Assembly (NCBI RefSeq): GCF_016903815.1
Contig: NZ_CP069974.1
DNA length: 64,000 bases
Reading direction: 5' to 3' (one strand)
Source of the DNA: Escherichia coli
GTDB lineage: Bacteria > Pseudomonadota > Gammaproteobacteria > Enterobacterales > Enterobacteriaceae
Program-made: the position numbers and the translations under genes
The notes under the pieces: generated by a model
What the model was told of the DNA's origin: nothing
Database searches by the model: none
What the model saw: only the letters and a program-made list of their open reading frames with translations
In this document: one piece after another, positions 1 through 64,000 of the stretch
How positions within the stretch are numbered: position 1 is the stretch's first letter
Layout of the letters: the number at the start of each line of letters is the position of its first letter

Positions 1-7
1 CGCCGGT

Positions 8-934
8 GTGGCCTTCGGCAAGCAATTTCCCGAGCAGGGCCCGCTCACTGCTGACAGCTTCTCCGGTGGCGAGGCGACCGTCGTTCCGGCGCTGACGCGG
101 CTCGGGTTTCGCATCATTCGCATCGGCGAAGACTGGTCCGAAGAAGAGGTCCTGGCCACGGTCGAAGACTATTTCGACATGCTGCGTGCCGAGGCGGCTG
201 GGGAGCCGTACAACAAGTCCGAGCACAACCAGGCACTGCGCCAACTGCTGAACGGTCGCAGCAAGTCTTCAGTCGAGCTCAAGCACCAGAACATTAGCGC
301 CGTACTCGATGCCCTGGGCCTGCCCTATATCAACGGCTACAAGCCACGCGGCAACAGCCAACTGCTGCTGCGTAAATCCGTACACGCCTACGTTCTGGAA
401 CATCAGCAGACGGTCGGCGCTCTTGTCGATGCCCTGGAGGAGGTAAAACTTCCGGGTGACAAAACCTACCGAGCGGCTTTGGTAGAACCACCCGCCCGTG
501 AAGTGCTTGTGCGTACCCCGGCATCTCTACGGCAACGCCTACCGCGAAAGTTCGATTATGCCGCTCGCGATGAAGCCAACCGCAAGCTGGGCCGGGCAGG
601 GGAGCAGTGGGTGATTGGCTACGAACAGCAACGCCTGACCGAGCTCGGCCACCCAGAGCTTTTTCAGCGGCTGGATTGGGTGTCCGACACCCAGGGAGAC
701 GGTGCGGGGTTCGACATCCTGTCGTTCGAAGAGGACGCCCATGAGCGCTTCATCGAGGTGAAAACCACCAATGGCGGGGTAGGCTCGTCTTTCTTGGTCA
801 GCCACAACGAACTCGAATTCTCCAAGGAGGCGGGCGATCAATTCCATCTGTATCGCGTGTTCCAGTTTCGGGACGGTCCGCGCCTGTTCACGCTACCCGG
901 CGACCTCAGCCAACATGTGCATCTCAAGCCGACG
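8..934 (+). pseudogene. DUF3883-type (restriction-endonuclease-like) protein gene, 3' end replaced by IS26
   Basis: Track ORF 8-961, but sequence from 935 on is IS26. C-terminal half shows the DUF3883-like pattern GFDILSF..RFIEVKTT..VSHNELEF..HLYRVF. GTG start at the window edge, so the 5' end may lie outside. Visibly GC-richer than the F backbone. Confidence 0.5.
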
Positions 935-1754
935 GGCACTGTTGCAAATAGTCGGTGGTGATAAACTTATCATCCCCTTTTGCTGATGGAGCTGCACATG
1001 AACCCATTCAAAGGCCGGCATTTTCAGCGTGACATCATTCTGTGGGCCGTACGCTGGTACTGCAAATACGGCATCAGTTACCGTGAGCTGCAGGAGATGC
1101 TGGCTGAACGCGGAGTGAATGTCGATCACTCCACGATTTACCGCTGGGTTCAGCGTTATGCGCCTGAAATGGAAAAACGGCTGCGCTGGTACTGGCGTAA
1201 CCCTTCCGATCTTTGCCCGTGGCACATGGATGAAACCTACGTGAAGGTCAATGGCCGCTGGGCGTATCTGTACCGGGCCGTCGACAGCCGGGGCCGCACT
1301 GTCGATTTTTATCTCTCCTCCCGTCGTAACAGCAAAGCTGCATACCGGTTTCTGGGTAAAATCCTCAACAACGTGAAGAAGTGGCAGATCCCACGATTCA
1401 TCAACACGGATAAAGCGCCCGCCTATGGTCGCGCGCTTGCTCTGCTCAAACGCGAAGGCCGGTGCCCGTCTGACGTTGAACACCGACAGATTAAGTACCG
1501 GAACAACGTGATTGAATGCGATCATGGCAAACTGAAACGGATAATCAACGCCACGCTGGGATTTAAATCCATGAAGACGGCTTACGCCACCATCAAAGGT
1601 ATTGAGGTGATGCGTGCACTACGCAAAGGCCAGGCCTCAGCATTTTATTATGGTGATCCCCTGGGCGAAATGCGCCTGGTAAGCAGAGTTTTTGAAATGT
1701 AAGGCCTTTGAATAAGACAAAAGGCTGCCTCATCGCTAACTTTGCAACAGTGCC
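935..1754 (+). mobile_element. IS26
   Basis: 820 bp. Terminal inverted repeats GGCACTGTTGCAAA (935-948) and TTTGCAACAGTGCC (1741-1754). Flanking 8 bp differ (AGCCGACG vs CTTTTTTC), so there is no target duplication. Confidence 0.97.
998..1702 (+). CDS. tnpA: IS26 transposase (IS6 family DDE)
   Basis: 234-aa ORF MNPFKGRHFQRDIILWAVRWYCKYGISYREL... recognised as Tnp26. Track ORF 980-1702 adds 6 upstream codons. Confidence 0.95.
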   Translation: MNPFKGRHFQRDIILWAVRWYCKYGISYRELQEMLAERGVNVDHSTIYRWVQRYAPEMEKRLRWYWRNPSDLCPWHMDETYVKVNGRWAYLYRAVDSRGRTVDFYLSSRRNSKAAYRFLGKILNNVKKWQIPRFINTDKAPAYGRALALLKREGRCPSDVEHRQIKYRNNVIECDHGKLKRIINATLGFKSMKTAYATIKGIEVMRALRKGQASAFYYGDPLGEMRLVSRVFEM

Positions 1755-4479
1755 CTTTTTTCTGCCTCATACGACGCACGGGAAACCAGCAGACCTGTGC
1801 CATAGCCTTTTGCCACATCCACATACAGTAAGTCACCGCGTTTTATCTGCGCATTGATTTCCCCTCCCAGTTCAGTAAAACCGGTTCCTTCTGCAGCAAA
1901 CGACTTCGCCTCTGTCAGCAGGTCCACCATGCTGAAGGCCAGGTTTTTACTTTCCAGCACAGGAAGGGCCAGATGAATGGCCTGCTGTGCCGGCGTGTGA
2001 AGCCCGGCTTTCTGCAGACTGATAGCGGTTTCCAGCAATGTCTCACCGGCACGCGCCTTTATCTGATCAGAAACCACCGTAAAGGAGGGATGGCGGGCAA
2101 GTTTTTCCGCAGTACGGGGTTCATCCAGCGAGGAATACAGCCGGACATCACGACCACTGCGGGCCAGACCGTTCAGGGTCGCGTTGTCCATCGCCATCTG
2201 TGTGACGGAGGCAAAAACCGTCGCACTGTCGCTGACGGAATGCCCGGGCGTTTCCACCCAGCCGTTCTCCAGCTTCAGTGCCGTGAATGGTGAATCAGCC
2301 ACAGGCAGGGTGGCCGGTTCAGCCCGCCCCGGCACAACAACCGTCATCGCATCTTCACTGACGGATGCCACCTGCAGGCGGTCACCGCCGGAGACGCGGA
2401 GTCCGGGAATTTTCCCTGTCACCCTCAGTCGCTCGCCGTCTGCCACCGGCATTTTTTCCGGCCGGAACAGCGACCAGCTGCTGTCCAGGGAGGAAATACG
2501 CACCACCTGCGTTTCGCCCTGCGCATCCCGCAGGTTCAGGCTGTGACTCTGCGCTGTCACCCGGTCTATCACATAGCGGTCATGACTGCGTGTCTCCGGG
2601 TTCCACTGCTCCATCACCATCCCCGGTCGGTACATATCCCGCAGATAACGGCTCCGGCTGTCCAGCCAGACCGGTGACAGTGCAGTCATGGTCACCTCAG
2701 GGTGTCCGAGCACGCCCTGCGTTTTCAGCTCACTGCGAATGGCCTCTGTCAGTATGGCCTGTTCCCGTACCCCGCTGACCTGTGCCACGCTCTCTTCTCC
2801 GGCTTTCACGCTGGCCGCAAAATCTCCGGCCAGCCGGGCATAGCGGACATTACGGTCCGGTTCACTGATGATGGTGGCCGGTCGCTGTTCTCCCCCCTGC
2901 CAGCGATATGTGTTCACCCCGGCATCCTTCATGGCCATCAGTGCACTGCCTGTACCGGTTCGCTGCCCGCTGTCGGTTATCAGGACCTGTACGTTATGAC
3001 GTGCGGCACCATCCAGCAGGGTTAACGTCTCTTTCAGGGAGAGTTTTTCGCCCTGGTCGACGATAACGGTACTGCCCGGCGGGAAGGCCATGCCTTCCAG
3101 CAACTGACGACGTCCGGTTATCAGTTCACCGGACAGCCGTTCATCCTGCTTCAGGTTCATCTGCGAGCGACGGTCAGCAGCGATAATCTGCACCTCCCGC
3201 CCCTGCTCCCGGGCCATCATGACCAGTTCAGCCACCCGCTCACGCTGCCCGGCTGCACCGCCCTGCCCGGACACAATGGCCAGCGACGGGCGATCCTGTG
3301 CCAGAACACTGACGGCATCGCTGTAACCGGCCGTCCGGGGGACACTTTTCTCCGGATGTACGGTCACCCGGTTCTGTTTCATGATGTCACGACTGAGTGC
3401 CCGGACTGACAGCTCATCGAGCACATGAATCCCGGACGTGAACAGCCCCTTCTCACGATCGAGGGGGATAAGCTGCTCACGGCTGATGGCCTCATCGATA
3501 CCGGCGCGTGCCCGTTCAATCACACCATTTTCCGGCGGCAGTATGCCGACCGTCCTGGCCAGCACGTCCGTATACGTGAACTGCACTTTTCGTTCACTTA
3601 ATCCGGCAATGGCCTGTGTCACCGCCTGCTGCACATCCGGCCCGTCCTGTGAAGCAGGCCCGGGCGCCTGCGTGCGGATCTCCGCACGCTGATCCGCCGC
3701 GTCACGATATGCCCGGATGTCGAACCCGGTTTCCTTCAGCGTCTGCATCCATTCAGCCATTCTGACTTCAGGATCGACGTGCTGTTTGGATTTACGCGTA
3801 TCCAGTGCCGCCACATCCCGGGATTTCAGCGAGGCGTCTTCACCGACGGCCTCCCGGATAGCCTGTGAGCGTCCGGAGAAGGCTTCCACCGGTACGCCCG
3901 GCATCTCCCACATACCGTGCTTACCGACCACTTCGGTTTCATAACCCAGCGCCTCAACGCGCTGACGTAACTCACTCTGATATATTTTCCCGAACGCAAT
4001 CCGGTTCGCGAGCACGTTCTCGGAAAATCCGGTTTTCCCCACTTTGTCACTGCTCAGTGTCTTCCATTCGCCGTTATGCTGCGTGACATTAGCCACCACC
4101 ACATGCGTGTGTAACTGTGGGTCCTGATCGCGACTGGTGTCATGGTTAAACAGTGCCATCACCAGATTACCGGTCAGCACCGTTTCTGACTGTCCGTCCG
4201 TCATCACCCGTGTGGAAGCCAGCGCCTCCACCTGACGGACAGCAAAATCCACAGCCTGGTTATGTGCATCAATAAGACGTTTATCCCCCCCGAGCATGGC
4301 CATCATGGAGACACTTTTGGGGGCGGAGAAGGTCAGGTCGTAGCCGGGACGATGCTTATTACTGCCATCCTGCATGCGGCTTAAATCCGCCCCGTCCGGC
4401 AGCCTGCCCTCCAGAAGACGGGTAAAAACATCCTTATCGACGCTGCCCTGCAGCCCAAGCTGTTCAGCCCCCTGAACGG
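1755..4479 (-). pseudogene. traI: traI relaxase/helicase fragment missing both ends
   Basis: Track ORF 1736-4489 matches F-type TraI from [16 protein letters not shown] (about residue 37) through the relaxase histidine motif QLHTHVVVANV to ...SRASYEAEK (about residue 950 of about 1756, from memory), then reads into IS26. The C-terminal helicase half is absent. Confidence 0.9.
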
Positions 4480-4643
4480 AAAAAAGCACGGGTGTTCATG
4501 ACGTCAAACAGCGTGGCCGCCGCTTTCTCACCGTAGATATCTTCCAGCTGGGCATAGGACTGGATACCAAACACATAACAGCCACCGAACTTACGGGCTT
4601 CCGGCAGGATCTCCACCAGGTCCGGCAGTTTGTGTAACGTGGG
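4480..4643 (-). pseudogene. traD: internal traD fragment (about 55 codons)
   Basis: Minus-strand translation [56 protein letters not shown] matches an internal TraD segment. No start or stop of its own. Boundaries +/- 5 nt. Confidence 0.8.
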
Positions 4644-4809
4644 TACCCTGGCTGACTTTGATACTGCCCAGCGAGAGCGGGAAAATACAGCTCCAGCAGA
4701 TATCCGTGATCGGGTTTACAAAACGCCCCTCACAGGCAGAATCCGCAGACGCCGCAGGGACATGACCGGCGAGAAGGAATAACATCAGCAGCCACAGTCT
4801 TCGCTTCAT
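4644..4809 (-). pseudogene. traU: traU 5' fragment (signal peptide plus about 55 residues)
   Basis: [55 protein letters not shown] matches the TraU N-terminus. The frame then runs into traD-derived DNA (track ORF 4591-4809). Confidence 0.85.
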
Positions 4810-5150
4810 TTTCTGCCCTCCTCTGCCGGAATAAATTCCACCTTCAGGAAGCGATCGCCGGGAACGGCGCTCACCCGTGCCGGGACCTGATCAATGCCGA
4901 GGCGCTGGCAGAGCACACCGTTCTGGTCAAAGTAAATACGGCTGTCCAGCGCTTTCTGCATCTCCGGGATACTGCCCTGCACGAGGATAATTTTGCTCTC
5001 CAGTGTGGGCGGCGTCTGGCGTTTCATCCAGGCCACCTGCGCCGGATCATCGCCATTGATGAAATACAGCGTCTGGTTAAAAGGAACATACTGCAGCGGA
5101 TTCATCACTTCACCCTGACGGGCAAACACCCGCCCTTCGTTATCCCGGAT
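4806..5150 (-). pseudogene. traW: traW 3' fragment (last 114 codons)
   Basis: IRDNEGRVFARQGEVMNPLQYVPFNQTLYFINGDD...FIPAEEGRK matches the TraW C-terminus and has no own start. The upstream part of track ORF 4806-5384 is out-of-frame traC sequence. Confidence 0.85.
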
Positions 5151-7467
5151 ACAGCTGGTTGTATTTTGCGAACTCCTTCGCACTCTGTTTGAGGATAATT
5201 TTGTAGGAGGAGTTACCCCATGCCGCACGGGCCGCACTGGAGGCCTTGTCAGAGTCAAAGTCGACGATGTTCTGTGTGATGGTGATATAAGCACCGGTAT
5301 GACGACGGGCGGTACGGTAACCTTTCTCAATAAACTCACCGACCTTGTAATTTTTGAAGTCCAGCAGACGCCAGCCTTCATCAATGACGTTCAGTTTCTT
5401 GAGGTTACGCGGCGTGCGGTACATCCTGTTCTCGATGTAGATAATCAGGGAGAACATCACCGCAACCAGCAGTGACGGACGGTCTTCCAGTCCGCCCAGC
5501 TCCAGCACCACCATTTTTGCGTCATCCCGCAGGGACGGCTCATCAGAGTTAAAATACTGACCGTAAGTGCCGTTGGCAGTGTACTGGTCAAGCAGCACAA
5601 TCATTTCGTCCAGACGGCTGCGGATAGTCGGTGACCCGGCATACTGCTCGCTGTCACTGGCGTTTTTCAGGAAATCCACCACGTCATCAATACGTGCCCT
5701 GTTCTCTTTGGCCAGCCAGGAGGCCCTGACCGCCTGCAGCAGCAGACCTTCATGCACTTCATCCAGGTTACCGTTGGGGCTGGCCATCACTGACAACTGG
5801 TCACGGACACGCTCCGCTGACTGGTCGATATCGGTGATATTCGCAAACGGGTTAAAACGCAGGGTTTCACCGTCCAGATATACGCCACCCATGTTCTCAC
5901 ACAGGGACTTGTAGCCATCCCCCATGTCGAACACCACGGCAAAGCCCCCGGAGTCCAGCACGCTGCGGATAAGGGGCTGTATCAGTCCGGTTTTACCGGC
6001 CCCGGAGGTGCCACAGACCGCCATGTTGTAGTTGGTGTTATTCATCCCCCGGAAGAAAATATCGATAAACGCCAGCTGGTTACGGTAGGTGGGTGCCAGC
6101 AGACCTGCCGGTGTCAGGGGGTTATCCGCCACTAACGGCATCAGGTTGGCAACATTAAAGCTCTCTGCGCGCTGAACCACACCGGCCTCTTTCAGCTGTT
6201 TAAACAGCCCTTTCCCGGCCATAAAGGGCAGGCAGGTCAGGAAATTGCGCATGTGGTTAAAGCGCGGTGAAATCAGCTCAAAACCGTTTTTACGGAAGCT
6301 GTTCAGGATGTCCTGCTCCACTTCCAGTGCCGTTTCATTATTGTCCTTGCAGAAGGCTGTGATGTTGAGGAAGTAGGACACGACAGAAGACTGACCGGAG
6401 CCCAGCCGCTGACGCAGTTCCCCCCACTCCTTCGCCTCTTTCTCCACGGACGGAAACCATTTGGCATAGGAGGTCTTCGACTTTTTCTCCAGGTCCATGT
6501 ACTTCAGGTTGGCTTCGCTGTGGGTTTTCACCTGGTCTTCCACCACCAGAGTCAGCGTCAGGATGAACGGACAGGAGATGGACAGTTCCGGGTTCAGCAG
6601 GTTGCTGTAGTTGTCGGCCATATTCCACAGGAAGGCGATTTCCGGGTTACGGGCCAGATGGAAATTCAGGATGCGGGCCGTGCTGTTCCTGCCGTTCTCA
6701 CGCAGGCCCAGCGTCAGGTAATCAGCCCGGACTTTCAGGTCAAAACTGTCCTCCACACACTGATAATTCAGATCAGAATACGGGTCCAGCTGACGTCTTT
6801 TCGGGTACAGGGAGTCCGGGTTATGATTAATCATCTCCCCGACAATATCGATAAAGGCCTGTGCATCCACCGTCTGTGTGGCGATACTGGCCCCCTGTAA
6901 CGACGCCCGGATGATTTTCACCAGGTTTTCCATTTCCAGAATGTCAGCCCGGCTTTTTTTCTTCGAGGGAGAACAGTACGAGAAGAATACCCGGTAATGG
7001 CGCAGGGTCAGGGGCAGATTCATCCCCTCCGGCAGCGGAAACTGTGTCGCTGCCGCGTTCATATAATAGGCACGGGTAATGGCGTTAAACCGTTCAGCCT
7101 GTTCACCGGACCAGGAGAACTCACGCAGCCCGTATTCAATTCTGTCACCAACAAGCTGGCTGGACTTCAGATGGATGCAGAACGGCACTCCGCGTGGCAG
7201 TTTGGTGCGCAGCATGTGGTCGAGCGCCTCCACAATGGACTCATTCGCCCCATTGATGGGAATGGCTTCCAGCATAAAGCCCATCGTGGTGTCATTCATG
7301 AACAGACCGGACTCCTGGTTGTAATCACGGTACGGCAGCAGACGGCTGAACTGCGGGAAGCTCATTTCGCCCAGAACTTCATTGGCCTTTGCGGATTCGT
7401 CAGGCAGTTTCAGTGCTGTGACGAGGGAGTTAACCGCCTGAGTGACGGCCTCAAGTGGGTTATTCAC
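5140..7467 (-). pseudogene. traC: traC (VirB4-type ATPase) truncated at the 3' end by fusion to traW
   Basis: 775-aa ORF with Walker A GTSGAGKT, colinear with F TraC up to ...AKYNQLYP, then Gly-stop at the junction. About 100 C-terminal residues are missing (875 aa in F, from memory). Confidence 0.85.
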
Positions 7468-7626
7468 ATGAATTCCTTAGTTGAAAAATAAAGCGAGAAA
7501 TGCGGTAGCCATGAAGGGAATACCTGTAATTAACGCGCCATTTCCCGGCGCATATACAAAGATTTCGGTTTTCTGAATATCAACTCATGTTCATCCGGAA
7601 TTAAATCAATATGTTCTGCGACTGAC

Positions 7627-7848
7627 TTATGCATAATGTTTTCTCTGCTTTTCCTGATACGCCTGACATTCAACGCACAACGTCACACCGGGAAATATTT
7701 TCCGCCGGGCTTCCGGAATAGGATTTCCGCATGCTTCACAGAGATAAACAGGAATACCATGAACATTTATTTTCTGGCGTATCCGGTTTATTCCTGTCAT
7801 GGTCAGTTGTTCTGTCACTGAATATGCTTCATCGGCTTCATCACTCAC
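7627..7848 (-). CDS. traR: TraR (DksA-like zinc finger)
   Basis: 73 aa MSDEADEAYSVTEQLTMTGINRIRQKI...CEACGNPIPEARRKIFPGVTLCVECQ, matching F TraR. Confidence 0.9.
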   Translation of the reverse strand: MSDEADEAYSVTEQLTMTGINRIRQKINVHGIPVYLCEACGNPIPEARRKIFPGVTLCVECQAYQEKQRKHYA

Positions 7849-7982
7849 GGAATATTCCTCCCGACATGTTCTGACACGCTACCGCCCATCCCTTTTCACG
7901 CACAGGGCACTCGTTTTACAGGCAGATTTTGAATACAGAAAGCCCGCCGGCATTGCCGGCTGATATACAACTTCAGGGCCAG

Positions 7983-8498
7983 TTAATTAATACGTGGTTT
8001 TCCCCACGCAGACGGTTTAATAACAAAAAACACACTGGATGGCTGATGATAAACATCCTGATTATCAATATAAGGCGCTATCCATAATGCAGCCGTCTGC
8101 TCACCCGTTCTTAGCGGGCGGGGAGGTGTTACCGGCGCAACTGAACTGACCGGAACAATCGTTTTCACTTCCCGGGCAGCCGTAAACAACGGACGTGGTG
8201 CCAGCAGTTTCTGCTCCGGAAGTGCCGTCACCGCAGGTCTGCTGCCGGACGGAGGGGTCGCGGTGACGGTCTGCACCGGCATTGTCCGGAAGTTCCCTTC
8301 AGCCAGGCGCGGCAGTGATGCCGCAACCGGCTTTGCTTCTGAGGACTGCTCCAGTTCTTTGGCCTTCTCATTGGCCTGCTCCATCGTCATACAGGTATCG
8401 GATGTGGTGGCGTTACACTCAAATTCCGTACTGGTTCCGGCACAGCCGGAAAGTAATAACGTTCCCAGCAGAGGAATAAATAAAGAAATCTGTTTCAT
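7983..8498 (-). CDS. traV: TraV outer-membrane lipoprotein
   Basis: 171 aa with lipobox LLLSGC, colinear with F TraV. Confidence 0.9.
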   Translation of the reverse strand: MKQISLFIPLLGTLLLSGCAGTSTEFECNATTSDTCMTMEQANEKAKELEQSSEAKPVAASLPRLAEGNFRTMPVQTVTATPPSGSRPAVTALPEQKLLAPRPLFTAAREVKTIVPVSSVAPVTPPRPLRTGEQTAALWIAPYIDNQDVYHQPSSVFFVIKPSAWGKPRIN

Positions 8499-8857
8499 TA
8501 CCCTTCTCCTTTTTTATTACTCTCCACAACAGCAGAAATTAACTCTACTGTCAGATTTGTTTTTCCTGCACAGGGTTGTCCGGAGACTACTGTATTTCCC
8601 GGAGAAGAAAATAAGCTCATCGACATACCCTTCTTCATCACACCGACAGCTGCCATATTAAAATTGTGCGGCAATGATTCAGAACCGAATTCCTTCAGTG
8701 CAGGAAGTACGATTCTTGTGGTGCAGTTACTGAGAACAGCATTCATAAAATCATCTGATACGCTTTTATCCGGTACAGAGCGTGCAGTAATAATATTACG
8801 CATGTTCATTTTTATCTCCGTTGTTTCTGTTTGCCCTGTCATCAGGGAAATAAACAT
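8498..8857 (-). CDS. trbG: TrbG-like small tra protein (start uncertain, possibly 8809)
   Basis: ORF sits between traP and traV as in the F order traP-trbD-trbG-traV. Internal start MNMRNIITARSV is likely. Confidence 0.5.
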   Translation of the reverse strand: MFISLMTGQTETTEIKMNMRNIITARSVPDKSVSDDFMNAVLSNCTTRIVLPALKEFGSESLPHNFNMAAVGVMKKGMSMSLFSSPGNTVVSGQPCAGKTNLTVELISAVVESNKKGEG

Positions 8858-9383
8858 GGCATTTCCTGATTTTTTCCGACAGAGAAGTATCTTCCGTATA
8901 AACTTCCTTCAGATGTTCATCTGCGGTTCCCACCCGGACACATTTCATTTTTCCGGGTCGCACCGGATATTTCCCGGTGATCGCTGCCAGCGAGACATAC
9001 ATCAGTGCCAGTGTTGCCCAGAATGCGGTGACCAGTTGCATCAGTGACCGGTCAGTCTCCCTGACATAATCTGCAGCATCAGCCGCGCGGTAATGGCAGA
9101 TATCCTGTATTTCTGATCTGCCTGAAGAATCAGAGGAAGAAAACCAGCATTCACTGACCGGGAACTGTCCGGCAGGTGCTGTTTGTCTTACGAAGTTAAT
9201 CTCCTTAACCAGTAATTTCCCCGGCGTGGTGTTGTCCTTCCATAAAACAAACAGAGCCATCAGGGCCATTGTGGCCAGCGGCCAGATAACCACAAACCTG
9301 ACGACCCACAGCAGCCAGCGAACGACAAACGCCACACGGAATGTCAGTGCATCACCCGCCATTTCCGCCCTCCTTGCCGGCAT
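8796..9383 (-). CDS. traP: TraP
   Basis: 195 aa. The core ...ATMALMALFVLWKDNTTPGKLLVKEINFVRQTAPAGQFPVSECWF... matches F TraP. Confidence 0.8.
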   Translation of the reverse strand: MPARRAEMAGDALTFRVAFVVRWLLWVVRFVVIWPLATMALMALFVLWKDNTTPGKLLVKEINFVRQTAPAGQFPVSECWFSSSDSSGRSEIQDICHYRAADAADYVRETDRSLMQLVTAFWATLALMYVSLAAITGKYPVRPGKMKCVRVGTADEHLKEVYTEDTSLSEKIRKCHVYFPDDRANRNNGDKNEHA

Positions 9384-10803
9384 CCCCGCCCTGCGGGTTC
9401 TTGTCTCCGGACATAAACTGCTGCGGATTCAGATTGCCCAGCTGCTTCAGCATCTGGTCGGTGTTAAAACCGTTCAGGTGGCTTTCTGCCGAGGGAGGAT
9501 TCGGCACAGGGCTTTCCGGGTTACCCTCTTCCGCTGTACTCTGTGACTGCTCCAGCGCCATTTCCTCCACGGTTTTCAGCTGGAAGCCGTCCTGGAACAC
9601 CACTGTCACTTCGTTGCCCGCACCAATCGGTATCACCGGGTGATACTGTTCGGCACGTTTGATGTAGTAGTCACTGAGCGTCTGTGCGGCTTTCGATGCG
9701 CCGCCACCGATACCCATTTTAAGGACATCGCCGGCCCCGTAAGCGGCTGTGGCACCCAGCCCGACAGCCGGCTGGGAGGCGCGCTCCATTCCCTGACCGA
9801 TACCGTCAACAAATCCCGCGCCCCATGCCCAGCCGAGGATTTTGCCGTTACGCATCACCACTTCGCCCTTGATACCGTTTTTACCCCGGAAGCTGACATG
9901 CCCCTTAATCGGCATATCAATGGTTTTGCCATTCTTCAGGCAGCTGATATTACGGGTGCGAACAATAGCACGTTCACTGGAGACATCCCCCCAGGCTTCC
10001 AGCCCCACAAAACATCCCGTTGCGTCATACGTCTTGCTGTTCGGCATTTCCACCAGACCGGTGATACGCAGCTGCATCGGCACCGTGGATTCATTACCGG
10101 TGACTGAGGCATTGGCATCCGCCCCTTCAATCAGCATGGCTTTCGCAAAACTTCCTGACGGAATGTACGGCAGCGATGGTCCCTGTTTTCCCTCATTACG
10201 GGTAAACACCTTACGCTGTATCCGGTTAGGCACCGGCACAGACTGGTACATCACCTGTGGTGGTGGCGTGACACCATTCCCGGGATAAAACGCCGTCGGC
10301 GGTGGAACAGCAACGCTGCCCTGCGGCGGGAAGGATACGGGGGTGTTTCCCGGCTGTGGTTCGCCTTCCGGCCCGGGCGGTGAGGCTGGCGTCTGCGGTA
10401 CAGGCTCACCGGTCGCCGTGACGGGATTAGCACCCAGGGCTTTTACCTGCTCTGCCAGGGCGGCATTGTCCTGTCCCAGTTTTTCAATACGACGCTGGTC
10501 ATCACCGCGCTGTTTGTTCAGGACATCCAGTTCACGACGGATTTCCTCATACTGCTTCTGCATCTGCGCTGCCGTCACCTGCATCTCTGTGGTGGCATGC
10601 TGACGCACCTTGTCATCAAAGGTCGTATCCACCACACCGGTCATATCCGGCACAGGCTCCTGTTCAGCCACGGTTTCCCCGTTACCGGACATGTCCACAT
10701 CAGACAGATACAGTGCCCCACCAATCGCGGAGGCTGTACCGACAACCACAATCCCCAGCCACAGGTACTGCTTGCGTTTCACAATGGTGTTGATACTGGC
10801 CAT
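9352..10803 (-). CDS. traB: TraB (VirB10-like)
   Basis: 483 aa with an N-terminal TM segment, coiled coil, Pro-rich linker and a VirB10-like C-terminal domain. Position is between traK and traP. Confidence 0.9.
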   Translation of the reverse strand: MASINTIVKRKQYLWLGIVVVGTASAIGGALYLSDVDMSGNGETVAEQEPVPDMTGVVDTTFDDKVRQHATTEMQVTAAQMQKQYEEIRRELDVLNKQRGDDQRRIEKLGQDNAALAEQVKALGANPVTATGEPVPQTPASPPGPEGEPQPGNTPVSFPPQGSVAVPPPTAFYPGNGVTPPPQVMYQSVPVPNRIQRKVFTRNEGKQGPSLPYIPSGSFAKAMLIEGADANASVTGNESTVPMQLRITGLVEMPNSKTYDATGCFVGLEAWGDVSSERAIVRTRNISCLKNGKTIDMPIKGHVSFRGKNGIKGEVVMRNGKILGWAWGAGFVDGIGQGMERASQPAVGLGATAAYGAGDVLKMGIGGGASKAAQTLSDYYIKRAEQYHPVIPIGAGNEVTVVFQDGFQLKTVEEMALEQSQSTAEEGNPESPVPNPPSAESHLNGFNTDQMLKQLGNLNPQQFMSGDKNPQGGDAGKEGGNGG

Positions 10804-11531
10804 CAGTTGCCCTCCCCGTCACGGATGACATACACATCCATGCACGCACCTGCCAGTAACTGGCTGGCAGGCTGGCTGAACATCACGGCACGGGTTCCCG
10901 GCTGCCAGAAGTCACTTTCCCGGATATTCAGGGCAGACAGCGTTTTATTTTCCACGGCAAAGCGGACCATCTTCAGGTGATTCCCCGTCCATACGGCATC
11001 TGCCACTGAAGACAGCCCCGCCGGGGCCTGCAGGGTTTCCTTTGTCACAGGAACCTGATACCAGCCTGCAGGTAATTTTCCGCCACGGACAGCCTGGCTG
11101 ATGGTCACAAGCAGGGATTCGTAAGGCGTGGACGTTTCCCACGCACCGGCTTCTTCTCCGGTTCCGCGCAGGTCACTGACCAGCTGAATGGTACGCCCCG
11201 CGCCTTCACGGGGAACGGCCTGAATGGAAAGATTCAGACCACGTTCTGTTTCCAGAATGAACGTAAAGGGCTTTTTGTTGACGGTGGCAACCACCACACC
11301 GCCGGAGGCGGTCTGCTCATTATTGGTCAGGGCACCATCCAGACTGTTCACGGCGATAATCCGGTCACCGGGAACGGTAAACAGATTCGGGCTGGTATTG
11401 CTGATGGCAATACTGGCCTGACCACCGTTCACCATTGGCACCACGGTGGGGGACAGCGTACCGTTTGCGGCCATCACGCTGCAGGAAAAAAACAGGCTGC
11501 CGAATATTATTGCCGTATTATTTTTTCTCAT
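10803..11531 (-). CDS. traK: TraK (VirB9-like)
   Basis: 242 aa with a signal peptide, in the F order traE-traK-traB, with ATGA-type overlap to traB. Confidence 0.9.
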
Positions 11532-12084
11532 CGTCTGTTTCCCCGAAATTATCCAGCCAGGTCACCCCGTTTTCCCGCTTCAGAATAAGGATGTAATGTT
11601 TGATATCAGTGAAAGGTTTTGAATCACCAATCCAGGTTTTAAGCACACCACGAATTTCCACACGGCCATACTGAGGCCAGACACGAACACTGGTCTGGAA
11701 AAAGGCTGAGTTCACGTTATCGTTTTTAATACGCTTCGCTTCTTCAGCCAGAATAACTTTCATCTGGTTCTGTGCGCCCGGGCGGATATATTTCAGAAGC
11801 GCCTGATGTGAGGCATCGACGGTTTCTGATGAAACATTCAGACGGAGGGCAATAAATGACAGCGCCATCTGCTGTAAATAAGAGGCGTCGGCACTGTTCT
11901 GTGACACGGCAAAGGGGGCATTAAATGCCATTGGCGTCACGGCAGTGCGTTGCTCATTCTGAAGACGGTAGTTATTCACCCCCTGAATGACGTTAACAGA
12001 GAGGCTGAGAACAATAAGCACTGACATAAATATAAAGGCGATGGCCATTACACGACTGGTACTTAAACGGGCACCGTGTTCCAT
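11518..12084 (-). CDS. traE: TraE
   Basis: 188 aa with an N-terminal TM segment, colinear with F TraE. Confidence 0.9.
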
Positions 12085-12105
12085 ATAACAATCCTGGTAT
12101 CAGTT

Positions 12106-12417
12106 CTATTTAACCCACTGCCGGAAACACGAATCGGGAACATTATGAAAAATACCGCGCAGCAGGGCTGTTGGCATATACCAGTAAATCAGGTCTCGTA
12201 ACCAGGAACTGCCCCGCCCTTTTTTCAGTTTTTTAATCCCGAAATAAACCAGAACCGCTGCACCAATACCGAACAGATATTTTGATGTTGTGATACCCCA
12301 GCCAATACAGATTGCGGCGGGGATCAGTTCATCCAGTGGCAGGCCAAACCAGCGGCTCTGGTTGGTCAGTGTTTCCGGGAAACGATATTTCTTAAGTTTA
12401 TTCTCGTCTCCCGACAT
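12106..12417 (-). CDS. traL: TraL
   Basis: 103 aa [30 protein letters not shown]..., matching F TraL. Confidence 0.9.
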
Positions 12418-12421
12418 CGTT

Positions 12422-12784
12422 TTATTTCAGGCCAACGACGGCCATACCCACAGCAATAAATACAGAGATGATGGCAAAACCGGCCAGGAACTTGACGTTT
12501 TTGGTCATCATGTACATGACCGCACCGACCAGAACTTCAGCCAGAACAACCCATTTAACAACACTGGAGTCCTTACCGAAGGTCGCCTTAACCGTGGTGT
12601 TACCGCTTGCCATCAGGTCCTGGCCCTGTGCTGCCATTGCCAGTTGCGGGAAGAACATCATCAGAACAGCAGCAGGGATCACAGCGCGAGCCAGGCGAAG
12701 CATATTCAGACGAGTGAATTTAGAAAAAAACGATTTCTTTTTGACGGGCGCAGAAGCACCCTGAACACTTAAAAAGGCGTCCAT
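12422..12784 (-). CDS. traA: TraA propilin
   Basis: 120 aa with a long leader ending ...QLAMAA, followed by a pilin core ...[55 protein letters not shown]. Confidence 0.92.
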
Positions 12785-12817
12785 ATGATTCCTCTGTTTA
12801 ATATTGATAGATAAAAA

Positions 12818-13045
12818 CTAAAGTTCTTTAAATGTTGACTCGTTCTCTTCGATCACCTCCCTGAATATTTCTTCATTATAGAAATCAGGAAACCGTTTCA
12901 GATGATCTCTGAGACGGATCTGAACCTCTATAGTTTTACTTCTACCGCTACGATCTTTGGCCCGAATAAGTCGGTTATTTGTATCTTCATCGAGATACAC
13001 TGAGACTGTTCTGCTTATCCCGCCTCTCGCGTTACGCCTCCTCAC
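12818..13045 (-). CDS. traY: TraY (ribbon-helix-helix, R100-type 75 aa)
   Basis: 75 aa MRRRNARGGISRTVSVYLDEDTNNRLIRAKDRSGRSKT..., positioned between traJ and traA. Confidence 0.85.
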   Translation of the reverse strand: MRRRNARGGISRTVSVYLDEDTNNRLIRAKDRSGRSKTIEVQIRLRDHLKRFPDFYNEEIFREVIEENESTFKEL

Positions 13046-13132
13046 TCAATTCACCTCTGTTTCCTGACCAATAAAATCATGATTGCACAGAAATGGCCTG
13101 TCGAAAATGGGCCCAAAACGAGCCCTGCTTTA

Positions 13133-13810
13133 TTACATTTTTTTAACACCCATATATTCACTCAAAACATTTAATATTTCGTACATTACACCTGTCTTAA
13201 TACATTTATTCCTGAACAAATCGAAGGAACCCAATCTTTTATTGATATCCGCATTAATCTTTTTAATCCTTTTTTTAGAAGCCACTTCTGTGATTTTTAA
13301 TTCTTTAGCTATATTTATATGTTTATACCCTAATGCATAGAAACAAAAAACAACCAATGATTTTGCTGTCATATTCGATATAACAGACTGTACATAGCTA
13401 TCACGATGATAATAATTTTCTTTTTCCACACGAAAGAATGGATAGTCAGGAAATATATTAATTTGCCATAGAACAACAGATTCTTCATTATAAAATGAAA
13501 CATTTTCCATCCTTATTTGATAGATTTCTCCATGAAAATTAAAACGACGACAAAATGCGGAACCATGCCCAAGAGACTGGCATTCAAGCTCAAGTGATGA
13601 AAGAAAAATTTCAACCTGCAGACGTACATAACTTTCACCAGAGAAGGGTTTATCTTCTTTGGAAAAGAGTTCAATAAAGGCCCCATTGGCATAAAGGATT
13701 TTCCTTTTTTTGTTACGGACACAAACAGGAACAGGAGAATTCCTGTAGATATTTTGAACGTTAAGAATGTATTTATTTACAGATTGACTGTTAAGTGGCC
13801 TTTCTCTCAT
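13133..13810 (-). CDS. traJ: TraJ transfer activator (R100-like N-terminal part)
   Basis: 225 aa. The [32 protein letters not shown]... segment resembles R100 TraJ (from memory). AT-rich gene between traM and traY. Confidence 0.8.
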
Positions 13811-13943
13811 CGGCGATTTTTAATATCAAGTTTTAACGTGGCATTAACCACATAATTAATATAACCTTTATGCGGTTAATTGTCATCAAATTGAACCAGA
13901 TCAAAATCCTGTTATTTGAAGCAAATCAACTTTTAATTCTTTT

Positions 13944-14327
13944 TTAACCCTCATCATTTTCTGGAAAGAACCTCTCCATCTCAGATGACACCTTCTCCCT
14001 GATATCTTCGACCATATTCGCATATTCAAACTTTGGATTTCCGGAGACATGAGGACTGAGAGACTCAATACCCAAAATTTTCGCTACTGATGATTGTGTT
14101 TTTACAACGCATTCAAGAAGCAATTTATTAAACTCAGTCTGATTAAATGCAGACTCTTTACGCTCCATCTGAGTCTCATATACACGAAGCCCTAATTCGA
14201 GAAGCATAGTGGATATGCTTGAGAAACTTACATCTGTACTTTTAGCTCCTTCTGCACGTCTTCTTTCCACAATTTTATTTATTTTATAGACAATTTCGTC
14301 ACTGACATAAGCCTGCACTTTCGCCAT
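13944..14327 (-). CDS. traM: TraM relaxosome accessory protein
   Basis: 127 aa MAKVQAYVSDEIVYKINKIVERRRAEGAKSTDVSFSSISTMLLELGLRVYE..., matching TraM. Confidence 0.92.
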   Translation of the reverse strand: MAKVQAYVSDEIVYKINKIVERRRAEGAKSTDVSFSSISTMLLELGLRVYETQMERKESAFNQTEFNKLLLECVVKTQSSVAKILGIESLSPHVSGNPKFEYANMVEDIREKVSSEMERFFPENDEG

Positions 14328-14329
14328 AT

Positions 14330-14750
14330 GTATACCTCTTTATTTTCTTATCGCATCAAATTTATTTCACATATAAAAAAAAGACAATTCATCGATGAAT
14401 CGAATCGTGACGCAAGTTACGAAAATTACGATTCATGCAGCAAATCACATCACGAATTGAATCTAGAGTCAATTCGCTTTAACTCGTTGTTTTATTATTA
14501 CTGATTCATCTATGAGTTGTGTTAAATTCATTGGTGAATCATATGCGATTCACCAATGAATCCTTTTTATAATGTAAAATAAATTAAAATACATTATTTA
14601 AAACATAAGTTAATGATTCAAGTAGCAAATCAGCAAAAACTTGTTTTTGCGTAGTGTGTGGTGCTTTTGGTGGTGAGAACCACCAACCTGTTGAGCCTTT
14701 TTGTGGAGTGGGTTAAATTATTTACGGATAAAGTCACCAGAGGTGGAAAA
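14330..14750 (+). other. oriT: oriT (nic region, TraM/TraY/IHF binding region)
   Basis: GTAGTGTGT/GGTGCTTTTGGTGG at 14651-14673 is the R100/F-type nic sequence, with the predicted nick between 14659 and 14660 on the + strand. Inverted repeat TTGGTGGTGAGAACCACCAA at 14667-14686. TraM-type palindrome ATTCATTGGTGAATC-N6-GATTCACCAATGAAT at 14526-14561. Confidence 0.85.
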
Positions 14751-15260
14751 ATGAAAAAATGGATGTTAGCCATCTGCCTGATGTTTATAAATGAGATCTG
14801 CCAAGCCACTGATTGCTTTGATCTTGCAGGCCGGGATTACAAAATAGATCCTGATTTACTGAGAGCAATATCATGGCAAGAATCCCGTTACCGGGTTAAT
14901 GCCATCGGTATTAATCCGGTAACGGGATATGGCAGCGGACTGATGCAGGTAGATTCCCAGCATTTTAACGAACTGGCCCGCTACGGAATTAAGCCAGAAC
15001 ATCTGACAACAGATCCCTGCATGAACATTTATACCGGTGCTTATTATCTGGCAATAGCATTTAAAAAATGGGGCGTCACCTGGGAGGCCGTTGGTGCATA
15101 CAATGCCGGATTCAGGAAAACCGAACGCCAGAACCAGAGACGTCTTGCCTACGCATCAGATGTTTACCGGATTTATACCGGGATAAAAAGCAGTAAAGGT
15201 ATCCGGCTTCCGGCCACGAAGAAATCACTTCCGGAAATTAACAGCGTGCAGAACAATTAA
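14751..15260 (+). CDS. ORF169 / gene X lytic transglycosylase (P19 family)
   Basis: 169 aa [23 protein letters not shown]... with the SLT motif ISWQESRY. The track ORF starts at 14658 but that extension crosses the nic site. RBS GAGGTGG lies before 14751. Confidence 0.88.
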
Positions 15261-15507
15261 TCTTACAGACATTGTCAGATACCGGTTATGCCGCAAAAGC
15301 GGCATGGAAGGCCACACACAAAAATATCATATGAGTGACAATACTGACTGGCCGAAGCCCCGCGAAGCGGGAACCCATCTTATATATACCCGGTAACTGC
15401 GCAGCCTCCTGCCAGACCATTTTTCGCAGGCACAATATTTACAGACAACCGGAAAGCCGGTTGATGAAATTGAGGTATATCAGACGACACAGCAATGCCG
15501 AAAAATG

Positions 15508-15557
15508 ATAATATAAGTAAAGCCCCGAAAATTTTTTCGGGGCTTTACTTATATTAT
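15508..15557. terminator. bidirectional hairpin between convergent orf169 and yubP
   Basis: Near-perfect palindrome ATAATATAAGTAAAGCCCCGAAAA/TTTTTTCGGGGCTTTACTTATATTAT with a GC core stem and flanking A/T runs. Confidence 0.7.
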
Positions 15558-16378
15558 CATGACTTCCACTTTCTGAACTGTTCGGCAATCACCCATAACG
15601 CCTTGTTGATTCTTATATCACCATCAATACCTGTAATGGCTCTTGTCCTGGTATTTTTCCCGGAGGCACTTCGCCCCGATAATCCACCTTTTATCATATT
15701 CTCCTGAACCCGCTGCCAGGTTGTCCAGAGATCGTTCTGTTTGTCTTCCCGACGACGGGGAGTAATTATCTGTTCAGGTGTCACTGGCGTTTTATTTTCA
15801 TCTTCATACCTGACCATCAGTGCAGCTCTGCCAAATAAATGTTGCTCGTCACTGTTAAGATGAATTTCTTTCATCGCCTCCATATTATCAGTGACCTTAT
15901 CAAAGACACCGAGCACTTCATACGCTCCCTCGATAACCTGCCCGACAATATCACCTTTATGTGGAACGCGGATTTCGCCAAAATTATTTCCGCACACCAG
16001 GCCATTTGTGCAGACAAAACGAAAAATTCCGGGGATCATCTGATAACTGGATGAACCATCATGTGAATTAAGCAGGATAATTTCAGGAACTTCCTGTCCG
16101 TTAATATGCCCTTCCCTGCGAAGACGTAACATATGTTTACTGTATTCGCGACGTCCCAAATCACGAACCCGACTCTGACAGGCAAAGAATGGCTGGAAAC
16201 CTTCATCACGTAACTTATTGATGATATTGATTGTTGGAATATACGTATAACGTTCACTCCGGGACTCATGTTTATCACCGGAAAATACCGAAGGCACGAA
16301 CTGCATTAATTCATCATCCGTTAAAGGACGTTCACGGCGGATGGAATTATACCGACCAAAACGGGAAGCTAATCGCAT
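15557..16378 (-). CDS. yubP: YubP-like DUF932 protein (F ORF273)
   Basis: 273 aa from MRLASRFGRYNSIRRERPLTDDELMQFVPSVF.... The track ORF extends 27 codons further upstream. Position next to orf169 matches F. Confidence 0.75.
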   Translation of the reverse strand: MRLASRFGRYNSIRRERPLTDDELMQFVPSVFSGDKHESRSERYTYIPTINIINKLRDEGFQPFFACQSRVRDLGRREYSKHMLRLRREGHINGQEVPEIILLNSHDGSSSYQMIPGIFRFVCTNGLVCGNNFGEIRVPHKGDIVGQVIEGAYEVLGVFDKVTDNMEAMKEIHLNSDEQHLFGRAALMVRYEDENKTPVTPEQIITPRRREDKQNDLWTTWQRVQENMIKGGLSGRSASGKNTRTRAITGIDGDIRINKALWVIAEQFRKWKS

Positions 16379-16496
16379 AACAGCTACTCCTTTATGAAAG
16401 AATAAATTTAATAAAAAATTTTTCCGCTTAATATCATCCCCCCCGATCTCCATTAACAAGATTGCAACAATCAGGAGGGGTATTCATCACATCCGG

Positions 16497-16784
16497 TCAG
16501 CAGATCGCCCGGATATCGAGGCCGGCACGCTTAATCTGACGCAGGAACTGTTTGAAGTGATCGGCTTCCGCAATGTTGATATGGCGGAACTGCTTATCCA
16601 CACCCTGACTGAGCGCGTAGCTATAACTGAAGGCCATCTTTTCCGGGTGGCTTTTGCGATATTTTTTCAGCTCAGTCAGGCTGCTGAATTCCAGGACGTC
16701 CCACTCTTCCCCGGTGTTTTTTTTCTTCCCGGCAACAAGAAGCGTGTACGACGCGGTGTTAACGTGGATATTTCGGGTACTCAT
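16497..16784 (-). CDS. yubO: YubO-like 95-aa leading-region protein
   Basis: 95-aa ORF with RBS GAGAGGAGAAAGCAGG before the ATG, immediately downstream (minus sense) of repeat A1. Confidence 0.65.
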   Translation of the reverse strand: MSTRNIHVNTASYTLLVAGKKKNTGEEWDVLEFSSLTELKKYRKSHPEKMAFSYSYALSQGVDKQFRHINIAEADHFKQFLRQIKRAGLDIRAIC

Positions 16785-16804
16785 CCTGCTTTCTCCTCTC
16801 TCTG

Positions 16805-17392
16805 GTTTTCAGCCCCCATCATCTGTTGAGTTTCGGGAGCCGCGGTTTTGACGTTTTGCGGGGACCTGCCTTTTGTTCCCTCCGGTATTCACCATCACCT
16901 TTTTGAGAACCTTCGCCGCAAGGGGCATCACTGCCACGGACGGAAACGACTGTCCGGGGGCAGACCGCAAAAGTTTTTGCCTGCTTCTGGGCAAAAAGTT
17001 TTGCGGGATGTGCATTTCACCCCTGGACTGGCGGAGACGGTTGTGGCTGTCTTTGCCCCCGGCGACAGGGGCTTAAACAGGTGAATGGCACCGGACAGAA
17101 CAACGGGCAGGGACCCGCCGCAACGACGTGAAGCGCGGTTTGCGAAACGGCGTTGCCCCTTACATCCCGGCGGTCTTTTGCCGGGATGCCAGGAGCGCAG
17201 GCCACGGCGCGACAGAGGCGGCGCGACCGGAACGGTCGCTGCAAGCCAGGGGTTTTCACGCATCGGACCGTAGCGACAGCCCGAAACCGCGCCAGCGGGT
17301 TCGGCGGAGACTGGCAGGTGCGCCAGCAGCTGCCTGTCGGAGTCGGGCCTGACGACCGGATGCCGCCAGGCAGCCGGGAGCCGAAGGTGCGC
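16805..17392 (-). promoter_or_regulatory. GC-rich leading-region hairpin repeat, copy A1 (Frpo/ssi-like)
   Basis: About 590 nt, nearly identical to 28590-29177 and diverged from 34284-34848. Outer arms 16840-16870 / 17106-17138 enclose an inner 17-bp hairpin at 16965-17006. Overlapping ORFs on both strands are taken as non-coding. Confidence 0.6.
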
Positions 17393-19735
17393 GTGCGACA
17401 GGAAGTCGCTTAACGTATTGTTTTACATTGATAAAACCAGCTATCCCATTAGCTGTAGCCTACCGGGACAGGCGTTGCCGGCAACGGCGGGGTCTGAAGC
17501 TCCCGGGACAACGAGAGCCGGGCGTCAGCCCGGGTAATGCCCCGTGAGGGGCTTTACCTTGCTGCAAGCATCATGCGGCAGGAGAGCAAGGCTGGTCAGA
17601 AGGGTTAACACATGTGAACTGTTGATAAACACCGTTATCGGCAACAGGCCAAAGATGCTGACAGGCCTGAACCAAAAGGTACGGGGTCCGGTTGCTACCT
17701 CGCGCACAGGGAGCACATGGGCGCAGAGACCCCCGGTGAAGAGACAGAACCCGCCCTGACCCTCTGTATGTTAAGCGGAACCTGGTAAACCCGTATCGCT
17801 GCCTCACAGGCAGGTGAACCGCAAGGAACACTGTTAGCGGTGCGGGCATAGGAGGACGGAAAAAGCGAATGCCCGGCTGTAATAACCGGGATACGGGGCA
17901 GGTTCCCCGACGCGAAAGCGGGCAGACTTCCGTCTGGTCTTTAATTGCATGAAAAGCTGTAAAGCAGTCAAAAGGATATCAGCGAGATGAATACACACAT
18001 CAGTGTGTCCACGATACCCCACCCGACAGGCTGGCACACCATAAACTGGAAAGCATGCCATGCCCGGGTGCGAAAGCTACAGTTACGGATTGCAAAGGCA
18101 ACCCGACAGCAACAATGGCGGCAGGTCAGAGAACTACAGCGCATCCTCACCCGCTCATTCTCCGGCAAAGCCGTGGCTGTCAGGCGTGTAACTGAAAATA
18201 CCGGTAAAAGGACACCCGGTATTGACGGAAAAATATGGCACACACCGAAGGAGAAATGGGAAGGAATATGCAGCCTGAATCTGTGTGGTTACAGGCCACA
18301 GCCACTACGGCGAATACATATCCCAAAATCAAACGGCAAAACGCGACCGCTGGGCATACCCACAATGAGGGACCGGGCCATGCAGGCACTGTGGCTGCTG
18401 GCTCTGGAACCCGTATCCGAGACCACTGCTGACCATAACAGCTATGGTTTCAGACCAATGCGCAGCACGCATGACGCCATTGAGTCCATTTTTCTGCGGA
18501 TGAGCCAGAAAGTATCGCCCAAATGGATACTGGAGGGCGATATTAAAGGGTGCTTCGATAACATCAGCCATGACTGGCTGCTTTCCCATATTCCGATGGA
18601 CAGGAGACTGCTTAAAAAATGGTTGAAAGCAGGTTACATGGAAAGAGGCGTGTTTAACCATACGAACAGCGGGACACCGCAGGGAGGCATCATATCCCCT
18701 GTTCTCGCCAACATGGCTCTGGACGGACTGGAGAAGGAACTGATGCAAACGTTCAGGAAAAGTGGTTATCACAGTGCAAAGCACCAGGTGAATTATGTGA
18801 GATATGCTGATGATTTCATCTGTTCAGGCAGCTCCCGTGAATTGCTGGAAAATGAGGTCAGACCACTGATTGCAGCTTTCATGCGCGAACGAGGGCTGGA
18901 ACTGTCGGAAGAAAAAACAGCGATCACACATATAGATAAAGGCTTCGACTTTTTAGGGCAGAACGTCAGGAAGTACAACGGTAAAATGCTGATTAAACCG
19001 TCGAAGAAAAACCTGAAGAACTTCCTCTGTAAAGTCAGAGAAATAATTAAACGCAATCCGACGCTCCCGGCATGGAAACTGATAGGCCAGCTAAACCCGG
19101 TGATCCGGGGATGGGCTACCTATCACCGACACGTCGTGGCGAAAGAAACATTTAATTATGTCGACACCCAAATCTGGCGAGCTATATGGCGATGGTGTGT
19201 AAGACGGCATCCCCGGAAAGGATTGCGGTGGATCGCCGGACGATACTTCTCCTTTGAAGGCAGGCGCTGGATCTTTAAAGCCATAACCCCGGAAGGGAAA
19301 ATTCTGACACTCTTCCGGGCAATGGAAACACCGATAAAGCGCCATATAAAAATCAAAGGCGAAGCAACACCATACACCCCCGGAATGGAAATCTACTTTG
19401 AACGTCGTCTGGATCTAATCTGGAAAGGCAAATCAAAGAAGATGAAGACAGTAGTTCAACTCTGGAAGAGGCAGGGGAAACACTGTCCGCAGTGCGGACA
19501 ACTCATAACCAACCAGACCGGATGGAATATACATCACCGGATCAGGAAAGTTATGGGCGGCAGTGACGAACTGACCAATCTCGAGTTGTTACATCCGAAC
19601 TGCCACCGACAGTTACACAGCAGGGAAGCCGGTGCTCACCGAAAGCACTTATAAAGGCTTGAGCGGAGTGCGGGGAAACTCGCACGCTCCGTTCTTAGGG
19701 GGCGGCGGCGCAGCAATGTGCCGCTGCTACCCGAC
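17393..19735 (+). mobile_element. group II intron, type 1, copy 1
   Basis: 5' end GTGCGACAGGAAGTCGC (an alternative GTGCGC lies 6 nt upstream). Domain IV ORF encodes RT-maturase-HNH. Domain V GAGCGGAGTGCGGGGAAACTCGCACGCTCCGTTC at 19661-19694. Domain VI has a bulged A 7 nt from the 3' end ...CTACCCGAC. Confidence 0.85.
17987..19654 (+). CDS. group II intron-encoded protein (RT, maturase X, HNH endonuclease)
   Basis: 555 aa with RT motifs TPQGGIISPVLAN and YVRYADDF. C-terminal CPQCG...HHRIRKVMGGSDELTNLELLHPNCHRQLH is HNH-like. Confidence 0.9.
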   Translation: MNTHISVSTIPHPTGWHTINWKACHARVRKLQLRIAKATRQQQWRQVRELQRILTRSFSGKAVAVRRVTENTGKRTPGIDGKIWHTPKEKWEGICSLNLCGYRPQPLRRIHIPKSNGKTRPLGIPTMRDRAMQALWLLALEPVSETTADHNSYGFRPMRSTHDAIESIFLRMSQKVSPKWILEGDIKGCFDNISHDWLLSHIPMDRRLLKKWLKAGYMERGVFNHTNSGTPQGGIISPVLANMALDGLEKELMQTFRKSGYHSAKHQVNYVRYADDFICSGSSRELLENEVRPLIAAFMRERGLELSEEKTAITHIDKGFDFLGQNVRKYNGKMLIKPSKKNLKNFLCKVREIIKRNPTLPAWKLIGQLNPVIRGWATYHRHVVAKETFNYVDTQIWRAIWRWCVRRHPRKGLRWIAGRYFSFEGRRWIFKAITPEGKILTLFRAMETPIKRHIKIKGEATPYTPGMEIYFERRLDLIWKGKSKKMKTVVQLWKRQGKHCPQCGQLITNQTGWNIHHRIRKVMGGSDELTNLELLHPNCHRQLHSREAGAHRKHL

Positions 19736-20048
19736 CCGGCAGACAGGACAACACTGCAGTAGTCAGAATCAGAGCAGGAAGAAAAAGAGAATAATCACAG
19801 GGAAGGTGATGTGATTTCTGACAGGCCATAACCAGAGAAGGCGGGGGAAAAGAACGGGCGCCGCAGGCGCGCGTTCATCCCCGTTCCTGAAGGGAAACGA
19901 CCTTCCTGAAGTCAGGTTGTTCATGCCCGTACAACATCAGCAAGGAGAAAGGGGCTACCGGCGAACCAGCAGCCCCTTTATAAAGGCGCTTCAGTAGTCA
20001 GACCAGCATCAGTCCTGAAAAGGCGGGCCTGCGCCCGCCTCCAGGTTG

Positions 20049-20207
20049 CTACTTACCGGATTCGTAAGCCATGAAAGCCGCCACCTCTCTGTGTCCGTCT
20101 CTGTAACGAATCTCGCACAGCGATTTTCGTGTCAGATAAGTGAATATCAACAGTGTGAGACACACGATCAACACACACCAGACAAGGGAACTTCGTGGTA
20201 GTTTCAT
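20049..20207 (-). CDS. hok: Hok-family membrane toxin
   Basis: 52 aa [52 protein letters not shown]. Track ORF 20049-20351 is a chimera reading in from IS150. Confidence 0.92.
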
Positions 20208-20265
20208 GGCCTTCTTCTCCTTGCGCAAAGCGCGGTAAGAGGCTATCCTGATGTGGACTAGACAT
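20053..20265 (-). CDS. mok: Mok (modulator of killing) overlapping reading frame
   Basis: 70-aa [24 protein letters not shown]... overlapping hok as in R1 parB. Its start is 22 nt from the IS150 end. Confidence 0.7.
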
Positions 20266-20313
20266 AGGGATGCCTCGTGGTGGTTAATGTACTGACCCCA
20301 AAAAGTTGGACAG

Positions 20314-21165
20314 TTAAACACGAGGCATATAGGTCTGATTCCGATATTCAATTGGAGTCAGACCTTTTAATTTCAGGCTAATTCTTCTGCTGTTGTAGTA
20401 TTCAATATATTCCGTAACAGCATCCTTCAGTTCGCTTATATTACTGAACTCATCAAGATAAAAACACTCCGACTTTAAGGTTCCAAAGAAACACTCCACC
20501 ACAGCATTATCCAGACAATTGCCTTTTCTGGACATGCTTTGTTTAATACCATGTTCTTTAAGGATATTTTGATATCTTCTCATACGATACTGCCATCCCT
20601 GGTCAGAGTGCAGAACAGGATGCTCGTGAGGATTAAGCTTTTTGAATGCCTGATCGAGCATATTCTCAACCATGTTCATCACTGGTCTTTCCGAAAGGCT
20701 GTAAGAAATAACTTCGTTGTTGAAGAGATCTATTACTGGAGACAAATACAGCTTGCGCCCATTGACTGCAAATTCAGTAACATCGGTAACCCACTTCTCG
20801 TTTGGCCGCGTAGCCTTGAAATCTCTTTGGAGAACATTAGGGGCGGTTTGCCCTACCTCTCCTCTGTAAGAGCGGTATCGCTTGACCTTAATCGCTGCTT
20901 TAAGTGAGAGGGTTCCCATCAGGCGCTGAACAGCTTTATGGTTAATCTGTTTCCCTTCTCGATGAAGAGACAGCGTTACCCTACGGTATCCGTATCGGCC
21001 TCTATTCTCGTGATAAATCTCACTAATACGCTTTTTAACGTCCGCATACTTGTCAGGCTTGCTGAGAGCCTTTAGATGATAATAAAACGTACTGCGCGGT
21101 ATCTCCGCAGCCCTGAGAAGCTCATCAAGAGGATAAAACTGCCTTAGCTCGTTGAGTACTTTCAC
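20314..21165 (-). CDS. insB: IS150 OrfB (DDE integrase domain)
   Basis: 283 aa with an IS3-family integrase core ...HSDQGWQY...[12 protein letters not shown].... Confidence 0.9.
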
Positions 21166-21683
21166 TTTTTCGTGGGATGAGCTAAGGCTTTCAGCTTTTT
21201 TAGATACATAAGCCGCGTTTCAAGAAATCGAACTTGCCTTTCAAGATCCTCAATGCGTCGGTCTTTTGACAGCTCCAATGCTGATGCCGCTTTTTCTGGA
21301 TCAACTGATATTGCAATGTTTCTTTTGGTGCCAATCTTGAGCGCGCGTAAACCAGCTTCTCCGCGCTCTTCATAGACCTTCAGCCACCTGGCTACAGAAC
21401 CACTACCAGCAAGCATAAAGTGAGCAGCAGCCTGATTAAGGGACATGTGCTGCTCGATCACAGCTTTCACGACCTTAATACGCAACTCTGGATCAGCACT
21501 AACGCCTTTAGGTTTGGGAATTAAACCTTTTTCTCCATGTTTTTCATAGAGGGCAACCCATGTCCTGACCTGGGTTCGGGGGACACCAAAACGTGCCGAG
21601 ATGATCCTGTAACCATCATCAGTTGTGAAGTAGTGATTCACGACTTCAAGGCGCTTTTCAAAAGGGTATTTTGGCTTTGACAT
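21162..21683 (-). CDS. insA: IS150 OrfA (HTH)
   Basis: 173 aa MSKPKYPFEKRLEVVNHYFTTDDGYRIISARFGVPRTQVRTWV..., overlapping orfB as expected for -1 frameshifting. Confidence 0.9.
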   Translation of the reverse strand: MSKPKYPFEKRLEVVNHYFTTDDGYRIISARFGVPRTQVRTWVALYEKHGEKGLIPKPKGVSADPELRIKVVKAVIEQHMSLNQAAAHFMLAGSGSVARWLKVYEERGEAGLRALKIGTKRNIAISVDPEKAASALELSKDRRIEDLERQVRFLETRLMYLKKLKALAHPTKK

Positions 21684-21842
21684 ATTAGGGGCTATTCCAT
21701 TTCATCGTCCAACAAAATGGGTGCAGTACAAGCGCCGGGCACATCATAGCCCATATACCTGCACGCTGACCACACTCACTTTCCCTGAAAATAATCCGCT
21801 CATTCAGACCGTTCACGGGAAATCCGTGTGATTGTTGCCGCA

Positions 21843-22562
21843 TCACGCTGCCTCCCGGAGTTTGTTCGGCACCATCCACCGCTCCATCTCACGAACAGCA
21901 TGACCGACCACCCTTGCCGCCATACCAGCCTCTGCGATGACCTGCCAGAATGGCATATCCTGCCACTGCCAGCGTTCCATTCCGGCCAGTGACGGAAAAC
22001 GCTCGCCCCACTGCCAGAACAGGGTTTCCAGGTCATGCTCTGCCACCCGGTCACTCCAGCGTGCATGCCAGCTTCCGACTGTTTCCGGCGAATGGAATGC
22101 CAGTTCGATTTCAGCCTGAGCGACCAGCGCCTGGTACGCACGGGCTTTCTGCTCTGCCTCCCTCGCCTGCTGGCGGCTGTACTTCTGCATGACCAGCGCG
22201 GATTTATGGCGACTGCGTTCCCTGACACGAAACCGCACCGACGGGAACAAGCGCTCTGCTGCATCACCGGGAAGGGGAAGGAGGCAGACCTCGCCCTGTG
22301 TTTCAATCAGCACATCGATGGCATACAGCCACTGAAGACGGTTGCCGTGCAGTTCTTCTGCGGTCAGGGACGGCATGAAAAATCGCAGGTCAGACAGCGA
22401 TATCCTGCGGCTTCCGTTCAGACAGCGGAAAAACGCCCCCGCATACGGATATTCAGCCAGCGTGTTACCCTGATGGCGGCGTTTTTCGGTCTCCGCCACC
22501 GCCCGCCATGCGGCCTGTTGCTCTGTGCTGAGAGGAACCAGTGCCTGTGAACGTGCGCTCAT
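21843..22562 (-). CDS. psiA: PsiA
   Basis: 239 aa [45 protein letters not shown]..., overlapping the psiB stop. Confidence 0.9.
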
Positions 22563-22996
22563 GCCTGACCTCCTTCCGCCATCAGGATATGGATGATGTC
22601 ACTGACGCTGTACCCCTGCGCGTCCAGTGACGCCGCCAGTGCCAGTGAATGGCTGACGGCTTCCGGTGCAAACCGCCGCTGTACCTGAACCACCGCAAAC
22701 GGCTCACCACCGGCATTCACCAGAACCAGCACCCAGACCTGAGAGACATCGCCCGGTGAACATAACGCCAGGTGGAAACGTTCGTGGGCTGGCGTGAAAC
22801 GAACCTGGACGGGGAAAAAGCCCCCGAACTCACTGCCATACTCGCCATTCATCATCCAGTTGTCCGGCGCATCCAGTTCCCGCATCACGGCGTGTGTCAG
22901 CTCACGACGTTCATCACTTCCGGCTGCCCGGATATCTTCATATTCCTGTGCGCTCATGGTCTGTAATACATTCAGGGTCAGTTCAGTTTTCATCAC
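22559..22996 (-). CDS. psiB: PsiB (plasmid SOS inhibition, RecA antagonist)
   Basis: [66 protein letters not shown].... Confidence 0.92.
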
Positions 22997-23047
22997 GGTA
23001 TCTCCCTTGCTGCCGCCCCGTCTCCGGCGGGGCGGTGTGGTTGTTTA

Positions 23048-25006
23048 TCAGGCGGCATCAGCCAGGTTATCGGTGCGTTCAGTGGTATCCGTCTGTGGAT
23101 GTGGTGCACACATCCAGCCAGGCACCCAGCAGTTGTCTTTCATATGGTGCTCTGCATGTTCAGCCGCATCACCTTTCTTCATCTTCTCTGCATCCCGTGC
23201 AGCACCGGACAGTCCTGCCTCATTCAGGGCTGCGATAATCTGCGGCTTTTTCAGGTGTCCGAAGAAGTTTGCTTTTGTCGGCTGCCACCAGTCGCGCATG
23301 TGGAATCCGATAGCGGTTTCCAGCGAGTCAAGCGGACTGCGTGACGTGTGACCACACTCACGGGTCTGGACACCGTTAAGGCTGCATGCGGTGCAGAAAC
23401 TGAGCAGGGACAACAGCACCTCCTGACTGAGTGACAGGAATGTCGTCATGTCTCGTGACCATCCCTCCGGTAACAGGGCAGCAAGACGGGCTTTTTCTGC
23501 CATCAGCGCCATGAATGCGACACCTTCCTTCCCTGACGGCGCATCGCTGGTCAGCGAATAATGTTTACATTCCAGGCTGATTTGTGCCGGTTTACTGTAC
23601 GCTCCGCTGCCAAACACATTCAGGCAGAGCGTCCATGCCAGCAGTGCCAGAGATTTGTCCGGTTGCTGCATAAGCGCCGCCTGGACTGCCAGCGTGCGTT
23701 CGGAAGACATTTTCGTCAGCAGTGGCAGACTGATTCCCCCCACTGACGCTTTCTCCTGCACCTGTTCCGTGCGGTCAGCGTCGTCAGCCACGTCATCCTC
23801 ACTGCGCAACTGCACACCTCGCTGGACACACACGTTGCCATAACGCCAGGACACCACCACTCCACCTCCGGCACGCATCTCCGGCGTCCACGCTCTGACC
23901 TTCGCCATGCAGCGCATCAGCTTCATTTCTGCTTCCAGCAGGTCAGATTCCTCACACTGGTTTTCCAGCGCGTCGTAACGCGTCATCAGTTCGTTCAGAC
24001 GTTCTTCTTCCGCCTCCGTCAGCACCGCTTCCGGCTCCGGCAGACAGCGGTATGTTCCGGCATCCTCACGGCACTCACCTACAGGCTCCATGCGTCCGGC
24101 ACACCATCCCCAGCCTTCGGCTTCCCGAAGGAACTCTGCGACAGCCTGGAGTTTTTCCAGCAGGGCGGCATCGAGCGCCACGCAGTCCACATAGCCACCC
24201 TCGTCGTCGCTGAACAAATCGGTGCGCAGTTCGTCTGGCGAGAAGGCATCAGCCCCCACGAAGCGGAATTTACTGTTCCCAGCCACCGCCACTTCACTTT
24301 CGGTAATCAGGTTGCGGATAACCCGCACATCCGGTTTACCGCCCCATCCTGACTGGCAGGCGGCTTCAAACACCTGCACCTGACGCGCGGTGTCGTTCTC
24401 CAGCGCCAGCGCCTGACAGTGTTCGGTGGTGATGCGGTCTTCTGCCAGCGCATCAAGGATGACGGGTGCAAGGTCTGCCAGTTTCAGCATTCGCTGGACG
24501 TGGCGGGGTGAATAGCCCAGCAGGTCGCCAGTCTGCGCAGGTGTTTTGCCTTCCTGCGCCATTGCGCGGAATCCGGCAATCTGTTCGGCAGGGTGCATAT
24601 CCCGACGATGACCGTTTTCAGTCATTGATGCGGCAGTCGCCAGTTCCTGCAGAATAACCTTCACGCGTACAGGCCAGTCAGCCGGAAGGATGTTGCGCTC
24701 TGCCAGCATGTTGAGTGCAGCCAGTCGGCGACCACCTGCGGCGACACCGTAACGGTCACCAGGCAGGGTATGCACGACCAGATTCTGCAACAGGCCAACG
24801 CCCTTAATGGACTCAGCCAGTTCGCTGACGGACTCCACAGAATACGGCACCGTGCGCACATTCAGCGGTGATTTAATCAGTGAGGCCAGCGGCACGCTCA
24901 CTTCCTCCGTCTGCGCCAGCAGGGCAGACAGGACTGTTTCCTGCGTTTTTGCAGGTTTACGGCTGGATTTACGCTCCGTTTTTGCCTTAGACTCTGTAAC
25001 TGACAT
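23048..25006 (-). CDS. yubM: ParB-like nuclease-domain protein (F YubM-like, 652 aa)
   Basis: Start MSVTESKAKTERK is preceded by GGGAGG. N-terminal ParB/Srx-like region ...VHTLPGDRYGVAAGGRRLAALNML.... The track ORF carries 20 extra upstream codons. Confidence 0.75.
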   Translation of the reverse strand: MSVTESKAKTERKSSRKPAKTQETVLSALLAQTEEVSVPLASLIKSPLNVRTVPYSVESVSELAESIKGVGLLQNLVVHTLPGDRYGVAAGGRRLAALNMLAERNILPADWPVRVKVILQELATAASMTENGHRRDMHPAEQIAGFRAMAQEGKTPAQTGDLLGYSPRHVQRMLKLADLAPVILDALAEDRITTEHCQALALENDTARQVQVFEAACQSGWGGKPDVRVIRNLITESEVAVAGNSKFRFVGADAFSPDELRTDLFSDDEGGYVDCVALDAALLEKLQAVAEFLREAEGWGWCAGRMEPVGECREDAGTYRCLPEPEAVLTEAEEERLNELMTRYDALENQCEESDLLEAEMKLMRCMAKVRAWTPEMRAGGGVVVSWRYGNVCVQRGVQLRSEDDVADDADRTEQVQEKASVGGISLPLLTKMSSERTLAVQAALMQQPDKSLALLAWTLCLNVFGSGAYSKPAQISLECKHYSLTSDAPSGKEGVAFMALMAEKARLAALLPEGWSRDMTTFLSLSQEVLLSLLSFCTACSLNGVQTRECGHTSRSPLDSLETAIGFHMRDWWQPTKANFFGHLKKPQIIAALNEAGLSGAARDAEKMKKGDAAEHAEHHMKDNCWVPGWMCAPHPQTDTTERTDNLADAA

Positions 25007-25071
25007 AGTTAGTACCTCCCAAAACGGTAATAATGATTGTCTGCCGGACGTGTCCCCGTCCGGCACCTCTC

Positions 25072-25868
<797 letters not shown>

Positions 25869-28529
25869 GTAGGGTAGGGTACGTGTGGTCTTTCAAGATA
25901 AATGGCGAATATGTCCTGCTTATCTTGAGTTAGATCACCGTTACCCCCCCTCCGAACCGTACGTGCACCTTTCAATGCATACGGCTCTCCATTGCTAGCT
26001 TATTGGGGATAAACTCATTTAGCAGAATCCCCACTTGAGACAGGTGGTTGCAGGAGTATTCTTCCCTTTTCCTGTCTCAGATCGGGTAGTTTTCCGCTAT
26101 GTAACTTGTCGTGGCAACTTGCGCACAAAATCATCGTTTTCCGGCGGCGTGCGATCATCATTAGTTGCCACAGGCTGGGTTTATATCCGGCCTTACGACC
26201 TTTCTTCAGGTCTTTTAGCTTTCTGACATGATGTACTTCGCAGCGCCCAGTCTTCGCACAATACTCGCAGATCCTTGCCCCTAATCGACGCATGATCTCT
26301 GTTGTGCGGGTTGTGATATGTGCGGTTCTCGGTTCCGTATCGACAATCGTTGTTCGGTTGCGATTGACATGTTTGAGTTTGAAAACCTCAATCTTTCGGG
26401 ATCCATTTTTGGCCTGAACGGTAATAGCCAGATCTCCATTATTTTGCCGTAGCGATTTGGCGACTTTATTCACTGAACTACGTCGTTTATTCGCTAGGGT
26501 CTTAAAAAGGCTTATTTGCCATATGAAATATAATTTTGATAATTTATATTTCATGTCCAGCGCCAGACTGTAGTAGTTCGCCAATCCGCGCATTTCCGCG
26601 TTGAAAGTCAGAACAATTTCAGCTTCACTGAGATTTTGTAGACTTGAACGATGTACAGCCTTCACATTCTCATAACAGCCATATTTCTTTTGGTGACAAA
26701 ATTTAGCGGCTATATTGTCAGGAACGAAGAGCTGCACAATTCCTGTGGTGGATCTCCGGAGAGCGTGCCGCCCTTGCATTTTCTGCTTCAGCAATTTCTT
26801 TGCATCTGCCTGTCTGATTTCATAGCCTAAAAAATTAACTCCTTCTGAGATATGGCGGATCCTGGTCTTTGCTTCATTAACTTCCAATCCCAGTGAAGTA
26901 GTAATAAAGTTTCTGACCTGTCTTGATATATGTTCAGCATCTTTCTTCGAGCCGATGACACCAATTACGAAGTCATCAGCATATCGAACATAGTACATAC
27001 GCCTGAAGTTTGGATCGTTCATGACCTGAGATGGTATAGAACGTTTTTCTTCAAGCAGTCGTTCAATTTCTTTCTTTATGGCTTCTTTTTCTGATTCAGA
27101 ATCAGTTGCCATACCGTCTACTTTCTTTCGTAGTTTATGAATCTTATGGGCCAGCCTGTTCATATCTGGATTCGCTCTTCGTTTTGTACCGCTTGTATAT
27201 GCAGGAATTAAGTTCTGTTCTACAAAACGGTCCAGTTTGTCGAGGTATATATTTGCCAGTAAGGGAGAAATTATCCCACCTTGTGGCGTGCCAGAATATG
27301 AGCGATGGTATTTCCAATTGTCCACATATCCTGCCTTCAGCCACTGTTCGATTAATTTCAGGAAATTCTTATCCTTAATTTTCTCTGCCAGTGTATTCAG
27401 CAATAGTTTGTGGGGGATATTGTCAAAGAAACCTTTGATATCAACATCCACGATCCATTTAACTCCGTTCCAGACTGGACGAATAGATCTGAGCGCAGTT
27501 TCACACGAACGTTTTGGTCTGAATCCATGAGAGTGTTCAGAGAATACTGGTTCATAAACCCTTTCCAGAATAATTCTTGCTACTTCTTGCGCCAGTTTAT
27601 CGTCTCCACCTGGAATCCCCAGCGGTCTGGTTTTTCCGTCCTTTTTTGGGATCTGAACTCTGCGTACAGGTTTCGCTACGTATTCTCTACTCCGCAATGT
27701 TTTTGCCAGCTTCTCTGCTCTTTCGATAGAGAAGCCATCAATGGTATCTGTTGATACACCTTGAGTCAGTGCACCTGCATTGGCCCGTATATTCACGTAG
27801 GCTTGCAGCCACAGTCCGGGCTCACACGCAATTTTGTATAGATTACGTACTGGATACCCTTTTTTTGAAGCATCCTCAATTCCATCTAATCTTTTCTCAA
27901 GTTCATCAGGCAGCATTGGCTAACCCTCCTCTTAGAGATTGATGTATCTAACAACTGTCTCCCTTCCCCGCAGCACTGTGAGGCTTTCATCTCCCTTCCG
28001 GTTGATTTATACCTTTGCTGCTTCCGTATAATGCGGACTGCCGTAGCCCATTACAGGCCGACCTTGAGTACTATGGAGACTCCGCTACCATGCTGGGTAT
28101 AAATCCAGTTTAGGTAGTCCCGTAGTTTCACGGTGTGGAGATGCGATGTACTTAGGATGTCTTTCGATCGTTTAACTATTTCATCAATAGCTGGCCCGTT
28201 AGAGTGGTCACAATCAACGTAGGGCGGATTTCTTGTGCTATTACGGGAATAACGCTTCAATCGTTCTGCGTTATTGGTTTCCTGTTTCCCACATAGATCT
28301 CGACTTCAACAAACCCAGTTTATCCATATACATCTTGCATTGAGTGGTGATACTTATAACGATTTCCGTATTCACCACCCTTTTCTGTGGATGCTATGTT
28401 CACCTCTCCTTTTCAGGATCTCCGAGCCTGTTACCAAGCGAGGCTAACCACAGTATGCAATGGCTATACCACTAAGCCATGTTGCTTTTCATGCAACACT
28501 CCATAAAACACCGCGCTTCAACGGCGCAC
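25869..28529 (-). mobile_element. group II intron, type 2, inside ssb (sense orientation)
   Basis: Minus strand begins GTGCGCCGTTGAAGCGCGG at 28529. Domain V GAGCCGTATGCATTGAAAGGTGCACGTACGGTTC is the reverse complement of 25954-25987. Ends ...CCCTACCCTAC at 25869. 2661 nt with an internal RT ORF. Confidence 0.88.
26015..27916 (-). CDS. group II intron-encoded protein (RT, maturase, HNH-like C-terminus)
   Basis: 633 aa with GTPQGGIISPLLANIYL and YVRYADDFVIGV, and C-terminal CEYCAKTGRCEVHHVRKL...CASCHDKLHSG. Confidence 0.9.
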   Translation of the reverse strand: MLPDELEKRLDGIEDASKKGYPVRNLYKIACEPGLWLQAYVNIRANAGALTQGVSTDTIDGFSIERAEKLAKTLRSREYVAKPVRRVQIPKKDGKTRPLGIPGGDDKLAQEVARIILERVYEPVFSEHSHGFRPKRSCETALRSIRPVWNGVKWIVDVDIKGFFDNIPHKLLLNTLAEKIKDKNFLKLIEQWLKAGYVDNWKYHRSYSGTPQGGIISPLLANIYLDKLDRFVEQNLIPAYTSGTKRRANPDMNRLAHKIHKLRKKVDGMATDSESEKEAIKKEIERLLEEKRSIPSQVMNDPNFRRMYYVRYADDFVIGVIGSKKDAEHISRQVRNFITTSLGLEVNEAKTRIRHISEGVNFLGYEIRQADAKKLLKQKMQGRHALRRSTTGIVQLFVPDNIAAKFCHQKKYGCYENVKAVHRSSLQNLSEAEIVLTFNAEMRGLANYYSLALDMKYKLSKLYFIWQISLFKTLANKRRSSVNKVAKSLRQNNGDLAITVQAKNGSRKIEVFKLKHVNRNRTTIVDTEPRTAHITTRTTEIMRRLGARICEYCAKTGRCEVHHVRKLKDLKKGRKAGYKPSLWQLMMIARRRKTMILCASCHDKLHSGKLPDLRQEKGRILLQPPVSSGDSAK

Positions 28530-28568
28530 TCCTACGAGAATGACCTTGTTAATGCCACGAACTGCCAT
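28530..28568 (-). CDS. ssb: plasmid ssb, exon 1 (codons 1-13)
   Basis: ATGGCAGTTCGTGGCATTAACAAGGTCATTCTCGTAGGA encodes MAVRGINKVILVG, preceded by RBS AGGAGG, and abuts the intron 5' GTGCG. Confidence 0.88.
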
Positions 28569-28589
28569 GATGTGCCTCCTTCTGTTGAT

Positions 28590-29177
28590 GTTTTCAGCCC
28601 CCATCATCTTTTGAGTTTCGGGAGCCGCGGTTTTGACGTTTTGCGGGGACCTGCCTTTTGTTCCCTCCGGTATTCACCATCACCTTTTTGAGAACCTTCG
28701 CCGCATGGGGCATCACTGCCACGGACGGAAACGACTGTCCGGGGGCAGACCGCAAAAGTTTTTGCCTGCTTCTGGGCAAAAAGTTTTGCGGGATGTGCAT
28801 TTCACCCCTGGACTGGCGGAGACGGTTGTGGCTGTCTTTGCCCCCGGCGACAGGGGCTTAAACAGGTGAATGGCACCGGACAGAACAACGGGCAGGGACC
28901 CGCCGCAACGACGTGAAGCGCGGTTTGCGAAACGGCGTTGCCCCTTACATCCCGGCGGTCTTTTGCCGGGATGCCAGGAGCGCAGGCCACGGCGCGACAG
29001 AGGCGGCGCGACCGGAACGGTCGCTGCAAGCCAGGGGTTTTCACGCATCGGACCGTAGCGACAGCCCGAAACCGCGCCAGCGGGTTCGGCGGAGACTGGC
29101 AGGTGCGCCAGCAGCTGCCTGTCGGAGTCGGGCCTGACGACCGGATGCCGCCAGGCAGCCGGGAGCCGAAGGTGCGC
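28590..29177 (-). promoter_or_regulatory. GC-rich leading-region hairpin repeat, copy A2 (Frpo/ssi-like), upstream of ssb
   Basis: Offset +11785 from A1, with only a couple of substitutions seen by eye. It starts 22 nt from the ssb ATG. Confidence 0.6.
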
Positions 29178-31520
29178 GTGCGACAGGAAGTCGCTTAACG
29201 TATTGTTTTACATTGATAAAACCAGCTATCCCATTAGCTGTAGCCTACCGGGACAGGCGTTGCCGGCAACGGCGGGGTCTGAAGCTCCCGGGACAACGAG
29301 AGCCGGGCGTCAGCCCGGGTAATGCCCCGTGAGGGGCTTTACCTTGCTGCAAGCATCATGCGGCAGGAGAGCAAGGCTGGTCAGAAGGGTTAACACATGT
29401 GAACTGTTGATAAACACCGTTATCGGCAACAGGCCAAAGATGCTGACAGGCCTGAACCAAAAGGTACGGGGTCCGGTTGCTACCTCGCGCACAGGGAGCA
29501 CATGGGCGCAGAGACCCCCGGTGAAGAGACAGAACCCGCCCTGACCCTCTGTATGTTAAGCGGAACCTGGTAAACCCGTATCGCTGCCTCACAGGCAGGT
29601 GAACCGCAAGGAACACTGTTAGCGGTGCGGGCATAGGAGGACGGAAAAAGCGAATGCCCGGCTGTAATAACCGGGATACGGGGCAGGTTCCCCGACGCGA
29701 AAGCGGGCAGACTTCCGTCTGGTCTTTAATTGCATGAAAAGCTGTAAAGCAGTCAAAAGGATATCAGCGAGATGAATACACACATCAGTGTGTCCACGAT
29801 ACCCCACCCGACAGGCTGGCACACCATAAACTGGAAAGCATGCCATGCCCGGGTGCGAAAGCTACAGTTACGGATTGCAAAGGCAACCCGACAGCAACAA
29901 TGGCGGCAGGTCAGAGAACTACAGCGCATCCTCACCCGCTCATTCTCCGGCAAAGCCGTGGCTGTCAGGCGTGTAACTGAAAATACCGGTAAAAGGACAC
30001 CCGGTATTGACGGAAAAATATGGCACACACCGAAGGAGAAATGGGAAGGAATATGCAGCCTGAATCTGTGTGGTTACAGGCCACAGCCACTACGGCGAAT
30101 ACATATCCCAAAATCAAACGGCAAAACGCGACCGCTGGGCATACCCACAATGAGGGACCGGGCCATGCAGGCACTGTGGCTGCTGGCTCTGGAACCCGTA
30201 TCCGAGACCACTGCTGACCATAACAGCTATGGTTTCAGACCAATGCGCAGCACGCATGACGCCATTGAGTCCATTTTTCTGCGGATGAGCCAGAAAGTAT
30301 CGCCCAAATGGATACTGGAGGGCGATATTAAAGGGTGCTTCGATAACATCAGCCATGACTGGCTGCTTTCCCATATTCCGATGGACAGGAGACTGCTTAA
30401 AAAATGGTTGAAAGCAGGTTACATGGAAAGAGGCGTGTTTAACCATACGAACAGCGGGACACCGCAGGGAGGCATCATATCCCCTGTTCTCGCCAACATG
30501 GCTCTGGACGGACTGGAGAAGGAACTGATGCAAACGTTCAGGAAAAGTGGTTATCACAGTGCAAAGCACCAGGTGAATTATGTGAGATATGCTGATGATT
30601 TCATCTGTTCAGGCAGCTCCCGTGAATTGCTGGAAAATGAGGTCAGACCACTGATTGCAGCTTTCATGCGCGAACGAGGGCTGGAACTGTCGGAAGAAAA
30701 AACAGCGATCACACATATAGATAAAGGCTTCGACTTTTTAGGGCAGAACGTCAGGAAGTACAACGGTAAAATGCTGATTAAACCGTCGAAGAAAAACCTG
30801 AAGAACTTCCTCTGTAAAGTCAGAGAAATAATTAAACGCAATCCGACGCTCCCGGCATGGAAACTGATAGGCCAGCTAAACCCGGTGATCCGGGGATGGG
30901 CTACCTATCACCGACACGTCGTGGCGAAAGAAACATTTAATTATGTCGACACCCAAATCTGGCGAGCTATATGGCGATGGTGTGTAAGACGGCATCCCCG
31001 GAAAGGATTGCGGTGGATCGCCGGACGATACTTCTCCTTTGAAGGCAGGCGCTGGATCTTTAAAGCCATAACCCCGGAAGGGAAAATTCTGACACTCTTC
31101 CGGGCAATGGAAACACCGATAAAGCGCCATATAAAAATCAAAGGCGAAGCAACACCATACACCCCCGGAATGGAAATCTACTTTGAACGTCGTCTGGATC
31201 TAATCTGGAAAGGCAAATCAAAGAAGATGAAGACAGTAGTTCAACTCTGGAAGAGGCAGGGGAAACACTGTCCGCAGTGCGGACAACTCATAACCAACCA
31301 GACCGGATGGAATATACATCACCGGATCAGGAAAGTTATGGGCGGCAGTGACGAACTGACCAATCTCGAGTTGTTACATCCGAACTGCCACCGACAGTTA
31401 CACAGCAGGGAAGCCGGTGCTCACCGAAAGCACTTATAAAGGCTTGAGCGGAGTGCGGGGAAACTCGCACGCTCCGTTCTTAGGGGGCGGCGGCGCAGCA
31501 ATGTGCCGCTGCTACCCGAC
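29178..31520 (+). mobile_element. group II intron, type 1, copy 2
   Basis: Same sequence and same insertion point as copy 1 (…GCCGAAGGTGCGC | intron | CCGGCAGACAGG…). Confidence 0.85.
29772..31439 (+). CDS. group II intron-encoded protein (RT-maturase-HNH), copy 2
   Basis: The 555-aa track translation is identical to copy 1. Confidence 0.9.
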   Translation: MNTHISVSTIPHPTGWHTINWKACHARVRKLQLRIAKATRQQQWRQVRELQRILTRSFSGKAVAVRRVTENTGKRTPGIDGKIWHTPKEKWEGICSLNLCGYRPQPLRRIHIPKSNGKTRPLGIPTMRDRAMQALWLLALEPVSETTADHNSYGFRPMRSTHDAIESIFLRMSQKVSPKWILEGDIKGCFDNISHDWLLSHIPMDRRLLKKWLKAGYMERGVFNHTNSGTPQGGIISPVLANMALDGLEKELMQTFRKSGYHSAKHQVNYVRYADDFICSGSSRELLENEVRPLIAAFMRERGLELSEEKTAITHIDKGFDFLGQNVRKYNGKMLIKPSKKNLKNFLCKVREIIKRNPTLPAWKLIGQLNPVIRGWATYHRHVVAKETFNYVDTQIWRAIWRWCVRRHPRKGLRWIAGRYFSFEGRRWIFKAITPEGKILTLFRAMETPIKRHIKIKGEATPYTPGMEIYFERRLDLIWKGKSKKMKTVVQLWKRQGKHCPQCGQLITNQTGWNIHHRIRKVMGGSDELTNLELLHPNCHRQLHSREAGAHRKHL

Positions 31521-31577
31521 CCGGCAGACAGGACAACACTGCAGTAGTCAGAATCAGAGCAGCAGGAAAAAGAAGAA

Positions 31578-31616
31578 CAGTAGCAGTAGCAGTAGCAGTA
31601 GCAGTAGCAGTAGCAG
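31578..31616. repeat. hexanucleotide microsatellite (CAGTAG)x6 plus CAG
   Basis: Read directly: cagtag repeated six times. It is absent from the equivalent position beside intron copies 1 and 3. Confidence 0.95.
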
Positions 31617-31791
31617 GAACAACAACATCAGTAACAGACAAATGACAGGCATGAAGAAACAGAAGCCCCCATCAGAACGTCCGCGTAATGAAAGGGGCGG
31701 CGCGTGAGCGCGGCCCCTTTCAGCGCCACCGGCGCGCGTTTTTTCCCGGCGCGGGCAGACAGGCATTTATCCTCCCGCCGGCCCTGTGTCA

Positions 31792-32355
31792 TCAGGCACG
31801 CAGACGAATAATCATCGTCGGGACATCGGTATAAGCAAACGTGCCGCGCGGCAGCTCCTCGCGGACGTCAGAAAACGGTAACAGCTTCTCCTGCTGGCGT
31901 GGTCCGTTGAGACAGACGGCGACCAGCACGCCACCCGGACGCAACAGGGAAAAGGCCCGCAGGATATGCCGGATATCCTGCCCGTGGCTGAACGGCGGAT
32001 TCATGATAACCCGGCTGTAATACTGCACCGGCAGCCATTCCATGAAGTCGCCACACTGAACCCTGACACCGTTAAAATTTTCCCGCAGATACCGGACCAG
32101 CCCGCTGTTGATTTCCACCGCATCACACATGGCCCCCGGCGCGGTATCCCGAATCGCCCGCAGTATGGCCCCGGTGCCGGCAGAGGGTTCCAGAATGTGA
32201 TCACGGTTGCTGATCTCCGCCAGCATCACCAGGCGATCACAGACCGGGGCAGGAGTCACAAAAAGCTGAGATTCAGCCCGGATTTCAGCAACCGGCGCGG
32301 CGTTATCCAGCCTTGCGCGCATCAGCCGGATACGTTCTCTTAACTGACTGTGCAT
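31792..32355 (-). CDS. orphan SAM-dependent methyltransferase (N6-adenine type, NPPF motif)
   Basis: 187 aa with motif I ILEPSAGTGAIL and motif IV VIMNPPFS. No restriction partner is adjacent. Confidence 0.75.
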   Translation of the reverse strand: MHSQLRERIRLMRARLDNAAPVAEIRAESQLFVTPAPVCDRLVMLAEISNRDHILEPSAGTGAILRAIRDTAPGAMCDAVEINSGLVRYLRENFNGVRVQCGDFMEWLPVQYYSRVIMNPPFSHGQDIRHILRAFSLLRPGGVLVAVCLNGPRQQEKLLPFSDVREELPRGTFAYTDVPTMIIRLRA

Positions 32356-32402
32356 ATCATTATCTCCGTCATCCCCCGGGGATTTTCCCGGGGGGATATA
32401 CC

Positions 32403-33764
32403 TTATTTCTGTGGGATTTCCGTGATTTTCATGTCGGAGATATACACATTCACCAGGCGGAAATTATTGTCCATTGTGCGGCGGTACCGGTATGCCCCGT
32501 GGTCTTCTGCTTCTGCCACACTGCGCACGGCCTTACAGTCCCGGGGCAGGGCGGCCCACTGTGCCTTTGTCATTTCCCGGAAACCTTCCCCCGGATAGTT
32601 GACTACCGGCGGACGCTTCGCGGCCTGACTGGCGACGGCAGCCTCTTCTGCCGATGGTGCTTTGTAGTCCGTGATGCGATCGGGCGTCACTTTCATCGTG
32701 CCGCTGTACCCGAGAAAACTGTAATTTGGCGTTGTGACTGAACTCACCGCCCCGTTGCTTTTGTTCACACGGATGATGGTCAGCCACTCGCCCCGGCTGA
32801 AAACCTGTCCGCCCGGCTCAAAATCCTGTGTCCGGGTAACCACGCCGCCGCTTTCGTCCAGCATGGCACGCTCATAGATCAGGCGGTTCTGATAGTGGTT
32901 AACCCAGCGTTGTTGATGCTGAATCTGCCGTTCATGACAGCGGATCGCAATTTCGCGGGCCTGCTCCGTGGTGATGATGTCATCATCCAGGGCCGACCAT
33001 AACGATCGACTTCCTTCATACTGGCTTTTTTCTGCCGGGCGCGGATACGTATCCAGCGGGAAACAGGCGCTGATATGGTCATGACTGCTGATGAGTTTTG
33101 CCATATTCAGATCCAGCGATTCAGCCCGCCACATCGTCAGATATTTCTGCGACTGCGCGATGGTCTTTTCAGCCTTGCGCAAATCAGCTTCGATTTTTTT
33201 GATACGACGCCAGCGAACGTCCGGACGTTCTTTATACTTCGCGTGAAGCAGTGCCGACCGCGCCCGCTCTTCCCAGTATTCCGCACGTTCAAAGAGCATC
33301 ACGGCTCGTTTCATGCCGTTTTCAATACGCTGCGCATCACGACGGGCGCGGCGTTCGCTGTGATGCCCCACAAGAATGGGCTGACCGGGCGGGATCATCG
33401 CGGCCAGTCTTTCCACTTCATCAAGTGCCTGTGCGGATTCACTGGCCCGCTTTCCGCTGTATCCGGTAAACCGCTCCGCCCGTGCTTCCTGACGTTCAGC
33501 GAGCGTGCTGTCTTCATCCTCAATCTCTCCGGCAAGTGAGAGGAGCACGTCTTCCCGGCCCGGTGTCCAGGCTGGCGCGACAAACAGCGCCTGTTTTGGT
33601 GCCCAGCGGAAACCGGCATCATGCACTTTTTTATACGTCTCCGGGTCAAGACGTGACACGGCATACAGGCGCAGTTTGTTGTCATCCGGTGAGTAGGTCG
33701 CGCGGTACATCTGCACAGGGCTGGCGGCTTCCGGGGCGGTCATGGTGATTGCTGCTAATGTCAT
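32403..33764 (-). CDS. DUF3560-like leading-region protein
   Basis: 453 aa. The pattern ...FRWAPKQALFVAPAWTPGREDVLL...GQPILVGHHSERRARRD... is recalled as DUF3560 of IncF leading regions. Confidence 0.6.
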   Translation of the reverse strand: MTLAAITMTAPEAASPVQMYRATYSPDDNKLRLYAVSRLDPETYKKVHDAGFRWAPKQALFVAPAWTPGREDVLLSLAGEIEDEDSTLAERQEARAERFTGYSGKRASESAQALDEVERLAAMIPPGQPILVGHHSERRARRDAQRIENGMKRAVMLFERAEYWEERARSALLHAKYKERPDVRWRRIKKIEADLRKAEKTIAQSQKYLTMWRAESLDLNMAKLISSHDHISACFPLDTYPRPAEKSQYEGSRSLWSALDDDIITTEQAREIAIRCHERQIQHQQRWVNHYQNRLIYERAMLDESGGVVTRTQDFEPGGQVFSRGEWLTIIRVNKSNGAVSSVTTPNYSFLGYSGTMKVTPDRITDYKAPSAEEAAVASQAAKRPPVVNYPGEGFREMTKAQWAALPRDCKAVRSVAEAEDHGAYRYRRTMDNNFRLVNVYISDMKITEIPQK

Positions 33765-33815
33765 AAAATGTTCTCCTTCCGTCTGTTGCCGCCCCTCGCG
33801 GGGCGGCTCACCTCA

Positions 33816-34046
33816 TCAGTTAAAAGCGCGTTTCAGTTCGAGTGTGCGGAGCACCTGCCCGAAGGCCGTGTTTTTCATGGCGGGGATGTGTACACCACGC
33901 CCCCGGTGAAAACTCCGGGCAATGTGTCGCCCGAAGGCTTTCAGCACGGGGTCAATTTCCGGCGCGGGGATGTCTTCGCGTCTGAAACGGGGATGACGGC
34001 GGGGCTTTACAGCCGCTGCGGAAGGTGAAACAATACTTACTGTCAT
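33816..34046 (-). CDS. hypothetical basic 76-aa protein
   Basis: ORF with RBS AAGAGG 7 nt before the ATG. First gene downstream (minus sense) of repeat A3. Confidence 0.5.
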   Translation of the reverse strand: MTVSIVSPSAAAVKPRRHPRFRREDIPAPEIDPVLKAFGRHIARSFHRGRGVHIPAMKNTAFGQVLRTLELKRAFN

Positions 34047-34283
34047 AATTTAGCCTCTTATGACGTTAATTAATGAAACCGTAAAGACTGTTCGTGCAGT
34101 CTCTGCGGTGTGGATTAAGCAGGTCCCTGACCTGCTTTTTTCATATCTGCGTCTGACGTTCTCCGGTGTTTTCCTCCTTCTGTTCCTGCGTTCTCATTAC
34201 CTGCCAGCCGGATGACTGACAGAACACATAAATGCGTATTGCCGGAGCCTGAAATAAATCCTGATTTTTAAAGAACATCACCC

Positions 34284-34848
34284 GTTGAGTTTCGGGAGCC
34301 GCGGTTTTGACGTTTCGCGGGAACCTGCTGCTGTATACCCTGTGGTATGAACTTCACCCGTTTGAGAACCTTCGCCGCAAGGGGCATCACTGCCACGGCC
34401 TGACGCACCTGTCCTGGGCAGAACGCAAAATTTTTTACCGGGTTTTGGGTAAAAAATTTTGTGGGCTGTTCATTTACCCTGGACAGTCAGTGCGGCAGGT
34501 TGTGGCTGTATCAGCCCCAGGCGACAGGGACTCATACGGGTGTGTGGCACCGGCAGGCAATGAGCAGGGACCCGCCGCAACGACGGAGAGCGCGTGCGCG
34601 AAACGGCGTTGCCCCTTACATCCCGGCGGCCTTTTGCCGGGATGCCGGGAGCGCAGGCCACGGCGCGACAAGGGTGGCGCGACCGGAACGGTCGCTGCAA
34701 GCCCGGGGTTTTCACGCATCGGACCGTAGCGACAGCCCGAAACCGCGCCAGCGGGTTCGGCGGAGACTGGCGGGTGCGCCAGCAGCTGCCTGTCGGAGTC
34801 GGGCCTGACGACCGGATGCCGCCAGGCAGCCGGGAGCCGAAGGTGCGC
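34284..34848 (-). promoter_or_regulatory. GC-rich leading-region hairpin repeat, copy A3 (diverged)
   Basis: Alignable to A1/A2 along its whole length with many substitutions. The inner hairpin 34424-34463 keeps pairing through compensatory changes. The last approx. 75 nt before the intron are identical to A1. Confidence 0.55.
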
Positions 34849-37191
34849 GTGCGACAGGAAGTCGCTTAACGTATTGTTTTACATTGATAAAACCAGCTAT
34901 CCCATTAGCTGTAGCCTACCGGGACAGGCGTTGCCGGCAACGGCGGGGTCTGAAGCTCCCGGGACAACGAGAGCCGGGCGTCAGCCCGGGTAATGCCCCG
35001 TGAGGGGCTTTACCTTGCTGCAAGCATCATGCGGCAGGAGAGCAAGGCTGGTCAGAAGGGTTAACACATGTGAACTGTTGATAAACACCGTTATCGGCAA
35101 CAGGCCAAAGATGCTGACAGGCCTGAACCAAAAGGTACGGGGTCCGGTTGCTACCTCGCGCACAGGGAGCACATGGGCGCAGAGACCCCCGGTGAAGAGA
35201 CAGAACCCGCCCTGACCCTCTGTATGTTAAGCGGAACCTGGTAAACCCGTATCGCTGCCTCACAGGCAGGTGAACCGCAAGGAACACTGTTAGCGGTGCG
35301 GGCATAGGAGGACGGAAAAAGCGAATGCCCGGCTGTAATAACCGGGATACGGGGCAGGTTCCCCGACGCGAAAGCGGGCAGACTTCCGTCTGGTCTTTAA
35401 TTGCATGAAAAGCTGTAAAGCAGTCAAAAGGATATCAGCGAGATGAATACACACATCAGTGTGTCCACGATACCCCACCCGACAGGCTGGCACACCATAA
35501 ACTGGAAAGCATGCCATGCCCGGGTGCGAAAGCTACAGTTACGGATTGCAAAGGCAACCCGACAGCAACAATGGCGGCAGGTCAGAGAACTACAGCGCAT
35601 CCTCACCCGCTCATTCTCCGGCAAAGCCGTGGCTGTCAGGCGTGTAACTGAAAATACCGGTAAAAGGACACCCGGTATTGACGGAAAAATATGGCACACA
35701 CCGAAGGAGAAATGGGAAGGAATATGCAGCCTGAATCTGTGTGGTTACAGGCCACAGCCACTACGGCGAATACATATCCCAAAATCAAACGGCAAAACGC
35801 GACCGCTGGGCATACCCACAATGAGGGACCGGGCCATGCAGGCACTGTGGCTGCTGGCTCTGGAACCCGTATCCGAGACCACTGCTGACCATAACAGCTA
35901 TGGTTTCAGACCAATGCGCAGCACGCATGACGCCATTGAGTCCATTTTTCTGCGGATGAGCCAGAAAGTATCGCCCAAATGGATACTGGAGGGCGATATT
36001 AAAGGGTGCTTCGATAACATCAGCCATGACTGGCTGCTTTCCCATATTCCGATGGACAGGAGACTGCTTAAAAAATGGTTGAAAGCAGGTTACATGGAAA
36101 GAGGCGTGTTTAACCATACGAACAGCGGGACACCGCAGGAAGGCATCATATCCCCTGTTCTCGCCAACATGGCTCTGGACGGACTGGAGAAGGAACTGAT
36201 GCAAACGTTCAGGAAAAGTGGTTATCACAGTGCAAAGCACCAGGTGAATTATGTGAGATATGCTGATGATTTCATCTGTTCAGGCAGCTCCCGTGAATTG
36301 CTGGAAAATGAGGTCAGACCACTGATTGCAGCTTTCATGCGCGAACGAGGGCTGGAACTGTCGGAAGAAAAAACAGCGATCACACATATAGATAAAGGCT
36401 TCGACTTTTTAGGGCAGAACGTCAGGAAGTACAACGGTAAAATGCTGATTAAACCGTCGAAGAAAAACCTGAAGAACTTCCTCTGTAAAGTCAGAGAAAT
36501 AATTAAACGCAATCCGACGCTCCCGGCATGGAAACTGATAGGCCAGCTAAACCCGGTGATCCGGGGATGGGCTACCTATCACCGACACGTCGTGGCGAAA
36601 GAAACATTTAATTATGTCGACACCCAAATCTGGCGAGCTATATGGCGATGGTGTGTAAGACGGCATCCCCGGAAAGGATTGCGGTGGATCGCCGGACGAT
36701 ACTTCTCCTTTGAAGGCAGGCGCTGGATCTTTAAAGCCATAACCCCGGAAGGGAAAATTCTGACACTCTTCCGGGCAATGGAAACACCGATAAAGCGCCA
36801 TATAAAAATCAAAGGCGAAGCAACACCATACACCCCCGGAATGGAAATCTACTTTGAACGTCGTCTGGATCTAATCTGGAAAGGCAAATCAAAGAAGATG
36901 AAGACAGTAGTTCAACTCTGGAAGAGGCAGGGGAAACACTGTCCGCAGTGCGGACAACTCATAACCAACCAGACCGGATGGAATATACATCACCGGATCA
37001 GGAAAGTTATGGGCGGCAGTGACGAACTGACCAATCTCGAGTTGTTACATCCGAACTGCCACCGACAGTTACACAGCAGGGAAGCCGGTGCTCACCGAAA
37101 GCACTTATAAAGGCTTGAGCGGAGTGCGGGGAAACTCGCACGCTCCGTTCTTAGGGGGCGGCGGCGCAGCAATGTGCCGCTGCTACCCGAC
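34849..37191 (+). mobile_element. group II intron, type 1, copy 3
   Basis: Same ends and same insertion point as copies 1 and 2. Confidence 0.85.
35443..37110 (+). CDS. group II intron-encoded protein, copy 3 (G-to-E change in an RT motif)
   Basis: 555 aa, identical to copies 1 and 2 except TPQGGIISP becomes TPQEGIISP (GGA to GAA near 36139). Confidence 0.85.
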   Translation: MNTHISVSTIPHPTGWHTINWKACHARVRKLQLRIAKATRQQQWRQVRELQRILTRSFSGKAVAVRRVTENTGKRTPGIDGKIWHTPKEKWEGICSLNLCGYRPQPLRRIHIPKSNGKTRPLGIPTMRDRAMQALWLLALEPVSETTADHNSYGFRPMRSTHDAIESIFLRMSQKVSPKWILEGDIKGCFDNISHDWLLSHIPMDRRLLKKWLKAGYMERGVFNHTNSGTPQEGIISPVLANMALDGLEKELMQTFRKSGYHSAKHQVNYVRYADDFICSGSSRELLENEVRPLIAAFMRERGLELSEEKTAITHIDKGFDFLGQNVRKYNGKMLIKPSKKNLKNFLCKVREIIKRNPTLPAWKLIGQLNPVIRGWATYHRHVVAKETFNYVDTQIWRAIWRWCVRRHPRKGLRWIAGRYFSFEGRRWIFKAITPEGKILTLFRAMETPIKRHIKIKGEATPYTPGMEIYFERRLDLIWKGKSKKMKTVVQLWKRQGKHCPQCGQLITNQTGWNIHHRIRKVMGGSDELTNLELLHPNCHRQLHSREAGAHRKHL

Positions 37192-37423
37192 CCGGCAGAC
37201 AGAACAACACTGCAGTAGTCAGAATCAGAGCAGCAGATAAAGGAACAACAACATCAGGAACAGTTCCATAACATAAGAAAGAAACACTCCTGAGTCAGAC
37301 ACATCACAGACGGGAAGGGTAACGGGCGACGCGCCAGCGTGGCCCGCTTCCCTTCCGGCAGGCGTCAGCCTGCCAGGGGTTTTCGCGCGGACTGACAGGC
37401 GGCCTCCACCGCCTGCCCCTGTA

Positions 37424-37615
37424 TCACCTGTTTCTGCTACCCTGTAAGATGTAGTGACCGCCCAGGAAAACCGCCTGCTGATTCGCCACAAAATCGCAGA
37501 TTTCATCAACAATCTGCGCGGTGGTGAGCGGTTTCTGCCCCATTTCACGACGCCGCGCATTAATCACGGCCCTGTAATTACGCAGAATTTCGCGGGTTTC
37601 TGTGCTGATATTCAT
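37424..37615 (-). CDS. hypothetical 63-aa protein
   Basis: The ATG overlaps the stop of the upstream DUF1380 gene (ATGA). Function not recognised. Confidence 0.45.
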   Translation of the reverse strand: MNISTETREILRNYRAVINARRREMGQKPLTTAQIVDEICDFVANQQAVFLGGHYILQGSRNR

Positions 37616-38034
37616 GACATCGTCTCCCCGTCCAGCGCCTGTAACACAACGTCCATTGCTTCGCGTTCCTCCCTGACGAATGCGTCACCGTCGCCCCCGT
37701 TCTCACTCCCGACGGCATACAGGCGCTTCATTTCACTGCCTGCCAGCGCCATCACTTTTTCCAGCATCACCGCCGGGACTGTCACCTGACGGCTGGCGCG
37801 CTTTTCTTCCATCAGTTCACGAACAACGCCGTGAACAACGCTGACATCCGCACCATATTCAAAGGCATCGTCCAGCCGCTGCATGACGGTTTCCAGCTCA
37901 TCGTCTGTCAGACTCCAGTCCTGGGCTATGTGACGCACATCCCCACGGGTCAGCACTACGGCAAAAACGCATTCACTGTCCGGCACGTCTGTATCCAGCA
38001 CTTCGCGGATAATTTCTTTAACAGTACAGTACAT
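37612..38034 (-). CDS. DUF1380-like protein (140 aa)
   Basis: MYCTVKEIIREVLDTDVPDSECVFAVVLTRGDVRHIAQDW.... Paralogous in layout to 39750-40184 (both contain ...RQVTVPA..L...). Confidence 0.55.
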   Translation of the reverse strand: MYCTVKEIIREVLDTDVPDSECVFAVVLTRGDVRHIAQDWSLTDDELETVMQRLDDAFEYGADVSVVHGVVRELMEEKRASRQVTVPAVMLEKVMALAGSEMKRLYAVGSENGGDGDAFVREEREAMDVVLQALDGETMS

Positions 38035-38080
38035 GTTCTCGTCTCCTTTACAGGGGCGGCATTGCCGCCCCGTCCGTTAA

Positions 38081-38506
38081 TCAGTCCAGAGCCGCGTAAA
38101 TCGCGTTGCATTCGGGGTGAAATTCGATGTGACGCCACAACTGCGCATCGCGCATCCGGTAAAGCTGGGTCAGTCCTGCATCCCCGCTGTCGTGGTACAG
38201 CCACAACTGGCGGTTAATCACAAGGGAGGTCAGGATGATGCCTGCGGCATCAGCACTCACGGTACGGTCAAACCAGTTTGCACCGTTCACCATGTGGAAA
38301 CGGTCGCCATCCGGCATCATGTAACCGCCACCGTCCGGCAGGCGGATGAAGTGCCAGAAGCCTCCCTGATATTCCGGCATCATTTTTTGCGCCAGCGCGT
38401 ACACATACGCCTCGGCATACAGAAAATCGTTGCCAAACAGATACGGCAGAAAGGAGAGACGGTCGCACTCTTCAACATTCAGAGTGACAGGTTTCGCATA
38501 TTGCAT
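38081..38506 (-). CDS. klcA: KlcA/ArdB-family antirestriction protein
   Basis: 141 aa [65 protein letters not shown].... Confidence 0.85.
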
Positions 38507-38548
38507 GATGTTTTCCTCCGTTGTTCACATATTCCGCGACACCGGGCG

Positions 38549-38774
38549 GTGCCGTGCCTCCATAAAAGCCGGGCGAACAGGCGGGGATGCAGGGGCGCAA
38601 GGGAAGCCGCAGCCTGACGCACACGGCTGACGGGAGTTGCAGGGTGAGACCGCGAAATCTGAGCGGGTGAACGACCGGAAAATCACGGCAGACGGGAAGG
38701 AGGGACCGGGTGACCGCAGCGGCGAAGCGTACCCTTGCATCAACGCCAGCCCGGCTAAGATGGAGGCACGGCAC
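38549..38774 (-). promoter_or_regulatory. Frpo-like single-strand promoter hairpin B1 upstream of klcA
   Basis: 15-bp perfect basal stem GTGCCGTGCCTCCAT / ATGGAGGCACGGCAC. The 3' arm carries TTGCAT (38735-38740), N15, then TAAGAT (38756-38761). AAG of the -10 faces AAA on the 5' arm, giving a 3-nt bubble. The base lies about 45 nt from the klcA ATG. Confidence 0.55.
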
Positions 38775-38922
38775 AGCCCGCACACGACGCTGAGGCCACA
38801 TAACTGAAAAACCACAAGGCCATGCCCTGCATGGCCGGGTAAAGCGGAGCCGGCGGCGACTTCCTTTGTGCTCTGTCCGGGGACCGGCAGGAAAAAGGCG
38901 GGGATTTACCCCGCCAGTGTCA

Positions 38923-39750
38923 TCATTTCCGGATTTTTGCCAGGGCATCCGCCATGCTGCGGATTTCGGTCCGGGCTTCCCGGACCACCTCCCGCAGAAC
39001 ACCACGGTCAAACCAGCGGCGGGGCGGTTCATCCGGTATACGCAGCACATCGCAGGCCAGCCCACTGGACAGGATATGCTCAATACACTCACTGACCAGA
39101 TACATTTCCACCGACGAAAAACGTGCTCCCCGGTTCACGATGGCATCGAGCACCACGGGCAGGTTTTCGTCATCTTCATCGAGCCAGCAGGGGTGATCGC
39201 TTTCCTTCACGACCAGGCGAAAGCGGCGCGTCTGGCGGGTCAGCAACGTCTGACCGGTGGTGGTCAGCGCCGCACGGATACGCCGCGCATCTTCTGCCAC
39301 CTGGTAACAGATGCTTCGTACCGCATCGTGCACCGCATCAAGAACAGCCCTGATTTCGTCTTCGGTCAGCCATTCTCCGGCATACGGGAAAGACACCTGC
39401 GTTCCGTCTGCCGGAAGTACCGGCAGCGACTGCCACTGACTGCCGGACAGTACCAGTTCCGCCCCGGTTCCGGTCAGTCTCTGAATGGCGGAGGCCAGGA
39501 GCGGCGGCAGTACGCCGCCGTGACGGTTGATAAGTAACGTCGCCAGCCGGGGCGCATCCAGCCGCACGTAAATGCTGATCCAGCCCGGATAGTTCGGATT
39601 TCGCTGGTCAACATCCGTCTCTTCCGGCCAGCCCTGCGCCAGCAGCAGGTTACGGGCGTGACGACAAATCAGTGCGTTCAGCGTGCTGTTTTCGTTCATG
39701 ATTAAGCGTTCTCCCTGTATCGCCGCCCGCAGGGCAGGCGGCGATAACAT
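38923..39750 (-). CDS. hypothetical protein (275 aa; alternative start 39699 gives 258 aa)
   Basis: The ATG at 39750 overlaps the upstream stop (TGATG). The alternative [11 protein letters not shown] start has RBS GGGAGA. No motif recognised. Confidence 0.55.
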
Positions 39751-40184
39751 CAGTTGTTTTCGTGTGTGTTGTTTTTCAGCAGGGTGCGGGCCTGATTAAC
39801 CACCGCCTGACGGCGGGTAACGCATTCCGGGACGGCGAGGCCGTTATCACGGGCGGCCCACTCACGTTTCCACAGTGCCTGTTCAGCGGTCTGAATCAGG
39901 GACGCCAGCAGTTCAGCAGGGACGGTCACCTGGCGGTTTTCGCTCACGTTGCTGATAATCTCCATCACCGCGGCGGAAGAAATACCGGATTCAGTCCGCT
40001 GGTCTTCCGGGATGTCCTCCATGCGCGCCAGGACGGTCCTGATTTCATGATCGGTCAGAGAAATTTCCATACCGTCAGCCAGTGCCTGAATCTCTTCCGG
40101 GGACCAGATAACCAGCATCAGCGGCGCGTCTCCCGGATACTTTGCTGCCAGCTCCCGGCATAGCGTTTCGCATGTTCCGTACAT
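39750..40184 (-). CDS. DUF1380-like protein (144 aa)
   Basis: [52 protein letters not shown].... Confidence 0.55.
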
Positions 40185-40197
40185 TCTCGTCTCCTTC

Positions 40198-40419
40198 TCA
40201 ATCTTTGAAGCAGGAATCCAGTTCCAGAATTTCGGTATACGCCTCCATAAACAGGCGATTGGCGCGATACAGCGTCTGGCGTGTCAGGCGTTCAACAAGC
40301 ACATCGGAATCAAAGCGACAGCGATGCTCCATATCGTTCAGCCTGGCCCGAAGGTCACACATGGTGTTGGCCACCTCCGCCACGTCGGCGCGAAGTTTTT
40401 CGTGTCCGGCATAGTTCAT
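40198..40419 (-). CDS. hypothetical 73-aa protein
   Basis: ORF immediately after the methyltransferase stop, helical-looking, not recognised. Confidence 0.45.
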   Translation of the reverse strand: MNYAGHEKLRADVAEVANTMCDLRARLNDMEHRCRFDSDVLVERLTRQTLYRANRLFMEAYTEILELDSCFKD

Positions 40420-41103
40420 TTACGCAGCCTCCGGCATAAACCAGTCATCATTCGCGGCCCCCTGCTGCATGGCCCGTTGCACGGCGGCAAGGCGTTGCTG
40501 CCCGGCACGGTGATACTGCTCAAGCAGCTCGATACCGATATACCGGCGTCCGGACTGGAGGGCGGCGACGCAGGTTGAGCCGCTGCCTGCAAACGGGTCC
40601 AGCACAATTGCGTTCGGGTGTGTGAAGCTCTCAATCAGCGGTTGCAGGCTGGTAACGGGCTTTTCCGTCGGGTGATGACGATTGCCAGAATATTTCCAGC
40701 CCAGCACGTCCGGCAGCGGGTTTTGTGGCAGACGTGGACGGCCTTTTGCCAGGATGTAGGCGCATTCGTGGCGATAGCCCACATATGCGGCCTTCGATGT
40801 GTAGTTTTTGGTGAAGACCAGGTGACCAACAACGCTGAATCCCGCATTTTTCCAGGCGGCCATAAAGCGATCGACGCGGTTCCAGCCGTAGAAGCTCACC
40901 ATCAGCGCGTCTTTTTTGAGTACGCGGTACATTTCATTACAGGCCGGTTGCAGCCATTCATCGGTTTTATCGCCGGCGATGGTGCGCCCGGAACGGTCAC
41001 GAAAACCGACGAGATATGGCGGGTCAGTTAATATGAAATCAATGGCGTTATCAGGGATACGCGTCATAACATCGATGCAGTTACCAAGGACAAAACGGGA
41101 CAT
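40420..41103 (-). CDS. orphan DNA methyltransferase (beta-class N6A/N4C, DPPY)
   Basis: 227 aa with motif IV ILTDPPYL early and motif I VLDPFAGSGSTCVAA late. No cognate endonuclease is present. Confidence 0.85.
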   Translation of the reverse strand: MSRFVLGNCIDVMTRIPDNAIDFILTDPPYLVGFRDRSGRTIAGDKTDEWLQPACNEMYRVLKKDALMVSFYGWNRVDRFMAAWKNAGFSVVGHLVFTKNYTSKAAYVGYRHECAYILAKGRPRLPQNPLPDVLGWKYSGNRHHPTEKPVTSLQPLIESFTHPNAIVLDPFAGSGSTCVAALQSGRRYIGIELLEQYHRAGQQRLAAVQRAMQQGAANDDWFMPEAA

Positions 41104-41487
41104 AACAACGCTCCTTCTCTTACAGAGGGCACCGGGAGGGCCCCCCTGTGGTGCCCGTTCCCCGCTGCCTGTGGGCTGTTCACCGCGTCCGGTAACGGGT
41201 CAGGCCGACCGTGGAATATCGCAGCCGTCGTCTTTTTGACGGCGAGAATATGCCGCGAAAGCGGCTTGAAGGGCGTTCATCAGAAAAGGGCGACAGGCTG
41301 GCGTACACTGTCACCGGTGCCAGCCGGGAGCAGTAAAAGCGCCCGTCCCGTGCCCGCCGGACGCGGGACACTGACCACAGGCAGCGTTCCTGCCGCGCCG
41401 CGTCAGCCGGCGCAGTAAAAAGAGGAGCACGGCGACATCCTTTGTCGGAAAAGAAACGGGCGGTTGCCCGCCCGTCTCCGTCATACT

Positions 41488-42414
41488 TCATCCCCCGTAA
41501 TGCGCCACCTTGTCGACTATCCACTCCGGCGCGGTGACTTCCGGCAGCTCATCATCATCTGTCGGGGAAGACCATTCCAGTTCCCCCCACAGCACATCAA
41601 CAAGCTCTCCACGCTCATATCGCTGCCAGCCACAGAAATTGCAGCCCTGTTCGGCGTACCAGTGCTCCAGCGTGCAGCCGAAACGGCGGCTTAATTCTGC
41701 AACAACGTTGCTTTCCGGCTGACACCACGGCGTGTCGAAATCCACTTGAATGAAGTTTTCTCCCTGACGGCTGATATTCACCTCATACCCCACAGGCCAC
41801 TTCACGCCATACTGTTCCGTATACCAGTGATACGCAGAAGGAACACCGTTCAGAACACCACCGTTAAAGCCATTCACTTCAACATCCAGGCGGGTGGGCA
41901 GAACCGTCAGCAGGTCAAACGGCATGGTTTTTTCCGGCAGTACATTGTCACACAGACGGTTCCACCACACCGATACATCCTCGTTACTCCAGAAGCCACA
42001 CCAGTCACCTCTTTTTGCGGTGAAATGCACGGTGATGGTTTCCCTGACCTCATCCGGTAATCCTTCCCAGCGACGCTGGCCAGTACCACTCTGCAGCCAG
42101 AGTTCATGCAGCATCAGGCAGTTTTGCTCATCCAGCAGTACACCGTTCTGCAGGTGTGTCAGCCAGCGGGTGAACGCGATATTCTCCGGCGATACAACAC
42201 CACGTCCGGCATCCGTCAGTCCGGGGCACGGTTCAAACTGCACATCTTCAGTGGTCTGCAGAAGTCCGGCACTTCCGGCCAGAAACAGCTGAATACCTTC
42301 ATTTGTGGCGCGGCGATAAAGCGGTGTGACGGCACCGCTGGCCAGTCGTTTAATCTCAGCAATCTGTGCCGGTTCACCAGAAAAATGCATACGATTCGAG
42401 CACCAGTTTGGCAT
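41488..42414 (-). CDS. DUF1281-like protein (308 aa)
   Basis: Start MPNWCSNRMHFSG with RBS GAGAGGAG. The track ORF adds 15 upstream codons. Confidence 0.55.
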   Translation of the reverse strand: MPNWCSNRMHFSGEPAQIAEIKRLASGAVTPLYRRATNEGIQLFLAGSAGLLQTTEDVQFEPCPGLTDAGRGVVSPENIAFTRWLTHLQNGVLLDEQNCLMLHELWLQSGTGQRRWEGLPDEVRETITVHFTAKRGDWCGFWSNEDVSVWWNRLCDNVLPEKTMPFDLLTVLPTRLDVEVNGFNGGVLNGVPSAYHWYTEQYGVKWPVGYEVNISRQGENFIQVDFDTPWCQPESNVVAELSRRFGCTLEHWYAEQGCNFCGWQRYERGELVDVLWGELEWSSPTDDDELPEVTAPEWIVDKVAHYGG

Positions 42415-42446
42415 GGGAATTCTCCTCTCACATGCGGCCTCCATCA

Positions 42447-42607
42447 GGCCGTGCCGCACCTGTAACCGGGCGACCGCATACGAATGCAGGTGCGGCCCCG
42501 AAGCCGCAGCGCGTGGAGGAGGAACGACGAAACGTGACCGGGTGAGGAGGCCGGCGACAGCGACACACTTGCATCGGATGCAGCCCGGTTAACGTGCCGG
42601 CACGGCC
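42447..42607 (-). promoter_or_regulatory. Frpo-like single-strand promoter hairpin B2 upstream of the DUF1281 gene
   Basis: Arms GGCCGTGCCGCACCTGTAACCGGGC... / ...GCCCGGTTAACGTGCCGGCACGGCC. The 3' arm carries TTGCAT (42569-42574), N15, then TAACGT (42590-42595), with a bulge opposite the -10. Homologous to B1. Confidence 0.5.
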
Positions 42608-42789
42608 TGGGTAACCAGGTATTTTGTCCACATAACCGTGCGCAAAATGTTGTGGATAAGCAGGACACAGCAGCAATCCACAGCAGGCATACAACCGCAC
42701 ACCGAGGTTACTCCGTTCTACAGGTTACGACGACATGTCAATACTTGCCCTTGACAGGCATTGATGGAATCGTAGTCTCACGCTGATAG

Positions 42790-43175
42790 TCTGATCGACA
42801 ATACAAGTGGGACCGTGGTCCCAGACCGATAATCAGACCGACAACACGAGTGGGATCGTGGTCCCAGACTAATAATCAGACCGACGATACGAGTGGGACC
42901 GTGGTCCCAGACTAATAATCAGACCGACGATACGAGTGGGACCGTGGTCCCAGACTAATAATCAGACCGACGATACGAGTGGGACCATGGTCCCAGACTA
43001 ATAATCAGACCGACGATACGAGTGGGACCATGGTCCCAGACTAATAATCAGACCGACGATACGAGTGGGACCGTGGTCCCAGACTAATAATCAGACCGAC
43101 GATACGAGTGGGACCGTGGTCCCAGTCTGATTATCAGACCGACGATACAAGTGGAACAGTGGGCCCAGAGAGAAT
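42790..43175. repeat. sopC: sopC centromere: 43-bp direct repeats, 8 good plus 1 degenerate
   Basis: TGGGACC(G/A)TGGTCCCA cores at 42808, 42851, 42894, 42937, 42980, 43023, 43066 and 43109 (exact 43-nt spacing), plus a degenerate unit at 43152. Confidence 0.92.
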
Positions 43176-43256
43176 ATTCAGGCCAGTTATGCTTTCTGGC
43201 CTGTAACAAAGGACATTAAGTAAAGACAGATAAACGTAGACTAAAACGTGGTCGCA

Positions 43257-44228
43257 TCAGGGTGCTGGCTTTTCAAGTTCCTTAAGAATGGCCTCAATTT
43301 TCTCTATACACTCAGTTGGAACACGAGACCTGTCCAGGTTAAGCACCATTTTATCGCCCTTATACAATACTGTCGCTCCAGGAGCAAACTGATGTCGTGA
43401 GCTTAAACTAGTTCTTGATGCAGATGACGTTTTAAGCACAGAAGTTAAAAGAGTGATAACTTCTTCAGCTTCAAATATCACCCCAGCTTTTTTCTGCTCA
43501 TGAAGGTTAGATGCCTGCTGCTTAAGTAATTCCTCTTTATCTGTAAAGGCTTTTTGAAGTGCATCACCTGACCGGGCAGATAGTTCACCGGGGTGAGAAA
43601 AAAGAGCAACAACTGATTTAGGCAATTTGGCTGTGTTGATACAGCGGGTAATAATCTTACGTGAAATATTTTCCGCATCAGCCAGCGCAGAAATATTTCC
43701 AGCAAATTCATTCTGCAATCGGCTTGCATAACGCTGACCACGTTCATAAGCACTTGTTGGGCGATAATCGTTACCCAATCTGGATAATGCAGCCATCTGC
43801 TCATCATCCAGCTCGCCAACCAGAACACGATAATCACTTTCGGTAAGTGCAGCAGCTTTACGACGGCGACTCCCATCGGCAATTTCTATGACACCAGATA
43901 CTCTTCGACCGAACGCCGGTGTCTGTTGACCAGTCAGTAGAAAAGAAGGGATGAGATCATCCAGTGAGTCCTCAGTAAGCAGCTCCTGGTCACGTTCATT
44001 ACCTGACCATACCCGAGAGGTCTTCTCAACACTATCACCCCGGAGCACTTCAAGAGTAAACTTCACATCCCGACCACATACAGGCAAAGTAATGGCATTA
44101 CCGCGAGCCATTACTCCTACGCGCGCAATTAACGAATCCACCATCGGGGCAGCTGGTGTCGATAACGAAGTATCTCCAACCGGTTGAGTATTGAGCGTAT
44201 GTTTTGGAATAACAGGCGCACGCTTCAT
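43257..44228 (-). CDS. sopB: SopB (ParB-type partition protein)
   Basis: 323 aa [57 protein letters not shown].... Confidence 0.95.
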
Positions 44229-45403
44229 TATCTAATCTCCCAGCGTGGTTTAATCAGACGATCGAAAATTTCATTGCAGACAGGTTCCCAAATAGAAAGA
44301 GCATTTCTCCAGGCACCAGTTGAAGAGCGTTGATCAATGGCCTGTTCAAAAACAGTTCTCATCCGGATCTGACCTTTACCAACTTCATCCGTTTCACGTA
44401 CAACATTTTTTAGAACCATGCTTCCCCAGGCATCCCGAATTTGCTCCTCCATCCACGGGGACTGAGAGCCATTACTATTGCTGTATTTGGTAAGCAAAAT
44501 ACGTACATCAGGCTCGAACCCTTTAAGATCAACGTTCTTGAGCAGATCACGAAGCATATCGAAAAACTGCAGTGCGGAGGTGTAGTCAAACAACTCAGCA
44601 GGCGTGGGAACAATCAGCACATCAGCAGCACATACGACATTAATCGTGCCGATACCCAGGTTAGGCGCGCTGTCAATAACTATGACATCATAGTCATGAG
44701 CAACAGTTTCAATGGCCAGTCGGAGCATCAGGTGTGGATCGGTGGGCAGTTTACCTTCATCAAATTTGCCCATTAACTCAGTTTCAATACGGTGCAGAGC
44801 CAGACAGGAAGGAATAATGTCAAGCCCAGGCCAGCAAGTGGGCTTTATTGCATAAGTGACATCGTCCTTTTCCCCAAGATAGAAAGGCAGGAGAGTGTCT
44901 TCTGCATGAATATGAAGATCTGGTACCCATCCGTGATACATTGAGGCTGTTCCCTGGGGGTCGTTACCTTCCACGAGCAAAACACGTAGCCCCTTCAGAG
45001 CCAGATCCTGAGCAAGATGAACAGAAACTGAGGTTTTGTAAACGCCACCTTTATGGGCAGCAACCCCGATCACCGGTGGAAATACGTCTTCAGCACGTCG
45101 CAATCGCGTACCAAACACATCACGCATATGATTAATTTGTTCAATTGTATAACCAACACGTTGCTCAACCCGTCCTCGAATTTCCATATCCGGGTGCGGT
45201 AGTCGCCCTGCTTTCTCGGCATCTCTGATAGCCTGAGAAGAAACCCCAACTAAATCCGCTGCTTCACCTATTCTCCAGCGCCGGGTTATTTTCCTCGCTT
45301 CCGGGCTGTCATCATTAAACTGTGCAATGGCGATAGCCTTCGTCATTTCATGACCAGCGTTTATGCACTGGTTAAGTGTTTCCATGAGTTTCATTCTGAA
45401 CAT
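44228..45403 (-). CDS. sopA: SopA (ParA Walker-type ATPase)
   Basis: 391 aa with deviant Walker [12 protein letters not shown], matching F SopA. Confidence 0.95.
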
Positions 45404-45560
45404 CCTTTAATCATTGCTTTGCGTTTTTTTATTAAATCTTGCAATTTACTGCAAAGCAACAACAAAATCGCAAAGTCATCAAAAAACCGCAAAGTTGTTT
45501 AAAATAAGAGCAACACTACAAAAGGAGATAAGAAGAGCACATACCTCAGTCACTTATTAT

Positions 45561-45617
45561 CACTAGCGCTCGCCGCAGCCGTGTAACCGAGCATAGCGAG
45601 CGAACTGGCGAGGAAGC
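45561..45617 (-). other. candidate primosome assembly (n'-pas/ssi) sequence
   Basis: The reverse complement GCTTCCTCGCCAGTTCGCTCGCTATGCTCGGTTACACGGCTGCGGCGAGCGCTAGTG resembles 47103-47160, and by recollection the ColE1/pBR322 pas region (CTTCCTCGCTCACTGACTCGCTGCGCTCGG...GGCTGCGGCGAGCGG). Confidence 0.35.
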
Positions 45618-45732
45618 AAAGAAGAACTGTTCTGTCAGATAGCTCTTACGCTCAGCGCAAGAAGAAATATCCACCGTGGGAAAAACTCCAGGTAGAGGTA
45701 CACACGCGGATAGCCAATTCAGAGTAATAAAC

Positions 45733-45980
45733 TGTGATAATCAACCCTCATCAATGATGACGAACTAACCCCCGATATCAGGTCACATGACGAAGGGAAA
45801 GAGAAGGAAATCAACTGTGACAAACTGCCCTCAAATTTGGCTTCCTTAAAAATTACAGTTCAAAAAGTATGAGAAAATCCATGCAGGCTGAAGGAAACAG
45901 CAAAACTGTGACAAATTACCCTCAGTAGGTCAGAACAAATGTGACGAACCACCCTCAAATCTGTGACAGATAACCCTCAG
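45733..45980 (+). repeat. incC: incC: five RepE 19-bp iterons
   Basis: TGTGA(C/T)A...CCCTCA units begin at 45733, 45816, 45907, 45940 and 45962. Confidence 0.85.
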
Positions 45981-45981
45981 A

Positions 45982-47050
<1,069 letters not shown>

Positions 47051-47102
47051 AGTTTTTTCAGGCATCGTGTGTAAGCAGAATATATAAGTGCTGTTCCCTG
47101 GT

Positions 47103-47160
47103 GCTTCCTCGCTCACTCGAGGGCTTCGCCCTGTCGCTCGACTGCGGCGAGCACTACTGG
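47103..47160 (+). other. candidate primosome assembly (n'-pas/ssi) sequence
   Basis: GCTTCCTCGCTCACTCGAGGGCTTCGCCCTGTCGCTCGACTGCGGCGAGCACTACTGG is an inverted partner of 45561-45617. Confidence 0.35.
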
Positions 47161-47510
47161 CTGTAAAAGGACAGACCACATCATGGTGCTGTGTTCATTA
47201 GGTTGTTCTGTCCATTGCTGACATAATCCGCTCCACTTCAACGTAACACCGCACGAAGATTTCTATTGTTCCTGAAGGCATATTCAAATCGTTTTCGTTA
47301 CCGCTTGCAGGCATCATGACAGAACACTACTTCCTATAAACGCTACACAGGCTCCTGAGATTAATAATGCGGATCTCTACGATAATGGGAGATTTTCCCG
47401 ACTGTTTCGTTCGCTTCTCAGTGGATAACAGCCAGCTTCTCTGTTTAACAGACAAAAACAGCATATCCACTCAGTTCCACATTTCCATATAAAGGCCAAG
47501 GCATTTATTC

Positions 47511-48317
47511 TCAGGATAATTGTTTCAGCATCGCAACCGCATCAGACTCCGGCATCGCAAACTGCACCCGGTGCCGGGCAGCCACATCCAGCGCAAAAAC
47601 CTTCGTGTAGACTTCCGTTGAACTGATGGACTTATGTCCCATCAGGCTTTGCAGAACTTTCAGCGGTATACCGGCATACAGCATGTGCATCGCATAGGAA
47701 TGGCGGAACGTATGTGGTGTGACCGGAACAGAGAACGTCACACCGTCAGCAGCAGCGGCGGCAACCGCCTCCCCAATCCAGGTCCTGACCGTTCTGTCCG
47801 TCACTTCCCAGATCCGCGCTTTCTCTGTCCTTCCTGTGCGACGGTTACGCCGCTCCATGGGTATTTTCAGTGTTGCCACCATCGTCTGCAGCTGGCTGAC
47901 GTACCAGGAGTCAGAGAGCGGAACCAGCCGGTGAGTCTGCTGACCGGCGGGCATTCTCCCCGCCGTCCTGGCAGCTTTTTCGGTCCGTTGTTTCAGGGTC
48001 GCAAGCTGCACAAACGGATACGGAGGCGCAAGCGAAAAATCCCCCCGCGTCAGCGCCAGTGCTTCATTAATGCGTGCTCCGGTGTTCCACAGTGTGGCCA
48101 GCAGCATCTTGCGGTGCAGATCCGGGACGTAATGGAGCAGGGCACTCACTTCCGGAGCCAGCAGATATTTTGGCAGTTCATCATGGACCATCGACATCTG
48201 GCGAAGTGCCAGAGCTGCCGGATAATCAATGGCAACAGGCAGCGATGCAGGCTGCCCGGCAGAATACACTGCCGGTACCATGACTGCAGACTGGCTGTGT
48301 ATAACGGAGCCTGACAT
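47511..48317 (-). CDS. resD: ResD tyrosine site-specific recombinase (F D protein)
   Basis: 268 aa with the C-terminal catalytic region ...HTFRHSYAMHMLYAGIPLKVLQSLMGHKSISSTEVYTKV. Confidence 0.9.
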   Translation of the reverse strand: MSGSVIHSQSAVMVPAVYSAGQPASLPVAIDYPAALALRQMSMVHDELPKYLLAPEVSALLHYVPDLHRKMLLATLWNTGARINEALALTRGDFSLAPPYPFVQLATLKQRTEKAARTAGRMPAGQQTHRLVPLSDSWYVSQLQTMVATLKIPMERRNRRTGRTEKARIWEVTDRTVRTWIGEAVAAAAADGVTFSVPVTPHTFRHSYAMHMLYAGIPLKVLQSLMGHKSISSTEVYTKVFALDVAARHRVQFAMPESDAVAMLKQLS

Positions 48318-48843
<526 letters not shown>

Positions 48844-49234
48844 AGCACACCTCTTTTTGACATACTTCGGGTATACATATCAGTATATATTCTTATGCCG
48901 CAAAAATCAGCGCGCAAATACGCATACTGCTATCTGGCTTTTAGTAAGCCTTATGTATTTTACCTTTCGTTATGTTAACCAATAAAAATTAAAATCTGAC
49001 TTATAAAAACAAAGCGTAATTACCGCATTCCCGTTTCGTATGGATCCGACTTTATTTGAATAAACGACTTTCCGGAAGTGTACAACGCTGAGAAAATCAT
49101 CATATCGCTGTTTTCCGCCCCTGCACGGCGCATCACAGGTCAGGGAAATAACACAACATATAGTGTCATCAGCAGCTGAATCCGGCACCACATGTTGTGC
49201 TTACAGGAAGTGGCGTTGTGTGGGGGGGAGAGGA

Positions 49235-49281
49235 AGATCCGTAACTGCCGGAAACCGGATCTCAGAAGAGAAAAAGAAGAG
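49235..49281 (+). repeat. hairpin-plus-polypurine junction repeat, copy 1
   Basis: AGATCCG-N14-CGGATCT (49235-49262), then the purine run AGAAGAGAAAAAGAAGAG (49264-49281). Another purine run (GGGGGGGAGAGGAAG) lies just upstream. Confidence 0.7.
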
Positions 49282-49476
49282 TTGTTGCAAGATAAGCACA
49301 AAAAATGGTGGTTTGTTGAGATATGGTAATTATTGCTCAGTGGGCAAAATTCAGAACAGAGTTAGCCTGAAATTGCAAAAAACAGGCCAGAAAAACTTTT
49401 TTCAGCTCATTTTCATCAACCGGCCTTAAAGGCTGCTTCGGATTTCCTAAATACAGTTTTACATAAGGAACATCGT

Positions 49477-49674
49477 ATGACTGTATTTCTCATGGCCGTT
49501 TTCTATGGCCTCTTAAAAACTGGCTCTCTCATTGCCCTACTTGTTGATGCCTATAAAGGCTGGACCTTGTTCTGGAAGAACTATGATCGACTCCCCCATA
49601 TCTACCGTTCGCAATGGCGATATCAGCGACGCTTCATTCTCAAAAGAATCTGGAAACGCATCAGAACCGGCTAA
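49477..49674 (+). CDS. possible small membrane protein (65 aa)
   Basis: RBS-like AAGGAA 7 nt before the ATG. One hydrophobic helix MTVFLMAVFYGLLKTGSLIALLV, then a W/R/K-rich tail. Convergent with the HTH gene, overlapping it by 4 nt. Confidence 0.35.
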   Translation: MTVFLMAVFYGLLKTGSLIALLVDAYKGWTLFWKNYDRLPHIYRSQWRYQRRFILKRIWKRIRTG

Positions 49675-49955
49675 GCCGGTTCTTCCAGCAGCATCCCCAA
49701 CCCGGCCAGCCAGCACAGACAGCACCAGGTGGTGAACACCATTCTGGTCTCGCCGGATTTCCACTTACGGATGGTGCGCTCGTCCACATCTAGCCGGTTG
49801 GCCAGCTGGATATCTGTGAGCGGGATCAGCGCCCGGACCACGCTGACTTCACTGGCTGAAGGTGCCATCCAGCTCTCGCCCGAGCACAGTGTTTCAGGGT
49901 TAAATTTCTCTAGTTCTATCAGCCCCTGAACCTGACGGGCATTTTCTGCCTTCAT
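49671..49955 (-). CDS. XRE/HigA-like helix-turn-helix protein (94 aa)
   Basis: ...SASEVSVVRALIPLTDIQLANRLDVDERTIRKWKSGETRMVFTTW..LAGL fits the antitoxin/regulator HTH pattern. It lies 20 nt after the DUF3800 gene. Confidence 0.6.
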   Translation of the reverse strand: MKAENARQVQGLIELEKFNPETLCSGESWMAPSASEVSVVRALIPLTDIQLANRLDVDERTIRKWKSGETRMVFTTWCCLCWLAGLGMLLEEPA

Positions 49956-49974
49956 ATGCGGTTAACCTTTCTGA

Positions 49975-51108
49975 TCAGGATTGCGACACACTTTGTACAC
50001 GATGGGCAAGACGGCGCGTTTCTTCCACGGCCCTGAGTTCATTTGCTTTTTCTATCATTTCTGCGGTTGGTTCAGAAAGTTTTTCAAAAAACTCCTTAAA
50101 CCTCTTTGCAACTGACTGCAGAGAAACACTGTCAGTTCTCGCTGTTTTAAGATTGGTGTAGACGAGGCGGGAAAGGGGTTTGGTCAGTTCCTTCCGTTCC
50201 ATGTATCGTTTGAAGATCCAGAGATAAATATCAACCAGTTCCAGCCCGGCACTCATCGTTCCCGACTGGAAGACAAGCGGTTTTGCTGGCATGTTCTTCA
50301 TATCCATGACAGGCAAACCCGGCCCCAGTGCCCACGGCTGTTCGCGGATCTGGTAGTAAAACTCGTTCAACTCCCGCTGGGTGGTGTTGAACTGTGACTG
50401 CTGGTCAACAATGATATCTGCTTTCCGGTTCGGTGCCCCCAGACGAGAGCAGATCCCGTGCAAAACGGACTGAAAACCAATCATATTGGGCATGATCTGC
50501 AACTTTTCCTTATTGGTTTTGCAGTTGTACCCCAGCTCATCAAAGTTGACCATCGCCCAAGATAGGGCATCGGTAATGAGTTCAACTGAACGGGCATCAC
50601 CCAGAGAGTGAACGCGCTGAAGCAGCACTCCACAAACCTCACTGAATAATGAGCAAGAACGTTCATCATGAGCCTCAAGACGGGCACGCCACGCTTTTTC
50701 AGCCAGCTCATCATCAAACAGATTAGACAGATTCAGCAGCAGGGGATAGCGCAGAGGGGTCCAGTAGGCACTCCAGGGCACAACCGGATTCAGTCCCTGA
50801 TCAAACACCTGGTCGAAGAACGAAATAATGGCGTGATCGCGCTTAACCACCTGCCAGATATCAAACCGTATCCGGTGATTTTTCTGCAGGACCAGCAGCG
50901 TATCCACAACTTCTGAAAGGCGGTGCACGCCCAGTTCCGCAGCGTGCAGGCGCTCCACGCCCAGAGTTTTGCGTAATGCGGCAAGATCCGCTTCAGCAAC
51001 CTTATCTAGGTCAGCCTCTGAGGACAGTACTCCGTAGGAGAGGATTGGCTGGGTTTTGTCAAAAAGGTTTCGGCCAGTCTGGCCTGTTTCATCCACATAA
51101 AAGTGCAT
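49975..51108 (-). CDS. DUF3800-like protein (377 aa)
   Basis: The N-terminus MHFYVDETGQTG matches the [FY]xDE[ST]G signature recalled for DUF3800. The rest is not recognised. Confidence 0.55.
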   Translation of the reverse strand: MHFYVDETGQTGRNLFDKTQPILSYGVLSSEADLDKVAEADLAALRKTLGVERLHAAELGVHRLSEVVDTLLVLQKNHRIRFDIWQVVKRDHAIISFFDQVFDQGLNPVVPWSAYWTPLRYPLLLNLSNLFDDELAEKAWRARLEAHDERSCSLFSEVCGVLLQRVHSLGDARSVELITDALSWAMVNFDELGYNCKTNKEKLQIMPNMIGFQSVLHGICSRLGAPNRKADIIVDQQSQFNTTQRELNEFYYQIREQPWALGPGLPVMDMKNMPAKPLVFQSGTMSAGLELVDIYLWIFKRYMERKELTKPLSRLVYTNLKTARTDSVSLQSVAKRFKEFFEKLSEPTAEMIEKANELRAVEETRRLAHRVQSVSQS

Positions 51109-51190
51109 TCAGATATCCTTTTCAAGGCAGGAGGAAAAGAAACGGCATAATTCAAATCAATGTAAAACCTTCCTGTTGCCGGCTGCAAGT

Positions 51191-51236
51191 GATCCTCTTA
51201 AATGAGTTTTCGGATCTAAGGAAGAGAGAAGAGGGA
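51191..51236 (+). repeat. hairpin-plus-polypurine junction repeat, copy 2
   Basis: GATCC-N16-GGATC (51191-51216), then AAGGAAGAGAGAAGAGGGA (51218-51236). The next approx. 40 nt resemble those after copy 1 (TTRTTGYA.GA...GCACAAAAA). Confidence 0.7.
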
Positions 51237-51370
51237 TTATTGTATGAATGGCACAAAAAGCGACGGATTGTTGCGGTGAATAGATTATTGCTTAGGAAGC
51301 AAAATTTATAGTAATTGATAACTCTAATGCAATTAAACAGCGACCCCATCAGGGGTCACCGTAATTTTGA

Positions 51371-54300
51371 TCAGCGATGTTCAAACCGCGCCACTGGAGT
51401 ATCAGTGATTTCCATCTCTATTTCCCAGAGCGTTTTCATCACACCTTCAAGTGGATCGTCGCTGCTGCGGTAGAAGGTATTGAAAAGGGTTCCATCCGGA
51501 TACCTGAACAGCCTGAGTTCACCAAAGGATTCAGCACTGACCATAAGCGAAAACTCCTGTTCGGAATTGAGGACAAGGTAAATAAGACAGTTATTGATCC
51601 TGAAGGGCAGAGAGCGGCTACCCCTGGCCGATACATCAACATGTATGCTAAACGCGTCATGCCTTTCCGGCTGATAGACCAGTTCCCTCAGTTCCTCGCT
51701 GAAGCGGGAACCATAGATCACCAGAATGTAGTTATTCTGATCAGCGGACCGTTGCGCGACTTCCATTAACAGCGTTTCGAGGTTATTGACCTCAATCGTT
51801 AATTTAGCCTGTGACTGCCACAGTACATAATGCAGTCTGCGGAGAATATTTCTGTTCACTTCTGATACCGAAGGGAAATCTCCGTAGTCAGTCTGATTAA
51901 GCTCTCTGGCAACATACTCTTTGGAAACACCAACAGGAATATATATCGCCAGCCAGTTGCGATCACATTCTGAATTTTGAGTAAACGTGAAGTATTTAAG
52001 CAGAACATCTTCAGACAATGCCCCAGGAAGTTCATTTGTAAGACGAGCATCAGTGTTTCTCAGTCGAGCCTGGTCTACTTCAGCAGCAACGATATCTGCC
52101 GTTTTACTACGACTGAATACATCTATGTATTTATCCAGAACATCATTAAAGAACACCACATTCGTTGCATAATCCGCTTCTGAAATGATATAACCTTCAT
52201 AGGGAACTGAAGGGTCTCGTTTCAGTCGTTTAAGAATAGAAATTATTCTGTCTTTACTGGAATAGGAAAACACCCCTCCAGCCAGGGCTTCATTAACACG
52301 CTGTGTAACCTGCTCCGCAGGCCTTGCGAGCTTTATAGCCAGCAAGGCAAACGCCCCGTAGAGACTCCCTAAATCTTCATATTCCCCTGTATACATACGC
52401 CCGGGAATGTAAGGCCTTTCATTATATGAGTTCATAACCTCAATGGTTTCTGATAACCCGCTGTACCAGCTTGTATTCGTATGCAGATTGCAGTGCTCAA
52501 TTCTCAGTATCATGTCAATGATATCGACAGAACGTCTGAATGCAGGCGTCAGCGTGTCATGTGTATCTCTATCTTCATATAATTCAGACATAATGAGATG
52601 ATTCACAAGATCGGCTAAGTCTATATTTTTTTGCGATTCAAAATGAGCAATAAGATACCCTGCCATTAACAACCGCAAATCGGATAAGGCATTTGCAAAC
52701 ATAATGGACAAAGCGGCATCTTTTTTATACTTGCTGCCCCTGAGTAACATATTCCACTGCGGTTCTGTCTCCTTCAGGGACAGATAATCCGGAGTCAGGA
52801 AGAAACTGTGCCAGCGGTACTCTTCCTCCCAGTAACGTGTAAACCGGCTCTGATTAAACCAGAGGCAGAGAACGTCGTGAGCATATCGCACGGAAGAGGC
52901 ATTATCGGCAACCACTGACGGAATAAGAAGCCTGGCGGTATTATGCAGATGATACATCAGGCGGCCAGTAGAATCTTCACTCCCGGGTTTGCCAGTGATC
53001 GTGGTCATACTCCAGCCTTCCCACAGTCCGATATACCCGCGGATAAGGGCCTGGTGAGTCAGCTCCTGGCTGGCCGAGAGGGGGCCCCCCAGTCCCGCTT
53101 TCCACTCGTTTAACACATGCCACACCCTGAAAAGCGAGAGTAAAAACTGTCTGAAATCGGTAAAACACGTGCTCTGTGTTTTTCTGTACACACGCAATGG
53201 AATGAGCATCGATTCACGGAAATATTCGCCTGAATATTCCGTTGATTTTACGGATTCACGAAAAAACTTTCTCAATTCATAATGGAATGAATCGCTGAAA
53301 GTATGGCTAAAACCTGATTCTTTTACTTCATCCAGATAATTTTTATCGACCTCGTAATTGTAACTTCTTTTGATAGAGGTATAGGTATCTGTTAATCGTT
53401 CAATCCCTGTTCTGAAGACGCTAATATTTTTATCGTTAAGCGCATCGTAAGCCTCACCAAAGAAATCAAAAGTAATATCATCCAGATCCCTTTTGTTCTC
53501 AGGGCGCCCTGTTACAATACAACGACGCAATAACCACCGCCACAATCCTGAAACAGGCTTGACATTTCTCGATGACAATAAAGTCAGTTCACCAGAACGA
53601 ACACCAAAGGAGGGCAGAATGATAATTTCCGCATCCTGCCCATCTACCGCCTCTAGCCTTCTCAGTAGGAATAAAAAAGGCCTTATATAAATATCAGTAA
53701 CAACATCACCTTTACTGATATTAGATTTAACATGAAGCATATCGTCTTTCTCAGAAATTGAGTAAGGCAGTATTTTAATATTACCGAGGTAATTTTGACC
53801 TACATGACCCCCCGGGTAACGCAGCCACGCCTGAATATATGCTTTTTGAATGTAGTCATCCACTATCTGAGATAAAAAAAACTTATTCATTAGTCGATCG
53901 CGTTTGCTCTCATCCAGGACATTCAGACTGGAGACGAAGAACCAGATAGACAGAATAATATTGAAAAGCATCCACACAAAAGCTGTTACGGCAAAAGAAG
54001 TATTAAGATATCCGTCACCTATAGATAACGTCATACCGCCCAGCACGACAAATGCAGCCAGTGAAAGACCACTCAGGCCCGCAAACATATATCCGGAATG
54101 AAGTTGATACGCGGACTGAATATGGATCCTTGCTGATTTCTTTTGAAATAAAACACTTATAAGCCCCACAACCAGCGGAAATACAATACCGATTATAGTC
54201 AACTGGCTACCCAGTAAATTAGACATCCAATCTGAAAGCTTGGTAATGCCCTTAAAATGCTGCACAGCGAAAGGTAGCAATACAGGGCGAAAATATTCGA

Positions 54301-54490
54301 CCACGCCAACAGCCCCGAAGGCTGCGGACCATAGAACCAGCATAGCCCGGACGTAATGGGTGGAGCAGGAAACAAGTATTCTCTCCACCGGGTTCCAGCG
54401 AAGTTTTTTGTAATCCCGGTTCGACTTCAGGCTCCGTCGGAGTTCAGCTCTCACCTGCCATGAGACACTTTTCAGAAGTTTTCCAAACAT
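51371..54490 (-). CDS. large membrane-anchored protein of unknown function (1039 aa)
   Basis: About five hydrophobic helices in the first approx. 190 residues, followed by an approx. 850-aa soluble region with no motif I recognise. AT-rich codon usage. Hairpin GTGACCCCTGATGGGGTCGC follows the stop. Confidence 0.7.
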   Translation of the reverse strand: MFGKLLKSVSWQVRAELRRSLKSNRDYKKLRWNPVERILVSCSTHYVRAMLVLWSAAFGAVGVVEYFRPVLLPFAVQHFKGITKLSDWMSNLLGSQLTIIGIVFPLVVGLISVLFQKKSARIHIQSAYQLHSGYMFAGLSGLSLAAFVVLGGMTLSIGDGYLNTSFAVTAFVWMLFNIILSIWFFVSSLNVLDESKRDRLMNKFFLSQIVDDYIQKAYIQAWLRYPGGHVGQNYLGNIKILPYSISEKDDMLHVKSNISKGDVVTDIYIRPFLFLLRRLEAVDGQDAEIIILPSFGVRSGELTLLSSRNVKPVSGLWRWLLRRCIVTGRPENKRDLDDITFDFFGEAYDALNDKNISVFRTGIERLTDTYTSIKRSYNYEVDKNYLDEVKESGFSHTFSDSFHYELRKFFRESVKSTEYSGEYFRESMLIPLRVYRKTQSTCFTDFRQFLLSLFRVWHVLNEWKAGLGGPLSASQELTHQALIRGYIGLWEGWSMTTITGKPGSEDSTGRLMYHLHNTARLLIPSVVADNASSVRYAHDVLCLWFNQSRFTRYWEEEYRWHSFFLTPDYLSLKETEPQWNMLLRGSKYKKDAALSIMFANALSDLRLLMAGYLIAHFESQKNIDLADLVNHLIMSELYEDRDTHDTLTPAFRRSVDIIDMILRIEHCNLHTNTSWYSGLSETIEVMNSYNERPYIPGRMYTGEYEDLGSLYGAFALLAIKLARPAEQVTQRVNEALAGGVFSYSSKDRIISILKRLKRDPSVPYEGYIISEADYATNVVFFNDVLDKYIDVFSRSKTADIVAAEVDQARLRNTDARLTNELPGALSEDVLLKYFTFTQNSECDRNWLAIYIPVGVSKEYVARELNQTDYGDFPSVSEVNRNILRRLHYVLWQSQAKLTIEVNNLETLLMEVAQRSADQNNYILVIYGSRFSEELRELVYQPERHDAFSIHVDVSARGSRSLPFRINNCLIYLVLNSEQEFSLMVSAESFGELRLFRYPDGTLFNTFYRSSDDPLEGVMKTLWEIEMEITDTPVARFEHR

Positions 54491-54600
54491 AGATATCCTG
54501 CGTATTACATAAGAAATTTTATGAATAATAAGCGGTAGGAACCTTTTTTTCTCTGGAAAATGTCACCCGATACCCTTCATACAGGCTTTGTCATCCTAAA

Positions 54601-54652
54601 ATCCGGTTTAACCTTTTTTCGGATCTCCGATAAAAAAGAAAGAAATAGAGAT
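54601..54652 (+). repeat. hairpin-plus-polypurine junction repeat, copy 3
   Basis: ATCCG-N14-CGGAT (54601-54624) overlaps the palindrome TTTTTTCGGATCTCCGATAAAAAA, then the A/G-rich run AAAAAGAAAGAAATAGAG. Confidence 0.6.
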
Positions 54653-54796
54653 ATGCATAAACATATGCCTGGCATCTACATATGCTACCGCTATACATAT
54701 GCCACACATCTGCCTATACTAAACATATGCACACACCCGGTGCTTTGAATATTCCGGATATGTTTCACATATCCATATGCTCGGGAGAGAAAGAAC

Positions 54797-55027
54797 ATGA
54801 GAACCGTATCGATATTTAAAAATGGCAACAACCGCGCCATCCGTCTGCCTCGTGATCTGGATTTTGAGGGGGTGAGCGAGCTCGAGATCGTCCGGGAAGG
54901 GGACAGCATCATCCTGCGCCCCGTCCGGCCAACCTGGGGATCATTCCTAGAGTACGAAAAAGCCGATCCAGATTTTATGGCGGAGCGCGAGGATGTTGTC
55001 AGCGACGAAGGGCGATTTAACCTGTGA
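54797..55027 (+). CDS. vapB: VapB/VagC antitoxin (AbrB/SpoVT fold)
   Basis: 76 aa MRTVSIFKNGNNRAIRLPRDLDFEGVSELEIVREGDSIILRPV.... Confidence 0.9.
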   Translation: MRTVSIFKNGNNRAIRLPRDLDFEGVSELEIVREGDSIILRPVRPTWGSFLEYEKADPDFMAEREDVVSDEGRFNL

Positions 55028-55440
55028 ACAAGACTTATATGCTTGATACCTGTATCTGCTCGTTCATCATGCGTGAACAGCCAGAAGCCGTCCTGAAGCG
55101 TCTGGAGCAGGCGGTGCTACGCGGCCACCGTATAGTGGTCTCGGCCATCACCTACTCTGAAATGCGCTTCGGGGCTACCGGCCCAAAGGCCTCACCACGT
55201 CACGTCCAACTGGTCGATGAATTCTGCGCCCGCCTCGATGCCATCCTGCCCTGGGATCGCGCCGCAGTAGACGCCACCACGAAGATTAAAGTGGCACTGC
55301 GGCTGGCCGGGACGCCGATCGGCCCGAACGACACGGCGATTGCCGGGCACGCCATCGCCGCCGGGGCGATACTGGTAACGAATAATACAAGAGAATTTGA
55401 GCGAGTGCCTGACCTGGTGCTGGAAGACTGGGTGAAGTAA
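55024..55440 (+). CDS. vapC: VapC/VagD PIN-domain toxin
   Basis: 138 aa (GTG start overlapping the vapB stop) ...YMLDTCICSFIMRE...TNNTREFERVPDL with PIN acidic residues. Confidence 0.9.
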   Translation: MNKTYMLDTCICSFIMREQPEAVLKRLEQAVLRGHRIVVSAITYSEMRFGATGPKASPRHVQLVDEFCARLDAILPWDRAAVDATTKIKVALRLAGTPIGPNDTAIAGHAIAAGAILVTNNTREFERVPDLVLEDWVK

Positions 55441-55477
55441 GACACTCTTTTCAAAGTCAGGAGATAAGGGCACCAAG

Positions 55478-55502
55478 AAACAGCCCGTATACGGGCTGTT
55501 TT
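55478..55502. terminator. bidirectional intrinsic terminator
   Basis: AAACAGCCCGTATACGGGCTGTTTT lies between the convergent vapC and the ATPase gene. Confidence 0.8.
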
Positions 55503-55601
55503 AACAGATATCTACAGTAAGCGGTCCTAAACTGTAGGGTATCTTCGAAGATCAGACTATCAGGGAGCTAAAGCCTATCTTCCGGCGGCAAAAACAGTGG
55601 C

Positions 55602-57740
55602 TCAAGCGATACGGGCAACCGAGCTCTGGTTTGCTGCCGGTGGCAGGGCGATGAGCTTGTCACATTCCATAATCACGTACTCCGGGATGAGATCGAATCT
55701 GGACGGATCTAGTTGACAGATGAACTCATTTTCAATGTGGTACGTTTCGTTAACGAATTTTCGTATTACCGGATGGTCCTGATCCAGTTCCAGTAAACGG
55801 AATACCTGCAGTTTTTCATAGCCGTTACGACAGCGACGGTACAGGTTTTTTATTTCATCTGGGCTGCTGACGAGAGCCTGAAGTCGCGGGTAATCAAAAC
55901 TGTCCACATACTCCCGGATATCCCGCAAGGCCTGCTGAATTTTCTCAGGAGCCATTTTGGGATAGCCCGAGCCCGCAGCGGCAGGCTCGCGATAATCCAG
56001 CGGGGCGACGCGTCGATGGAATAGATTGGATAGAAGCTGATAAGCATCACCACGTTCGTCAACGATTTCAAAGTAGCGACGAAGATAGATGAGCTTAATG
56101 ATCTCCTCACAGTCTGCTGACGCGGTGATGGATTTGCAGATCTGCATGAATGTCATGATATCGCCGTCGTTAACAGGTAATTCTTCTATGACTCCAGCAG
56201 ACAGGCGCAGGCAGGAGGCGGTCACCTGATTACTGAACAACCTTCTGACTGACTTCAGCGTGTCAATCACAGGCTCCACGTCATGCGTCAGCATAAGTAC
56301 AGTCCGGTTCTTCAGGCATTCACCACTTGCACGTCTGAACAGCATTTCAAGAATGGCAAACTTCTTGTTTTTATCAAAAGAAGATATGGGATCATCAAGG
56401 ATAATCAGTCCCGGGTTTTTTGACAGGCATTCATACATGAATAACACAATCGCAAAGGCGTTCCGTTCTCCATAGCTGAGATGCTGGCTACCGCCGCTGA
56501 CGTACCCGTCAAAATCTATGTGTCGTAGCCTGAGTTTTCTCTGCTCTCCCTCGCCGGCTATATCCACCCTGTATTTATAGCCTGCATAAGTGAGGAAATT
56601 ATTGATGTTTGTTTTGTGCTGTGCGATCAGCCGGATCATGCTGTCCCGGTGCCGGTTAATTTTTCCCTGCAGCGGTCCGGCAAGGTTTATCAGGTCCATA
56701 AGGGCCGCGTTCAGTCTGTCGGTGATCCCCTGCATGAGTTCGGATTGCAGATCAGGGAAGAACTGCAGGTCAATCAACCTGGCAGTGAGCACCTCCCGAA
56801 CGTTCTGCTGTTCCTGCAGGCTGAAAACATTCAGGCCTCTCAGCGCAGTGAGTTTCTCTGTCAGCGTATCGGTCTGGCGTTTCAACGCCACTAGGTACTC
56901 GATATGTTCGGCTTCCGGACCGTTCTGAAGCATAGTAATGGCCAGAAGGCGTTCTCTGGCGCTCTCCGTCAGGTAATTACCGAGGTTTTCCACCAGTCTG
57001 ATGATAGCGGTCAGGTTTTTAATGGTGGATTTATCGTATTCCTCTCTGACTTGGCGAATTTGTGCTTCCTTTCCCGTGATATCACCGGTACAGAACGGAC
57101 AGCAGCCATCCGAAAGGGGCGAAAACTCGAGTCCCTTTGTCTGCCAGTCAATCCATTCCACGCGGCGTTCACTGCGGATGTAGGGTTGATAGTTCTCAAG
57201 ACCAGCCGGAATGTGGTGTATTTTATTTCCGCCTGACAGACCTCTCATGCCGGTTGAAGAACGTGAAATCCCGGAACTGGTTGATTTGAAAGCATTACTG
57301 AGTTCCTGTAGATGGTCTATCAGAGAGTTCAGCTCAGTGTGATCCGTGAAAACAGCCCGGATCTTTTGCGTCATTTCTTCTATTTCACGCTCTCTTTCCG
57401 CATGGGCTTGATTGCGGATAAGAATATTAAAGCTGTCACTGATGAGCTCGTCCGGTTGGAACGTAAACTGACTGACGTACTCCTCGTTGAAGCACATCAC
57501 GTCCCCAATCCCGTCAGCACCGATGACAATGGGCCCGGTGCTATCGGGGTTTTCTCCGCGCAGCCGGAAGGGCATCAGTGCCTGTAGTCCCTGAATGTCG
57601 TCCCGCGCCGCACAGCTTATGGCCCGTGACAGCGTACTTTTTCCAGTACCATTTGGCGCAAACTTAATGTTCAGTTTATCGGCAGTGAGGGTGATATGTG
57701 CTCGTACGATGTTATTGCAGTGGCGTATTTCAATGTCCAT
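55602..57740 (-). CDS. AAA_13/RloC-like ABC-type ATPase with coiled-coil zinc hook (712 aa)
   Basis: Walker A APNGTGKST, signature LSYGERNA, Walker B LIILDDP and H-loop LTHD are split by a long helical insert containing CCPFC. The approx. 170-aa C-terminal domain is of unknown function. Confidence 0.7.
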   Translation of the reverse strand: MDIEIRHCNNIVRAHITLTADKLNIKFAPNGTGKSTLSRAISCAARDDIQGLQALMPFRLRGENPDSTGPIVIGADGIGDVMCFNEEYVSQFTFQPDELISDSFNILIRNQAHAEREREIEEMTQKIRAVFTDHTELNSLIDHLQELSNAFKSTSSGISRSSTGMRGLSGGNKIHHIPAGLENYQPYIRSERRVEWIDWQTKGLEFSPLSDGCCPFCTGDITGKEAQIRQVREEYDKSTIKNLTAIIRLVENLGNYLTESARERLLAITMLQNGPEAEHIEYLVALKRQTDTLTEKLTALRGLNVFSLQEQQNVREVLTARLIDLQFFPDLQSELMQGITDRLNAALMDLINLAGPLQGKINRHRDSMIRLIAQHKTNINNFLTYAGYKYRVDIAGEGEQRKLRLRHIDFDGYVSGGSQHLSYGERNAFAIVLFMYECLSKNPGLIILDDPISSFDKNKKFAILEMLFRRASGECLKNRTVLMLTHDVEPVIDTLKSVRRLFSNQVTASCLRLSAGVIEELPVNDGDIMTFMQICKSITASADCEEIIKLIYLRRYFEIVDERGDAYQLLSNLFHRRVAPLDYREPAAAGSGYPKMAPEKIQQALRDIREYVDSFDYPRLQALVSSPDEIKNLYRRCRNGYEKLQVFRLLELDQDHPVIRKFVNETYHIENEFICQLDPSRFDLIPEYVIMECDKLIALPPAANQSSVARIA

Positions 57741-57888
57741 TTATCTGTCCTTTGCCAGTTATTCCGGGGGGATTCATATCCTGCCGCAAAATGTGCCCGC
57801 ATGCTGTGATGCAGATACATAATACATTTCGTTTATACCATTGCTTACACCTCTCCGAGATGTTCATATCAGAAACAAAGATTAGGTC

Positions 57889-57934
57889 GATCCGACTTTT
57901 ACTTTTTTCGGATCTCTGGAGAGGGGAAGAAGGA
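57889..57934 (+). repeat. hairpin-plus-polypurine junction repeat, copy 4
   Basis: GATCCGA-N12-TCGGATC (57889-57914), then GGAGAGGGGAAGAAGGA (57918-57934). Confidence 0.7.
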
Positions 57935-58204
57935 TTTGTGCTGATGATGCAATACTAATGATATATTTTGAACTTAATTGCATTATTGCTTATCTGGCAT
58001 TAATAACTGAAATACTTTGCATAATTATCAATGAAAGAACGAGGCTCATATTTCCCATGTAAATTATATGCCCTTGCAGAGAGCGAGACGGTAGTGAACT
58101 TGCGGCACTAATAATAAACTGTACCGACTCTTCCCGGGCACTGGAATGTTCAGATGTACGACAGAGCCCCGCGCCTTTTGCAATAAATAATTAAAGGACT
58201 GAAC

Positions 58205-59200
58205 ATGGCGACCACAGTAATAGCTGCCTTTAACGAATTTATGAAAGATACCGTGAATCTCAAAAAGGCAGATACCGATGACGCGCGTGCAAGTCGCGAC
58301 TGGCTTATCGGTAAGATGAATGATTTTGAGAAGGACGATAAATTTCCGGTGAGTTTTCCAGCGATCCATATTGCCTTTGGCTCCTTTGCCAGAAGAACCA
58401 AAATCCGTCCGCTTGATGATATCGATCTGATGTTTGGCTTAACCGGGCAAGGTGCCACCTATACCATCCTGAGTGACCGGATAACTGTAACCTCCTCCGG
58501 AGAGGGGTCACGTCTGCACAGTTACCGCCATTCCGGAGCTGACACCGTCTGCTCCGTCAGAATTCTGAATGCCTTTAAAAACCGCCTGCAGGACATTGCC
58601 CAGTACGCCCAGGCTGATATCAGGCGTAACCAGGAAGCTGTCACGCTGAAACTGGTCAGCAAGGACTGGAATTTTGACATCGTCCCCTGCTTTATTACCA
58701 GCGAAGATGCCTTTGGACGGACTTACTACCTGATCCCCGATGGCAACGGCCACTGGAAGTTTACCGACCCCCGTAAAGACAGGGACAGAGTCACTACTAT
58801 CAATGTGCAGAATAACGGCAATGTGCTCAATGTCATCAGAGCAGTCAAATACTGGCAGCGGCGACCGACGATGCCATCCATGAGTTCCTACCTGCTGGAA
58901 ACGCTGATTCTGGACTATTACGCTGGCAGGACATCCTGCTCATCGTTTGTTGACATGGAGCTGGAAGCGCTTTTCCGCCACCTTGGTCAATCCGTGCGGT
59001 ACTCTGTCAACGATCCCAAAGGCATACAGGGTGATATCAACTCACTTTCAGCCGAGGCACGTAAGGCGATATCGGACAGATGTTATCTCGATGCGCAAAA
59101 GGTATCGGAGGCGAGATGGTTTGAAAATAATAAAGAGTATGAAAAATCCATCAATAAATGGCGCGATGTGTTCGGGCCATTCTTTCCTGTTTACGGGTGA
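58205..59200 (+). CDS. SMODS/CD-NTase-like nucleotidyltransferase (CBASS cyclase)
   Basis: 331 aa with the pol-beta NTase signature FGSFARRTKIRPLDDIDLMF and third carboxylate NFDIVPCF. Confidence 0.75.
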   Translation: MATTVIAAFNEFMKDTVNLKKADTDDARASRDWLIGKMNDFEKDDKFPVSFPAIHIAFGSFARRTKIRPLDDIDLMFGLTGQGATYTILSDRITVTSSGEGSRLHSYRHSGADTVCSVRILNAFKNRLQDIAQYAQADIRRNQEAVTLKLVSKDWNFDIVPCFITSEDAFGRTYYLIPDGNGHWKFTDPRKDRDRVTTINVQNNGNVLNVIRAVKYWQRRPTMPSMSSYLLETLILDYYAGRTSCSSFVDMELEALFRHLGQSVRYSVNDPKGIQGDINSLSAEARKAISDRCYLDAQKVSEARWFENNKEYEKSINKWRDVFGPFFPVYG

Positions 59201-59203
59201 ATC

Positions 59204-60136
59204 ATGAATGCCATTTACACAAACCAGTCGACCAGAGAAAACATGGATTTACTGTATGCGCAGGCCCGTGTCTACGACAGGGTAAAAAACTGGAACAGAC
59301 TGAATTTTCTCTTCAGCATCATCGTACCGCTCCTGCTTTCTTTCGTTACCGTATACAACCGGAGCCGGGAATTTGTCGATTCAGAGTTGTTGTCTTCGCT
59401 GTTGGGGTTATATGGACTCCTGGTGCTTACCTTTAACATTGTTATCAGTGGACACATCTCGGCTCTGCGCAGGAAGGCAGCCTCAATCCAGGAAATGTAC
59501 GACTGCCGGGTACTTGGCATCCGGCGTAATGAACTGAAGGTGGAGGAGATCCCACGGGATGACATCATCCGGGAAGCTGCATATTTTAGAGACAGCCCGG
59601 AAAAAGCACGAAAGCGATTTGGCGAAGAGGGGTGGTACGTCAGTAAGGTGTATGACGCGCCGCAGGCCGTAATGGCGCTCCTTTGCCACGGAAAAAATCT
59701 CGGCTGGGACAAATCGCTCAGGGAGGTTCTGCACGTATTTTATCTTTCCGCTTTTATTGTCTCGCCTGTCGCGATGCTTGTTTACGGCATCGTCATGAAA
59801 TCCGGGCTGAATGAGATCCTCTTCTATGTGGTGTTCACACTGCCGGTCATCCGCTATTTCTTGCTTCAGTTTCTGGATAATCGCAGCAGTATGAAAAGAA
59901 GCGAGAAGCTGAAAAAGTACGTTGAGAAGGAATTATCCGGCATAAGGGTGTCCGGAAGGGCAGAAGAAGAGCAACTGGCTTATACGCTCCGGAATATCCA
60001 AGATGAGATGTTTACCTACCGGGCCTCATGTCCGCCCGTACCCAACGGTATTCAGCTGATAATGAAGCCCAAAAATGAACGAATTTATGTTGATTACTTT
60101 GAAACAAATCTGAAGGAGCTGCACCTTCAGAAGTAA
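59204..60136 (+). CDS. four-TM effector (S-4TM-like) of the CBASS operon
   Basis: 310 aa starting 4 nt after the cyclase stop. Two pairs of hydrophobic helices (about 33-51 and 62-85; 185-208 and 214-233) are separated by a soluble segment. Confidence 0.65.
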   Translation: MNAIYTNQSTRENMDLLYAQARVYDRVKNWNRLNFLFSIIVPLLLSFVTVYNRSREFVDSELLSSLLGLYGLLVLTFNIVISGHISALRRKAASIQEMYDCRVLGIRRNELKVEEIPRDDIIREAAYFRDSPEKARKRFGEEGWYVSKVYDAPQAVMALLCHGKNLGWDKSLREVLHVFYLSAFIVSPVAMLVYGIVMKSGLNEILFYVVFTLPVIRYFLLQFLDNRSSMKRSEKLKKYVEKELSGIRVSGRAEEEQLAYTLRNIQDEMFTYRASCPPVPNGIQLIMKPKNERIYVDYFETNLKELHLQK

Positions 60137-60272
60137 TCCCTCCTTAGCTCCGGTGTAGGATTTACGTATGCCGGAGCACATCCGATAAACAATTCTTGGT
60201 TGCCTGAGTGTCAGCGTAAACCCATAGTCACCTTCGCCTCAGACGGTTAGTAACACAGGTAATGACTCCAAC

Positions 60273-60776
60273 TTACTGATAGTGTTTTATGTTCAGATAA
60301 TGCCCGATGACTTTGTCATGCAGCTCCACCGATTTTGAGAACGACAGCGACTTCCGTCCCAGCCGTGCCAGGTGCTGCCTCAGATTCAGGTTATGCCGCT
60401 CAATTCGCTGAGTGTAACGCTTGCTGATTACGTGCAGCTTTCCTTTCAGGCGGGATTCATACAGCGGCCAGCCATCCGTCATCCATATCACCACGTCAAA
60501 GGGTGACAGCAGGCTCATAAGACGCCCCAGCGTCGCCATAGTGCGTTCACCGAATACGTGCGCAACAACCGTCTTCCGGAGCCTGTCATACGCGTAAAAC
60601 AGCCAGCGCTGGCGCGATTTAGCCCCGACGTATCCCCACTGTTCGTCCATTTCCGCGCAGACGATGACGTCACTGCCCGGCTGTATGCGCGAGGTTACCG
60701 ACTGCAGCCTGAGTTTTTTAAGTGACGTAAAATCGTGTTGAGGCCAACGCCCATAATGCGGGCTGTTGCCCGGCAT
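60273..60776 (-). CDS. insB: IS1 InsB
   Basis: 167 aa ...[58 protein letters not shown].... Confidence 0.92.
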
Positions 60777-60970
60777 CCAACGCCATTCATGGCCATATCA
60801 ATGATTTTCTGGTGCGTACCGGGTTGAGAAGCGGTGTAAGTGAACTGCAGTTGCCATGTTTTACGGCAGTGAGAGCAGAGATAGCGCTGATGTCCGGCAG
60901 TGCTTTTGCCGTTACGCACCACCCCGTCAGTAGCTGAACAGGAGGGACAGCTGATAGAAACAGAAGCCAC
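60695..60970 (-). CDS. insA: IS1 InsA
   Basis: 91 aa [88 protein letters not shown]. Confidence 0.92.
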
Positions 60971-61183
60971 AGGAGCACCTCAAAAACACCATCATACACT
61001 AAATCAGTAAGTTGGCAGCATCACCGGCATTCAAAATCATTATGGCCGCGATCTATTTCTGGCTGTTCTCTATCACTTTTGGCGGCATCGTCGCTCATGG
61101 GTAAGGGGAGTATATTAGCCATTTGGAACCCCACGGTCTCTTGCGGGTTTAATTAAGAACCCGCAAGAAAAACACGAATTGGG

Positions 61184-64000
61184 CTATATTTTTCCGCCTA
61201 CGCCTTTAAACTTCTCAATAAACGAGACGATTTTCTGGAAAACTGCCTGTTTTTTCGTTTTATATTGCGGGTTTAACGGACTAAGTTTTGGTAATGTCTC
61301 GTTTAATTCTGTGCCATTTTCGGTGGCGTATTCGCGTTTTAAAGACGTGCGAATATAGCGTTTCGCCGCCTCTTCATTGAGATTTTCTTCTTTAATCAAC
61401 GCTTCTGCTTCACGTAGCTGTTCGTGTTGAGCAAAGGTAAAGAACGCGTCAATGATGCTGGCTTTGTCTGGTAAATCATCCAGGTTCGTTTGCTGAATAA
61501 AATCGACCACCAGGCCCTCTTTCGCCCGGTTCCCCAGGCTTGAACGAATTAAGCGTTTGACCTCTTCGATCATTTCGCCCTTGCCTTTATTTTGTCTGTT
61601 ATGTTCGAAAATCAGTCCAAGGATATAATCCAGGTTTATTTCCTGAGACTTCAGCAAATCGACCTCAAAAACCACGTCATCCCAGTCAGTGGTTGATTTC
61701 TCTTTTTTCTCAGCTTCTTTCTCACGGCGCTGCCAGTCGCGAATATCGTTATAGGCAGAACGATAATCCTGAATCTTGCGATCAGCAGGGAGACGAATTG
61801 TTTGCAATTCAGCGAGCTTTTCATCATCCACATAATGTTCTGCTTTGAATTTTTCTACTGCAACAGGATCGCTAAGATCGATTTGTTGCAGGGCTTTCAG
61901 CGTGGCAAATTCATCATAGTTTTGCAGGATGTTCTCGGTACGCAGGTATTCACCAAACAGTTTTACGAAGTCTTTCTTCTCTTTTTCACTTTCAATACTG
62001 GCAGGGTCAGGGAACCGTTGTTCCAGTTCTGCAACTACTGCCATAAAGCCGCGCTTAGCTTCACCAGTAGCAGCATCAGTAAAGCCTTCCATATACTCTG
62101 CATAACTCTTTTCTAACACTACATTTTTGGTGTTTTTGTCACCAAACAGCGTTATGGCATCAATAGTTGAGCGTTCCAGATCCCGGAAAGTGACGATATT
62201 ACCGAAGGTTTTAGTGGCGTCATAAATGCGGTTGGTGCGGGAAAATGCCTGCATCAGGCCGTGAAAACGTAAGTTTTTATCGACGAATAGCGTGTTCAAT
62301 GTTGGAGCATCGAAGCCGGTTAAGAACATCCCCACGACAATTAGCAGATCGATATCCTGATTTTTAACCCGCTGGGCTAAATCACGATAGTAGTTCTGAA
62401 AACCGTTACTGTCGGTGCTAAAGTTAGTTTTAAAATGGCTGTTATATTCACGAATTGCAGCGTCCAGAAACTCTTTAGCACTGCTGTCCATTGCGCTGGT
62501 ATCAAAAGTTTCATCGGAAATCTCACCAATGGCATTTTGTTCTTCATTGGCGGCAAAGGAGAAGATTGTCGCAATACGCAGCGGTTTATAGGTAGCCGAT
62601 TTATTAGCGGCTTCTTCTTGTAACCGTTTAAACGTCGCATAATAGGCTTTCGCGGCATCCACGCTGCTCACTGCCAACATAGCATTAAAACCTTTTGAGC
62701 CAGGGAAGGTACGGTGAGTTTTCTGGCGGAAATTATTCAGAATATATTGCGTAATTTCCTGTATACGCATGGGATGAAGAAACGCCTGCTGATTTTCAGC
62801 CGCACTCAGTTTTTTCTCGTCGGTTTCTGTCTCTAAAGACTTAAACTGTGGCCGCACATCGTTGTAGTCCACCTTGAATTTAAGCACTTTTTCATCTCGA
62901 ATCGCATCGGTAATAACATATGAATGCAATTCACGACCAAATACGCTGGCGGTTGTTTCTGAGCCTAAGGCGTTTTCCGGGAAAATAGGGGTACCGGTAA
63001 AACCAAACTGATAATAGCGTTTGAATTTCTTCTTCAGGTTTTTCTGTGCTTCTCCAAACTGGCTGCGGTGGCATTCATCAAATATAAACACCACTTGCTG
63101 ATTGTATACAGGCAGGTCGCTTTCTGCTTTCATCAGGTTATTGAGTTTCTGAATAGTGGTGACGATAATTTTGTTATCATCCTTATCCAGATTTCGTTTA
63201 AGACCTGCGGTATTTTCCGATCCATTGACACTGTCTGGCGAAAAACGCTGATATTCCTTCATGGTCTGGTAATCGAGGTCTTTCCTGTCGACCACAAAGA
63301 AGACTTTATCAATAAAGTCCAGTTCTGTTGCCAGACGCGCGGCTTTAAAGCTGGTCAGGGTTTTACCAGAACCGGTAGTGTGCCAGATAAAGCCACCACT
63401 TTCGGGGGTAGACCAGTTTTTCGCTTTATAGGAGCTGTTGATTTTCCATAAGATACGCTCAGTGGCGGCAATCTGGTACGGTCGCATCACCAGTAGCGTC
63501 TGGCTACTGTCAAAAACGCTGTAGTTCACCAGAACATTCAGCAGAGTATGTTTCTGGAAAAAGGTAGCGGTAAAGTCTTTGAGGTCTTTAATCAGCGTGT
63601 TGTCTGATTTTGCCCAATTCATGGTGAAGTCAAAACTGTTTTTATCGCGCTTTGTCGTGTTGGCAAAATAATGGGTATCGGTGCCGTTAGAAATGACAAA
63701 CAGTTGCAGATACTTAAACAGGGAATTTTCGCTGTTAAAACTCTCTTTACTGTAACGATGTATCTGGTTGAAAGCCTCACGAATCGCCACCCCGCGTTTT
63801 TTTAGTTCGATTTGCACCAGCGGTAAACCATTAACCAGGATCGTGACGTCATAACGGTTAGCATGAGAACCCGTCTGTTCAAACTGCTGGATAATCTGCA
63901 CCTTATTGCGCATGAGATTCTTTTTATCTATCAAATAGATGTTCTCAAGACGCTCGTCATCAAAAATAAAGTCGCAAATATAGTCGATATGGATTTTACG
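61184..64000 (-). CDS. hsdR: type I restriction enzyme R subunit (type IC, EcoR124I-like), 5' end outside the window
   Basis: The reading frame is open to the window edge (…[34 protein letters not shown]…). Helicase motifs HTTGSGKT and [10 protein letters not shown]. Hairpin TCTTGCGGGTT-N-AACCCGCAAGA follows the stop. Confidence 0.9.

Follow-up and report, generated by a model that had tools for sequence, protein, structure and literature searches.

An intact type I CBASS operon on an Escherichia coli IncF plasmid, apparently carried as a cassette between rfsF-like sites

The 64,000-nucleotide stretch of E. coli plasmid DNA analysed here (the window) carries a two-gene operon that is a type I CBASS in the scheme of Millman et al. 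2020, as used in 10.1101/2023.05.21.541620. It is so assigned because no accessory CBASS gene accompanies the pair here or in six independent relatives. We put at roughly 90% the reading that the operon is an intact type I system, converting a nucleotide signal into membrane killing, and that it lies in a cassette bounded by rfsF-like sites beside resD. As a CBASS locus it is of little importance. It is already catalogued, with both genes named in RefSeq and full-length models for both in PADLOC, it is very common, and no type I architecture is commoner than the one it has; type I operons mostly combine clade D/E/F cyclases with 2TM/4TM effectors. The potentially novel element is confined to the reading of the locus as part of a cassette array.

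Gene content and plasmid setting

The pair was initially annotated as lying on an F-like plasmid, and identical records are typed IncFIA/FIB/FII, MOBF and MPF_F. The window also carries sopAB, repE, ccdAB and resD. Upstream of the pair is a divergent gene for a 712-aa AAA ATPase (55602-57740; PADLOC PDC-S06, 949 bits); downstream come IS1 and then hsdR. The locus comprises the following features:

57883..57962, + strand: 5' boundary rfsF-like site (nhmmer E=1.6e-16)
57963..58204, + strand: cassette leader, AT-rich, kept with the genes in every context; presumed promoter region
58205..59200, + strand: cyclase gene, CD-NTase (SMODS), 331 aa, clade C/D-like and apparently closest to CdnD; WP_000246636.1
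59204..60136, + strand: effector gene, S-4TM, 310 aa, four TM helices in two pairs; WP_000991832.1
60137..60257, + strand: cassette 3' trailer; its last bases are GGTTAG, with which the 3' rfsF-like site begins (by alignment with relatives L002-L004), and 7 nt, TAACACA, of unassigned origin
60258..61025, - strand: IS1 (insA/insB), 768 bp with 23-bp terminal inverted repeats, in place of the remainder of that 3' site

Both ORFs are intact, co-oriented and tightly coupled, the effector ATG lying 4 nt past the cyclase stop; this spacing and the outer limits of the pair, 58205-60136, had been given in the initial annotation. A Shine-Dalgarno sequence, AAAGGA, stands 7 nt ahead of the cyclase ATG. 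Upstream of the cyclase the + strand has no high-scoring match to the sigma-70 consensus, and promoter and terminator scans gave the counts expected of shuffled sequence. No known Rfam RNA was found in or near the locus.

Cap2/Cap3, HORMA/TRIP13, type IV genes and CapW/CapH-CapP are all absent from the flanking genes of the window and of six other contexts (Pfam and PADLOC scans, annotation). The earlier claim of a type I architecture free of Cap2/Cap3 or other ancillary genes thus holds in the window, and the architecture recurs in six independent contexts that lack IS1.

The cyclase

The first protein had been proposed to be a pol-beta/CD-NTase enzyme. It matches the SMODS family (PF18144) with 52 bits, where the cut-off is 26.5, this being its sole Pfam family at E<=0.1, and the PADLOC Cyclase model PDLC00802 end to end with 504 bits. 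A non-signalling nucleotidyltransferase (MNT/antitoxin-type or similar), which would make the pair a toxin-antitoxin-like module, was the contrary outcome named beforehand. Such a module would suit the company of the addiction modules ccdAB, vapBC and phd/doc, and the protein does score under the cut-offs of the NCBIfam CBASS cyclase models. However, none of the MNT, NTP_transf_2 or antitoxin-type NTase families appears at E<0.1 in Pfam, the PADLOC match spans the whole protein, every solved relative is a CD-NTase and the partner belongs to a SMODS-associated 4TM family. We regard a toxin-antitoxin-like module as extremely improbable.

The catalytic motifs of the cyclase are G59-S60, D72-I-D74 and D158, the last within NFDIVPCF; G59, S60, D72, D74 and D158 are invariant across 19 homologues, down to 52% identity. 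This motif had been recognized at the outset, including the downstream aspartate, although its spacing is GS-x11-DxD and not GS-x10-DxD, a trivial miscount. Hydropathy gives no TM segment in the cyclase.

Among solved enzymes, the best profile matches are PaCdnD (6P82, 2.5e-22), BcCdnD (9SA4/5, 2.5e-11) and E. cloacae CdnD (7e-9), with EcCdnC matching over its N-terminal part only (8e-10); no clade A/B/E/G enzyme occurs among these matches at E<=0.01. Judged by its best profile matches, the cyclase appears closest to CdnD and clade C/D-like. Its motifs are LDDIDL and FDI, as against 'PDVDI' and 'LDL' in clade D. The solved clade C/D enzymes (PaCdnD 6P82; B. cereus CdnD 9SA4/5; E. coli CdnC 6P80; E. 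cloacae/Salmonella CdnD 7LJL/7D48, 7LJM) align with it in the GS...DxD...D core, the Lid 1 threonine (T187, conserved) and the C-terminal helical domain. They sit in type II/III systems with Cap2/3 or HORMA/TRIP13 and nuclease effectors. Compared with PaCdnD, the window cyclase is about 28 residues longer between positions 81 and 131.

The residues associated with product specificity differ as well. The first XGSX residue is F58 (FGSF), whereas the solved clade C/D enzymes have S/T or Q there, and Lid 2 is D192, where they have H or Q. The Lid 2 call comes from a HMMER alignment of TDPRKD in the cyclase with TDPEIH in PaCdnD. Two signatures were compared: S/T with H, for cAAA, and a QGSI-type motif with Q, for cAAG. 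F58 and D192 match neither, and therefore the product of the cyclase is not predictable, in keeping with the earlier caution that the nucleotide signal could not be read from sequence. A widespread cyclase thus carries an F58/D192 combination unlike that of any characterised clade C/D enzyme.

The effector

The second protein had been described as S-4TM-like with two pairs of TM helices, and both hydropathy and PF18159 agree. Hydropathy places four TM segments in two pairs at residues ~33-51, 62-84, 176-198 and 205-224. The match to PF18159 (S_4TM) reaches 160 bits, with residues 2-293 on profile positions 1-282 of 291, and that to the PADLOC 4TM effector model PDLC00717 is full length at 548 bits. 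K+R counts favour an N-in/C-in topology (positive-inside spread 5/18/16 vs 2/1). There are large conserved cytoplasmic segments, and conservation is strongest in soluble residues 150-173. The AlphaFold model (pLDDT 78) consists of helices throughout, paired into the hairpins 11-55/60-104 and 171-197/202-250. Neither sequence nor fold searches found a solved homologue; the structure of S-4TM has not been solved, nor is its mode of ligand binding known.

Proposed mode of action

Set beside the observed gene content, protein families, catalytic residues, membrane topology, absence of accessory genes and conservation, the proposed mode of action would run as follows. Phage infection would activate the CdnD-like CD-NTase, probably, to go by its family, through a late virion-assembly cue. 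The enzyme would then polymerise NTPs into a cyclic oligonucleotide; family knowledge and the clade make a cyclic trinucleotide the likeliest product. The S-4TM protein would sense this molecule with its conserved cytoplasmic segments, and its two helical TM hairpins, by analogy with the family, would compromise the inner membrane. The cell would be killed or arrested ahead of phage release, that is, by abortive infection.

Distribution and tested relatives

At >=80% coverage the locus is present in 634 of the 5,426 E. coli genomes that are complete, or roughly one in nine. Hundreds of IncF plasmids carry it with 100% identity, and identical alleles of both ORFs occur on at least 1000 contigs and on 810 plasmids. 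The system is relevant to phage therapy because it resides on epidemic IncF resistance plasmids in about 1/9 of complete E. coli genomes.

An E. coli CdnD-4TM operon is reported to give phage protection that depends on the active site (10.1101/2023.05.21.541620). This is the type I 'EcCdnD12-4TM' of E. coli SLK172, placed in clade D and phage-tested (Richmond-Buccola et al.; Cell Host Microbe 2024); stimulated synthesis by the purified EcCdnD12 was not seen (10.1101/2023.05.21.541620). It shares with the window pair the species, the two-gene architecture, the effector class and apparently the clade; the two may be the same allele or relatives. The window cyclase lacks an AGS-C fusion, as is stated for clade D type I enzymes in the same study (10.1101/2023.05.21.541620). 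EcCdnD12-4TM was tested as a synthetic operon in pBAD, whereas the window pair stands in its native IncF context. The 'CdnD12' of 10.1101/2022.05.25.493364 is E. cloacae CdnD followed by a superscript reference 12, and is irrelevant here.

The main selected role of the pair might instead lie in plasmid biology, as post-segregational killing, exclusion of competitors or stabilisation. In complete E. coli genomes 1028 of its 1043 places are plasmid-borne, and it lies between toxin-antitoxin modules beside the multimer-resolution and replication region. Its neighbours in the array, however, are mostly known or candidate anti-phage genes (pifA on F and R64, type I R-M, PDC-S06, SIR2, Abi), type I CBASS operons of the same architecture restrict phages when cloned alone, and no antitoxin-like labile component is evident in the pair. 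We therefore consider a plasmid-maintenance role unlikely and favour phage defence.

Boundaries of the cassette

The CBASS pair is, by comparison with its relatives, a discrete cassette of ~2.36 kb that appears to lie between rfsF-like sites, in an array by resD whose units serve defence or addiction. At 57889-57914 the 5' site has the inverted arms GATCCG and CGGATC, separated by a T-rich spacer of 14 nt, and after them a purine-rich tail. Homology to all IS1-less relatives begins at 57899-57905, within this spacer, and stops at 60250, +114 from the effector stop. The remaining elements of the array in the window are:

47511..48317, - strand: resD-type tyrosine recombinase gene, 268 aa (Pfam Phage_integrase, 6.8e-18)
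49230..49309, + strand: canonical rfsF-type site (nhmmer E=3.5e-13), next to oriV-1/ccdAB/resD, first of the array
51183..51263, + strand: rfsF-like site (nhmmer E=3.2e-12; repeat families D1/D3), between the DUF3800 gene and the 1039-aa ORF
54595..54673, + strand: rfsF-like site (nhmmer E=5.6e-11), between the 1039-aa ORF and the vapBC + PDC-S06 ATPase unit

ResD is the recombinase that acts on rfsF. The window recombinase is 96% identical to the one by the array of relative L003, and its equivalent on F lies at nt 46866-47672, after ccdAB. The position of the 49230..49309 site agrees with the RepFIA order rfsF - oriV-1 - ccdAB - resD (PMC4398462), and the 54595..54673 site has an orthologue at R64 nt 38752-38816. 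The profile of the boundary elements matches F at nt 45885-45955 and R64 at nt 43583-43652, these being the only significant matches in loci of 4.5-5 kb (E~1e-9). On F the core of the inverted repeat begins at 45920 and on R64 at 43618, as against 45922 and 43620 for the published rfsF. Sequence and position thus both equate the boundary elements with rfsF and make them putative ResD sites. BLAST with one 86-nt copy of the element retrieves orthologues only; the nhmmer profile was needed for the paralogous copies. A structured RNA was rejected as the identity of the element: its arms show sequence conservation but no covariation, and a stem of 6-7 bp with a 14-nt loop makes a weak hairpin.

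The boundaries also bear on the divergent AAA ATPase upstream, which would be a third functional component if the system had three genes. It is adjacent and is itself a defence candidate by its PDC-S06 match. Against this, the ATPase and the pair have an rfsF-like site between them; the ATPase travels with vapBC, and occurs in R64 without any CBASS; in L003 it lies ~5 kb off and on the opposite side of the pair; and in L002, L004 and L010-L012 the pair has no such neighbour. Because synteny with the pair is lacking, the PDC-S06 ATPase is rejected as a CBASS component, and a three-gene system is hardly credible beside the two-gene operon.

IS1 at the 3' end

IS1 had been placed ~120 nt past the effector stop, and its measured start is at 121 nt. 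It has no 9-bp target duplication, the flanks being AGTAACACA on the left and GGCATTCAA on the right. The missing duplication therefore implies a deletion or IS1-IS1 recombination. IS1 lying against the operon in this way would fit a crippled remnant, inactive or once of a more complex type, from which IS1 had taken a downstream partner or regulator. The initial annotation had raised the related concern that relatives might have additional genes where IS1 now sits; the six IS1-less contexts show none that is conserved. Downstream of the pair they have, variously, a regulator-like ORF with a PDC-S64-like ORF, a TrlF/Ppl-like ATPase, SIR2 with an ATPase, RES, and Abi. As lost accessories these were rejected: they differ by context, and match other defence candidates or nothing.

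The downstream sequence differs in each of the six contexts and holds no CBASS accessory family, and the contexts part from one another 11-28 nt beyond the point at which the window sequence runs into IS1. Both ORFs are intact, moreover, and identical on hundreds of plasmids that share the same IS1 junction. A remnant is accordingly most improbable. As read from these alignments, IS1 took no partner gene; it appears to have inserted at the natural 3' boundary of the cassette, leaving the CBASS genes untouched.

The cassette array

Sites like those bounding the CBASS pair separate successive defence units in the window, on F, on R64 and on other plasmids, and it is within these sites that homology breaks off. 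Such arrays beside resD are found on IncF, IncI1, IncK-type and pESI-like plasmids and on F-type plasmids of Klebsiella/Enterobacter, with the sites in one orientation. Their units include pifCA, vapBC with the PDC-S06 ATPase, DUF3800, the 1039-aa protein, CBASS, SIR2 with an ATPase, Abi and RES.

The rfsF-ResD system of F and IncI1 has been described with one site or 'two rfsF sites', and for dimer resolution. The window plasmid differs in that at least four copies are present per plasmid, between defence and toxin-antitoxin units, with CBASS between two of them. Switches of gene sets and ends of homology at rfsF have already been noted (PMC8004404, PMC9412624). No description of the shuffling of defence units by rfsF/ResD was found in the searchable literature.

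The arrangement resembles that of integron arrays (IntI/attC). In both, a tyrosine recombinase stands at one end, imperfect-palindrome sites share one orientation, units recur in different orders and neighbourhoods, and half-sites lie at unit ends. Some integron cassettes carry anti-phage genes. The rfsF-like sites differ from attC in their arms of 6-7 bp, their spacer of ~14 nt and their purine-rich tail. The units differ from integron cassettes in that they can contain 1-3 genes, oriented either way, and have leaders of their own. The likeness rests on the arrangement of sites and units; an IntI-type integrase role for ResD, and excision, are putative.

We offer tentatively, at somewhat short of even odds, the reading that ResD of the plasmid may drive an integron-like array in which the CBASS pair is one mobile cassette, with units exchanged within the site spacer. 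If so, the system long known to resolve dimers of F would also shuffle anti-phage genes. The setting of the cassette points to a simple way in which defence genes may move between enterobacterial plasmids, namely ResD acting on multiple rfsF-like sites. An excised circular cassette would show the junction ...GTTAGCATCCGGCTTT|TTTTTTCGGATCTCTGGAG...

The Gene Pair and Its Plasmid

The CBASS pair consists of two adjoining genes, as the initial annotation stated, with the effector ATG lying 4 nt past the cyclase stop; the two genes are tightly coupled translationally. The pair and its neighbours are as follows:

upstream neighbour: divergent 712-aa AAA ATPase (PADLOC defence-candidate class PDC-S06, 949 bits)
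58205..59200, + strand: cyclase ORF (331 aa)
59204..60136, + strand: effector ORF (310 aa)
60258-61025: complete 768-bp copy of IS1 with 23-bp terminal inverted repeats
downstream, after IS1: type I R-M operon (window annotation)

Many E. coli plasmids typed IncFIA/FIB/FII, MOBF and MPF_F share 24 kb of the window at 100% identity, and repE, a ResD-type recombinase, ccdAB and sopAB all lie within the window. The typing of these records, together with repE, ccdAB and sopAB, bears out the F-like plasmid setting proposed earlier. Rfam matches also mark three identical group II intron copies (~17437-19735, ~29222-31520 and ~34893-37191, + strand) and a fourth intron domain (~25869-25989, - strand). 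Each of the three copies holds a 555-aa ORF (17987-19654, 29772-31439 and 35443-37110), and we judge this intron load unusually high for a single plasmid segment.

The Cyclase

The first protein scores 52 bits against Pfam SMODS (PF18144; cut-off 26.5) and aligns end to end with PDLC00802, the PADLOC 'Cyclase' model (504 bits). Two NCBIfam models for CBASS cyclases fall short of their cut-offs, the better one reaching 115 bits vs 200. The HMM search gave no match to the MNT/antitoxin-type nucleotidyltransferase families, which had been named as the alternative to a SMODS cyclase, and the SMODS assignment stands. The catalytic residues G59-S60, D72-I-D74 and D158 correspond to the GS, DxD and downstream D (within NFDIVPCF) recognized at first reading; only the spacing needs correction, from x10 to GS-x11-DxD, a trivial miscount. 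G59, S60, D72, D74 and D158 are invariant across homologues down to 52% identity, and the homologues sharing them include members from Clostridium, Ignavibacteria and Flavobacteriia. The cyclase has no hydrophobic segments in a 19-residue hydropathy scan.

Comparison with solved structures, with either the cyclase sequence by itself or a 19-member profile of it as query, returned only CD-NTases of the C/D neighbourhood: CdnD of P. aeruginosa (6P82; 2.5e-22 with the profile), of B. cereus (9SA4/5) and of E. cloacae and Salmonella (7LJL, 7D48, 7LJM), and E. coli CdnC (6P80), for which the match is limited to the N-terminal part. The identities of 9SA4/5 and 7LJM as CdnD are taken from PMC13424991. 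The HMMER alignment to P. aeruginosa CdnD spans residues 55-80 and 132-329 only. Residues 81-131 (window 58445-58597) contain ~28 more residues than that enzyme, located after the DxD strand and before the alignment resumes; this family-specific insertion could be related to activation.

The Effector

The second protein had been described as having two pairs of TM helices of the S-4TM type, and the description holds: hydropathy gives four segments (~33-51, 62-84, 176-198 and 205-224) arranged as two pairs, Pfam S_4TM (PF18159) matches at 160 bits over residues 2-293, and the PADLOC '4TM effector' model PDLC00717 scores 548 bits. The soluble segments hold 5 (N-terminal), 18 (central) and 16 (C-terminal) Lys and Arg residues vs 2 and 1 in the two short loops, a distribution that indicates N-in/C-in topology, the large soluble parts all being cytoplasmic. 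Conservation peaks in the soluble stretch 150-173 (YDAPQAVMALLCHGKNLGWDKSLR), with TM1 and TM3 less conserved, as would be expected of a cytoplasmic module that senses a ligand. The AlphaFold model is all-helical with two long hairpins (pLDDT 78, pTM 0.73).

Signal and Probable Mode of Action

The locus encodes an intact CD-NTase and an intact membrane effector with conserved cytoplasmic segments, and has no accessory genes. By analogy with the family, a late-infection cue would activate the cyclase, which would then make a cyclic oligonucleotide; the effector would bind this signal and disrupt the membrane, leading to abortive infection.

Among clade C/D enzymes, cAAA synthesis goes with S or T as the first residue of XGSX together with a Lid 2 His, and cAAG synthesis with a QGSI motif together with a Lid 2 Gln (PMC13424991). 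The cyclase has FGSF, D192 at Lid 2 and a conserved T187 at Lid 1 (HMMER alignment to P. aeruginosa CdnD, TDPRKD vs TDPEIH); D192 and T187 are invariant in its family, and F58 lies outside the conserved columns. Set against both rules, FGSF and D192 allow no prediction, in agreement with the earlier view that the signal is not readable from sequence. A cyclic trinucleotide is our best guess from clade membership, made with low confidence.

Two-Gene Architecture and the 3' Junction

IS1 closes the 3' side as reported, beginning 121 nt past the effector stop rather than 120 nt. The question is whether its arrival removed a CBASS partner gene. We compared six contexts in which the pair is present and no IS1 sits at the junction: E. 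coli IncF (L002), a Salmonella Infantis pESI-like plasmid (L003), an IncI-gamma/K1 plasmid (L004), Enterobacter IncFIB/FII (L010), K. michiganensis (L011) and K. pneumoniae IncFII (L012). Both genes are intact and adjacent in all six. The genes that follow vary with context: a regulator-like ORF with a PDC-S64-like ORF, a TrlF/Ppl-like ATPase, SIR2 with an ATPase, a RES toxin, or an Abi protein. No CBASS accessory family occurs among the downstream genes in the six contexts, which answers the call to check relatives for extra genes at the IS1 position. Deletion of a partner by IS1 is rejected, since the 3' genes differ in each context and none is accessory. The PDC-S06 ATPase was likewise rejected as a CBASS component, being a companion of vapBC and not of the pair. 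Since the 3' genes differ and are non-accessory, and the ATPase goes with vapBC, we conclude from gene content that the locus is a genuine two-gene type I CBASS from which IS1 removed no partner; the proposed type I architecture holds in the window and in the six contexts.

IS1 has no target-site duplication, the flanking 9-mers being unlike (AGTAACACA vs GGCATTCAA), so its flanks were probably not neighbours originally. An IS1-mediated event presumably joined the CBASS cassette to the R-M operon. Between IS1 and the hsdR 3' end lie 158 nt (61026-61183) with a hairpin (61138-61170).

rfsF-Like Sites Around the Cassette

A repeat search found an ~80-nt element in four copies, at 49230, 51183, 54595 and 57883, each separating neighbouring units:

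49230-49309, + strand: between ccdAB and DUF3800
51183-51263, + strand: between DUF3800 and a 1039-aa ORF
54595-54673, + strand: between the 1039-aa ORF and vapBC + PDC-S06
57883-57962, + strand: between vapBC + PDC-S06 and CBASS

The element consists of inverted arms, GATCCG/CGGATC, that enclose ~14 nt of T-rich spacer, and of a purine-rich tail beyond them. Its strict pattern matches 4 times vs 0.03 expected by chance, and its nhmmer profile has no match in the 47-kb control stretch (window 1-47000). Each IS1-less enterobacterial context has copies on both sides of the CBASS pair and more between neighbouring units, and a manual check against annotation tables found 23/23 profile matches intergenic and in a single orientation.

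Breakpoints were compared in 15 pairwise alignments among six contexts, the window included. In 12/15 comparisons the block in common begins between −299 and −316 relative to the cyclase ATG; the other three start at −563/−564, the upstream unit being common to both members of the pair. Its far end lies between +114 and +142 past the effector stop in 14/15. All five comparisons with the window end at +114, just before the IS1 truncation; the ten without it reach into the 3' site in nine cases (+125 to +142) and extend to +170 in the tenth. The cassette thus carries half of each site along: the right half at its 5' end and the left half (GTTAGCATCCGGCTTT) at its 3' end. The remnant of the 3' site before IS1 in the window is GGTTAG only, and the seven bases TAACACA (60251-60257) lie between this truncated site and IS1.

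Within loci of 4.5-5 kb from the classic plasmids F and R64, the profile is significant only at F nt 45,885-45,955 and R64 nt 43,583-43,652, with inverted-repeat cores starting at F 45,920 and R64 43,618. The published position of rfsF, the target of the ResD recombinase, is nt 43,620 in R64 (PMC8004404); in F, the RepFIA region starts with rfsF at nt 45,922, in the order rfsF, oriV-1, ccdAB, resD (PMC4398462). Judged by sequence and position, the boundary element is this known ResD site. Further rfsF-like copies are:

F, nt 41,032-41,114: second copy, with the pif (T7-exclusion) unit between it and rfsF
R64, 38,752-38,816 and (weaker) 35,482-35,531: bracketing the vapBC + PDC-S06 unit that the window also has

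The vapBC genes and the divergent 712-aa ATPase form one conserved unit (window 54797-57740), also present in R64 (nt 35673-38616) and L003 and always bounded by rfsF-like sites. The recombinases that adjoin the array in the window and in L003 share 96% identity. With rfsF-like sites in one orientation between defence and addiction units, beside resD and on several backbones, the arrangement looks like a cassette array; the sites could also be ResD operators, instead of or besides recombination sites. Gene-set 'switches' at rfsF, and homology ending there, have been noted earlier (PMC8004404, PMC9412624); a literature search of incomplete coverage turned up no account of defence cassettes in multi-site arrays.

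The 1039-aa ORF (51371-54490, - strand) is its own unit between two rfsF-like sites, beside the DUF3800 unit (49975-51108). It has no Pfam match and is, judged by position, a candidate defence gene.

Distribution and Prior Knowledge

Hundreds of plasmids carry the 2.5-kb CBASS locus at 100% identity. A total of 810 plasmid records contain at least 80% of it, for the most part conjugative plasmids of Escherichia, Salmonella and Klebsiella, and at ≥80% coverage it occurs in 634 of 5,426 complete E. coli genomes, where 1,028 of its 1,043 places are on plasmids. The exact cyclase and the exact effector each occur on at least 1,000 contigs, and RefSeq names them 'SMODS domain-containing nucleotidyltransferase' (WP_000246636.1) and 'S-4TM family putative pore-forming effector' (WP_000991832.1). 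The commonest cyclases of type I operons belong to clade D, E or F and go with 2TM or 4TM effectors (10.1101/2023.05.21.541620). The 'EcCdnD12-4TM' operon of E. coli SLK172 restricts phages from five families at least 10^4-fold, and its toxicity is abolished by a double-aspartate mutation (Richmond-Buccola et al., 10.1101/2023.05.21.541620); it may plausibly be the same sequence as the window operon.

The CBASS finding is correct and its interpretation is supported, but the system was already known and annotated and is very common; as a CBASS locus it is of little interest. Interest remains in the signal and sensing mode of this widespread cyclase/4TM pair, and in the rfsF-delimited array around it. 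On some plasmids (NZ_LS992186.1, NZ_OZ547615.1, NZ_CP072982.1, CP125002.1) an IS element (IS1A, IS3, IS2) interrupts the locus and leaves the match in two pieces, which hints at occasional inactivation, perhaps from the cost of the system.
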